A model generated the notes under the pieces. It worked only from the letters and a program-made list of their open reading frames with translations. It did not search any database and had not been told where the DNA came from. This document shows positions 1-64,000 of a DNA stretch of 64,000 bases, piece by piece. The DNA comes from Negaprion brevirostris. Lineage: Eukaryota. The position numbers were made by a program, and so were the translations under genes. The stretch is from the NCBI GenBank assembly GCA_030324005.1, contig JARDVH010000163.1, forward strand, positions 40,259,078 to 40,323,077, read 5' to 3'. Within the stretch, counting starts at the first letter, position 1. Every line of letters starts with the position of its first letter.

Positions 1-149
1 GTAACACACCTTGCCTAAGCCTGCTGTCACCTAAGCCCAGTGAGCCAAAGCCCTTACAGCTCTCACTCTGCTCCCAACTCACTCTGCTGCCCACTCCCAA
101 CACTGCCCGCTGTGTACTGTGGCCTTCTTTTTATACTCCCGTGCTCCCT

Positions 150-720
150 TCCTGACATGAATTTGGTTCCTGGGATGAGGAAATTCAGTTACTTAGATAG
201 ATTAGAAAGGTTGGGACTCTTCCTTGGAGAAGAAAAGGCTGTGATGAGATTTGATAGCAGCACTCAAAATCTTGAAGGGTTTGGACAGAGTAGATAGAGA
301 AAAATCTGTTCCCATTGGTGGAAGCATCAAGAACACAGGAACAATTTATCATGGCCAATGCACTTAATCAGCACATCTTTAGGACTGTGGGAGGAAATCT
401 CAGTACCTGGAAGGAACCCACACAGACACAGAGAACAAACACAGGGAGAACATGCAGACTCTGCACAGACAGTGGTCCAATCTGCGAATTGAAGCCAGGT
501 CCTTGGCACTGTGGGGCAGCAGTGCTAGCCACTGTGCCACCGTGCCACCCTATTCACAGCGAGTGTTTAGGAAGTGGAATACACTGCCTCTGAGACTGTG
601 GTGGAGGCAGGTTCAATCGAACTATTCAAGAAGAAGATCTGAAAAGGAACAATGTGCAATGTCCTTGGGGGAAGAGAGAGTGGCATTGGGTAGGTTGCAG
701 CTTTGGTTAGCAGCGTAGAC
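150..720 (+). mobile_element. CR1-type LINE 3' fragment, interrupted by a SINE
   Basis: VPGMRKFSYLDRLERLGLF peptide typical of the CR1 ORF2 C-terminus; resumes after the SINE at about 560. Confidence 0.7.
340..549 (-). mobile_element. HE1-type tRNA-derived V-SINE
   Basis: Reverse complement of the ggcacggtggcacagtggctagcactgctgc head with A/B-box-like sequence and the cccacagtcctaaagatgtg core. Confidence 0.85.
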
Positions 721-1061
721 ACTCACAATTCTGTAATCCTGAGATTTAACTGCACTCTGTGTGAACCCAAACAGTAGGAGTTAACCAACTCGAAGTGGCT
801 TCAGCTTCAAATTACTATCTGATTTTCAAGTTGTTGATTCCCAATATCAGTTTTCACATTTCAATGTTGTAGGCAAATTTTAGTTTATTTAGAAAGGATT
901 GGTTTTGTAGATTTGAATAAGCAATACAACAGCACGCTAGCATACTTTCATTTATATTTAACGTAGCATGTTCTGTATAATGTGCGTCTTCCTTAATGAA
1001 CTAAAAGTGAATGCAGTTTCCCTTGCTATACTGGCTGTGTGGATTTAATAAAATGTAGTTA

Positions 1062-1083
1062 TTTACATTTTCTTTTGAAACAG
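1062..1083 (+). promoter_or_regulatory. Splice acceptor just upstream of the GPCR start codon (5' UTR intron)
   Basis: Pyrimidine tract tttacattttcttttgaaacag ends 14 nt before the ATG at 1098; a non-coding upstream exon is typical for this receptor group. Confidence 0.55.
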
Positions 1084-1097
1084 AACAGTGCACAAAT

Positions 1098-2015
1098 ATG
1101 AACTGCAGCTGTGAGGTGAATGATGGCATCAAGATTTTACAGGTCATCCTCTACATTCCTACTATCATCATTGGATTAATATTCAATGCACTGGCCTTGC
1201 ATTCATTCTGCTGGAAATTAAGAAAATGGACAGAAACCACCATTTACATGACAAGCCTAGCTATTTCTGACCTCATGGTGCTTCTTATTTTGCCTTTCAA
1301 AATTTACAGTTTTCACTACAAATGGTTTAATAAGATTCCATGTAGGTTTCTTATAATCCTGCATAGAGTTAATATGTGCATGAGCATATTACTTATTACC
1401 TGCATTAGTGTGGATAGGTACATTGCAATAAAATACCCATTCAAGGCAAAGACATTGAGGTCACCAATGAAAGCAGCAGGGACATCTGCAGCTATCTGGA
1501 TTTTTACAAATTTGTGGAACATTAGTTTTTTAACTAAATTTTACAGTACATTCAATGGAACAAACTCAAGCATAGTCTGCTTCTCAACGTCTTTTAATGA
1601 GAAATCAATATTTTATACTGTTCCGAGTTTGATAGTATTTCTACTTATTCCACTGATCATTGTGACTTTTTGCTCATCTCAAATTATCCAAATACTTCTG
1701 CAAAGAAATAGGTCAAATGTAGGAGAGTTTAACACAAGGAGAACTCTACGAATTATTACGGCAAATGCAGTTGTCTTTGTTGTTTGTTTTCTGCCTTTCA
1801 ACACAACAACTTTTATTCATGTTGTAATGAGGTATCTAGAAGCTGATTGCAGTATGCTGAAGCTGATGTGTACCATCAGCGAAGTGGCAAAGTGTTTAGC
1901 CAATGTCAACTGCTGCCTTGATGGATTTTGCTTTTATCTTGTTACTGTTGAAGCAAGTGAAATTTTCCAGAAGGACTCTGATAACAATCAAACCATTGTG
2001 TTTTCCACACTGTGA
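1098..2015 (+). CDS. GPR35-like / GPR55-like class A orphan-type GPCR, 305 aa, single coding exon
   Basis: Intact ORF with seven hydrophobic segments and family motifs GLIFNALAL (TM1), WTETTIYMTSLAISDL (cf. GPR35 WTETRIYMTNLAVADL), SVDRYIAIKYP, LRSP, FVVCFLPFN (TM6) and NCCLDGFCFY (TM7). GPR35 versus GPR55 orthology is not resolved. Confidence 0.9.
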   Translation: MNCSCEVNDGIKILQVILYIPTIIIGLIFNALALHSFCWKLRKWTETTIYMTSLAISDLMVLLILPFKIYSFHYKWFNKIPCRFLIILHRVNMCMSILLITCISVDRYIAIKYPFKAKTLRSPMKAAGTSAAIWIFTNLWNISFLTKFYSTFNGTNSSIVCFSTSFNEKSIFYTVPSLIVFLLIPLIIVTFCSSQIIQILLQRNRSNVGEFNTRRTLRIITANAVVFVVCFLPFNTTTFIHVVMRYLEADCSMLKLMCTISEVAKCLANVNCCLDGFCFYLVTVEASEIFQKDSDNNQTIVFSTL

Positions 2016-3076
2016 AGATCCGATTATTGGATGAACATACTAGCTAGCATTTAATTCCTGATGTACATAATGCATTATAGCATGGGCCCTGGAAATACAT
2101 GCTAAGCAACGTAATTATTTTGTGCTTGTATTTAATTTATTTTGCAAAACTCAGCAACATTTTAATGCTATGCATATTCTCAGCTATTCTCAAATCCTCC
2201 TATTGACGCTGACTTACAATCTGATAATTCATTATTCACCAATGACAAAAATTAACTCCAAATGAAGTGTTAATTTGTTCTTAATCATGCTAATTTTATA
2301 AAGTACAATTAGCGTGGCTGCCTGAAATGTCAAGCACTTAAGGGAAAGTTGGAAGTCAATTCTCCGGCTGAAATAGTCCAGAGTGTGCTTAATGTATTAA
2401 ATGTTTAAACTTATTTATTAGTGCCACGTGTAGGCTTACAAGGAGAAGGAGGAGGTAAACAGACAAGTCAAAGGAAGAAAAGAAGTGAATGTAGTTATTT
2501 TCCAGAATTGGAGATACTCAGAGTTCTTGTAGGGTTGTAGAGAGAATTGCAGTCAAAGATAAGCCAAAATAACAAGTGAATGGAAGATGGAAATGAGAAT
2601 TTTATATTTGAGACATTAGTGGACTAGGAGCTAATGACAGATACTAATGGCAGAAATGATGCATGATCTGAATTGTGTGTTAGGTCAAGACTAGCAGAGT
2701 TTTGGAAGGTGGGAGGCTGGCCAGGAAAGCATTGGATTGATCAATTCTGAAGGTAATGGAAGTATGGCTGAGTTTCAGAAACAGATGGGCATGTGTCAAA
2801 ATGGACAATGTTGTAACAGAAAATCTTGATGATCGAGAGGAATTACAAACTCAACTTAGAGATGAATAGGAAACTTATGTTGACAATTATCTGGGTTAGC
2901 CTGAGACAACAGTTGGAGAGGGAGGTCCCATAGGAAAAGGGAGACAAAAGAAATAACGTTGCTCTTACCATTTTTAAACGGTGGAAATTGCTGTTGGTCC
3001 AAGGCTGGGTGATAGACATGCAGTGTGACCACACAGAGACAGTTGAGGGATTGAGGGAGGTAGTGACAAGTTAGGG

Positions 3077-3370
3077 AAAAGCAAAATACCGTGCATGCTG
3101 GAATCTGAAACAAACACAGAAAATTTTGGAAAATCTCAGCAGCATCTGTGGGAGGGAATAGAGCCAACATTTTGAGGCTAAATGACCCATTTTCAGAGGG
3201 TTGGGGGGTAAACCAGTGAAGGAGCTTCTGTGGTCAAGTTTGGATTAGTGAAGGGTCAGCTAGACTTGAAACGTTGGTTCTATTCTCTCCACACAGATGC
3301 TGTCAGATTTGCTGAGATTTTCTGCATTTTCTGTTTTTATTTCAGATTCCTGCAGTATTTTGCTTTTATC
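3077..3370. repeat. Inverted pair of MER6/Penelope-tail-like elements (hairpin)
   Basis: aaaagcaaaatac...gctggaatctgaaac...cagcatctgtggg... at 3077-3198 and its reverse complement at 3250-3370. Confidence 0.65.
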
Positions 3371-3502
3371 TTTGGATAAGTTAGGGTGGATCATGTAAGG
3401 CCAGTCCAACAGAGGTGAATATCAAAGCAGAGGCTATCGAGGAGGATTACATGGTTTTCTGGATGAAAGAGAGATCAAATGGAATTTTAAAAATGCAGAG
3501 TG

Positions 3503-3882
3503 GGTCAGCACGGTGGCACAATGGTCAGCAATGCTGCCATACAACATNNNNNNNNNNNNNNNNNNNNNNNNNNNNNNNNNNNNNNNNNNNNNNNNNNNNN
3601 NNNNNNNNNNNNNNNNNNNNNNNNNNNNNNNNNNNNNNNNNNNNNNNCTGGGTTCAATTCCTGGCTTGGGTCACTGTCTGTGTGGAGTTTGCACATTCTC
3701 CCCCTATCTGTGTGGGTTTCCTCCAGGTGCTCTAGTTTCCTCCCACAGTCCAAAGATGTGCAGTTTAGTTGGATTGGCCATGCTAAATTGCCCCTTAATG
3801 TTAGGGGATAGGGCCTGGTTGGGATTGTGGTCGATGCAGACTCAATGGGCCAAATGACCTCCTTCTGCACTGTATGATTCCA
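3503..3882 (+). mobile_element. HE1-type SINE spanning an N gap
   Basis: cagcacggtggcacaatggt head, gtcactgtctgtgtggagtttgcac body and CR1-like tail. Confidence 0.85.
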
Positions 3883-4601
3883 TGAGAAAACATAGAATGA
3901 AAAGTTTTAGCGCATTGTTGCAGTCACAGAGGATGACATTTTGTCATTTTGCCTAGGGCCTGTTCAGTGCAGTTGTGAGGTAGAAATCTAACTGAAGAAA
4001 TTAAAGCAAAAAGTTGCAGAAATTCTTTGCAGAGATTTGGGAAGGGGGCACCATATTCAAGAACTTGAGAGGAAAAGGGAGTTGGAGGTGAAGCAATAAT
4101 TAAAGGCAAAGTGATCAAGGGTGTATAAACTCACATTCCACAGAAGAAGAATGGATCAAGAATAGTTTTAGAAGCTTAATTTATTGTTTTGTCAACGCTA
4201 CAAAATTGATCTGCTTAAAAATATTTAATTTCAGCTGAAGGTTCTCTTCCATTTAAATGCTGCTGGTAAGCTAATGTGACTGGGTTCGGTACCAGACACA
4301 TGAAAATGAGGATGAGGTGTTGTGTGGCTTCCCATTAGCATTTCAGAACATTGCTCAGGAAGGATGGCAAAGAATACAATCAAAGGGATATTTTTGCTCG
4401 CTCTGACTCACTGTGTGATATGCCCAGGATCAGCTGAGGCAGCTTTAGTTACATTTCCTAAGCTTTAGCTTTGAATGAACCTTCCAATATTTTCCTAGAC
4501 ACTTGCTTTACAGAGTCTAGATCTAAGTCTTGGTACTATCATATTTCATCCCTTTCACTCAATATTGTGGTACTATGAAGGCTCTAAATATGCCTCAGTC
4601 A

Positions 4602-4783
4602 GTCTCCTGAAGAAAAGCAATATCAGTGCTAAGGTTCTTAAGATCTGGGAGCACTTTAGAATGCTTTACTGGGCCATTCAGTCCCCTAATATTCCATGAG
4701 TGAGAGCACCGTATCATTCTGACTGCCTGCACTAGTCACGCATGTAGGAAGACTTTAAAACAAGTCAGCAACTTGAATGATAT
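4602..4783 (-). repeat. 182-bp direct duplicate of 5961-6142 (L1 EN start)
   Basis: By-eye alignment gives 5 mismatches in 182 bp. Confidence 0.85.
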
Positions 4784-5719
4784 TGATGTATAATGCTATT
4801 GTATATTGATTATTTTATTGACTACTTCAAGATACATTTGTTTCCCTTCTCTCTTCACTGATGTGAATTCAGAATAAAAAGTATGGCAAAACAATATGTA
4901 GAGGTCGTGATCTCATTTTCATTCAGAAACCAAGACAAACCATCAGAACAAACTTCTTTTAAATTTTTTTTGTTAACTTTCAAAAAGAGAAAGGAACAAA
5001 CAAACAAAACACAATACAGTGAAACAGCCACCATCTCTGAAAAGGTGGCAATTGTGGGAGGAGGGAACTCTGCAGGGAGAAGTAATTGGGGAGGGAGGGA
5101 GGGAACTCTGCAGGAGTGGAGACTGGGGGGGGAGGGAGGGCAAGCTCCAGGAGTGTCATTTGGGGAGGGGGGGAGGGAACTGTGGCGGGGGGAGCGCGTG
5201 GTGAGGGCGNNNNNNNNNNNNNNNNNNNNNNNNNNNNNNNNNNNNNNNNNNNNNNNNNNNNNNNNNNNNNNNNNNNNNNNNNNNNNNNNNNNNNNNNNNN
5301 NAATCTGCAGGCAAAAGTGATTGCGGAGGGAGGAAGGGAACTCTGTATATTGAAGGGATTGGCGCGGGTGTGGGGGATGGATGATTTCCATTGGGCTTCT
5401 GGAGGGGTGAGAGACTGACACAGAGGTGATTGACAAGGAGACTCTTGATGTCCATCTGAGGGAGTTGAGGATAAACAGGCACAGGGGGTGATTGGCGAAA
5501 GGGTGTAAAGGGGGGCACTGATGTCCATGGGTGGGGGTGGGGGATGTAGACCGGCAGAGGGGACAATTGGTGGTGGCAAGGGGAGGGGGTACCTGATATC
5601 CATGAGATGGGTGCGGAGGGTGATAGCGGATCTCCCAGTTCACTGGGTGCTCAATGGCACCTCTAAGACCAATGGCTCAACGAAAAAGCCAGCTCAACTC
5701 TCTCCCATTTTCTCGCTCG

Positions 5720-6142
5720 TTTAACAATTAGAATTTTTTTTGCATAGACATCCACCAAAGTTATTATGGTATGAAAACGTGTGCCACTAATTATTGTATA
5801 GCAACCTCAAGGGTCTGAGATTATGTTAAAGGGGGGGGGAAGTATATTCTTTTCTTGATTAAAATTGCTGCACCGCCTAGATTTGCTGTTGAAGTTTGAA
5901 TGAAACAACTAGCCGATCCGTGCTTTGCACAATCTGGAGCAATCCTTGAGACAAAGGTGTGTCTCCTGAAGAAAAGCAATATCAGTGCTAAGGTTCTTGC
6001 GATCTGGGAGCACTTTAGAATGCTTTACTGGGCCATTCAGTCTCCTAATGTTCCATGAGTGAGAGCACCGTATCATTCTGACTGCCTGCACTAGTCACGC
6101 GTGTAGGAAGACTTTAAAACAAGTCAGCAACTTGAATGATAT
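5720..6142 (-). mobile_element. Degenerate L1/Tx1-type LINE ORF2 N-terminus (apurinic endonuclease)
   Basis: Minus-strand peptide SWNIRRLNGPVK...DIAFLQETHL matches the L1 EN motifs WN(V/I)RGL and LQETH. Confidence 0.7.
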
Positions 6143-6659
6143 GCCCATCAGAGGCATGCCACCCCTACCCCTAACAAAGAACAAAGAACAAAAAACAACA
6201 CAGCACGGGAAACAGGCCCTTCGGCCCAAGGAGCCCGCACCGCCATTTTAACATTAGGTCTTCTACCTATGACCTTTGTCTACACCTATTGGGGAAGATT
6301 GAGGGAAGACTAATTTAGGGACAATTTGTTAACACCAATCAGCCTAACAGCACATCTTTGGGGTGTGGGAGGAAACCGGAGCACCCGGAGAAAACCCACG
6401 CAAGCACGNNNNNNNNNNNNNNNNNNNNNNNNNNNNNNNNNNNNNNNNNNNNNNNNNNNNNNNNNNNNNNNNNNNNNNNNNNNNNNNNNNNNNNNNNNNN
6501 NNNNNNNNNNNNNNNNNNNNNNNNNNNNNNNNNNNNNNNNNNNNNNNNNNNNNNNNNNNNNNNNNNNNNNNNNNNNNNNNNNNNNNNNNNNNNNNNNNNN
6601 NNNNNNNNNNNNNNNNNNNNNNNNNNNNNNNNNNNNNNNNNNNNNNNNNNNNCAGTTTC

Positions 6660-8900
6660 TTATCCGTCCACACAAAGTTACAATGATCTTGGCTGGAGGC
6701 TGCCATGCATTTTCAGATTGCTGTTTGGGAGTGCTTTATGTGTTGCATCTTAGATTGTGTTCTATTCACAACAGGACGGCTCTGTGTCACAGATTTCCGT
6801 ATTTCTTTGAGTTGGCATTTGTTTTGTTGCGTCTCATGCCGTCGGGTGTTCATTCTTAATGTGATCCTGGCTCCGGGCATAAGCTAATGATTTCTGCTAG
6901 ATTCTACGTGCCATCAGTTGGTTATTGTACTCAAATCTTTTGTCTAATGTTCAGGTTCGGTAATTCAATACCCACACACCACCTGGGCATCTTTCATCTT
7001 TCCCTAATTTTGATTAATGCATCTTGTACTCAATGAATGATGCTAAGGAAAGGTTGTCTGCACTTGTTTGCTGAATAGCAATTTCATATTAGTAATGCAG
7101 CATGATGAAGGTACAAGTTCAGAATGAGTATATATATTCAGTTCTAACTGTGCCCTATAGCCTGTCCAGTGCTGATCTGCATTGCAGTGCAAGGTGGTCT
7201 TCTTCTAGTGTAAGCATGGGGTTTCCAATGAAGGTCTGTGGTCCTAATCATTGCCTTGAGTATAATGGATTCCAGAGAAAGAGGGTGGGATCCTCTGGTT
7301 ACACGTGCCTCAAAACCAGAGAATCCTGCCCGAGGTTCTTGGACCTTTGCATGGTCTTCTCCCCACCAGCTACAATTCCTGTGGCAAGTGGGATGGGAGA
7401 ATTCCAGCCAGAATCCCTGAGCAATTATTCATGGTGAATTTGGTAGCAGTTGGTTGCCACATCTGTGCTTCATATATTTTGGGTATAAAGTGGAATTGTG
7501 TTTTCACCTGCACTGTTATCTAGTTTTGCATACAGTTTGTACTGCCCCTGCATCTAAATAGGCATATTAACTCGATGGTGGCAAAGCCTTCTGTTGGTGA
7601 ACAATGCCAATACATTCTTTGATGTTCATCATCCTGAATGTCTACTCAGTTTGTGCATCAATGGTCTGGTTATCCTCATTATCTCACCATGTAGCTTAGC
7701 TAAATGTTTCCTGGATCTTACTTGGATGATGTTTATTGTATTCTCCTGCTTGATTGGATGCTGCATCTGTCTGGTCTCTGGGTGAAGCTTCTTATGACGT
7801 CAAGCCACTTGTTCCAGCCTTTGCTTTCTGCATTGGCAGAAGCAAGTGTCCTCTGGTGCCACATTTTCTTTTATTCATCTGTGAGATGTGGACATCACTG
7901 GCTGGGCCAGCATTTATTGCCTGTCCATAAAAAGAGAGGCTTGCATGGCCATTTCAGAGGGCAGTTAAGAATCAACCAAATTGCTATGGGTCTGGAGTCA
8001 CATGTAAGCCAGGCAATATCAATACACCATTGGTTCCCCATCATGCATTACACGCACTGTGGTGAGCAATTTCTGGGTGCATGTATGAGACCACACTGCT
8101 TGCATTGCTTACTAGACTTGCCTGTGTTCGCCACTGTGCCATTGGGGGACAGATTATACATAACCTGTTGACTCTGTCCACCCAGTAGCATGGCCTCATT
8201 ACTTCAGAGGTGGTTTTGGAATGCATTCCCTGGGGCAAATGCTATCACAATCTTGAATATTCTGTTGTCTAGCTCTAACTCTATAAAGTCGTAAGCATGG
8301 CCTTTTCCTCTGCATCTAATTATAAACTGATAAATAGTCTCTATCAGTTATTACTAAAATTCCAGATGGTCTATTTGTAAGTTGAGCTTCATTTGCAATT
8401 AGTCTTCAATGGTTTACCATATTTTATCTGCATTTTTTAAAATCTGGATTTCTGACAGACTGAAGTGTTCAGTCTGTGAAACCTTCATTGCCTCGTGTAA
8501 TTTTAATTTTAGTGGCTTGTTTAGCTTCTTTGGAAGTATTGAGGCTCAGAAAACATAGCTCTGAACAAAGTAAACTCATGTACAGGGTTTGCTGCATTCC
8601 AATTGAGTGTTGAATATTTTCTGGTCATCCTGTGGCTTTTTGCAGAACTTTTGTAGAACCAGGACCTTCTAGAGACAGCTACTTAAACTTTTTTTTACTG
8701 CCATTTGAAACTTGACTTTAACTTTAAGTTGCCACCACATTAACTGTTACTTACTCCAATGGTGGCACTGTTGAGCTCTGTTCCTGCTTTCCCATGCTTC
8801 GGTTAAAGTTTGCCAACAAAGCAATGATTTTAGTTCAAAATGGAACTCCAAAAGAAAAATTAAGCAGTAAACAAAATCTTTTTTGTAGCCTTTTCTTAAG
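6660..8900 (-). mobile_element. Highly decayed LTR retrotransposon (Gypsy-like) remnant with nested short elements
   Basis: Minus-strand fragments such as LLFSKQVQTTFP...LPNLNIRQK...EIISLCPEPGSH...RRNK resemble the Gypsy integrase C-terminal region; many stops and frameshifts. Confidence 0.45.
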
Positions 8901-9639
8901 AGCTCTTACTGGATGAATTCTTCTTCTCTAGTCTAGCCTGCAGTGCTTTCATCTCCCTCTGACATCCTGCAGGGATAGTAAGCAGCTGTAATTGGTTCCT
9001 CTGTCTGTGGAGTTCTGCCATACCATTCAGAAACAACCATTTAATCTCTGCTCCTGCACAGACTTTGCAGCAAGGTTGGCTTATATTAGTTAAGTTCACC
9101 CAAACTCAAACAATCTTACCAGGACCTTGTCTGAGCCAGCTCTAACAAACAGTCCTCTAGACTCCAAACATTGGCTCTATTTTCTCCCCACAGGTCCTGT
9201 CAGACTTGCTGACATTTTCCAGCATTTTCTGCTTTTGTTTCAGATTCCAGCATCTGCAGTATTTTGCTCTTAACAGTACCTTCTACCTGATGGCTGGCCT
9301 GACATGTGTTATGGCCACCCCTCAGGTGAGGTCCCCTAAAGTTGTTGTTCCAGGTCAAACTTGTCGATGTCTGACTGGGATGCACAACAAAACCCAAATG
9401 GAGAAAGTTGAAACAAGCTCCTTGACTTAATTCAACCCCCTTCATTGGTAGCAACAAGATTTAATCTAAAAAGAATCCCTATTGATGGATATCTTTTCTC
9501 AGGCCCAATAATTATATTTTGAAAGAAACCAATTAAGCTTACTTGAGTTAAAGTTTAAGTGAGTTTTTTTAACTGCTAGAAGGCAAGGAGAAATGGTAAA
9601 ACACATGCACATATGTTCTTACAGATTAGAAGTGTGTCC

Positions 9640-10550
9640 AAGGCCCAGCCACCTTCAGCTGCTCCATCAATGACCTTCCTTCCATCATATAGTCAGAAGT
9701 GGGAATATTTGCTGATGACTGTGCAATGTTCAACACCTTTCATGACTCCTCAGATATTGAAGCAGTTCATGTCCAAATGCATCAAGATGTGGACAATATC
9801 CAGGCTTGGGCTGATAACTGGAAATTAACCTTCGCACCACACAAATGCCAGATAATGATCATGTCCAATCAGAGAGAATCTAAACATTGCCCCTTGACTT
9901 TCAATGGCATTATAATCACCGACTCCTCAACTAGCAACATCCCGGGGGTTACCATTGACCAGAAGCTGAATTGGAATTGCCATATAAATATGTGACTACA
10001 AGAGCAGGTCAAAGGTTAAGAATCCTACAGACAGTAAGTCACCTCCTGATTCCCTAAAGTCTGTCCACCATCTTGAAGTGAATACTCTCCACTTGCCTGC
10101 ATGAGTGCAACTCCAACCACACTCAAGAAGCTCAACACCATCCATGATAAAGCAGCCTATTTGATTGGTACCCCTTCCACAAACATTCAATCCCTCTGCC
10201 ACTGACGGACAGTCACAGCCTTGTGTACCATCTACAAGATGCACTGCAAGAGCTCACCAAGGTTTCTTAGGCAGTACCTTCCAAGCCCAGGATTACTATC
10301 ATCTAGAAGGACAAGAGCTGCAGATGCCTGGGAACACCACCACTTAGAGGTTCCCACCCAAGTCACTTACCATCTTGCCTTGGAAATATACTGCCGTTCG
10401 TGGGTCAAAATCCTGGTATTCCTTCCCTACTAGCCAGTGAACTGGCACTTCAAGGACTGCAGTGGTTCAAGACGTCAGCTCTCCANNNNNNNNNNNNNNN
10501 NNNNNNNNNNNNNNNNNNNNNNNNNNNNNNAGCCAGCAACGGCCACATCC
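9640..10550 (+). mobile_element. CR1-clade LINE 3' portion (RT C-terminus)
   Basis: GIFADDCAMF...QAWADNWKLTFAPHKCQ...GVTIDQKLNW; the tail is shared with the SINE at 50540. Confidence 0.85.
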
Positions 10551-11169
10551 TGGAAAATAAATTTTCCAAAATTAAACCTAAACTAAGTAAGGAGACAAAA
10601 AGATATATGGAACATTTCAGCCAATAAACCTCCTTCATCCAACAGACATCAAATTACAAGGTCCAGGCAGCATAAACCTTTCAATTAAAAGCAGGATTAA
10701 TGCTCCTCTTCACTGTAAGTGAAAATGTCATTGATTCTTTCTATGTTCTCAGTCGTTGTGCACCTTTACTGGGTGGCAATGTTGGCATACTTCTAGGGAT
10801 CTTAGAGAATCTTAGATGATGCTGACCACTTTAATGACTCACTATCCTTCATGGAACAATCTTCAATCTTTTATTTAGAAGCACTGAATGTTCAGTCTTC
10901 AGAAGCTGAGGAATTTTAAGCACTTAACAGCAAGTTCCTTTTTTCACAGGGGCACCATCCACCTAGATCTTGGACATAGATTGAAGTTATGAACCTTTCA
11001 GTTCTTCAGGAGGTAAGGCCAGAAGTAGAGGGTGCAAAAGGCACGGCAGCAGATGGTGACCATCCATTGAAGACCTGCTGGACCTGATATTGGCTCTTCT
11101 CAGAAACAAGGGATGAGGAGGGAGCCATTGCTGCACTGAGTCATCTGCTGAAGCTGGAGTCCTCGACGG

Positions 11170-12370
11170 CGATTGATGCACCAGTTTGATTTTCAAGTTT
11201 GCTGATGACATCACAGTTGTTGGTCAGATCTCAAACAATGATGAGGCAGAGTACAGGAATGAGATAGAGAATCTGGTGAACTGATGCAAAGACAATAATC
11301 TCTCCCTCAATGTCAACAAAATAAAGGAGATAGTCATCGACTTCAGGAAGCGCAGTGGAGGACATTGCACTGTATTCATCATGGAGACAAAGTGGAAATG
11401 GTCAGGAGCTTCAAGTTTCTAAGTATCCAGATCACCAACAACCTGTCTTAGTCTCTTCATGCTGACACTACAGTTAAAAAAAAAAACCCACCAGCAGCTC
11501 TACCTTCTCAAGAATCTAAGGAAATTTGGCATGTCCACAATGACCCTCACCAACATTTACAGATGTAACATAGAAAGCATTTTTTCTGGTTGTATCGCAG
11601 CTTGGTTTGGCTTCTGCTCTGTTCAAGACCGCAAAAAACAACAAAGGTTCATGCACAAAGTCCAATCCATCACGCAAACCAGCCTCCCATCCATTGACTC
11701 TGTCTATACTTCCCGCTTCTTTGGAAAAGCAGCCAGCATAATTAAAGACCCCACGCAACCTAGACATATTCTCCACCACCTTCGTTCGTTGGGAAAAAGA
11801 TACAAAAGTCTGAGGTCACATACCAACTGACCAACAGGGCAGCACGGTAGCAAAGTGGTGAGCACTGTTGTTTCACAGTCCAGGGACTTGGGTTCGATTC
11901 CTGGCTTGGGTCAATGTCTGTGTGGAGTCCGCACATTCTCCCCGTGTCTGCATGGGTTTCCTCAGGGTGCTCCAGTTTCCTCCCACAGTCCAAAGATGTG
12001 TGGGTTAGATTGATTGGCCATGCTAAAATTGCCTCTTAGTGTCCTGAGGTGTATAGATTAGAGGGATTAGTGTAGGGATATGGGGTGGGGCCTGGGTGGG
12101 ATTGTGGTCAGTGTGGACTCGATGGGCCAAATGGCCTCTTTCTGCACTGTAGGGTTTCAATGATTCTATGACTGAAGATAGCTTCTTCCCTGCTGCTGTC
12201 AGACTTTTGAATGGACTTACCTCACATTAAGTTGATCTTTCTCTACGCCCTAGCCATTACTGTAATACTACATTCTGCCCTCTCCCATTTCCTTCTCTAT
12301 GAATGATATGCTTTGTCTGTATAGTGCGCAAGGAACAATATTTTTCACTGTATACTAATACATGTGACAA
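11170..12370 (+). mobile_element. Rex1/Babar-type LINE 3' portion interrupted by an HE1 SINE
   Basis: KFADDITVVGQISNNDE...LNVNKIKEIVIDFRK...QQLYLLKNLRKFGMS...YRCNIESIFSGCIAAWFG; resumes at about 12175. Confidence 0.85.
11837..12170 (+). mobile_element. HE1-type SINE, full length
   Basis: gggcagcacggtag head, ggttcgattcc B box, V core and CR1-like tail ending tgattctatg. Confidence 0.9.
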
Positions 12371-13069
12371 AATATGTTGTCTCTTTGGAATCAGTTGTAT
12401 TTCTAAAGGCTAAGCAGCATTTAGATCTTTATTGCACTGAACCCATCAGTGTATTTTCTAGTCTAGTTATTGTTGTCCATGAAGAGTTTTCCAGAGAGAA
12501 TGGCTTGTCAGAGTTCATGTCAGAGTCCAGAGATGATAACACTACTAGCAAGCTGATACCTCCCAGGGATGAAAGCTAATTGACACCCATACTTTAGTTC
12601 CAGCTCAAAGTCTTCCTGCCAGAGCCATAGCATAGGCCCCTTGACAGAATTCTTAGCTCTTCTGAAGCTGCAGAATCCAGTCTAGCAATCTTGTCCCTCA
12701 TCTTAATTGCCTGTAGGAAGTTTGTCCCATTGCAGAAAGTGGGACTACTTCGTTTCCACATCTTTCTCAGTTCTTCCCATTGTGCAGTGTAGAGCAATCT
12801 CACACAGAGAATACTCCTACAGAAACAATCCTAAAAAAAACATTGGGAAATCAGCTTTTCTATTTATCTTGAGAAAAACATGTAGAAACTTGGTACCTTT
12901 CTCCACTTTCAAGTTAATTCAAATCTCAGAAATGGGATGACTTTTCAGTCTTCACTATCGCGGTGAAAGATCTGGCTGTGGTATTCGTCATTGGAGTTGC
13001 AGATCATTCATCCTCTGTGATCACCAACAACCCTCTATGAGGATTCTTCCTCTGTGAGCTTCAAGGAAC

Positions 13070-13396
13070 CATAGAACCCTACAGTTCAGAGAAAGGCCCT
13101 TTGGCCCATCGAGTCTGCACCGACCACAATCCCACCCAGGCTCTATCCCCATACATTTACCAGCTAATCCCTCTAACCTACACATCCCAGGACACTAAGG
13201 GGCAATTTTAGCATGACCAATCAACCTAACCTGCACATCTTTGGACTGTGGGAGGAAACCGGAGGACCCGGAGGAAATCCACACAGACACGAGGAGAATA
13301 TGCAAACTCCACGCAGACAGTGACCCAAGCCGGGAATCGAACACAGGTCCCTGGGGCTGTGAAGCAGCAGTGCTAACCACTGTGCCACCGTGCCGT
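13070..13396 (-). mobile_element. HE1-type SINE, full length
   Basis: Reverse complement of the same consensus. Confidence 0.9.
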
Positions 13397-13519
13397 CCAT
13401 AGGGACAGCAAGTTCCTCAGAGTGTCCTGAGTTCTTCTCTTCTAGCCTCGGAGTCTCCAAAGCCCGATGCTCTTCAGTCTTCTCCTCAGATCAGTCTTTT
13501 GTTGAAAAGTACATTTGAA

Positions 13520-14480
13520 CTATGAGCTATGAATTAGGAGCAGGAAAAGGCCACGCAACCCCTCGAGCCTCCTCCACTATTCATCAAGATCATGTCAGAT
13601 CTGATTGCAATCTCAAGTCCATTTTACCACCTACCCCAATTAACCTTTCATCCTCTTACTTATCAAGAAACTATCTACCTCTGTCTGGAAAATATTCAAA
13701 GGCTTTGCTTCCACCACCTTCTTAGGAAGAGAGTTCCAAAGACTCGCTGTGTAAGTTGCTCCACTCTCAGCAATGGGAAGAACAGCGGAAATTGGGGAAA
13801 CAAGTTAGTCCCGTTTTCTGCAATGAGATGAACTTCCCACAGATGATTAAGATGGGACAAGATTGCAGTACTGGATTTTGCAGCTTTTGAAGTGCTAAAG
13901 ATTCTGTCGAGGCTTTTGTTCTGACACCTAGCTCTGGAGAGAGAAAGGTTGTCCTCACCTCCGTTTTAAATGGGCAATCCTTTATTTTTAAACAGTAACC
14001 CCTAGTTCTAGATTCTCCCACAGGAGGGAACACCCCCTCCACATCCATGCTGCTAAGACCTGTCAGGATCTTATCTGTTTCAATCAATTTGCCTCTTACT
14101 CTTACTCCAGTAGTTACAAGCTTAGCCTATCCAACTTTTCCTCAGAAGACAACCTACCAATCCTGTACACAGTACTCCAGATGTGGTCTCACTAATGTTC
14201 GGTAAAACTGAAGCATAACCTCCCTACTTGCATATTCAATTCCCTTCCCAATAAACAATAACATTCTATTAGCTTTCCTAATAGCTTGTTGCATACTAAC
14301 CTGCTGCTATTGATGCACGAGGACACCCAAGTGCTTCTGTATCTCAGAGCTGTACAGTCTCTCACCATTTAGATATATGCTTCTTTTTCATTCTTCCTGC
14401 CCAAGTGGACCCTTTCACATTTTCCAACACATTACTCCATTTGCCAGATCTTTGCCCATTCATTTAACCTATTCCAATCT
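13520..14480 (-). mobile_element. CR1-type LINE 3' fragments
   Basis: LIETDKILTGL..D...FPPVGESRTRGY.LKIK..PFKTEVR peptide typical of the CR1 ORF2 end, plus the 3' UTR. Confidence 0.75.
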
Positions 14481-15349
14481 AAGCCTCCTCATTGTCCTTA
14501 CAGTTTAGTAATCCTGAAACCTACACTCTGCTTCCCAGAAATGCTGCTAAACTGTTGTCCTGTTCTGCTGATGATGATGTCCTCCCAGATCCAGAAGAAA
14601 ACCCACATCTCTAATATATCTTCCCTAAGAATTTTGTGGGAGATTGAATCCCTCAGGGCTGTGAGTTGGAGAAGGGAAGAGTATGAGCTGGAGCTGCATA
14701 GAATCTGTACTTGCTAAAGAGGAGCTTTATAAGTTTAATGTCAACAGGTAAAGGCTGTGCTTACAGATTGGACTGTAAGCTCGGGGGGGTGTAGAATTAA
14801 GGGTATAATGGGATATGCTCAGGTATGACATAGAAGATAATGTGTCACTGACATCAGTCAAGTGTTAGACTCCCTCTTACGAGATTGGAACACCATAAGT
14901 AGGGGCAGTGTGCCTACTCTGTAACCTGTTTAGATGTAGCATTAATAAGATTAGCAGAGCAAGACTACAGTTGGAATTTTTCCCAAAAAAGCACTAAGTG
15001 CCCAATGTGTGGGAAGACGGGGGCTTTCCCCACTCACTTTTTGGACATACTTACCTGAATGAATCTCCAGCATTCTGTGCATGAGTGCCTCAGAGAGATT
15101 TACACCAGAAATGGGAAGGTCTCATCTCATCTGAGAGCATAGTGCTGAGCAGGCTATTGTGCATGCACCAATCTGTCAGTGGGGGGATCAGCACATGCAC
15201 ATTCCAGCCTCCTGATCGATGGCCTTCCAATATTAACCCTGACCTTCCTGACTGATCATCAGCCTTCACAACTCCATCCCCTCCGATCACTGACCTACCT
15301 GACATCCCTCGGGCCAGCCCCAGTCTCCGCCCCTCGTATGGCCAGCCTC

Positions 15350-15705
15350 AAGTGCTCCGGTTTCCTCCCACAATCCCAAGCTGTGTGGATTAGGTTGATT
15401 GGCTACGCTAAATTGCCCCGTACTGTTCCAGGATGCATAGATTAGTGNNNNNNNNNNNNNNNNNNNNNNNNNNNNNNNNNNNNNNNNNNNNNNNNNNNNN
15501 NNNNNNNNNNNNNNNNNNNNNNNNNNNNNNNNNNNNNNNNNNNNNNNTCCCAAGATGTGTGGATTAGGTTGATTGGCTACGCTAAATTGCCCCTTACTGT
15601 TCCAGGATGCATAGATTAGTGGGATAAATATATAAGGATAGGGTGTAGCTGGGATTGCTGTCAGCACAGACTTGATGAGCTGAATGGCCTGTAGGGTTTC
15701 TATGA
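15350..15705 (+). mobile_element. Partial HE1-type SINE across a gap
   Basis: gtgctccggtttcctcccaca core and tail. Confidence 0.75.
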
Positions 15706-15974
15706 TTGAGATAACCATCTCAAGGAATCCATCTAGTGGAACATTTCCCCCTCTAAGACAAATATATACCTCCTGAGGTCTGGAGACCAAAATTATTCAC
15801 AGTACTTCAGCTATAGTCTTGAAGCAACTCCTCGAGCTGTGTGAAACATACTATCCCAAGATATAAATGGTAAATTCACGAGCATTTCCTTCCTGCAAAT
15901 ATATCAGGCTGCACCTGTGTACACGAACCATGCACTTACACAGTTGTACTTGAAAAAGTGCTGCTTTATATCAT

Positions 15975-16625
15975 GGGCAGAATCTAATGGTCCTGGTGGG
16001 GGCCATCCACCGATTGGAAAATGTAGCAACCTCACTTTGGCCATTTGCAGGAGGCATGATTAGAATAAATCCCGATCAGGCACTTACCCTCCTGTCATCA
16101 TGTTCTAGGCTCCTGTGAGAGAAATATACCCCAGAAATCTTAGAACACACCCAAAGGCCAGAGTCTTTCCAGCACTGGAAACACCACCAGGAGCAGAGGC
16201 CACAGCTCATACTGCAGTGGAGCCAAGTCAAGGGATCAGTAATGGAGTCTCAGGATTAAAGCTAGTGGGGCCAGTTTGCTGGGACCAGGCAGGAAACCCC
16301 AATGAGAGGGAGAAAGGGGAGGGTTAGTGCTTAGGATAGCTGGAGACTTCATCCATGGATAGCCCTTGCCTTCAGCAGAACTCAACATTAAAAATGGCTG
16401 CCCAGATGGAAGAGATCTCACATAGCAGGCCTCAGACATAAATGGATGTGATCCTTAAGTTGCCATTTAAGGGTCTCAGTTGGTCTTAAGGCTGGGAGGT
16501 TTTCCTCACCCTGCACTAAATCGGACCAGGAAAGACTTCCCGCCTGATCACATGCTACCTGCACCCTGCCTCACCTTGGAACACCCCACCCCGCAGCTTC
16601 ACAGGGGGTGCAGTATATTCTGGCC
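15975..16625. mobile_element. MITE-like non-autonomous DNA element
   Basis: Ends gggcagaat... / ...attctggcc form an imperfect TIR; flanks cat/aat. Confidence 0.45.
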
Positions 16626-19187
16626 AATTTCTATCAATGGTTGTATCAATTAATAACTGGCAGGTTAGCTTAGAGTGTAAAACAAAAGTAATTATGAGAT
16701 GGAAATTCTGGATGTTGGGTGATTTGTGTTCCATGTGGAATATGGCATACCACAATACAAAACATACAACAGGACACAATGGCATTTCTCCAAACATCTC
16801 CCTTTTCACAAAACTATTTGCAAATAGCAAGTCACCCACATATACGATTGATTTAAAAAGTCATTACAATGAATTCTAGTCTGCCTCTACACATGCATTA
16901 TGCACCTTAACACTGTGTCTCCTGCCAACATAAAATGGCCAAGCAAGATAGCCACCATATGCACTGGTCCGCACATGCACGGGAAACCAATGATGTCACT
17001 CCATTGTGCCCAGTGCAGTCTGTCAGTATCTCTCTGCATATGTGTCAATGATGTCACATATGCTGTGACATCAGTATACACTTGCACGGTCCTCCTCAGA
17101 GATACAGTGGAACAATGTAGTATTAATGGTTCCATCAAGGAGTTGGTGTACAATGGGATTTCTGTTTGTCTTTTCACCAGTTGCTGCAGCTAATAGTAAA
17201 CTGCCAACACTGCAACCACTTTACCCGTCTGAGCAGAGGATACATTTTGTGCAGAGCATTCCTCCCATTTGAAAACCACTACAGAGCTATCTGGGTGGAT
17301 CATCAACTTCAGACAACTTCCTTCCTCATTATTGTTTCCTCTGCAAATTTGTTGAATTCTGTCATGCAGTACAGATGAGGCCCTACAGCCCGTCGAGTCT
17401 GTGCTGACAAAACTGCACCAAATCTACATTAATCCCATTTTCCAGCACTTGGCCATAGCCTTATATGTCATGACATTTCAAGTGCTCATCCACATACACA
17501 TTCATACCATTGAGTTTAGGTTCTTTTTCTGCATAGAAGACTTGGAACAGTTGTGATAACACTATGGAGATATTAAGGGCATGTTGAGGATGGATAAAGG
17601 GACACCAATGACTAAAACAGTGCTAGGATGATTTAGGCCATGCCACCTTTGGTCCTGGTCACTGCCCAGCCTGTCGTTCACAATGATGCCATGGAGTAAC
17701 ACACTCACAGCACATACACACCATTGGCAGAAAACTTAGCTAATCTTTAAAGCCTTCAGGTCTTCCATTGGCATGCATGCTGTTCACTGTTAGTTGTTCA
17801 TTTGTTATCTGCTGGGTCCTGGGACTACGTTGCCTCTGTATGGTATGTTATTGCCATGGTGCGTGTTGCTGCTGACCTGTTGATTTGTTGGGGGAATTGT
17901 TGACATCTGGAATGGCTGGTTCCCCTCCATGCATTTTGCTAGTTACATACTCAAAAAAAGTCTCTAACAAGTTTGTCAAACATGATTTCCCTTTCATAAA
18001 TCACTGTTGACTTTGCCCAATCCTGTCACCATTTTCTAAGTATCCAGTTACTGGTCATTCCATTCAGTTGGTGAACAAACTCTTCCTCATCAGTTGTCTG
18101 CTGTGAAGGAACAGCTTCTTTGGTCAAATGTGTCTGGGTTGCGACGATATATCTGGTTGTTCACGTTTCCTGTGTACAATTGAGGCGACAACTGCTTTAC
18201 ACAGTTGCCAAGTTGCCCCATTGGGATGAGTTATTCAGTGTTTACACTCTGACCAGCTTGCTGACTCTTAACTCTGGCAATGATTTGGCCACTTTATCAA
18301 AGTGAAATTTTGTATTCTGTCATTTCAATTAAATTTTGTCACTCACTCTTGTCTGGCTTCAGTAGATTTTTGATAGCTTTTTTATAATTTTATTGGAAGA
18401 GTAATTGCAATGCACATGATATTAGTGATTGGACTGTTATCTATGCCTTCAGTCGATGTGTTTCTCCACTTTTAGGCCAACTTGTACATTGCTGTGCTGG
18501 ATCTATTCAATTTTTGATGATTCCTTTGGCAATTTTTACCACTGCTTCAGACCTTCAATTTGGCCAGAGATAATGTGGCGATGGTGTGTAGGTCTGAATT
18601 TGCCAATCATTCATGGAATGCCTGAATTCTTCACTGGTGAACTGAGGACCATTTAGCACACCACAATGTCAAGAATGCTGAGGCAACTGAAGTGTGCATG
18701 CAGGCATTCCACAGTGTCACTGGTAGTCATTGAAGTCAACTTTCCTAACACCCAATCGTCTGAATAGTAGTCAATGGCAACACAGATACTCTGTTCTAAA
18801 GAGATTAAAGAGGTCTAGTCCAAACTTCATTAGTCATGGGCAGCTCTTTAACTTGCTAAGTTTGATATTCATTACAAGCACTGCACTAGCTGCTATGGTT
18901 CTCAACCTCATTGCACATGGTTGGCCCATATAGCGCCTCTCTTACCTTCCTCAGACTAAACTCGATTCCTTGCTGGCTTGAATACATGCACTTTTGTATA
19001 TCTTCTCTCATCTCCTTAGGAATGATGATCTAGTTACTTTGTACAAGATCCCATCCTGGGAAATCACTTCATCTCCGTATGTCCAATAATCACTTATTCT
19101 CTGGTTTCAGGTCACCCTTTCATCACTGCTGCCTGTACTTGGGCAGTTTGCTTGAACTGAGCAAGGTGCTTTATTGTCAGATGCATT

Positions 19188-20327
19188 GGGCCCGTTTTCG
19201 GGCGCAAAATCGCAGTAAATTCGGGCGTCGGGCCTGTAATGCGATCTGCACCCAATACTGAGCAGATCGCGCCTTTGCCGACACCCGATTTGGTCTTGAA
19301 TCCGGTCTGCACCCCAATCGGATGGCCTGACGATTTAAATGCATTAGCATGTATTTAAATCGACTTAATGAACCACGCACCCAACTCTACCGCCAATTCC
19401 CAATTTACCGTCTTCGGATCCTTTCTGGATCCGTGCTGTTACCAACCTGCAGAATAAAAATCCGAAGCGGATTCCTATTCTGCAAGGGGAACCTCCGAAA
19501 TCCATCCTCCTTGAACACCCTTTGCAAACCCCCCACTAACCATCCCGGCAGACCTGTCCCCCCACAATCCAAACCCCTGGGAGGCAGACCCCCATCCCCC
19601 ACCCCCGGCAGAACCTCCACCTCTCCCCTGCGATCGCGCCCCCCCCCCACCCCCCCTCTGGGAGGCANNNNNNNNNNNNNNNNNNNNNNNNNNNNNNNNN
19701 NNNNNNNNNNNNNNNNNNNNNNNNNNNNNNNNNNNNNNNNNNNNNNNNNNNNNNNNNNNNNNNNNNNNNNNNNNNNNNNNNNNNNNNNNNNNNNNNNNNN
19801 NNNNNNNNNNNNNNNNNNNNNNNNNNNNNNNNNNNNNNNNNNNNNNNNNNNNNNNNNNNNNNNNNNNNNNNNNNNNNNNNNNNNNNNNNNNNNNNNNNNN
19901 NNNNNNNNNNNNNNNNNNNNNNNNNNNNNNNNNNNNNNNNNNNNNNNNNNNNNNNNNNNNNNNNNNNNNNNNNNNNNNNNNNNNNNNNNNNNNNNNNNNN
20001 NNNNNNNNNNNNNNNNNNNNNNNNNNNNNNNNNNNNNNNNNNNNNNNNNNNNNNNNNNNNNCGCCACCCCCACCCCCTCCACCTCCCACCCCCCAGCTCT
20101 CTCTGTTTTATCTTTCACGCCCAGGCGCACTATTTCAGATCTTTTTAAAATTGCGCATACGCAGTTCAGAGCTCCGATCGTTCCGGCAGCGCTAAGCTCC
20201 ACCACACTGCGCGGACAGGACCGGAACTGGCAAAAAGCATATGGGCGTGCTGGAACGAGGATTCCGCGCTCAGATCCATTTTATGTCCAGATCCAGCACT
20301 TAACCTCCGATTGGCAAAATCTGGCCC
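19188..20327. mobile_element. GC-rich MITE-like element with GGGCC termini and ATT target-site duplication
   Basis: att|gggcccgtttt ... aaaatctggccc|att; CpG-rich interior; includes an N gap. Confidence 0.65.
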
Positions 20328-20639
20328 ATTGTCTCTGCTGAACTGATGACTTAAAGAGCATGTTGCAACATTGCTTCTTGTAGAACCTGGAAGATTTCAC
20401 ACTCTGTACTAGCTGTTAAGAGAGTTCAAAAAATATAGTCGTCCTAATGCAATGTCCTTACTGAACTGAATTATAACATGGCTGTCCCCATACATTCCCT
20501 CATGATCAAGGTCACAAGACTATGGGAAGTCAGATAGCACATGTAGTAATGATTGCAATTCAAAACCCAAAAATTCCTTTTCCTTAATGACCAACTGACA
20601 ACTTTACATGCACTATCATGTGTAACTGTAAATTACCCA

Positions 20640-21099
20640 TAGAACAATAGAACCCTACAGTGCAGAAAGAGGCCCTTTGGCCCAACGAGTCTGCACTGAC
20701 TACATTCCCACCCAGGCCTTACCTCGCAATCCCTACATATTTTACCCACTAATCCCTCTAACCTAAGCATCTCNNNNNNNNNNNNNNNNNNNNNNNNNNN
20801 NNNNNNNNNNNNNNNNNNNNNNNNNNNNNNNNNNNNNNNNNNNNNNNNNNNNNNNNNNNNNNNNNNNNNNNNNATTTTACCCGTTAATCCCTCTAACCTA
20901 AGCATCTCAGGACACTAAGGGCAATTTTAGCATGGCCAATCAACCTAACCTGCGCATCTTTGGACAGTGGGAGGAAACCCATGCAGGCACGAGGAGAATG
21001 TGCAAGCTCCGCACAGACAGTGACCCAAGCTAGGAATCGAACCTAGGTACCTGGAGCCGTGAAGCAGCAGTGCTAACCACTGTGCTACCGTGCCACCCA
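20640..21099 (-). mobile_element. HE1-type SINE (gap inside)
   Basis: Reverse complement of the HE1 consensus. Confidence 0.88.
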
Positions 21100-21674
21100 T
21101 GTAGCCAAGTAGCCCACTACACAGCAACTGTTGTCATGCATTAATAAACTGTTTTTCTAGTCGGTCTCTGCAAATGCATTACATACATGTTCATTACAGT
21201 GTGCCAGTCTTTTCCCATTGCCACTGGCTGTTTGTTTGGGTAATGTTGCCTCACTGGAGAGTCTTGTTTAAGTAGCATTTGTTATTGCCCTGGAACCTGT
21301 TGCTATTGTTCCATTTCCAGTGTTAGGTTTTAGTGCACCTCTGGGAGTAATGGTAACTTTACACTGTGCAACTGGTGAGGTCCTATGTGAGTGTGAGTAA
21401 CAGCAGTGATGTTGGAGGGGCCCCCCTTCGAACTGCTAGAGTCCAGAGGTTCTACGTGGCGTGAGGATGGTCCAGCCTGTTCTGATGCTCAGCCTGCAAG
21501 AGAAGGCACACGTGTGATGATACTGTGCCTTTCAGGAATGTGTTGTAGTCACATTTCAGTGCTGAATCTGTTTGCCAGACTCTTCTATTTCATGAGAGTC
21601 ATTTTGTCTGGATCCAGCAGCACTGTATTGTTTCTGCAACAGCATAATTAATCTTAATGGCTGCAATGTTTATT

Positions 21675-22230
21675 TTAACCTGAACCAATGCAGAGTTTGG
21701 TTATTTTGTGTTTTCCCCAGGATATTTCAGAGTGGGGCTTGATTAGATTGATTGACAAGTAGGGTCATATTACAGGGTGGGGCTAGGCTTTCACAGAGAA
21801 ATCAAAGCAATCTGGGATCTTTAGAAAGATCTTTCTCTGTATCTCTTGCTCTGTCTAAAGTGGAGACTGGAATCTGCTAAGAAATAAATCTTTCTCTCAG
21901 AGATTCTACTGTTTGGTAATGGAACTTTCTCTGGAAATTGCAGCATGTGAATTAGAAAGCAAGTCTGGATCACTCTCCAGAAGTGTTAAAAGGCCAGGAA
22001 TCTAGTACCTTCATAAGCATCTTTGAGCTATGTGCTTCTAAAGAAGGAATTTATGTGCATGTGGGGATATTGCTATATTGGAACAATAGAGATAGCTAGC
22101 AATTAAGAATTATACTTCGTCATGTTTAAGTATTTTAATTGGTAAAAGTTATGTTAATTCCTTTTGTTATATTCTAACTGTTTCTTAAATAAAGTTTGTT
22201 TTGTTAAAAGCTTCCTGGTAGGTCACTGGA
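21675..22230 (+). mobile_element. Possible solo LTR
   Basis: Non-coding block with aataaa at about 22188 followed by a U5-like tract; composition resembles 62760-63335. Termini are not defined. Confidence 0.3.
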
Positions 22231-23015
22231 ATTGAAGATTGTTTGGATTGTTCAGAAGATTTCATTCTTCTTATTTGATCCATAATTTCTTTATTTTTCT
22301 TGAAGTACAGACTAAAAGAGAATTTAATATGATTAGTATGAAATGTTGCTATTTAAAGTCTTGCATAAAGTAGTCGTTGATCTAAATTGAACAAAGACTG
22401 CAAGAAGAAAGTACGTCTGTCAATATTTTGTGGTTGTGTTTGCTTAAGGTTAAATTCTGTGATATCCAAGAATTCCTAATGGATCTGAACGCAGTTAAAA
22501 ACATCATTTTATGGTTGTTAGCAAACACAATACTTGGGTTAGTTCTTAGGTATCACAACTTACACATTAGTTCATATCAGGATATTTGCCTTCAATGAAT
22601 GTTGTTGATGTGTGTGATAATGCAAGTATGGTCTGATACCATTTCTTTACCTTCTTGTTATTAATTTCTGGAATACTTTTGAGTTCATTAAGGTGAATTA
22701 CTATGAGTTCAAGGTTAGCGTTATTGCAACATGTTGTACTATGCCTTTAAGGAAATGTATCTGAAACTACTTTTGATCGCTACCAGCGAGGCAGAATGTG
22801 ACACTGAACACTTCAATATTTTTAAGCCAAAAATGGATAGATTCTCAGTAAACAAGGGATGACAAGTTATCGGAGGAAAGTGGGATATACATTTACTGTT
22901 AATGTCAGATCAGCCATGATCTTATTAAATGGCAGNNNNNNNNNNNNNNNNNNNNNNNNNNNNNNNNNNNNNNNNNNNNNNNNNNNNNNNNNNNNNNNNN
23001 NNNNNNNNNNNNNNN

Positions 23016-23316
23016 GGTTCAATTCTGGCCTTGTGTGACTGTCTGTGTGGAGTTTTCACATTCTCCCCGTGTCTGTGTGGGTTTCCTCCGGGTGCTCCAA
23101 TTTCCACCCACAATCCTAAAATATGGAGGCTAGGTGGATTGGCCAGACTAAATTGCCCATTAGTGTCCCAAAATGCATAGATTAAGTGGATTAGCTATGG
23201 TAAATGTATGGGATTACATGTGGGGGGAGAGGGACTGGATAAGATACTCTGTCAGTGAATCGGTACAGACTAGATGGGCTGAATGGCTTCTTCTGCATGT
23301 AGGGATTCTATGATTC
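23016..23316 (+). mobile_element. HE1-type SINE (head in gap)
   Basis: V core and CR1-like tail. Confidence 0.85.
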
Positions 23317-23659
23317 TTCCAGGTAACATTGTCTTTATATAATCATATCTTCAAATAAAGAACTCACATCAGTGTTTTATTAATCCTTATTGTATAATTT
23401 GTACCTTGACATTAAAAGGAAGAATGCAACAAGTATTCTGGTGGGAGAAAGTAAAACTGCATTTATTTCCTATAAGCAAAAAGGGGGTAATGGTCATAAT
23501 ACGACATCCACTCGGGGTGACTATATAGGAGGGCATGTACTGCACTGTCTAGTTGGGCAGAGTATGCTTCAACTACTTCACTTGCGTGGCTTACCAGGGT
23601 TGGGAACAGAGTTGGAGATGGTATTAAAATGTTGCACTATCAGCCTTGCCTTGGAGGAG

Positions 23660-24335
23660 TAACAGTCTCACACCCCAGAGTCAGAAAGTCAAAGGTTCGA
23701 GCCGCACTGTAGATACTTGAGCACATAGGGGCAAGTTTTCCCATTCCACCCACCATGGGAATCATTGAGGGCAAGGGGCAGACCGGAAAAGTCCGTTGAC
23801 CTCGGGCAGGATTTTCCAGTTTTGAAGCGAGTGTGACTGGAGAATCTTGCCCATAATCCTAGCTGATGCTTCAGCGCAGGATTGAGCAAGTACTGCGTTG
23901 GCAGCTGGAAATCTCTAACCTCGCCAGCGGCTGGGATTCTCTGGTCCCTCTGCAATGAATGGTATTTTGGCCGAGTGCCAAATTCTCTGTTTTCGCTGGC
24001 AGCAGTAGGGGACTGAACAAGATCGAGAATCCCAACTGCTATCTTTCATAAAGGACATTAAACCAAGGCCCTGTCTGATCTCTCAGGTGAGTGCAAAACT
24101 ATTAATAACATTGGAAGAGATAGGGTAGTCCAGTGTCATAGACAACATTTATTCTTCAACCAACATAACCAGAACAGATTATCTGGTCACTTACCTTGAT
24201 ACTGTTTGTGGGATTTTGATGTGTACAAATTGGCTGTCACACTTTCCGAGCAACAAAGCGGTGAAATTCCAAAACATATCTCATTGGCTCGGAAGCATTT
24301 TCAGATGTCCTGCAGTCATGAAATGTATTATAACT
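23660..24335 (+). mobile_element. DeuSINE (SacSINE1-like) interrupted by two short TIR elements
   Basis: gagtcagaa...acttgagcacata|...|ataatcctagctga...ttaaaccaaggccctgtctg...caaccaacat...cagattatctggtca...aaattggctg matches the Deu-domain SINE layout. Confidence 0.7.
23728..23852. mobile_element. 125-bp MITE with about 14-bp TIR and ATA TSD inside the DeuSINE
   Basis: ata|ggggcaagttttcc ... ggagaatcttgccc|ata; removing it restores gagcacataatcc of the host SINE. Confidence 0.7.
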
Positions 24336-24589
24336 TTTTGCGTATTATTGATAAAAGCATTTAATTGATGCATTTTCATGAAATTCTTTTGAAATGCTTT
24401 AAAACAGCAATTCAGACTTGTTAAATGAATTAAACTTATTCAATGAACAGCTGATTTATGGCATGAAGTGTATGTAACAAACTTACATATTCACCTAGGC
24501 TCTTGGAGTTTGTCCCTTTTGAGTTAAATTTAAATTAATTGAAACAATTAGTCTCCTGATGGGACAGAGCTTGTGTATTGCTGAAAAAA

Positions 24590-25200
24590 GAGACTCAAAG
24601 TTTTTTATCTTGCACTCACCAGGACAGATGCAAGAATGTCAAATTTCAAAGGGAGCATTAATTTATACTGCATGAGAAAAGAGTACTGATCAGTTGGCAA
24701 GTTGACTCTGATTGGTCAAGGCATTGTCACGGAGAATACACATGGAAACAATTATCCCTCACGCTTTTGTTTAATTCAGGACGGGCGCGCTGCCTGAACA
24801 TATTTCATTTGCCCACAGAGGTCTCTGAATATAAAAATATGTAACTGCCAGCAAGCAAAAGTGAACTATATTATGACCCCAACTGATCATTTTAAATTAG
24901 TTATTTTAATTCTTAGCAAACTTGGGATCATACAGTAGGTGCTGTCCAATTGCAGAATTGCATCTTGTCTTAGACATTATGTTCCAAACTGGTTGAGTGC
25001 AATCAGTACCCTGCCTGCTGTGAAGAGCTGAAGAGATGTGCTGTTTAGTACATTCACCAGTTGTTAGGTTGTACTGCCCATGTACGTGACATCACACCAC
25101 GTACTGAAATTCATATATCACATTACTCATTTGTGCAACAGGCATCTCCATTTTCCAACTGTATCCAACCAGCCAGCTGACTAGCTGTTGGGTAAGTCAT
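24590..25200 (-). mobile_element. Penelope-like remnant (GIY-YIG fragment and 3' region)
   Basis: Minus-strand CDVTYMGSTT*QL resembles C..YIG.T.R.L of the GIY-YIG endonuclease. Confidence 0.35.
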
Positions 25201-26290
25201 TTTCAGCACTTGATTGGAACAAGGGTTTGGAGAAGATCTAGAGAAGGGGGGTGGGGGGAGTGGGTGTAAGGAGGGGGTTAGTGGNNNNNNNNNNAATAAT
25301 TAGATCCTTACCATCTACCTCAACAGGCAGGTAAGGTCCCCATTTAATCTTAGATTTTAGCTGGGTTGTGGAGACTCGGGGGGACCTTTAGAAATGACTC
25401 TTAGGTCATGCATCCGACAGATCACAATTTCACTGGTGGTGGAGAAGGAGGTGGGGTAGTGACCTGGATCTGAAGCCAATTGGGGATGCTAGGGCTAAAG
25501 GGGATCAAGGATAAAGAAGGTTAAAGAAGCCAGGGCAGAATTGGAAGATATTTCAGACCAGTAGCAGGTCACAACGCACAATTTCAACACCAAAGATTTC
25601 TTTGAGAGTTAAGATTCTTATGGTCTAACAGCTGTCTGTAAGATGAGTTAGATTTAATTTTAGAAATGCAACAACAGGGCAATGTCTGTACATCATGTCT
25701 GGGGATGTCCTGATAGAGATGCTGTCTGAATCTCAGCAGTTTCTGTAAAGAATTTCTTCCTCAGCAGATTAACAGCTTTGCAAGAAAGATATAATTTCAT
25801 TAGAAAACTGAAACATTTAATTGAGTGAGTTTCCACCTCTGGACAGTAGACATTTTCAATTAGACAGGAATATGCAAACTGGCTTGATAGTAATTCAATA
25901 TCAGATAACTCAATGCGATGGCGTAACTCGCTTTATTTTGCAAAAATATCACTCAGACACTTGGGCCTTGACACCAAGTCCCAAGGTGCAGATCACCACC
26001 AGCAACGATAGGAGTAGAGAAAATGAATGGAGCTAAATCTGGATTGAGTGAGACGATGGCACAAGGCTGTTTTTGAAAGCTTGAATATTACAGAAGGAAG
26101 GGATGCATCAAGAAGTACGCACTTCTTCTATGTATGGTTACTTGAAAAGAAAGATGAATGCGATGTATTGATAACATGAGTGAAATTACACCTCTGTTTA
26201 ATCTACCCATCCGGCTTTGAAACAACTCGCTCAAAAAAGTCGACACTGCAAATTTGTTGTTGCACAGAAAATAATTCACATTCATCAACA

Positions 26291-27637
26291 TTTATTATCA
26301 TGTGTGATAACAGGTCAACCTCTGTATAAAACAGCCAATTATAAAGTAGATCACACTATTACTTGTGTGTAAAAGCAGCCCCTTTACTGTTCACTTGCAT
26401 TTTATATGGAACAATATTCACAAACATACAAAAATGACAAGCAGGAAAAGATTTTTGGACTTGCCTCATACTCGAGATGGCTGAAGCATCCTCAATACAT
26501 TTGTTATCCCCAGCATTTCCCCGCCCCAACACGCCCCAGCCATTCCTTCTGAGTGGCAAAAACGCAAAGAAATGGCTAATAAGGGGAAAATAAAATATGT
26601 GGAAATGTCCTCCTTCAGCTCCTCCCGCTCCAATCGTGGCCAAGGAAACCAGTGGAGTTAAGTGTGTGTACCATCAAATTGTCAGCGCGGAGCTGGAAAG
26701 CCACATGTCCAGGACAGAGAAAGGCTGTGGCATTTACTTCCTCTACTTTATAGAAAGTCATCCTCCTATCTTTCTTCTAAATTCCTCTGACAATAAACCT
26801 ATTCCCACTTTATCAATGGGAACGGTGGACTTGCTCAGCAGGAAGCGGATAAAGCCTTGTACATTGGTCCACCTTCCGATATTGCAGCGAATTACATCAG
26901 ATCATCCCAAAGATCTTGTTCCACCCCAGTCTATCAGACATCAGGGTTTCACCACAGGAAGAGTCACAAATACGAGATAATTTTCGACACACCACTGATA
27001 TCGAAAGGTTGCACCAAATTACTAAATTACTACCACACGGCCCAATGTCTCCTTCAACAATGCTACAAGTGAATGATTGTGCTACCCCGCTCGGAGTATG
27101 CTGAAACTCCCTTTTACATTACCATATCTTATTGGGAGTGGGGTCGGGGCGGGGGACGCAATGGGGAAAGGCAGATCATTCAGATGACAAGGAAACTTTT
27201 ATGCTTGAAGGCTTTCACTCCAATACTGATGGATTGAATAGCAGACACCTAATATAAATTAAATACACAAGTCTGTGGAAGCGAAACTAACAGGGTGAAA
27301 ACAATAATAAAACCCTTAATTCCCTGGAGCTGTTATTGTGCAACAAAGGCTCAGCCAGAAAAGGCAATAATCATTAACAAGCCTGAAAACAAACCAAACA
27401 TTAATCTGACAACAAACACAAACATTTGTATTCGGTAACACACTGTGCTTCCTGCATACCTGTTGATCCTTTGTGTATCAAAGTCTCATAATGCGCGCAA
27501 CTTTCTGCTCATTATAATCGGTGTAAATATCATTATAAAGCAATATATTCTGAAAACAATTGGGTTATTTCAGGTAATAAAACGAGAATTAAAGGCCAGT
27601 AAGTAAAGCAGTGTCTCTGTATAATGGTTTATTATGT
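26291..27637 (-). other. SNORC: Probable SNORC 3' UTR with candidate AATAAA at 26296-26291
   Basis: Unique, repeat-poor sequence downstream of the TAG; tttatt on the + strand at 26291-26296. The end point is a guess. Confidence 0.4.
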
Positions 27638-27747
27638 CTAAGATGTCGACAGCTTTCTCACGGTGATTATGACCAGGCTGAATAACACAGACACTCCAAG
27701 AACCGCAGCAATTACGATGGCAGATATTGCTCCAGGTCCCAGTGATC
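27638..27747 (-). CDS. SNORC: SNORC coding exon 3 (transmembrane helix and short cytoplasmic tail, stop)
   Basis: Acceptor ttgttttgcag|, phase 1. Encodes [36 protein letters not shown] versus human [36 protein letters not shown]. The spliced CDS is 73+174+110 = 357 nt = 118 aa plus stop. Confidence 0.93.
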
Positions 27748-27929
27748 CTGCAAAACAAGAATCAATGCATCAGCCCAAAAGAAGGTGCATGCATTTACGT
27801 GGCGCCGCTTCCACTCTCATCCCCTCAAGTGCTTTACAGACAATGGACTACTTTTGAAATTTAGACACTGTGGCAATGTGGGTGCAGGCTGGATGGGCCA
27901 AATGGCCTCCTTCTGCATTTAAGGAGTTC

Positions 27930-28810
27930 TATGAAGTGGTAGCTAATTTGTGCACAGCAAACTTGAACAAACAGCAACATGATAATGGTTATATATTTCA
28001 ATTGCAGGTGTTGGGATAGAATATTGGTGGTGTTACTCCGGTTAGTTCTGCTGCTTTTCTTCAAAATCGCGAGGGCTAGAATACAATAGCAGGAACGTGC
28101 ATCTATATAAGGTTCTGGTCAGACCCCATTTGGAGTATCATGAGCAGTATCTAAGGAAGGACATGCTAGCCTTGGAAAGGGTCCAGAGGAGGTTCACAAG
28201 AATGATCCCTGGAANNNNNNNNNNNNNNNNNNNNNNNNNNNNNNNNNNNNNNNNNNNNNNNNNNNNNNNNNNNNNNNNNNNNNNNNNNNNNNNNNNNNNN
28301 NNNNNNNNNNNNNNNNNNNNNNNNNNNNNNNNNNNNNNNNNNNNNNNNNNNNNNNNNNNNNNNNNNNNNNNNNNNNNNNNATCCTTTAAAACAGAGATGA
28401 GGAGGAATTTCTTCAGCCAGAGAGTGGTGAATCTATAGAACTATTTGCCGCAGGATGCCAGGTCATTGAGTATCTTTAAGACAGAGATAGATAGGTTCTT
28501 GATTAATAAGAGGATCAGGGAATATGGGGAAAGGCAGGAGAATAGGAATGAGAAAAAAAATCAGCCATGATTGAACAGCAGAGCAGACTCAATGGGCCGA
28601 GTGACCTAATTCTGCTCCTATGTCTTATGCTGTTATGGTCTAAAATGTTGTGCCATCTGAGAGGGCAGCGAGGCTTTGCTTTATTGCTCACCAGAAAGAT
28701 AGCTCTTCTGACAATGTGGCACTCTTTCCGTTCTGTGTAACAGCATCAGATCAGTTTTAGTGTTCAGGTCCCTAAAGCAGGGCTTGAACCTATGACTTTC
28801 TCACTCTGAA
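27930..28810 (-). mobile_element. DeuSINE (SacSINE1-like) split by a CR1 insertion
   Basis: Reverse-complement Deu-SINE pieces at 27930-28065 and 28645-28810. Confidence 0.55.
28065..28640 (+). mobile_element. CR1-type LINE 3' end
   Basis: LYKVLVRPHLEY...LERVQRRFTRMIPG...FKTEMRRNFFSQRVVNL. Confidence 0.88.
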
Positions 28811-29204
28811 TGAGGGTGTGGGCCTTACCCGACATCCAGAACAATAATCTTGAAAAGCTACTGGGCTTTGAGCATTATTGCATTCATTCTTTGAGCAGCC
28901 TTGACATTTTTATTCCTTTTGTTTACTTTATGTCCATTATCATGTTGCAATCTGTTTCATTCTGTATCACCTTGTTGGCCTGAGCCATGTACATGTTAAT
29001 ACCACTTTGTAGTCAGTCAGTGAGATGCAAGATTTGAGCAAGACCATTTAGACAGGTTATTTTCTTCCATTCTGCATGGTACTCCTAAAGGAATTTGGCC
29101 TGAGAAAAATCACAATTCCAACTGATAAAATGTCTTAAATCTTCATAATGATGGCCACTTCAAGCAGTGCTGTCTTTATGGGAAACTGTGTTGCCATATT
29201 TTAT

Positions 29205-29750
29205 CTATAAGACATAGGAGCAGAATTAGGCCACTCAGCCCATCGAGTCTGCTCTGCCATTCAATCATGGCTGATTTTTTTTCTCANNNNNNNNNNNNNN
29301 NNNNNNNNNNNNNNNNNNNNNNNNNNNNNNNNNNNNNNNNNNNNNNNNNNNNNNNNNNNNNNNNNNNNNNNNNNNNNNNNNNNNNNTTTTTTTCTCATCC
29401 CCATTCTCCTGCCTTTTCCCCATAACCCCTGATCCCCTTATCAATCAAGAACTTATCTATCTCTGTCTTAAAGACACTCAGTGACCCAGCCTCCACAGCC
29501 TTCTGCAGCAAAGAGTTCCACAGATTTGCCACTCTCTGGCTGAAGAAACTCCTTCTCATCCCTGTTTTAAAGGGTCATCCCTTCAGAGTGAGATTGTGCC
29601 CTCTGGTTCTAGATTTTGCTGCTAGTGGAAACATCCTCTCCACATCCACTCTATGCAGGCCTTGCTGTATCCTGTAAGTTTCAATAACATCCCCCTCATC
29701 CTTCTAAACTCTCGATGAATACGGACCGAGAGTCCTCGACCGTTCCTCAT
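29205..29750 (-). mobile_element. CR1-type LINE 3' end, inverted relative to 28065-28640
   Basis: Reverse complement of the same 3' end (taagacataggagcagaattaggccactc...). Confidence 0.85.
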
Positions 29751-31489
29751 ACGTTCGTTCCCCTTTTAGGGAAGTCGAGCAACAGACATGTGCATCATTT
29801 TGACAATGACATTCCCCTAAAGGAACTTGTAGAGTATGCCATTTTGATTATTATTATGCATATTTGTAACCAAATAGTAACAGCTTTGCAGACCACTTTG
29901 TAATGAAGCTACAGAAGGACATTCTCCCATAATAATCGCATTAATGCCATAACTACATCAAGCAATCTGTTAGATATTCAAGTAGTTTATTACTCATGAA
30001 AGACAAAGATAAATTTTTTTCAGCCAAAAGTTTATATGACTTATTCCTGCATTTGGGACTAAGTGCAATTTCAAACTTCATTCAGTCTTCAGAAGGGCCT
30101 TGGCTTATACTCAAGAAAATATTACGACATGACCTACTGTCAGAGGAACTGCCATTAGTCCTTCCATTTCATGTTTAGCTTTTTAAAGTATTTTGTGTGA
30201 TAAGCTGCTGATAGTGAGGGCTGATATCATCTTAGGAACAGAAACTGAGTAAGCAATTATGTATCTCTCCCATCTATCAGATTTTTGGACTGTGAAATTA
30301 ATTGCGCAAGGACTAAAAAGGAAGTCTAAATTAGTATTTTCTGTGGTTCTATTGCCAGAAAAAGTAGTAAATGCAAGTTCACTTTTAACATTTAAGAAAA
30401 ACTTGGATGGGTTCATGGATGAGAGGGGTGTGGAGGGATATGGTCCAAGTTCAGGTCATTGAGTTTAGGCAAAAAATGGTTCGGCACAGCCAAGAAGGGC
30501 CAAAAGGCCTGTTTCTGAGCTGTAATTTTCTAGGGTTCTATGGTTCTAAAAAAATGTCAAATCAGGTAGTGAGAGAGAAATAAGAGGTGGGGAGAGAAAC
30601 ATCGGATTGTAAGACAAAGAAGACAGGAATGTAAAACAAAAGACTATTTACTTTTTAAAATCTACAATTACAATTGACAAAACTACGAACATGGAACTCG
30701 CTCCCTAACGGCACTATGGATGTACCTATACTGTACAAACTGCAGCTGTTCAAGAAAGCAGCTCACCACCATCTTCTCAAGGCCAATTAGTTAATAAACA
30801 CTGGCCTAGCCAGTGCCCGCCCCCCCCATCCCAAGAAAGAGTACTTAGGCTGAAATGGACAACACTTGCTGTGATTTTCGTTCATGTCTATCAGAAAAGT
30901 TTAAAAGCTTCAATTCCTTTTTTTAATGGCGAGGTCAACAGCAAGATGGTATTTTCGCCAAACTAATTGTACAACAGCACATATCTCAGACAATAACTTT
31001 TATACTTCCATGTCTAAGCAGACATCTGCCTTCACTCACAGTTGCTGCAGCATTTGTGTAGAACTAAATGTGAGGACTATTAATCTCAACATTGTTTTGA
31101 CGGCAAGTAAGTACTAATTTGTCTAATTAACATGTACTAATTTGTCTAATTTACAATCTGCAAATTTGTAAAATTGCCCCTTGTAAATTTCCATAGAATT
31201 GACAGTTAATGAGATATTTTAAACAACAGAGTCTGCCTCTGAAACTGGCCCTAGCCGACGGGCAGAAATGCTTATTTAAGTCCTTGTTAATAATCGCAGA
31301 GCTGATCACTGCAGTGGTTAGATTTTGATCTCTGAGATCTGAGGTTACAAACTGTACAGAGTGTAAAAAGTTTCCTACGCAAAAAGGGTTTAGAAAATTT
31401 CCATCCAGTTCTTCCTGGGTAAAAGACGACAGCACTTTTTAAAACCCTTTCGCAGCATTGTGGGTGTCATTGACTAGACCAGTGTTTAT

Positions 31490-31710
31490 GATTTGATTTG
31501 ATTTATTATTGTCACATGTATTAGTATACAGTGAAAAGTATTGTTTCCTGCACGTTATATGGACAAAGCATGCCATTGATAGAGAAGGAAATGAGAGAGT
31601 GCAGAATGTAGTGTTACAGCCATGGCTAGGGTGTAGAGAAAGATCAACTTAATGCAATTCAAAAATCTGATGGCAGCAGGGAAGAAGCTGTTCTTGTGTT
31701 GGTATGTGAC
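31490..31710 (-). mobile_element. Rex1-type LINE 3' end
   Basis: Reverse complement of 12180-12370. Confidence 0.75.
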
Positions 31711-33051
31711 AGGCTATATGATCCATCCCTAACTGAGCACTAAATTGTCAATAAGTAGTGTGTGCAGTAAAATGAGGAAAACATAATCACACTAAAACTG
31801 TTGTGTGTTTGTTTTTGAGGCTGAAGTCTAACCATATTATTGAATTAAACATACAGATCTTTATTTAGCATGGAGCTATCTAAAGCTGAGCTGAAAGGGC
31901 TCAATGTTGATACTGAATTATCAAAAAGGAAAATGAAATTGACTACTTGCCACACAAGAGCACAGGAAGTTACAAATATGCTGTTTCTACATCCTAAAAG
32001 ATCAAAGGGTTAGAAATAATCAAATCCAAATAATAAAGGATCTAGCAGTTTAAACACAAAAGAAAAAATGTTGGAAAATCTCAGCAGTTCTGGCAGCAGT
32101 TTAAACCAGCTCCTCAGTAATCACTTACATTTAGGGTTCTTCAGATTTAAACTGCACATAATTTTACATTTAAATCTCATCAATGGGATCCTCAAAATGG
32201 CAACTAAATCACGTGGTGAGAATTGTGCACACAACACTATGGGAATGACTGCCAATGGTTGTAGAACAGGAGGAGGAAACGGATGGGGACAGCAGGTCAG
32301 AGTAGTTACAAATCCTTAAGAGATTGGAACATGAAGATTAAAGTTTTAATCTAGAGGCTTTGGATGGTGGGGGGTCAATGCAGATCAGTTTGGGTGAAGG
32401 AAAATACTGCAATAGTCAACTCCAGAGGAGAAGTTTGGAGGAAAGTTTCAGCAAAGGATGGGCTGAGTCAGAGGTGAAGAGGACAATGCAAAAGACTTAA
32501 AAGCAGCCAGTCTTTGGGATGGAGATGATAGGAGTGAGACACTTAACTCAAGGTCAAAAAGGGTGCCATGGTTGTGAACATTATGGTTCAACTTGATGTA
32601 GTGGTCAGGAAGGGAGATGGAATTTTTGGCCAGGAGATAGAGTTTAACAGGAGAACTGAATGCCAGTGAATGTGTGAGACTGAAAAATCAAACTCTTGTC
32701 CAAATAATAAACACTGGAGCTGGTGTCAGAATATTTTTATAAATAAACTATTTGCTGATTGGATCCAGGAATGAACTCTATATCGGGACAAGAATCAACA
32801 TAATCTTCTTCAGTTATGTAATTTAACAAATAAACTGGGAGATGTACCTCACTACGTTCTGATGATTTTGTAGCCACAGGATTTGAAATTCACAGGGGAC
32901 TCTTTATTGGATATCAGTTCATATCCTGCCACCACATTGGTGTAGCCATGCACTCAATATGGGTTCTGAAGCAGAGTGACATTATGACAAACACAAGTTA
33001 CAGTTACTAACCGATTTTTTTCAGAATTCGAACTGTGATTTCTCATTTTAC

Positions 33052-33225
33052 CTTTCTCCACAGGTTCCGTGTCATCTGGAAAATATCCATAATCTGAAGT
33101 CATTGAACTGTCCTCCACAGTGTTTCCAGGAGTCACAGTCTCAACCGCACCGCCTCCAGAGGATATCTCCAGAGCTTCGCTAGGAGGAGCCAGAACAAGA
33201 GATCCCTGTACTTCAGAAGCCAGGC
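33052..33225 (-). CDS. SNORC: SNORC coding exon 2 (acidic Ser/Thr-rich ectodomain with Ser-Gly GAG site)
   Basis: Acceptor tgtgtttgcag| and donor AAAG|gtaaaa; 174 nt, phase 1-1. Encodes GLASEVQGSLVLAPPSEALEISSGGGAVETVTPGNTVEDSSMTSDYGYFPDDTEPVEK; EISSGGGAVETVTPG aligns with human ELPSGEGPVESTSPG. Confidence 0.88.
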
Positions 33226-33995
33226 CTGCAAACACACAGTCTTTTTGAAAGTTCATTTTAAAGCTGCAATACCGTTCAGTCTCAAAGCTTTACCTGACTG
33301 TATTGAAAAGTGCCAGCTACCATCCATTTTAAAATGTCACTGCAAAACAAACTTATCTTTCACACTTTCCATTAATTCAAAAGCAGCAGTCACTTTTTCC
33401 TCGGTCGGAAGTATTTGCTGCTAAAAAGAGTGGCTTTCGTAAGTAAGAAGTAACGTTGAAAGGAAGTCATTTATGCATTAAGAGGGTTAATCTCTCTTCA
33501 TTACACTGTGTGGTAAATTAAAATTCGTATTTTCCCTCTTGGTTTAACATATTCAGGGGTAATGTTTAAATGAAGCCCATGGACTGACTCCATGAATTAT
33601 TTTCAAAGGCAGCATGATGTAGCTGGGTAGCCAATTTAAACACAGCCACAGTAATGTTACTGAATCCAGCCCAGTCAATCCCTTCATAGTTTTAACAATC
33701 TCTATTAGGTCCCTTAAATTCTTATTTTTGATTCCAAAGCTACTCAATCATTCCTTGTAGTTCCATCTGCTCATCTCTGGTAACCTCCTTGTAAATCATC
33801 ACTGGGGGTAGGGACCAATATTTAGTCCACAACTGGGACCATATCATTCAATTTCTTTTCTTTTCAGGTCAGGCAATTTGGAATTCTGCTCTCATTAGTT
33901 TCATTCTCAGGTCACAATCTTACTCTCTCAGTGCAGCTCACTTCACAACCTCAAATGTGCCATGTGTACATGCTGGTGTTGGACTGGGGTGGTGC

Positions 33996-34170
33996 CAGTA
34001 AGAAGTCTCACAACACCAGGTTAAAATCCAACAGGTTTATTTGGAATCATGAGCTTTCGGAGTGCCGCTCCCGATCCAACATTCACCTGATAAAGGGGCA
34101 GCACTCCAAAAGCTCGTGATTCCAAAAAAATCTGTTGGATTTTACCCTTATGTTGTGAGACTTCTTACTG
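33996..34170. repeat. Palindromic Penelope-terminus-like hairpin
   Basis: cagtaagaagtctcacaaca...aaaatccaacag...ggaatcatgagctttcggagtg pairs with cactccaaaagctcgtgattcc...ctgttggatttt...tgttgtgagacttcttactg. A single arm also occurs at about 57606-57690. Confidence 0.7.
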
Positions 34171-35191
34171 CACCATGTGTACAACATTCACTGTATACTA
34201 TGATTCTAATGTTTGTCAACATGTACGAGAATTGCTTTTTTAAAAAATAAACTTTTTCCANNNNNNNNNNNNNNNNNNNNNNNNNNNNNNNNNNNNNNNN
34301 NNNNNACTGGGCTTGGTGTATGACGTTGTCATATTAACAGGTCTTTACAAGTCACCCATTCAGCACATACGGAGGACATTTAGCTTATTGTGCCTGTGCT
34401 GGTTCTTGGAAAGAGTTTTCCAGGTAGTTCGACGCCCTTGTTCCTTTACCTGTGCCCTGAAATTCCATCACTTTCAATCAGGAAGATGAAAGGATTTAAA
34501 ATGATTCGTAACCGAGTGATTCCACTAACTTCGGATGCAATTCACTCAATTCAATAACGATTTTCATAGTTCACACTAGGGGAGATAAAACAGACTTCAG
34601 TAGGTTTCTAGCCAGCTCCTCATATAATATTCCCTAATTGGATACATACGACATTATGTTGAGATCAGTCTTTATTTTCTATACGTGATTTTCACTTACT
34701 CGATAACAATGTGTACGTAGATCTCATGGAAGCCCTGAACTGTTTCAGGCAATCCTGATACTTAAATTAGCCATTAACAATCAGACATTGTCCAGTCCTT
34801 TCCTTGCAAACAAGCTTGTCTTGTCTCTATATTTGTGGTGCCAATTCAATGACATTTTCAATCTTAACAATGCTGTGATGGCTTTTTGCCAGCTGGACTC
34901 AGTATGGAAAACCTTCCCAATTAGGTAAAAGCAAATTACTGCAGATGCTGGAATCTGATACCAAAAGAGAAAATGCTGGAAAATCTCAGCAGGTCTGGCA
35001 GCATCTGTAAGGAGAGAAAAGAGCTGACGCTTCCAGTTCAGGTGACCCTTTGTCAAAGCTTTGACCTGCTGAGAGTGTCCAGCATTTTCTGTTTTGGCTT
35101 TATTATTAGGTACTGGTTGAATCTTTCACATGCTCACATTACAGCCAAAGTATCATTTTCTACACGTGTCTATCATAAATAAATCTTCTAT

Positions 35192-35460
35192 CATAGAATC
35201 ATAAAATACTTACAGTACAGAAGGAGTCCATTCAGCCCATCGAACTTGCACTAACAACAATTCCCATAACCCTGCATATTTATTCCACTGATCCCTCTGA
35301 CACTAAGGGTCAATTTAGCATGGCCAATAACCGGAGCACCCACAGGAAACCCATGCAGACAATATGCAAACTCCACACAGTGACCCAAGGCAGGAGTCAA
35401 ACCCCGGTCCCCGGTGCTGTGAGGCAGCAGTGCCAGCCACCGTGCCACCCTTGCTGCCCC
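35192..35460 (-). mobile_element. HE1-type SINE with internal deletions
   Basis: Reverse complement of the HE1 head and tail. Confidence 0.85.
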
Positions 35461-36003
35461 GTTCAAGTGTAAGGTGAGTGTATTAATCACTATAGTACAG
35501 AAGCCAAGCAGTTTCTAGTGTGTGCGACACCAGGCCTGATAATTCAGTTTTTCAGGCCTGATTATGCAGATTACATGACGTTGGTTGTCTTCAGAGCTAA
35601 GTATATTACAAACAGCTGTTACATATCAACCACAACAAATTACTGTCTAGAGCGCCTCCATTCTCTTCTGTTTGATTTCTTTAAGATGAAACATTAGTCA
35701 TAGATGTATAAGCATTCTGAATGAATACTACCTGGAAATTGAGTGAGGCACATTTTCTGGCTCTTAATAGTGAAGTAGTGCCACCTGCTGACAATGCCAT
35801 GCAATATCATAAAATCAATCATCTTCCTCGTAGACAGCAGGGATTGTACAAACCCGCAAGACCCAACAGGAAGACCGGAATAACGGGAGCAGTGAGAGAA
35901 ATTTGGAGGCAAGCTTGGTTTAGGAATGGAGCTGATGTGCAGAAACCAGTGAGTGTACCATGCTGACTGCACCCACCTTCCCTCCTGCAGCCACAGGAAC
36001 ATA

Positions 36004-36350
36004 GAGCAGCACGGTGGCACAGCGGTTAGCACAGCTGCCTCACAGCTCCAGGGACCCAGGTTTAATTCTGACCTCAGGTGACGGTCTGTGCGAGGCCTGC
36101 ACGTTCTCCCAGTCTCTGCATGGGTTTTCTTGGGTCTCCGGTTTCCTCCCAGTCCAAAGATGTGCAGGTTAGGTGGATTTGCCATGCTAAACTGCCTCTT
36201 AGTTCCAAGATATGTAAATTAGATGGATTAGCCACGGTCAATGTGTGGGGTTGTAGGGATAGGATGGGGAAGAGGGCCTGGGTAAATAATTCTGTCAGAG
36301 AGTTGGTGCAGGCTTGATGGGCCGAATGGCATCTTCTGCCATTCTATGAT
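36004..36350 (+). mobile_element. HE1-type SINE, full length
   Basis: gcagcacggtggcacagcggttagcac head through gggccgaatggc tail. Confidence 0.9.
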
Positions 36351-36359
36351 AAGAATAAT

Positions 36360-38200
36360 AATAGGCTGAAATCCAGGCATCGTTCTTGTACACACATGTT
36401 GCACTCCCTCCAAGGACAATATCTCTTTCCTAAGGTGTGATGCCCAGATCTGCTCACAAACCAGGGTTTTGTATAGCTGCAACATAACCTCTATACCCTG
36501 ATACTCCATCCTCTAGATATAGAGACCACCATTCCAATAGTCTTCTTGATTATTTTCTGTACCTGTTTGTGGTATTTTAAAAATCTATGCTTCTGGACCC
36601 TCAAGTCTCTTTGGACAGCTATTGTATTTAACCTCATACCATCTAGAAAGTACTCTGATCTATTCTTTTTCTGTCCAAAATCGATAACTTTGTATCGCTT
36701 AATTAAAATCCGTCTGCCACTGTTTTGCCCATTCACTTATTCTATCAATATCCCTTTGTAATTTTATGCTATCAGATACACTATCCACAATGCTGCCTAA
36801 CTTTGCGTCATTGGCAAATTTAGATACATGACTTTCTATGCCATTATGTAAGTCATTAATAAATAATGTTAATAATTGAGGCCTCAATGCAGACCCTTGT
36901 GGGACACCACTAGTCACATCCCACCAACTTGAATACCTGCATATTATCCCTACTTCCTGTCACCTGCCAGTCAACCGATTTCCCAACCATGTCAGTACTT
37001 TACCCTCAATTCCATGGGCTTCTTCACAAAAACAGAAAATGCCTGAGAAACTCAGCAGGTCTGTGCTGAGACCATGTGGAGAGAGAATAAAACCAAAATT
37101 TCAAGTCAGGATGACCCTTCATCAGAACTCATCACCTGACGAAGGGTCATCCTGACTCGAAATGTTAGCTCTATTCTCTCTCCACAGATGGTGTCAGATC
37201 TGTTGAGTTTCTCCAGCATTTTCAGTTTTTGTTTCAGATTCCAGCATCTGCAGTACTTTGCCTTTATCTCCAACCTTACTTAACAGTGCCTTAAGAGGGA
37301 TTTTATCAAGTACCTTCTTGAAGTTCATATAAACTACATTCATAGACATTCCCCTGTCCAAAACCTTGGTGACCTCTTGAAAAATTCAATAAATTTTGGT
37401 AGGCATGACCTACCTGTCGTGAATCCATGCTGACTCTATCTGACCAACTGAAAATGTTTGAGGTGTTCAGTTTCCCTACCCTTGATTATAGACCCCAACA
37501 ATTACCCCACCACTGATGTTAGGCCAACTGGTCTGTAATTCCCAGTTTTTCTCTTTCACCCTTCTTAAAAAGTGGAATGACATGAGCAATTTTCCAACCT
37601 AGAGGGGCAACTCCTGAATGTTGGGAAGTCTGAAAGATTTCAGTTACGGTATTGACAATGTGCTTCCTTTAACATCCACAGTGGAAACTGTCAGGTCCTG
37701 GAGATTTGTTGCTCTTTAGTTGTATTAATTTCCTCTATCAATGTTTTATTGATGTCAATTGTATTTGATCCCAGTCCTCGATTCACTATTACTTACATTG
37801 AAATTTCATGCAAGCTATCCTCCTTTTCTACACTAAATACTGAGGCAAAATAGTTGTTCAACTTGTCTGACGTTTCCCCATAGTCACTGATAATATCCCC
37901 ACTTTCAGTCTTTAGTGGGCCAACACTGCTCTTGATCACTCTCTTTCCCTTTAAGTAACTATAGAATGTCTTCTAATTGATTTTGATGTCACTTGCAAAT
38001 CTCCTTTCGTAATAAGACCATAAGATCATAAGACATAGGAACAGAATTAAGCCACTTGGTCCATCAAGCCTGCTCTGCCATTCAATCATGGCTGATATTT
38101 TTTTCATCCCCATTCTCCTGCCTTTTCCCCATAACACCTGACCCCCTTAGTAAGCAAGAACCTATCTATCTCTGTCTTAAAGACACTCAATGACCTGGCC
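36360..38200 (-). mobile_element. CR1-type LINE ORF2 remnant (RT region), about 1.6 kb, plus an adjacent CR1 3' end
   Basis: VTSGVPQGSALRPQLLTLFINDL...SKFANDAKLG...LQRDIDRISEWAKQWQTDFN; interrupted at 37025-37265. Confidence 0.88.
37025..37265. repeat. Palindromic MER6/Penelope-tail-like hairpin inserted in CR1
   Basis: aaaacagaaaatg...agtcaggatgacccttc|...|gaagggtcatcctgact...cattttcagttttt are inverted arms. Confidence 0.7.
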
Positions 38201-38454
38201 TCCCTTTAAATGGCTTTTGTGGCCCTTTGTATCCTTAAGAGGCTTTAAGGATTTGCTGAACGATATGGTTTCAATATCTACTAACCACCGCATTAATGAA
38301 GTGGGCACAGTTTTATAGAACAGCACCTTCAGATAATTAAGAGAAATCTCATGACATGCCAAGAGACAAAGGAAACCTCCAAGCTTGCCTTATTGTCACT
38401 CCAAATTACATCTCTCAAGGCATAAAATCACCACAGAGGAACTCAGCAACACAA

Positions 38455-38995
38455 AGCGATTGTGTACAAATCTGGGTTCCACACTATAGCAAGGATATGA
38501 CATTGGAGAGAGTGCAGAAGATGGTTACAAGAATGGTTCCAGGTATGAGAAACTGCAGTTACGAGGATAGATCAGAGGGATTAAGACTGCCCTCCTCAGA
38601 CTGAAGAAGGCAAAGAAGACGTTTGATAGAGATGTTCAAAATCCTGAAGAGGCTGGATAGAACAGATAGGGACAAACTGTTCCCACTGTAAAAGGATTGA
38701 GAATGAGACCACATAGATTTAAGTGATTTGCAAAAGAAGGAAATTTGATACGTGAAGAAACATTTTCACACCACGAGTGGTTCAGGTCTGAAATGCACTA
38801 TCTAGGAGAGTGTGGTGAATGCACATTCAATGGAGGCATTCAAGAGAGCAATAGCTGATTACTTGAATAGAAACAATGTGCAGGAGTATGGGGAAAAGGC
38901 AAGGGAATGGCACTAAACCATAATGTTCATTTGGAGTGCCAGTGAAGAGATAATGGATCAAAAGGCCTCCTTCTGCACTATAACAATTCTATGAT
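38455..38995 (+). mobile_element. CR1-type LINE 3' end
   Basis: CVQIWVPHYSKDMTLERVQKMVTRMVPGMRNCSYEDR. Confidence 0.85.
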
Positions 38996-39653
38996 CCTGT
39001 GAAGTACAAGACAACTTTGCCAAGCACAATGCATCCACCAAATGACCACGAAGAAGTATGACAATAGTTCACTGATGCATGAGGTAAAAAATAGTCAACA
39101 TTTCAACAATCCTTTCCTCAGTTCTCAAGCTGGACATGTACAGGGTCCAATCCCGAGAGCCTAAAACCCAGGAAAAGTTGTTGGTGAAGCAGACATTTAC
39201 ATCACCAAGAACAAAATATATTAGCAGATGAGAAGAAACAGAGTCCAGCTGGGGCCTACACCCTAGCTGGTAAAAAAGAAAAGGCATCAGCAACACCAGC
39301 AATGTCACTAACAAGCGAAACTATATCAACAGTATCACCGACAAGAGGCACAATGTCAATATCATTAATACAATGTCAGCAGCACCAAACACTATTCCTA
39401 CAACACCGGGACAACATCCAAGCCATCGCTACAAAGTGCACCAGCTCATCATTGACAGCAATGAATCCATGTGATAGGCACAACATTCTCCCAGCTAAGC
39501 AGTGTCTTGTTCTTGTGAGAAAAACAAGCTATAAAGGAATCTTAAGATATTCAGTTTAAGTATAAAAGTTGATTGTTAATGTTCATTAGTGTAGATATTA
39601 TACAAAAATCAAAATTAATGATTAGAATAGTCATTTGGATATTTAGAGGTATT

Positions 39654-40800
39654 GAGGGCAATTCTCCCAAAACAAACTTAAGTGCCTAATGGGTGGGAAT
39701 GCAGGGGGATGCAGGTGTTTCTCTTGCCTGTTTTTTGAGGAACTGAGTGAAATGGATCTCCAGGATTCTGTGCATCACAGAGTCCGCCAGGGAATTCACG
39801 CTGATAAGGGTAGGGTGGAGCCTGAGTCCACCCCAGAGGCTGGCATCAGTGCATTGAGCAGACCACTGCACATGCATTGATCCGTCAGTAGGGAGATCAC
39901 TGGCCCCCTCCTCCCCCGACCTTGCTACCCTTCCAAACAGTGACCTCCTGATTGTTTCCCAGGGCCCAATTGCTGGCTTCCCAACCACCACTCCCCCATA
40001 CCCCCAGTCACTGACTTCAGTGATCTCCTCCCAGTCGCCAGTGTCCATGATCCTCCACCCCCCACTCCNNNNNNNNNNNNNNNNNNNNNNNNNNNNNNNN
40101 NNNNNNNNNNNNNNNNNNNNNNNNNNNNNNNNNNNNNNNNNNNNNNNNNNNNNNNNNNNNNNNNNNNNTGGCCAGCCTGACCCATCCCTCCCTGTAGCCA
40201 GCTTGAACCACCCCCTTCCCCTTCCCATGGCTAGCTTCAATCGCCTCCTACCTTCCAATTCCATTGACGCCTAATACAGAGTACACAGCGGATCCACCTG
40301 CAATCAACACCGACCAGCCCACCCTCCTAGTAGGCCCCATTCCCTTGGCACTGCCTGATGCCGTCTGCCAGGGTGCCAGGCTGACACTGCCAGGTTGTCA
40401 GGCTCCGAATGCCAGGCTAGCACTGCCTAATGGTCACGCCCTGCCTCTGACTTCTCAGGTAGGCCTCAAAGGCCTCTGTCCACAACAACAGGGCGATCAT
40501 GCCTGGTCCCCGTTTATGGGGACCAGCTTTAATCCCTGCTGGTGGGAAGCTCTCCCGATGGGCTGGGAGACATTAGTGAGCTTGGAGGATACTGTTCCGG
40601 GCTTGCTAATAACATGGAAATGTGAATTTCAATATGGTAATCAGCCTCGAGCTGATTTCTGTTGCGGGGCTCATTACATTTAATAAAAATGGCTTGGGAA
40701 AGTCACAATTGGATGGACGCTGCTGCAAGTCCCACTACAGGCTCCCCGCTGATATCTCGGGCCCACTGCGCTACTCAAGCGGGCCAGGAGAATTGTACCC
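39654..40800. mobile_element. MITE-like element of about 1.1 kb with 14-bp TIR and ATT TSD
   Basis: att|gagggcaattctcc ... ggagaattgtaccc|att (11/14 TIR match). A related left end occurs at about 14970. Confidence 0.65.
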
Positions 40801-41305
40801 ATTATCTATTTTTAAAGAAAGAGATGTTATATGATTCTGTTATTCAAAAAGAGTAAGGAACTATATTGTTCAATGTACGTATACCCAAACATTCAGTGGC
40901 CACATCACTTCTGACTGCACTACATGTGTACTGACCTAACAATGTATCATTCTACAGCACATGGTGAGATCTGAAAAATATACCTTTGATGTCAGCCCCA
41001 GGATGTGGCTAATAGTGATTACTTCAAATTTCTGGGAACCAGAAGACATAACAACTGTTGCTGACTGGTAAGGCTCTCTATGTGTAGGACGGACTGGCAA
41101 AAAAAGTATTCCTCCATTCATGAATAGAGAAACCTTTCTTTGAAAAAACTGAGAAAAATGTGGACTGTTTTTCCCAACACCGGCATCTCCACATCATGAC
41201 TGTTTTTTCCCCCAGATGTTAGTTCAACTACAAAATCTTCCCAAAGTAAAGCTAAGTGATGTCATCATCTTGAGTGCTGTCACGTGATCTGATGAGGTGA
41301 CTTAC

Positions 41306-41353
41306 CCTCAGTGACAGGACTGACATTGGCAAAAGAATGGTTAGGGAGATTGC
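41306..41353 (-). CDS. Candidate 48-nt in-frame cassette exon in SNORC intron 1 (GNLPNHSFANVSPVTE)
   Basis: ttatttttatacag| ... GAGG|gtaagt; symmetric phase 1-1 and stop-free in the SNORC frame. No homology or expression support. Confidence 0.35.
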
Positions 41354-42893
41354 CTGTATAAAAATAACCCATTAATAGCAGCCAGTAGAGCTTCAGAAGT
41401 AGAAAACTGAGGTGAATAAAGAATTGGCTGAAAGAAAACAGTGACCTGGCTCTGTGACACAAGAGGTCATTCCGATTAGCACAGGAGAACCCAATTCTGA
41501 TCAGTCACTGGGCTACAGGACATTAATCTTACCAGATTCTGGGCTAGGGGGTGGACGGGGGTGGTGTGGGGGGAGGAGGAATGGGGAGCAGTGGTTGGCG
41601 AAACAATGCTGTTGAAGCGATAGCNNNNNNNNNNNNNNNNNNNNNNNNNNNNNNNNNNNNNNNNNNNNNNNNNNNNNNNNNNNNNNNNNNNNNNNNNNNN
41701 NNNNNNNNNNNNNNNNNNNNNNNNNNNNNNNNNNNNNNNNNNNNNNNNNNNNNNNNNNNNNNNNNNNNNNNNNNNNNNNNNNNNNNNNNNNNNNNNNNNN
41801 NNNNNNNNNNNNNNNNNNNNNNNNNNNNNNNNNNNNNNNNNNNNNNNNNNNNNNNNNNNNNNNNNNNNNNNNNNNNNNNNNNNNNNNNNNNNNNNNNNNN
41901 NNNNNNNNNNNNNNNNNNNNNNNNNNNNNNNNNNNNNNNNNNNNNNNNNNNNNNNNNNNNNNNNNNNNNNNNNNNNNNNNNNNNNNNNNNNNNCAGCATA
42001 TGCAGAGGCAAATTTGGGTGGGGGGGGGAGGGGTTAGAAATGGCTACTCATTCAGTTCCGAATATAGCTTGTTTCGGATAGAATTATTTCCAGAATCGAT
42101 GGGCAAAGTGGGAAAAAATGAATTTTGACATCCCGAAAAATATCTGAGAAAATATTAACTTGAGAACATTTGCTTATTAACTTGTGCAGACAAAAGAAAA
42201 CATTCACAGTAAATTAACTTCACTCTCTCAACACTAATCTTTCTCATGTGCCTTTCCCAGGAGGGACCACTCTGTGCACAAGGGTAATAAGTGAGAGTCA
42301 CAAGGGGAAGTTAGCAAATTAGAAATGGACAAAATAATTGCATGCTACCTGGCACGCTATCAGTTTTTCCTTCATATTTATAGAACAGGAGTTTAAACCA
42401 AATTGTTGATCTGTTTATTCAGTCCAGCTGCTCGACCCAGAATGAAAGCCTCAGCGATAAAAGCAGGTCTGTCCAAGTTCCTGGCAAAGGTTGACTAACG
42501 TCTTGAGGCGAGATTCCTCGGTGCAGGCTTGAAACCTCAGCATATTTCACACTCACACAGTAGCCATCAGATTACAGAACTGAAAAACAGAGGCTCAGTT
42601 CTGCTGCTCTTGAACTCGGTGTAGCATGGGACGTCTGGAACTGAGAACCCTAAAACTAGCAAAAAACAGCCAACACTTATATACACTTTCCAAAAGAAAA
42701 TATACTTAGGATATGCGCTAGTCTGAGTAAATCGCACATTAAACCTGGTGCTGGAAATCTACTGTAATGTGTCTTCCTCCTCCCTATGTATTCAGTATAC
42801 CCAAATATCCCATTCTTCAACAATCCACCTCATCCCAGAAAGTCCATACACAATATACAGGACTATTTTACTTGACCCTACAGGAAGTAATTC

Positions 42894-43120
42894 TTTATTT
42901 TTTACTCCACTCTTAAAGTTACAAAACCAATGCTCAGAATGGACCAAACAGACCCGAATCCAGTCTTTGCTTGTTCCAAAAACCAATTGAAATTCAAATT
43001 GAATCCAATTCATGATCCCCACAAAAGAGACATAAAACATCCAACTGACAAGGAAAGGCATTATACCTGATCTTGGGCTTCATCTGACACTTGATCTTAG
43101 TCAAAAGACCAAGAAGCAAA
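42894..43120 (-). mobile_element. U2 snRNA-derived repeat, copy A (full length, diverged, internal duplication, A-rich tail)
   Basis: Reverse strand starts TTTGCTTCTTGGTCTTTTGACTAAGATCAAGTGT (U2 5' end ATCGCTTCTCGGCCTTTTGGCTAAGATCAAGTGT). The remainder is colinear with U2 (GGTTTTTGGAACA for the Sm-site region, GTCCATTCTGAGCATTGG for the 3' stem region) and ends GGAGTAAAAAATAAA. Confidence 0.75.
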
Positions 43121-43794
43121 AGTTTCACCGACACTGACTCCCAATAACCTCGATATCCCACAAAGTTTACCTCTTACTGGCCTTTATGCAGCTGCAAATA
43201 TCGGGCACTGTGTTTAAACCAGGCATTTGAACCTCGTGAGCAACAACAAAATCTTTGAATAAAATATTCTACCAAACTTCAAATTTTCCAATTCTACAGA
43301 CCGTCCTTGCACCAGAAATCTGATGCTTATACAATCATTGTCACTGGACTCCACATTATATATCAGAGAAGGGTTGGCCCACTCCATTCCTATTTGTCAA
43401 GCTTGTACTAAAATGTATAAGTGGGCAAACGATTGACGGCTGCACTGTGTAACTGCAGTTCGTGTAACTGAAAAACAGGTTCCTTTCCTTTAAACACTGC
43501 AGGATTTTGGAAGTGTGAAAACGTTTTGTTTTGGTATTTTTAAATTTGTGTCTTCACTGGAAAGAGATCTTCCATTGTCCCATCAATCTTTTCCCTCCTC
43601 TCCTGAAATAGATAGTTCAAATTGAAAAATGGCTTGCACAGGTACTGGTAGCCCCTCTGGTATCTGGCACAAGTGACCATTCTTTGAGCTTTGACATGGA
43701 AAAGTTAGCAATTCAACTGTTTTGAGAAGTATGTGTGCATTAAACTTTTTAACACAATGATAATAAAAACTCTGATGACCTGAGAATTTGGTAA

Positions 43795-44092
43795 CAAGTT
43801 TAAGGTTTATTGATTGGTGTCACAAGCAGGTTTAAATTAACACTACAATGGGGATACTGTGAAAACCCCCTATACGCCTGTCCGAATACATAGATTTGAG
43901 TATTTAGCATGGCCAATGCAAAACCAGCACATCTTTTGGACTGTGGGAGGAAACCAGAGCATACAGAGGAAACCCACGCAGACATAGGGAGAACGTGTAG
44001 ACTCCACAAAGACAGTGACCCAAGCTGGGAATCGAACCCGAGTCCCAGGTGCTGTGAGGCAGCAGTGCTAACCACTGTGCCACCATGCTGCC
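43795..44092 (-). mobile_element. HE1-type SINE head/core with an alternative 3' tail
   Basis: HE1 head and core, but tail ...ttttcacagtatcc...cttgtgacaccaatcaataaac instead of the CR1-like tail. Confidence 0.85.
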
Positions 44093-44214
44093 CACATTCT
44101 GATCAAAGCCAAGGAAGGTTATACCCCTAACAACTGCTTTCTGAAATTTGCAAGTCCCATTCAAGTCCTTTCCATTGGAAAATCCTCCTAGTAAATCAAA
44201 CAGTCTGGACAAAA

Positions 44215-44545
44215 ATAGGAGCAGGAATAGGCCAGTTGCCCTTCAAACTGCTTTGCCATTCATTATGATCATAGCCAATCATCTAACTTAATAGCCTGAT
44301 TCCACCTTTCCCCTCATACCCTTTGATCCTTTTTGCCCCAAGAGCAACATGTAACTCCTCCTTGAAAACATGCAACGTTTTGGACTCAACTGCTTTCTGT
44401 GGTAGAGAATTCCACAGGCTCACATTCTCTGGGTGAAGAAATTTCTCCTCATCTCAGTCGTAAAAGGTTTACCTTATATCCTTAGACTGTGACCCCTGGT
44501 TCTGGACTTGCCCACCATCAGAAACATCCTTCCTGCATCTAGGCT
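44215..44545 (-). mobile_element. CR1-type LINE 3' end
   Basis: Reverse complement of tccagaaccaggggtcacagtctaaggata...gaggagaaatttcttcacccagag. Confidence 0.8.
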
Positions 44546-45370
44546 GTCGGGCTACTGGATGTCTTTAAACTGGTCTGGATTTATATGCATGTGTCAGATG
44601 CTGCTTGGCTTCCATGTGTTCAGCCATCAGGTGAGGATCACTTTTGTGACCACATTCACTTTCCTGTGCCCCAAAAGCATTTCACACAGATGTGAAAGCA
44701 GCGGTATAACTGCAATCTAAATGAAACCATGCGCCATCAGCTGCATTCATGATTAGCTTTGAATAATATAAAGACATGACTGCTGTGCATCTTTTAGGGC
44801 AAAAATACCACTCCAACTTTCTCAAGGCTAATGCCAGTAAATTCCATTCGCATTGTTTGTGACAACCCTTTGCCAGAAACACTATGCTGCAGATTAACCT
44901 GTCAAAGTATTGGTCACAAAAACAAACAAAAAACTGCAGATGGTGGAAATACCTAACAGGCCAGGCAGCATCTGTGGAGAAAGAAATAGAGTTAACTTTT
45001 CAGTGATCTTTCAGTAGAACTGGAAGATGTCAGGCAAGTGTAACTTCTCAGCAAGAATGGATCAACAGCAAAGGAGACAGAACTAAAACAAAAACAGAAA
45101 ACATTGGGGATACTTAACTGCTGAGAGACACAACAAAACGAAAGGAATAATCAAGCATAGGGTTTGATGGCAGGGATGATTAAATGACAGACATGATGAT
45201 TGTGCAATACAGCAGGAGGTGAATACAAATATAGATGGAAAGTTGAAGTGTAAATCCTTGCAGCAAATAGCAGAGGAAACTCTGGCAAACAGAAGACTTC
45301 CAGACCTGAGAAATGTGGCAGCAACCAGAAAGCCAGATAGACTCCAGGACTGCTAAACACCTCATCAGTG

Positions 45371-45578
45371 GGGGTTAAGATTAAATTTCAGATCAAGCCC
45401 AAGATCAGGTGCAACGCCTCATCTTGTCAGCTTGGATCTTGTTTGTCTCTCTTGTGGGGACCATGAATTGAATTCAATTGAAATTTTAATTGTTTCTTGG
45501 AGCAAACAAGGAGATAGATTTGGGTCTGCCGGGTCCATTCTGAGCATTGGCCTTGTAACTTCAATAATGGAGTAAAAA
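45371..45578 (+). mobile_element. U2 snRNA-derived repeat, copy B (5'-degraded), inverted relative to copy A
   Basis: Colinear with copy A over about 190 nt (cagat.aagcccaagatcaggt...ccatgaattgaattcaatt...gtccattctgagcattgg...ggagtaaaaa). Confidence 0.72.
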
Positions 45579-46284
45579 TTAATTCCCAGCCTGTATAAAT
45601 CCAGTGGCTCTGGGCAAAGATCCTCCAATTCCAGCAACTGTTGTCTGAAACCAAATGGGAGCAGGTTTTAAAGCCTAGTATATTAGTCACTTACACTTGC
45701 CTGGCTGTAGTTTCTTTCCCTCTGCTCAATGCTCCCTCTACTCATGCCCATGCCCTTTTAAAACAACCATGTAACCATGTCTGATTTACAAATACAACAG
45801 CATTGGTTGTTTCATCTGTATAACAGATGATACATCAAACATCCAAACGATTGTTATGCATGTGCTGGCAAATTGAACGATTACAGGATTGTAATGGTTT
45901 TCCAACAGAGCTTAANNNNNNNNNNTTCGGAATGTATCCCACAGTGGAATGAAAAATAGAAAGTTCACAGTGAAAAACATGCAATTCCCACATCATTGGC
46001 AGTTTCAAATCAATTCTCGAAATGTCCATTTTGCTCATCAAGTTGACTGCTTTAAAAGATTTTATTAGAATATTGTAGTGCTTCTATCCAAACTAAAGGA
46101 ATCAGAATAGTCTGAAATTGCCTGACAGCAGCTTGTAGCTACTTATAGCTATTCAACTACGTGAAGCAGAACGGTCGTATTCTGCAAAAACATTAACAGA
46201 TGTCTATTTGTTTTTCACCTAGTTTGACCAATGTCAAGTGGCACTGACATGAATAAGAAATGGCACGGCTGAAATAACCAACCT

Positions 46285-46672
46285 CTAGAATCCCTACAGT
46301 GCAGGAGGAAGCCATTCGGCCCAATACGTCTGTACCAACTCTCCAAAAGAGCATTCCAACCAGAACCGCCCCCCCCACCCCACCACCTTATCCCCTTAAC
46401 CCCACACACTTACCACAGCAAATCCACCCAACCTGCACATCTTTGGACAGTAAGCGGCAATTTTGCATGTTCTGCCCATGTCTACATGCATTTCCTCCAG
46501 GTGGTCCCATTTCTTTCATCTAAAGACGTACAATTTAGGTGGATTGGCTATGATCCATGTGTGCGGTCACAGGGATAACATGGGGAAGTGGGCCTAGGTG
46601 AAGTGCTCTTTCAGAGGGTCACTGGAGACTTAATGGGCTGAATGACCTCCTGCTGCACTGTAAGGATTCAAT
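46285..46672. mobile_element. Two HE1 3' halves in inverted orientation
   Basis: Minus-strand tail at 46285-46450 joined to a plus-strand core and tail at 46460-46672. Confidence 0.65.
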
Positions 46673-47429
46673 GCTTTTATAACATATCTTCAGTAACTGA
46701 GAACAATTATTTTCTCCCCACAAGGTTGAAATTTGACGGGGTAAGCTTAGAGGAGAGATACAAGTTGCAGTAGGGCTGGGAGAGACAATAGTATTAGAAT
46801 AAAAAGTATTCAGAAATAAAATGGATCAAATAGTGGGATAAATGTAAGGCAGATTAAGAAGGGTTAGAGTGCATGGGCATAAATACTGGGAATGTGTTAA
46901 CAGCGTAAATGGCAAAGGGAGAGGCACACATGAAATGTATTTCTTGATCAGTTTACAGCCCATTGAGAGGAAGCTGTGCTGGATCCAACTTTATTGGAAT
47001 GAGGTGAGAAAAATAAAGCGTGTCATGGTGGGAGAGCAATTGGAAAACAGTGATCATAATATTATTAACGGTTCAGATTTTCCGGCCAGTGGTGAAGTGA
47101 TAATGCCCAATGCTGACCTCAAAGGAACACTTCCCACAAAGACCTAGTAAGCTCTGCATCACGGATTTCTCCTTCTTTGTTAATTTCCTTCTGACATCAG
47201 CAGTGGCAGATATCTGATACCCAACAATAGTGACATCTTCAAGCAAGCTAAACACAGGATCACACTAAAGAACTCTCAGACAGAAAACCAGAAAATAGCA
47301 AGCAGGTTTAATTTTTCACTTTTCACTATTTCACAGAAGATGAAATAGAGCCTGGGACACTCATTTGGAATTAAAGTAGAAGCTAAAATATTTTAAATTC
47401 ACTAAAAGAGAAATTCAAAAATCCTTGAA

Positions 47430-48989
47430 ATTTTAAGCATGGATTTGAGAAGTTTGACATTCCAAAAATATAAAATTCTGCTTTCTGGGACAGAAAGTTT
47501 ATACAGTAGCAGTTTTGACTTAGTACACTGCTAAATCCTTTCCATCTCATTCAATAAGGTATTGTGGGAGTGTTGGTTTGTTCTTTCAAAGCAAGGGCNN
47601 NNNNNNNNNNNNNNNNNNNNNNNNNNNNNNNNNNNNNNNNNNNNNNNNNNNNNNNNNNNNNNNNNNNNNNNNNNNNNNNNNNNNNNNNTGAATTTGGGCA
47701 TTACATATTGACTGCTCACAGGCCGGGATAGAGCAGAGTACTTTTCACATAAAATGATGAGTTGGGTTTTTCCGAGTTCAGTGTTAAAAAAGTTACATTA
47801 ATCTCTGGGTGAAGGTTTCGAAAATGGCAGCAATTGAAAACCATATTGCATGTAACACTCATATTGGAAGAGGATGCACCTCGTTTATGAGAGTGTGAAA
47901 ATTTGTTTTACTCCATCAATTACATCATTGCAGAGGACGGACAAATCACAAGCTTCACCCTACTTGTCCCTCCATCTTCAATTCTCATATTCCATCCTGG
48001 TGGTTTCCTGCAGCAGTTAATCGCTCATGACTAATTTCACCTCTTCCTCACATATACCAAAGCTGCATTCTGCTCCCCTTTGGCCATCATTTCCTTGGCT
48101 TACATTGAAAGGTTGAGTGAGAAAGTTTAATTCAGGAGAGTTTGAAAAAAATCCAAATTGTTGTGCAACTGGCTGAACATTTCCTCAGACTGATTCAAGT
48201 CCGTATTTAAGTTTGCAGCTTTGGTTTATCCTCTGCATTCATTTGAATAAACTAAAGTAAGAGCAATTAGGGACATTTAAAAGAAGACTATAAAATGTCC
48301 AATAATTTAGAGTAAAGTTTATTTATTAGTCACAAGTAAGGCTTACATTAACACTGTAATGAAGTTACTGTGAAATTCCTGGTATCCAGCATATTGAAAG
48401 CCGTAAACACTTTCCCTGTACAGAGTCCATCAAAATTTATTCCCCCACACACACGGACACATGGATGCAGCACAGTGGTTAGCAGTGCTGCCTCACAATA
48501 CCAGGAGTCCTGGTTCAATTCCTGGCTTGAGTCACTGTCGATGTGAAGTCTGCACGTTTCCCCATGTTTGCATGGATTTTCTCCTACAGTCCGAAAGATA
48601 TGATCATTAGGTGTATCGGCCATGCTAAATTCTCCCTCAGAGTACTAGTACAGGAGTTTGGCGTCAACGGGATTTTCACAGTAACTTTGTTGCAGTGTTA
48701 ATGTAAGCCTACTTGTGACACTAATAAATAAACTTAAACTTCTGGCAAATGTTAACCTTAAAACTAGTGGGAAATTCACAGCCATATTTCAGATTTAAAT
48801 GTTTCACTGGAAGTTGTTAAATCATTTTAAAAGAGTTAACTTTAAAATTTCTAGCTGTGGAAGTTTTAGCGTGGATTTGAGAAATTTGACATTCCATAAA
48901 TATAAAAATCTGTTTCTGGGGCAGAAAGTTTATATCGTAGCAGTTTTGATTTCGTACACTGCTAAAGCCTTTACATCTCATTCAACAAG
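47430..48989 (+). repeat. Direct duplication of about 130 bp (47430-47558 and 48858-48989) in SNORC intron 1
   Basis: ggatttgagaa.tttgacattcca.aaatataaaa...cagaaagtttata...tagcagttttga...gtacactgctaaa.ccttt.catctcattcaa occurs twice. Confidence 0.8.
48463..48740 (+). mobile_element. HE1-type SINE with alternative tail; an inverted tail copy lies at 48312-48379
   Basis: gcagcacagtggttagcagtgctgcc head; tail ggattttcacagtaactttgttgcagtgttaatgtaagcctacttgtgacactaataaa. Confidence 0.85.
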
Positions 48990-49353
48990 ACAATGTGAGA
49001 CTAACATATTAGCTGTACAAACAGCTAAATATATGCACAGCCCCTAAACCCGTCTGCTTGAAAGCCAGCCCCAGCTTAGCTCAATCTCTGGATTTTAATA
49101 ATAGCTCCTGCAGCAAGATTTCCATTGCCTGAGAAATATTTTTTATTTTTGCACCCTCATACACAATGGTATAATTTTGACTATTAAATGAAACACATAC
49201 TTTGATCACAAGAATACACATATTAGAGCAGATAATGTATCAACACTGATCAAGGCACCATTGCATATAAAGAAAGAGTGAAGATGGTGACTCTATAAAG
49301 TAAGTTCACTCTCCAGGATGAATGAAGTGTCAGGAATGGAATAGTAATCCTAC

Positions 49354-49426
49354 CTGTTAGTGCGATAAGAATGGCAGTCCCTAAAATTGTCCATGAAAGC
49401 AGGATCCAACGTCTGCACTGAGCCAT
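49354..49426 (-). CDS. SNORC: SNORC coding exon 1 (signal peptide MAQCRRWILLSWTILGTAILIALT)
   Basis: ATG in aaaATGG context, 24 codons plus 1 nt, then donor ACAG|gtagga (phase 1). The hydrophobic signal peptide ends in LT like human [24 protein letters not shown], and the phase matches exon 2. Confidence 0.85.
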
Positions 49427-50115
49427 TTTGTTTCTGAGACTGAAACTCTCTGATGCCTTGTGTGGTCTGGAAAGGGGAAAAAATTGTCTGGGAGACGCTT
49501 ACTTCTGAATTCACACAAGGGAGGCTTTCTCCACTGCACCAAACAGAGCAGTGAGCATCTAACCCTGTCGGCCTAGCTGGAGCCAACACCTCCCTCCCAC
49601 ATACCAGACAAATATGTTGATATATGAAGTGAAAGGAAATTATAGTATGCAATTTGGCCAATTTCCTAACAAAGCCCTCATATCGTATCCTCTGCTGTGT
49701 AACTGAAATTTTCTGTAGGATAACACTGAGTTATAAATTGTCGACTATTTTATTTTAAAATGTTTCTGTACATATTAACTTTGTAATCTATAGTAAGTAG
49801 TCAGGTCACTCGCCTTTCTCAGCAGTAATGCCCTGTCCCTATACCCTCAGATCAATATGCAACTGGCAGAAGTACTTTTACAATGAAACTGCTCTTTCTA
49901 TAATTTCCTTTTTCTTAGCATTCAGAATGCTCACCATTTAGCATGAGCTTCTTCTTTCAAGTTTTCCAATAACCCCACCTATAATTGAAATTTAAAGGCT
50001 GTTACCTAAAAAATATGAAGAAGACACAGTGTTTATATAATCTATGCTGTGCATTGGAAAGGCTCTATTAAGAGCTTGTATACACAGAGATTATTTTGAA
50101 ACCTTTACTGACATA

Positions 50116-51620
50116 CAGTTATTCATAAATTGAGAGATGTTCACACATCACGATGCTATTTTAGTGCTATTTTTGTCTGGAGCTAAAAATTAAGCCTGGC
50201 GTTACAGTCTTATTAATACTGTTTGGAAGAGATTTAGTTCCTAGCCTTAGGGTTGTGTGTTTTTGGTCTCAAATTGCTGACATGATTCTCAGGGGAAACA
50301 AAAATCTAATCTAGCATTTTGGGTTTGCTTTTCACATTTTCAGAAATGATAAACCCGCTTTGGGTGGGAGCTCGATTGGGATTTACCCGATCACCCTGCC
50401 AGCCCATAACAGGTAGCAAACTGATTAATATGGGTTTGACAGCCCATTCACCAGGCCCCTGCCATGCACCTGGCCCCCCAGTGGGAAATGCACCGGGCGA
50501 ACTTTGNNNNNNNNNNCCACTCCTCTTCCCTCCTTCCCAGTCGATGGCCGAGTGTATTATCACTAAACGATTAATCCAGAAACTCACCTAATGCTCTGGG
50601 GACCTCAGTTCAATTCCCACCATGGAAGATGGTGGAATCTGAATTCAATAAAAAACATCTGGAATTAAGAATCTACTGGTGACCATGAAACTATTGTCGA
50701 TCGTCGGAAAATCTCATTAGGTTCAATAATGTCCTTTGGAGAGGGAAAGGTGCTGTCTTTACCCGGTCTAGCCTACATGTGACTTGAGAGCCACAGCAAT
50801 ATGGTTGACTCTCAACTGCCCTCTGAAATGGCCTAGCAAGCCCTCAGTTGTATTAATCAAGGGCCACTAGGGATGGACAATAAATGCTGCCCAGCCAGCG
50901 ACGCCCATGTCCCTCAAAGGAACAGAAAAAACATATAAATATATGGGTGACCCAAACCACTCCTCAGATCACCACCTCAGCCACCCTTCCCCTCAGACCC
51001 CTTTCCCTCTCATACCCCCACTTAGTCCCCATTCAGGACATGCCTTGGCAGTGCCCATGGTATAATAGTCCCTGCCACTACAATTAGCGGGTTTGCATAT
51101 TAAATGCAAGTTGCGATCTGGTTGGGCCAGCAGGATGGGTCGGCAAAATCTTGATTGGCTTGATGCCCATCTGGAATCCCAATATCTGGTCAATGCCTCA
51201 TTTGGCGGGCCATCAAGACACCCCTGGCCGTCTGCCAAGGCTGGCGAATCCAGCCCTCCATGTTAATATAACCATCAGTTTATTCCTTCTCTCTTCCTTT
51301 CTTAGAATTGAAAGGAATGAAGGAATTTTGAAAGTCAAATTTTAAACAGTAATCCGGCAGGCACCAAAATGAGAATGTGAAANNNNNNNNNNAATGTGAA
51401 AAGCGAACCCTAAATGTTAGATTAGATTTTTGTTTCACTGGAGACTTAATCATGCCAGCAAGTTGAGACCAAAAACACTCAACCCTAAGGCTAGGAACTA
51501 AATCTCTTCCAAACGCTATAAACAAATCTGAAACTCCAGGCTTTGTTTTTACCTCCCAGACTGAAATAGCACTAAAATGGTACTATGATGTGTGAACATC
51601 TCTCAATTTATGTACAGCTG
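50116..51620. repeat. Long inverted repeat (arms 50116-50339 and 51393-51620) upstream of SNORC
   Basis: For example gtttggaagagatttagttcctagccttagggttg versus caaccctaaggctaggaactaaatctcttccaaac; arms about 225 bp, spacer about 1.05 kb. Confidence 0.85.
50540..50925 (+). mobile_element. Second tRNA-type SINE family with CR1-derived tail (other copies at 63830-64000 + and 7860-8015 -)
   Basis: taatccagaaactc...taatgctctgggga...ttcaattcccaccatgg...gaattcaataaa...tggttgactctcaactgccctctgaaatggcc...aataaatgctg. Confidence 0.75.
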
Positions 51621-53889
51621 CCCTAGTTGGGCAGAGGAGGGGTGGGTGGGGAGATGTTCTGACCATGGCGAACGGGCGCCCTTTAAAAATGGTGCACTAA
51701 TCCTGGACCAGCCAGGCTGGTTGACGGATTTCACGAGATAGGCTCATTTGCATCTTTCATGTGGGCGAATCCCAACTGGCAGAGCCTGCCAGGGTCAGCA
51801 GGAAACACCTCTCCTATTCTCGTTGGCATGCGCACTTAACCTGAAAACCAGAGAGACTTCCACCAGTAGCCTGCTTCAATTTTCAGTTTCAAAATTTGTG
51901 ATCCACTCAGCAGTGTTGCCTTGAGCCCTAGAATCAGGTCTGGTGACTTGAACTTGAATCTTAATCTTTCTATGAAGCCTTCATTAAAAGCATGGTTGCT
52001 GAAAATGTTTTAGAACTTTCTTCATTTTAATTGATGATAACACTGACATAAATATTGCTTTGTAGTATTTTACCCCCCAACCCCCCAAAAATAAATAACT
52101 TCTCTGAGAGAAAGCTCCGGTTCAACTTAACAATCAAGGAACCATGTAATGGAATTGTTATATGAACATGTCAAATAAGTGACCAGCAATTTACTCCACT
52201 CTGCTGCAGCTCAATATTATATAAATTGTCATTTGCCTGCATTATAATGAGACTCTGGATCATAAAGCAGTGAGATTAATATTACTTTTAAAATGCAGAA
52301 AGCAACCTATCACCTGAGGCTTACAATCCTAATACTGCCAACAGAGATCCAATTATGTGCTTAACTTACTGATGAACTTACTCACTTCATGAGTATGATA
52401 ATAAATACAACACAGCTTTGATCTTGAAGTTCTAAGTCACTTTGTGAAATAAGTACAAACGGCAAAAGGGGAGAAGCAAGAACATTAATACTTTCAGAAA
52501 ATTAGGAACTTTGAAAGATAGTACAAGGGAGAAGTAATCTCAGCACTTCCAATTTTAATGCTTCCGCTTAAGTTAAAGGAGCATCTTTCTTGAACTGCTG
52601 TGAATGAACATTGTTATGCTTCCCATAAAGATTGCTAACTTTTTAAAAGAGATTTGAAGTCCCACTAACCAGTTCAAAGGATCAAACAAGATTATACGTT
52701 TTAAGACCTTTACTGCAACAAACACACTAAAATCAACATCAACTAAACATTATTAGTAGTCAACTGATACATAAAACTGTAAAAAAAGATATCTCCCTTA
52801 ATTTCCTAAGATGGTCAAAAACCCTATGCTGCATTTATACATTGCATTGCACTCTCTGCATAATTGTCATCTTCACAGGAACTTGTCCGAAGTTACTCTC
52901 AGCTTCCTATAGACCCACTTCTCCCTGTTTTGCTGACTCATAAACATCCAGCATTGATTGAAAGTTGTTTCCCTCATTCTTCTGAGAATCCCTGAAATAT
53001 TTTTCAGTAACAAGGCCCATTCCAGTGATTTCTTCTCCCAGCTAAATGAAGTGAGTTTCCAGTATTCTTAAATCTCTATATATCTCGTTTCTTCAATCAG
53101 AGAACAGCTCCACCAGCAGCTCGCCTGGTGGCAAATAGAAAAATATTCCTTTGCTGTTCATGTCGGTTTTTCTGGTTTCTTTTCCTGGAAATTTCTCTTT
53201 TTGTTCAGGGTCTCTGAGTCAGTAGGTCTGGCCATAGTAAGGCCAGCTGCCTTCTCTGTTGTCTCAAGTATTAAAAAATGGCTTACTGCCTTCCATAGGG
53301 TTTGACATGGGCTACTGACCCATTGCAACCAGGTCAAATGGGTTTGCCAGCCAGAACTATTTCGATGGTTAAAGCCCTCTCCACTATATGATGAATTATA
53401 AGAGACTTTAATCATTTTATAAAGCCTCACATTTGTAACAGCAGTAAAACCAACTACAATGGAATATGTTATATTCTTAGAAGACTGTGATGAAGGATCG
53501 AACTTTAAATACTAGACAGTATTTACTTTTCAACAATCAAATTGTTGAGTTTTGATATAACCTTAGTAACTTACAAATATAGTCTAAAACAAACTAAAAT
53601 GTTTCTCATTGCTGAAGCCAATGATGGAAATTTAGCACTCAATGTTCCAGTCTGCTATTTAGTGCATGTATAGCTGCAGAGCTGACAATGTTTGCTTTAA
53701 CACCTAAATGCTAGGACTGATATAACAGTACAATGGGATATTCTAAAGCTTTTCTGTGGAGTTCTGACATGCATATGTCAAATCAGGGCTTGGGCTGTAT
53801 CCATGTTGACTTGCTTAAACTAAGTCTGAACTGAATAACCCATATCTTGACTGAAAATTTATGTAATTAATAATTAAGAAAAGGCCTCA

Positions 53890-54120
53890 CAGTTCCCCTT
53901 CAAGCCAGCCTCCATCCTGACTTGGAAATATATTGCTGCTCCTTCACTGTCACCCGGTTGGAATCCTGGAACTCCTTCCTGAATAGCCCTCTGGGTGTAC
54001 TTGCACCTCATGAACTGCAATGGTTCAAGAAGACAGCTCACCACCACCTTCTCAAGTGAAGTTAGGGATGGGCATTTAAATGTTGGCCTAGCCAGTGATC
54101 TCACATCCCATGAATGAATA
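53890..54120 (+). mobile_element. CR1-clade LINE 3' end
   Basis: Same tail as 10360-10550. Confidence 0.7.
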
Positions 54121-54254
54121 ACAAACAAAAGCTTCTTTGTGTTATCACATATTGTGAAAAGCCAAGGTCCTCGTATAAATTCTTAGAGAAGCACTTGTCA
54201 AAGTGAATATGAAAATCCCACCATGGCATCCTAGCCCTGGTACTGCTACCAGGT

Positions 54255-54582
54255 TGGTACAGTGGTTAACACTGCTGCTTCACAGCACCAGGGACCCAGG
54301 TTCATTTCCCTGCTCGGGGCACTGTCTGTGTGGAGTTTGCATATTCTGCCCGTGTCTGCATGGGTTTCCTCTGGGTGCTCTGGTTTCCTCCCACAGTCCA
54401 AAGGTGTGCTGGTTAGGTGGATTGGCTATGCTAAATTGCCCCTTAGTATCGGAGAGGGAGGAGTGTAGGGGCTAGATAGGGTAAATGCATGGGGTTATGG
54501 GGGTAGGGCCTGAGTGGGATTGTGGTCGGTGCAGACATGATGTGCTGAATGGCCTCCTTCTGCATTGTAGGGATTCTATGAA
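54255..54582 (+). mobile_element. HE1-type SINE
   Basis: Head, V core and CR1-like tail. Confidence 0.88.
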
Positions 54583-55199
54583 ACTTATTCTCCACCTCCA
54601 ACCTCCCAAAACAATTACCAATGAACATCACAACGTTACCCCCATTCTGTGTATACAAACATTTGTTAACAATCTCAAATAATTAGACTGTTAAATGCGC
54701 AGTTGAATATATGGTGTCAGGAGTCCAAAGTTGATCAAACACACGATGACTTTGTACAAGTGATATGTTTTACAAGAACAGATTTGACATTAATAACAAA
54801 AGGATGAGACTGTGAATTTTGACTAATTGGCACAAGTGGTGGAATGAAAATATTACATAAAATATTGAAAATGAATCAATAAGCATAATGAATGAACAAA
54901 GCAATCTCTAATAGTAATGCTCAGGAGATGCAAGTGTAGCAAGATATACTTTAGAAGAGGTTAAGCAAAATGATTAAAAATAAGAGTGAGGGGAAGTTGA
55001 AAATAAAGTAAAATATGATTGAATTAGGTTTTCACTACACAAATGCCAATGTGCAAAATANNNNNNNNNNNNNNNNNNNNNNNNNNNNNNNNNNNNNNNN
55101 NNNNNNNNNNNCCTCAACTGGGTTAAATGAAAATTAAATATTCACAGTCTTAAAGTACCTAAGAGACGGGAAATGGAAATAAAAACGGAGGGTGTTTTT

Positions 55200-55920
55200 G
55201 AAAAAATATTCATTTGTTGCTCATTTTTAATTATCCTTGAGTTAGTGGTGGTGAGTCATCTTTTTGAACCACTACATTCCATCTGGTGCAGGTACACCCG
55301 CAGTGCTATCAGGAAGGGAATTCTAGTGAGAGAAGTAACAGAAATATAGTTCCAAGTCAGGATGGTGTTTGGGGGCGGGGGTGGGGGAAGGCACGAGAGC
55401 GCAAACTTGCAGGGCTGGCATTCCTTTGTACCTGCTGCACGTGAACTCTAGCTGATAGAGGTTGCAGGTTTGAGAGGTGCTACTAAAGGGACCTCTGCAT
55501 TGCTGTGGTATCATGTACATGGTGTACACTGTGGTCACCGTACTTTTGTGGCAAAGGGAGTGAATGTTAAAGATGGTAGATGGGGTACTGATCAAATGAG
55601 CTGCTTTGTCCTGGACTGCATTGTGCTTCTTGAGTATCATTGGAGTTGCTCTCATCCAAGCAAATGGAGTGGATTCTACTACACTCTTGACTTGTGCTCT
55701 GTAGATGATGGACCAGCTCTGGGGAGTTAGGAGGCAACTTCTTCACCACAGAGTTCATAGCCTTTGATCTGCTCCTATAACCACAATATTCATATGGTCA
55801 GTTGTTTCTTGTTATTAGTAATCCCTAGATATTAGGAGATTCAGCAATGTTAATGCCATTGAGTTTCAAGGGGAGATGGTCATTTCTTCTGGTGCAAATG
55901 TTACTTGACACTTGTCAGCC
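55200..55920 (-). mobile_element. CR1-clade LINE 3' portion
   Basis: Reverse complement of the 9800-10550 element (LKKHNAVQDKAAHLISTPST). Confidence 0.8.
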
Positions 55921-57699
55921 CAATTTGTTTATTAATTCAGTTGATTCTTAATTAAGAATCTGATCACAACCACAGAACCTAAGTGTTGCTGCTCTGAGAG
56001 TTCATAATGGGGGACCTGATAATATGTTGATAATCTGTAGAATGTGGGTAAGAAATTTAAAATGACCCACTTGATCTCCTGTTCTGCCAATGACTCTACA
56101 ACTCTAAAAGAGGCAGGAGAGTTATGATACTTCTTCTGTTCTGAGAGTTAAAACAAATGCATTCAAAAGTTTATCAAATTGATATGTTACATGCCCAACA
56201 GGGAATAGTGCATTGCTAAATTTGGTTGTGGGTGAAGGACATTTCAACACAAGACAAATACTTGGGAAATAGAGACAATCACCCAAGTGCTGTTACACTG
56301 AAAATAGAAAGTGGTAAGAAGATGAACTAGAAATTAACAAATTTCAAACAGACAAAAGCAAAATACTGCAAATGCTGGAATCTGAAACAAAAATAATGCT
56401 GGAAAATCTCAGCTGGACAGCATCTGTGGGGAGAAAATAGAGCCAATGTTTNNNNNNNNNNNNNNNNNNNNATGACTCTTCATCAGAGCTGGGAACATAG
56501 CAAAAATGTTGATCTAAATGGCACCAGTAATGAAAACTACTCCAAAGTGCTTATAAAGAGTAAATACCAGGAAACCAAGGCAAGGATGGAGTCCAAGTGC
56601 AGTTTCATGAAAAGACAGGTGATACATCACAGAATTAACTATAATCCAATAATGGACAGGTACTTCCAATTCTTCTCCTTCCTGGTGGCTTCCAAGTTCA
56701 TTACCTAATTTGTATTTACATGTGCTTTTTCCAATGTGTTTAACTCAAAGTGAATGAATTGATTTCTGACAGCTGATAGCAAGTGTTAATTTGGAAAGAA
56801 TACAGTAAAATTACTGAATTAGCTGCTCCATGATGGTGAGGAGGTAACCAATGACTAATTAAAAATTATTCAATAGGAACACTTATTCAACATCCCACTG
56901 AAAACCGGTTAGGGTGTATCCTAGTGTAATTCAACGTGGATCAAGACAAACTATGCAGGAAACAAGTACTTAGAGTTTGGAGCTCTTTGATCTGAGCCCG
57001 ACTGTAACTAATGCATTGCAGCTGTTGGAAGCACTAGGAACGAACGTGGCAACAGCTTTTACTGCTCCAATACATGCATTCAAATAAAGACTGAAAGCTG
57101 TTCTGAGGTTGGAGCCTTTAAATCAACAAATTCTACCACTCTAACTGGAATCATCCAACTCTATTATAGTCTGGGTACTGTAATACTTTTTGATGCCTTG
57201 TGTAGATTTCAACAAGGGAATTCAATTTATTCATTCATACACGGTAAGGATTATCTTGTACTTGGGGTAGATTCATGCCACAAAGGCTCTCTTATGAATG
57301 AGAATATACAGGCAAAGACTTAAATAGTCTCAACCATTTAGCCAAAATTTCATTCTACAATTAGCCTGCAATCCAAATTTAAATGTTTGATTCCTTTGAC
57401 TGAATGAGATATGTTGAGTGCAACCTGACAGAATGAATTGAACCAATTAATTGACAAGTTTTGTAACAGCTAATCAATAATTTTTTCATAACATTGGCTT
57501 TTCCTGGGTTGCTTCCCAATTATTTCAGATTGCCTAGGGACCATGTAGTGTTGGGCCAAGTGTTTACAGCACCTACGCGAGGTGCACCTGTAGGTCTTCC
57601 ATTCTGCACCTGATGAAGGAGCAGTGCTCCAAAAGCTCATGATTCTAAAGAAGCCTGTTGGATTTTAACCTGTGTTGAGACTTCTTACTGCACCTGGGG

Positions 57700-58035
57700 G
57701 GCTTAGATCAATTAGATGGTTAATATCTTTTCCCAAAGGGAGGGAAGTCTAAAACTAGAGGGCATAGGTTTAAGATGAGAAACAAACGGATCCAGAGGGG
57801 CAATTCTTTCACACAGAGGGTGGTGAGTGTCTAGAACAAGCTGCCAGAGGTAGTAATAGAGGCAGGTACAATTTTCTTTTTAAAAGTATTTAGTCAGTTA
57901 CATGGGTAAGATGGGTATAGAGAGATATGGGCCAAATGCAGGCAATTGGGACTAGCTTAGGGGTTTTAAAAAAAGGCCAGCATGGACAAGTTGGGCCAAA
58001 GGGCCTGTTTCCATGCAGTAAACTTCCATGACCTT
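57700..58035 (+). mobile_element. CR1-type LINE 3' end
   Basis: tctaaaactagagggcataggtttaag...ttcacacagagggtggtgagtgtct...gggccaaagggcctgtttcc. Confidence 0.8.
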
Positions 58036-58374
58036 GATTAGAATGTGCTGTTAAAACAGGAACCTTATGATGACTATTTGAAGTCTTTCAAAGTTTTCAG
58101 AAACCAGAATTCAACTAACAAATGTGACTACTCCAACTGGCACTTAGTTGATACGTCTTGTGTGACAGATGACTTCAATTCCACAAATGTTTAAATGTGA
58201 CATGCCTCACTTCAGGAGACAAGAAGTTTACGTGAAAAATCCATCTAGTCAGAAGATGGGAGCTGACCTGTTTCAAACTACTACCCAACTGCTGTTCCAA
58301 AGAGCAGAAACTTAGGAATGGGGATAATTATTCTACCAATCCTTGCACATCTTCAAAGGCTCTTTCAGAAATGC

Positions 58375-61300
58375 TTTATTGCACAAGATGATTGAGAGGA
58401 GGAGAAAACTGGTTATAATAGCGTAAGATAGCAACACCAACACTGAACAAGAAATCAATATGTCAAATTAAAGAGTGACACATTGTACTTGGAATTATTT
58501 TATTTTTTCTTGTAACTTATTTACATTTTAATGAAAATACCAATCTACGATTGTAAATTCACTATTTGTGAACAAAATACCCGAGAACAGGAAAAGAAAA
58601 ATGATCTCTTCAGACTCCTTTATACACAGTTTGTCTTGAGGAAATGAGTGATCTTCTCCGATATGGTACAAATTATATATTTAAATTTTCACACTGATGA
58701 GATCGTTTGAAAGCCTGATCTTCTTTCACACTCGCCCCTCCCACTTGTATATCAGCTGTACAAGAAACTCAATCCTAACCAGTATTCCTGGTTCAACTAT
58801 GTACAACTCATAATTTAACTGTACATCTGAAAAACAAGTCTGCGCTCTTTCAGACAGAATGGCTTTGGCTTAACCTATACCACAAATTTGTGAAAAGTCA
58901 AATCACTTTTAATATGATTGTTTGTGAAGGACTATTTTCAAACCAGTTACAGTGTAGGTAAATCCTGATCTTTAAAAACTGATTTAACCTCTGAAAAGAA
59001 TAGAAATTAATTTGATTGTCTGAACCAAAATAACTAAAAGTGATTCAATTGGAACAAAAAAAAAGGCCAGCTGGAATCCAATTAATCTGGTAAAATTCGC
59101 TCCTGATATTTGTTTATAAAGAACTGCTTGGATTGGAATAGCATTTACATACTTCCTTTCACACTGAAATGTAACAAAGCACTGAACACAGTAAATTGCT
59201 TTTGGAAATACAAAGACCTGTGTACAACTGGCATTTGGTATTAAACTTTACTATTCAATGTGAAATTTCATACATTCAGTTCTGTAGATGGATCAGATTT
59301 ACTTTTATCAGAAGATGATAAAGTAACCTTCAATATGTGGCAACAGTGGCACTAACAACCTTTCAACATTGTACTTGGTTAAAGCAGTAAGTTTGGGAAT
59401 ATTAGCATTTACACATTCAACTACAATTGCACATCTTCATTTGCCATAAGAGGAATAATAAATTGGAAATAAATCAGATAGGAATTGCAGTCATCCTTTC
59501 CTTGCCATAGTGCAACTCTATTATAAATAACACATGACTAGTCCACTTCATNNNNNNNNNNACTTCATGAATGAATTACAAAGTGTTAGTATTCCAGTAA
59601 CATTTTTTAAAGATAAATGCTTCAGGGTAGCTCATCTCCAAACTGACTCTTCCTTTTCTCCTATAAGTATACCTCCCAGTCCTTGATACATGATGTATTT
59701 ATACTTGACCACCTTCAGGATTAGCTTTCTGTGCAGTGAGAAATATGTATGCTTTAATATTCCCCACCACCATACCCCCCAAATATTCGTTATAGTTTAA
59801 TCCAATAGAATGCATTACTATGACATCATTGTATTCTCACATTAAGGATTCACAAGGGGGATCAGGATACATCTAGTTCAACTGTTTATGCAAAATAATT
59901 TTTGCATTATCTCAGTTGCATTGATCCAACAGTGCAAAAAAATTAAACATAAATACTTGGACACTGCAGCTGCCATAATGTGGTGTGCAGATGGATGCCA
60001 GTAATGTAGATATCACAAGAGAATAGTTTCAAAACCTGCATACAAATTTTATTGTACAGAATATTTTTCAATGTTTTCAGGTTTCAATTTTTAAATAAAT
60101 CATGCATTTAAGGAGATGAAATAGGATGCAAAGTAAAGACAATTAGTGCGCACTCCAATATGGCAAAACAACTGGGGACCCTTCACAACAGTGGGACAAT
60201 CGAAATATCATCTCAACGTGAAAGCAGAGGGTTCCTATTACAGTCACTTTATTAACAAAGTAAATAAATGACTGTAATCATCAAGCTGATATTGACAGAA
60301 ATAGAAAACATCCTAATAAAGGTAAAGACCAACTGTGGCATTTGAGGAGATCTTAAATAGGCTTCCTTTCACCCATCAGTTGCAAACGCTTGCATCTGCC
60401 TGGGACAAGTAAATATTCATAAAGTGTACAGGTGCATAAAGATAATAAAGGACAATAGGAAGTGTCATGTGGTAGAGCTCTAACATGTAGTGCCAGGATG
60501 GTGGAACTAAACTTGTACCTTTAGTCCATTTCGCCCTCTCACCATACTTAAGTTGCCAATTTTATCCATGCCCCTATGGGGCAGAAGGGGAAGGAGTGCT
60601 GTAAATGATTCTTTAAAAATAAACATAAATCCAAATTAATTAATTTGAACAGAATTGGAAAATCGTTCAAAACACTGGCTTTAGAAAAGTGACATGAAGA
60701 AAGCAGTGACAATACGCAGGATCCACTGCATTTTCTTTAATTCAGAATGTACTCTAGAGACATGTTCTGTGTATATAACTCTTCTCAGTCTAATATTTAC
60801 CATTATGTTTTTACAGAATCTTATTTTTAAAAAAAAGTGATTCAAAACATGTTTCTCAGAAACTAAAAGAGTCCTTCAGTCACCAAAGGGTCAATTACCC
60901 GAGTTCCCTTTCAAAGGGAATCTTCTGTACACCTAAATACAGTAAGTAAGCTGCAAATTCAATGTTGCACTATAAGTGGTGGCACACAGTAGTTGCAGCA
61001 TTATTTCCATAGCCATCTTTATGTTGTAAAACAGACTTTGATTCGGCCAAGATGCTGTCAAAGATTTGATTTTGAACAATTTTAAACTATAACCTGAATC
61101 AGAAGTGGGTACAGCCCTCTTAAGGGAGAAAACTCCTTTTTGGGCATTGGCCTGCACATGCATGTTTAACAGTACTGTAAACTAAAATTTCTTAAATGTC
61201 TCTAGTTACACATTGCAGCCTTCATGCAGCAACTGTATAACAAGAATACCCGGATTTCTGGACCCCCAGAAAGATTTCAACCAACTTTTTCATTGTTTAT

Positions 61301-61958
61301 AAATGCATATTTTGAGACGGCTAGAGTGTATTAATATTGCAAATATATTAATTTCAAAAGACTGTACAAGGCCAAAAACATAGTCTACAATCTCTTTAAA
61401 GTGGGCTAGGCAGAATAGGTGGCATTCCTTGCAGAAACAGAACGGATCCTTACAATATTCAAACCACCTTTAATACACCTCAGTACTAAAGCAAGCACTT
61501 CAACACAAGTGTATCATAGAATTAGCTTATTAACATTACTGACACGATGGTTCTGTAATGTTCAAATAGTGGATGCTAATGTGATCAACATTGAATAGAC
61601 CAGTTAATCATGTATTCTGAATAAAATCCAACAATAAAGTGATAAGGAGTCAAGTGTTTACAGAACACAGGTACTATGTTTAACTGCACCATTAATATTA
61701 CACTGTGGAAAACGTGATTCTATGCTTGAAAACATGCAGTTTGGTGCAAAAGCCTTTGAAGTGACTGCTTTGTACTTGAAACATGATTGCACTAATGTAA
61801 TGAAGGGGCCATGAGTAACAAGTGTGTTGAAGTACCAAAGACAGACATGAACTCAAGGTGATAGATTTGTTTTTTTTTAATTAACTGATATTGGTTGGTG
61901 CATTCAGAATTCATGATTAACAACTTTTTTTTTAAATAAATCAAGAGTTTGCTTGTGT
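58375..61958 (-). other. GIGYF2: Probable long GIGYF2 3' UTR
   Basis: About 3.6 kb AT-rich stretch with no recognisable SINE/LINE after the TGA. Minus-strand AATAAA at 60253-60248, 60053-60048, 58504-58499 and 58380-58375. Confidence 0.5.
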
Positions 61959-62026
61959 TCAGTAGTCGTCAAGCGTCTCAATTTCGCCCATGTTCAGGCG
62001 CTCCGATGAAGCATTTACAGAAAAAC
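61959..62026 (-). CDS. GIGYF2: GIGYF2 terminal coding exon (GFSVNASSERLNMGEIETLDDY*); upstream exons lie beyond the window
   Basis: Acceptor ccacag|, phase 1, 68 nt. The translation matches the vertebrate GIGYF2 C-terminus as I recall it, and GIGYF2 directly precedes SNORC on the same strand in human. Confidence 0.92.
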
Positions 62027-62404
62027 CTGTGGGGGGTGGAAAATGTGGCAATAGATTATTTATCTTGACGTTGTTTGTATCAAACTAGCAAATATATTCT
62101 GGCATTTAACTGTTTTTTAAAAACTTGTCATTCCTGGTGTTTGAACTAAACCCAACCTAATTCAGTGATTACTCTTAGGTCAATTTTAATAAAAAGATGC
62201 TGAGCATTATTCCAGGATATTTGGAGCCTGCTCTATGCATCATCATTAACAGCCACAGTTAAATCCCCAAGACAAAAGATTATTTAAATTCTTCATCTGT
62301 AGTAATATAAATATCAGGATTTTTAAAATACATCTGAAGTAGGTTGGTGTCACCTTAATAGTCTATGAAACAGTGGTGTTCTGTTGGTGTGACTGGGTAC
62401 TTCA

Positions 62405-62728
62405 CAGAATCATAGAAACCGTACAGTACAGAAAGAGGCCATTTGGCCCACTGATTCTGCACCGACCACAATCCCACCCAGCCCTACCCCCCATATCCAC
62501 CCACTAATCCCTCTAACCTATGTATCTCAGGACACCTAGGGCAATTTTTAGTATGGCCAATCAACCTAACCCGCACATCTTTGGACTGTGGGAGAAAACC
62601 GAAGCACCCAGAGGAAACCCATGCAGACATGAGGAGAATGCGCAAACTCCAAACAGACAGTGACCCAAGCTGACAATCGAACCCAGGTCTCTGGAGCTGT
62701 GAAGCAGCAGTGCTAACCACTGTGCCGC
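62405..62728 (-). mobile_element. HE1-type SINE in the last GIGYF2 intron
   Basis: Reverse complement of the HE1 consensus, full length. Confidence 0.9.
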
Positions 62729-62759
62729 CCACAGTGGCCCACCTGAAAGATCGTATAGA

Positions 62760-63335
62760 AGTTTGAACACACATGGAATTCCACGGCAGATGAATACAAG
62801 GAGGAAAAGCTGAAATCCTAATGAATCTTAATGGTAGGCATCCGTGAGAATGATTCCAAGTGTGCTCTCTGAGAGTGGAGTTTGGAAACCCCCTTGTGAA
62901 CGCCAAAGTTCCAGTGAGAACAGCAGACTCTCAGGTACAAGCATCTGGAGGACAGGGTGGGGTGAGTGAATGAAAAATCCACAGAAGTTGCACTGGTTGG
63001 CATCTGTCACTTGGTTTCTGAATGTGGGGCTTCAAACCACATTTCACCTACTGGTTTAAAATGGATTGTGTTCTTACTGAGAACATTAGAATACAAGATA
63101 AATTGTGTAATCCTTATAAATTTGCATGCACCTGTAAAGGTATGGCTAGGATGAAGGCGTAGCGCATTATAACTAATCTTTTATTGTTTAATAAACATTT
63201 TATTAGTTCTTGGAAGTTTATCGGTGGTCTTGTGACTCTGTTCATTCATGTTCCTAACAAAGTTACAATAAACTGAGCCAGCTCCTGTTCTGGGTCCTGA
63301 CTGGGTCCAGTACTTACATCAACTGGGATTGTAAA
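62760..63335 (+). mobile_element. Possible solo LTR
   Basis: aataaa at about 63190 followed by a U5-like tract ending gggattgtaa; termini uncertain. Confidence 0.3.
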
Positions 63336-64000
63336 GGTACTCAATGACATCTCACTTTTGTTTGGATCAGCAAGGTACCTGGCAGATGGAGACGAAGCTA
63401 CCAAAACATTTAAGAGTGTTTGTCTGCCCAGTACGGCTATCACACTTTCACCCAATACAGATACTGTACACACCACCGGCTCAAGTTTAGAGTATTCAGA
63501 TATTGGTTGGTTAATAAGATCACTGCTGAAGTTTCATCAGTTTAAACTGTACAGTACAAGTGGGAATCTGGTAAGCTTTAACTGCTTAGTCAGTAATGAC
63601 ATGCCACCTTCCACAGTAGTGGCTCGCAGGATCACCAGAAAGAACAGAAATAACCCCAGCCCCCATTACTAACTCTATTTTTCCAGGTACAATTCATGAG
63701 TCAAACAAGTGGTCTGATCTATCGTGAACGGTGTTGTGGAATATGAGTGATTCAGTATGTGCTGTAAGTTAGCATATGCTTTGTGCAAATTAAGAACAAT
63801 GTAAAGGCTGAAGTTGACAAGCAGAGGGGAAGTGATGGCCTACTGATGTTATTCACAGACTATTAGTCCAGAAACTCAGCTAATGTTCTGGGGATCCGGA
63901 TTCAAATCCCGCCATGGTAGATGGGGGAATTTGAATTCAATAAAAAACTTGAAATTAAGAATTTACCAATGACCATAAAACCATTGTCACTTGTCAGAGA

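Follow-up and report, generated by a model that had tools for sequence, protein, structure and literature searches.

Two short elements derived from U2 snRNA lie side by side, in inverted orientation, in the 64-kb window that makes up the whole stretch of DNA analysed. Judged from sequence, these copies, termed A and B, form a genuine and unusual pair that derives from U2 through one remodelled ancestor, and by analogy they resemble an uncommon type of mobile element known from crocodilians, the SINEU families. We give an even chance to the explanation that nearly all of U2 snRNA was turned into a SINEU-like retroposon, of which A and B are dead copies.

Position and limits of the two copies

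42894..43117, minus strand: copy A, the longer U2-derived element, from U2 nt 4 probably to about the U2 3′ end, then a short A-run
45375..45582, plus strand: copy B, with the first ~20 U2 nt absent and the triplication, insert and 3′ end as in A
43121..45374: spacer of ~2.25 kb between the heads of A and B

BLASTN aligned the two copies with 81.6% identity over 207 nt (E 4e-50; 42895-43099 with 45582-45376), and 147 of the 181 aligned sites were identical, the others being 23 transitions and 11 transversions. The initial annotation had reported two related copies here, and both were recovered with small shifts of their limits (A 43117-42894, B 45375-45582). Their heads face inward and their tails outward, with ~2.3 kb between them, and at 207-224 nt the element is shorter than 500 bp. 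Copy B starts at ~45375, which corresponds to U2 nt 21-22.

Homology between A and B stopped at the element ends, A-run included. Flanks of 30, 60, 150 and 300 nt on both sides scored like random window pairs in all eight tests (fraction 0.21-0.85), so the repeated unit is the element itself. Searching the 64-kb window with a profile of A and B revealed no third copy (next match at E 1.7), and a 19-mer common to both, with up to 3 mismatches allowed, occurred twice in the window. Dispersal of the repeat is not seen in the window, which has only two copies, side by side. An assembly artefact was ruled out by the 18% divergence between A and B and by the gap-free sequence between them.

The spacer (43121-45374) contains fragments of other window repeats (43796-44095, 44215-44262, 44385-44530 and 44924-45001), and no Pfam domain was found in its ORFs. 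Over 41994-47598, the 119 ORFs of at least 30 aa gave a single sub-threshold and implausible Pfam match, on which a protein-coding reading was rejected, and neither a transposase nor a reverse transcriptase (RT) was detected among them with Pfam. ARAGORN returned 0 genes, and the plasmid BLAST returned no match.

Derivation of head and body from U2 snRNA

43087..43117, minus strand: head of A, equal to U2 nt 4-34, 28/31 identical
42976..42984, minus strand: Sm-site-like U-run of A

That copy A begins with the U2 5′ end was borne out by the 28 identities in the 31 nt of its head. Scoring both copies against Rfam RF00004, a check suggested by the initial annotation, gave A 33.7 bits (E 3e-4), which falls short of the gathering score (46), with confident alignment only over the first ~34 nt, and gave no match for B or for A minus its head. 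No Rfam match in the window reached gathering level, and the other sub-threshold Rfam matches near the locus were at chance level. A canonical U2 snRNA gene was rejected on these RF00004 scores and on the branch-site pairing motif, altered in both copies.

The U2 references used for direct comparison were real U2 genes found as eukaryotic contamination in bacterial genome records. Such records held 38 loci, of which 20 were scanned and 20/20 confirmed as U2; 14 distinct full-length genes were used. Against L002, L025 and L029, which we take to be vertebrate-type U2, the body of A (head excluded, U2 nt 36 onward) reached z scores of 8.2, 4.0 and 5.4, and that of B (U2 nt 36 onward) 6.7, 3.6 and 4.5, with 0 or 1 of 500 shuffles matching the body score. 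The remaining 11 references gave z scores between 0.3 and 4.6. With a profile of the three vertebrate-type sequences, nhmmer detected A at E 5.2e-7 (model 4-153) and B at E 3.6e-6 (model 21-160), the next match having E 0.41; the 14-sequence profile was weaker (A head 1.8e-5, B 0.082). Global identity to U2 amounted to 97-105 of 150-156 aligned columns, distributed across all segments.

Similarity to U2 therefore does not end after the first ~35 nt, as it would in front of a Keno or Utopia body. The proposed colinearity of A with U2 through the 3′ stem held to nt ~160, but the last ~25 nt were not significant alone (6 tests, P 0.03-0.55). By these alignments, U2 sequence begins at nt 4 in A and at ~21 in B and continues to nt 160 or beyond, probably to the U2 3′ end. 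A Keno/Utopia insertion was excluded, the body being U2 itself to ~nt 160 and the 119 nearby ORFs holding no RT.

A shared, already modified ancestor

43065..43100, minus strand: three tandem 12-nt units (U2 nt 21-32) in A, the first identical to U2, the second and third diverged
45375..45410, plus strand: three 12-nt units in B
42989..43014, minus strand: AATT-rich region of A with an insert of ~17-18 nt, between stem IIb and the Sm site
45466..45479, plus strand: perfect 14-nt palindrome within the AATT-rich insert of B

Derived features had been described as common to both copies, which was verified, except that B lacks the first ~20 U2 nt and its Sm-like U-run is interrupted. A segment duplicated after a short spacer had also been proposed; the repeat is real, but the supposed spacer is a diverged 12-nt unit, so that the segment is tripled, not doubled. 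In B, the remnant of the first unit is less clean (10/13). As had been noted, an AATT-rich insert precedes the Sm site in both copies (17-18 nt) and the branch-site pairing motif is lost, being altered in A and B alike. Both also appear to have lost 8 nt from the stem IV loop.

Shared substitutions were counted within U2 nt 21-60, where 36 of 40 positions are invariant across all 14 references. A agrees with U2 at 27 of these sites and B at 26, and the two copies carry identical differences at 6 sites, against 1.3 expected under independent decay (P 1.2e-4). From these shared changes and the shared indels, A and B are seen to descend from one already modified U2 sequence, in agreement with the initial annotation. 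The ancestor had drifted from U2 by ~17% at invariant sites before the split, and each copy has decayed by ~9-10% since. CpG dinucleotides are reduced to 1-2 from 6-10 in A and B.

The head of A shows 3 differences in 31 sites, compared with 9 in 36 at equally invariant body sites. Such a count at the body rate has a binomial P of 0.02-0.03 (Fisher P 0.12), and post-insertion decay alone accounts for it (P 0.66 at 9.5%). By this measure, the head of A looks younger than its body.

Folding and structural constraint

43049..43075, minus strand: equivalent of U2 nt 22-48 in A, a hairpin in the register of the branchpoint-interacting stem loop, with the branch-site pairing motif lost
45390..45440, plus strand: extended 5′ hairpin of B (-20.6 kcal/mol), comprising the duplicated unit and the tightened branchpoint-interacting stem loop
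42904..42919, minus strand: 3′-terminal 6-bp hairpin of A, absent from U2, then six A at 42903-42898
45558..45578, plus strand: 3′-terminal hairpin and five A of B

The hairpin of U2 nt 22-48 has an energy of -2.1 kcal/mol in U2, -5.4 in A and -10.6 in B. The changes responsible are those that abolish the branch-site pairing motif. Introducing the shared changes only moved U2 from -2.1 to -11.3 kcal/mol (P 0.002 versus random changes, for a branchpoint-interacting helix chosen after looking at the data). Taken singly, the tightening gave P 0.12 for A and P 0.005 for B, and the pair count of the hairpin P 0.02-0.03. A30G is found in both copies and U43A in B; according to PMC13019295, these are the engineered mutations M1 and M2 that stabilise the branchpoint-interacting stem loop. 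The shared changes resemble a natural experiment on U2 structure, since they include a laboratory change stabilising this stem loop. Hairpins can also be tightened neutrally, through quasi-palindrome correction.

In stem I of A, 8/8 pairs are kept, the double change C13U+G20A preserving a pair and C10U closing a mismatch (P 0.008). Pair retention across all five U2 helices gave P 0.018, 0.0002 or 0.34 according to the reference, none of which is the host's own U2, and Watson-Crick pairs across these helices showed no excess over the null. Compared with shuffles, A folded with z -1.7 (13/200) and B with z -2.9 (0/200). Between A and B, the structure conservation index (SCI) was 0.69 versus 0.63 (P 0.23), with 4 compensatory pairs versus 1.7 (P 0.07), and the differences between the copies look neutral from their sequences. 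There is thus modest evidence of structural constraint before the A/B split and little after it, which is the pattern of a master with dead copies.

Tails, insertion marks and promoter motifs

The A-rich tail of the initial annotation exists as an A-run, but of only 6 (A) and 5 (B) residues at the shared 3′ boundary. No adjacent target-site duplication (TSD) was found at either copy, and no partner LINE tail in the window.

Neither a pol III A box nor a B box was recognised within the element by pattern matching. No proximal-element-like motif or full octamer was present within 400 nt upstream of A or B, and no 3′ box was seen; an incomplete octamer, with 7/8 bases, lies at -79 of A.

Comparison with known U2-derived and composite elements

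SINEs normally need an internal pol III promoter. According to PMC4494074, the SINEU families, reported there only from crocodilians, are an exception to this rule: they have no internal pol III promoter, their mode of transcription is called an open question, and the survey reported there found none outside crocodilians. The same source gives the recurrent 5′ addition of U1 or U2 pieces as the hallmark of SINEU-1 and SINEU-2, with a 32-nt U2 5′ piece in SINEU-3 too, and Kojima describes how a new 5′ piece of U2 is joined to a U2-derived body of greater age. TSDs are described there as only occasional in old copies, and copy numbers as about 137-7,700 per genome (PMC4494074).

Of the SINEU features, the pair displays the U2 head (in A), a shared derived structure (in two copies only), a length below 500 bp and the lack of pol III boxes. 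SINEU also shares a target preference with its Tx1 partner (Mariner-N4_AMi); the flanks of A and B are non-homologous, a mirrored TA|CAGG being the one motif seen in both. The initial proposal of a SINE-like design is supported by this SINEU-like anatomy. Like the pair, SINEU-3 is made of U2 and shows an internal rearrangement common to its copies; both have a 5′ piece of ~32 nt, end in A at the 3′ terminus, lack an internal promoter and consist of old copies whose TSDs are hard to see. Compared by description, SINEU-3 is set apart by an internal deletion of ~50 bp and a 3′ end of ~40 non-U2 nt, whereas A and B keep U2 colinearity to nt ~160 and carry the tripled 12-mer, the palindromic insert and a small deletion. 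As in SINEU-1 and SINEU-2, 5′ pieces of snRNA have been added repeatedly and duplicated in part, and the 3′ part of SINEU-2 is U2-derived as well, but A and B have no U1 head and no non-snRNA 3′ half. By analogy, the element would work like SINEU-3 and SINEU-2 without being assignable as a member, and an origin independent of the crocodilian SINEU appears the likelier.

Other U2-related sequences resemble the pair less closely. Ordinary U2 retropseudogenes (full length with poly(A), or 3′-truncated) have the U2 origin, A-run and CpG decay in common with A and B, but they are independent copies of canonical U2, whereas A and B have common derived substitutions and indels. According to PMC4640811, Keno and Utopia insert at U2 nt 38/39 with a long coding body, reptile Utopia shows 20-bp TSDs in U2, and U2-derived satellites are targeted by YURE. 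Split or duplicated U2 5′ sequence is found in these systems as in A and B; in the latter, however, the first U2 piece extends only to nt 34, U2 itself supplies the inserted sequence, no RT lies nearby and the arrangement is not tandem.

No snRNA-derived SINE of cartilaginous fish was found in the literature searched, although Repbase Reports or subscription papers might list one. The words 'snRNA' and 'SINEU' are absent from the available text of PMC5499810, and term look-ups in the accessible parts of PMC5381603, PMC7245038, PMC4758252 and PMC10620051 returned no such element. A second lineage with a near-full-length U2-derived family, if true, would make the route repeatable and provide a second system for asking how promoterless snRNA copies amplify. 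Conversely, if only two copies exist, the pair is an ordinary old pseudogene with a local duplication, and of little interest.

A SINEU-like retroposon as the favoured explanation

U2 gave rise to a distinct ancestor in which the branch-site pairing motif was lost, the 12-nt unit tripled, a palindromic insert gained and part of loop IV apparently lost. This ancestor may then have served as a transcribed master whose folding was to some extent selected, given that the 5′ hairpin is tightened, not broken, by its changes. Its transcription would have been driven by a flanking or outside promoter, as the element has no internal one. A new U2 5′ piece (to nt ~34) could have been joined by template switching during reverse transcription, the route described for SINEU, and the master would have been copied in trans by a LINE priming at the A-ended 3′ terminus, B being a 5′-truncated product. 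Each copy later decayed by ~9-10%, a divergence similar to that of the main SINE of the window. The U2 origin, the shared derived ancestor, the boundaries and the decay are shown by the sequences, whereas the master transcript, LINE mobilisation and amplification are what we infer.

The favoured SINEU-like retroposon is supported by the element-bounded homology, the shared derived state, the younger head, the tightened hairpin, the SINE-like age and the lack of pol III boxes. It is opposed by the presence of only two adjacent copies in 64 kb, the missing TSDs, the short A-runs, three other close pairs of repeats and an empty copy-number proxy, and further by the reference dependence of pair retention and the missing partner LINE tail in the window. 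Whether the element forms a genome-wide family is evenly poised. That B is an independent insertion rather than a local copy of A is somewhat doubtful; either event is compatible with a master family.

Alternative origins of the pair

In place of a family, an old U2 pseudogene may have decayed, gained indels and been copied once, inverted and 2.3 kb away, by a DNA-level templated duplication. We regard this as a strong rival, though less likely than the favoured explanation. Two random points in 64 kb lie within 2.5 kb of each other 7.6% of the time, whereas 4 of the 10 two-locus repeat pairs of the window do so (P 0.005; without A/B 3/9, P 0.026). Pairs straddling one assembly gap (4602/5961 and 5069/5304) were left out of this count, which was 6/12 before and 4/10 after. 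The other three close pairs resemble A and B, with arms of 172-228 nt, 78-85% identity and distances of 0.9-1.3 kb, two being inverted and one direct. Close pairs of this kind arise here by some local process, and A/B is of similar size. Local inverted duplication, named at the outset as an outcome that would undo the family reading, has gained support in this way, and the missing TSDs, the empty proxy searches and the non-significant structural conservation between A and B (SCI and compensatory pairs) agree with it. On the other hand, the limits of the copied stretch match those of the U2-derived unit, to within a few nt at the 3′ end and ~20 nt at the 5′ end, a coincidence that we estimate at ~1 in 10 for a random 200-nt copy. 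Neutral decay of a pseudogene, moreover, would neither leave the head more U2-like than the body nor give shared changes that tighten a U2 hairpin.

The inverted geometry, with tails outward, raises another explanation, in which A and B were built into one transposon, inside it or at its ends. The sequences that bear on it lie just outside the tails:

42856..42884, plus strand: two TA|CAGG motifs just beyond the A tail, at 42856 and 42879; transposon end, target motif or chance
45590..45595, plus strand: CCTG|TA just beyond the B tail, the mirror of the TA|CAGG outside A

TA|CAG is a Tc1/mariner end. In one variant, A and B would be the long terminal inverted repeats of a ~2.7-kb non-autonomous Tc1/mariner-type transposon with a captured U2-derived retroposon; in the other, two SINEU-like insertions would occupy mirror sites in the ends of a host Tc1/mariner-type transposon. 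TA|CAGG stands within 25 nt outside both tails, a 5-mer at both ends having a raw chance of ~7e-4 for a motif chosen afterwards. Precedents exist in two papers: SINEU enters Mariner-N4_AMi at two sites in opposite orientation (PMC4494074), and V-SINE sequence is contained in the mariner MITE MER6 (PMC6887750), a DNA transposon carrying retroposon sequence whose mariner-derived ends flank the SINE part. In A/B, unlike MER6, the retroposon-like sequence itself would form both inverted ends. However, extending the A/B alignment from the A-run to TA|CAGG was not significant (P 0.13-0.17; 5′ side P 0.44). The outer ends also carry a competing signal, a direct repeat of 6 nt (P 0.02-0.03), which illustrates how readily AT-rich flanks produce matches of this kind. 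No host transposon with outer inverted repeats was found around A/B, the remaining close pairs have no common terminal motif, and the 119 ORFs of 41994-47598 hold no transposase remnant, which non-autonomous elements do not require. An origin within a single transposon is improbable.

A broader form of this idea, which we consider unlikely, is a mobile family that amplified with remodelled U2 as its two long inverted ends, either as a DNA transposon or as SINEU-like copies at both ends of a host transposon, stemming from a master RNA without the U2 splicing surfaces and with its branchpoint-interacting stem loop locked shut. If true, snRNA-derived mobile elements would have arisen a second time, independently and outside crocodilians.

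Divergently transcribed, functional variant U2-like RNA genes with flanks that drifted apart, for instance non-splicing decoy snRNAs, would fit the better-than-shuffled folds of both copies and the double compensatory change in stem I of A, but such expressed genes are very improbable at these loci, given the absence of upstream promoter motifs and of a 3′ box, the CpG decay, the missing 5′ end and broken Sm-like run of B, and the neutral look of the A-B differences.

Copy-number proxy and the main SINE of the window

Copy number was approached by a proxy, the comparison of translated frames with predicted proteins, which relies on few frames and on spurious ORF calls. No candidate was obtained with one sense frame of A nor, at E 1, with three aligned antisense frames of the A/B element; HMMER with one antisense frame gave two matches, both unrelated repetitive proteins. 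One frame of the main SINE of the window, a control family that may occur in many fishes, gave 30 matches at 56-95% identity. The proxy argues weakly against a very abundant family and is uninformative for one of SINEU size. The main SINE, presumably a shark-type V-SINE, is represented in the window by 17 fragments, with a mean identity of 79% (62 pairs, 13 copies), similar to the ~81% between A and B.

Close repeat pairs and inverted SINE sequence

Besides copies A and B, the inverted U2 snRNA-derived pair, the window carries three close two-copy repeat pairs:

50116-50338 / 51393-51620, pair 1
12639-12810 / 13744-13912, pair 2
47403-47569 / 48828-49000, pair 3

Their arms measure 172-228 nt (the right arm of pair 1 starts at a 10-N gap, and its true length may exceed that given), share 78-85% identity and lie 0.9-1.3 kb apart, in inverted orientation in two pairs and in direct orientation in the third; no further copies of them were found elsewhere in the 64-kb window. 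This excess of close pairs suggests a local duplication process or elements with long TIRs.

The abundant SINE of the window, which we take to be a V-SINE of the shark type, also forms a self-inverted stretch:

43796-44095, minus strand, SINE with a tRNA-like head, present at 16-19 other loci in the window
46288-46669, self-inverted stretch of SINE sequence, bounded by the motifs TA|CAG and CTG|TA

The self-inverted stretch is either a MER6-like element or two SINEs lying head to head. It further demonstrates that SINE ends can be the source of the TA|CAG motif. Within the SINE piece at 43796-44095, positions 44017-44081 gave a weak mascRNA-like Rfam match.

U2 snRNA loci in GTDB genome records

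The U2 snRNA motif was matched at 38 loci of GTDB genome records (L001-L038), and Rfam confirmed U2 in all 20 that were scanned. Some adjoin 5S rRNA, U5 or tRNA genes. These loci are eukaryotic contamination of the assemblies concerned. Among them is:

L004, 219-334, minus strand, 5' part of U2 that stops near nt 41, followed by unrelated sequence

Insertion of an element close to the Keno/Utopia site could account for it; other contigs of the same record (L010-L012) contain tandem U2 genes with a spacing of 2,081 nt.

Other features of the window

The remaining features are as follows:

37026-37232, 3077-3367 and 33990-34175, fold-back, MITE-like repeats
9693-9992 (plus), 36702-36959 (minus) and 11423-11827 (plus), degraded LINE pieces
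4602-4783 / 5961-6142, direct repeat (97%) flanking the gap 5210-5301
5069-5110 / 5304-5345, direct repeat (88%) flanking the same gap
1098-2015, plus strand, intact single-exon GPCR

A sub-threshold match of the first fold-back repeat to a plant miRNA precursor (38.9 of 54 bits) is most likely due to its hairpin shape. Two of the LINE pieces gave RVT_1 matches under the cut-off and one a weak ALKBH8_N match. The direct repeats around the gap possibly reflect assembly overlap. Among solved relatives of the GPCR, GPR35 comes first (E 8e-46) and GPR55 next; the gene is unconnected with the U2-derived pair.
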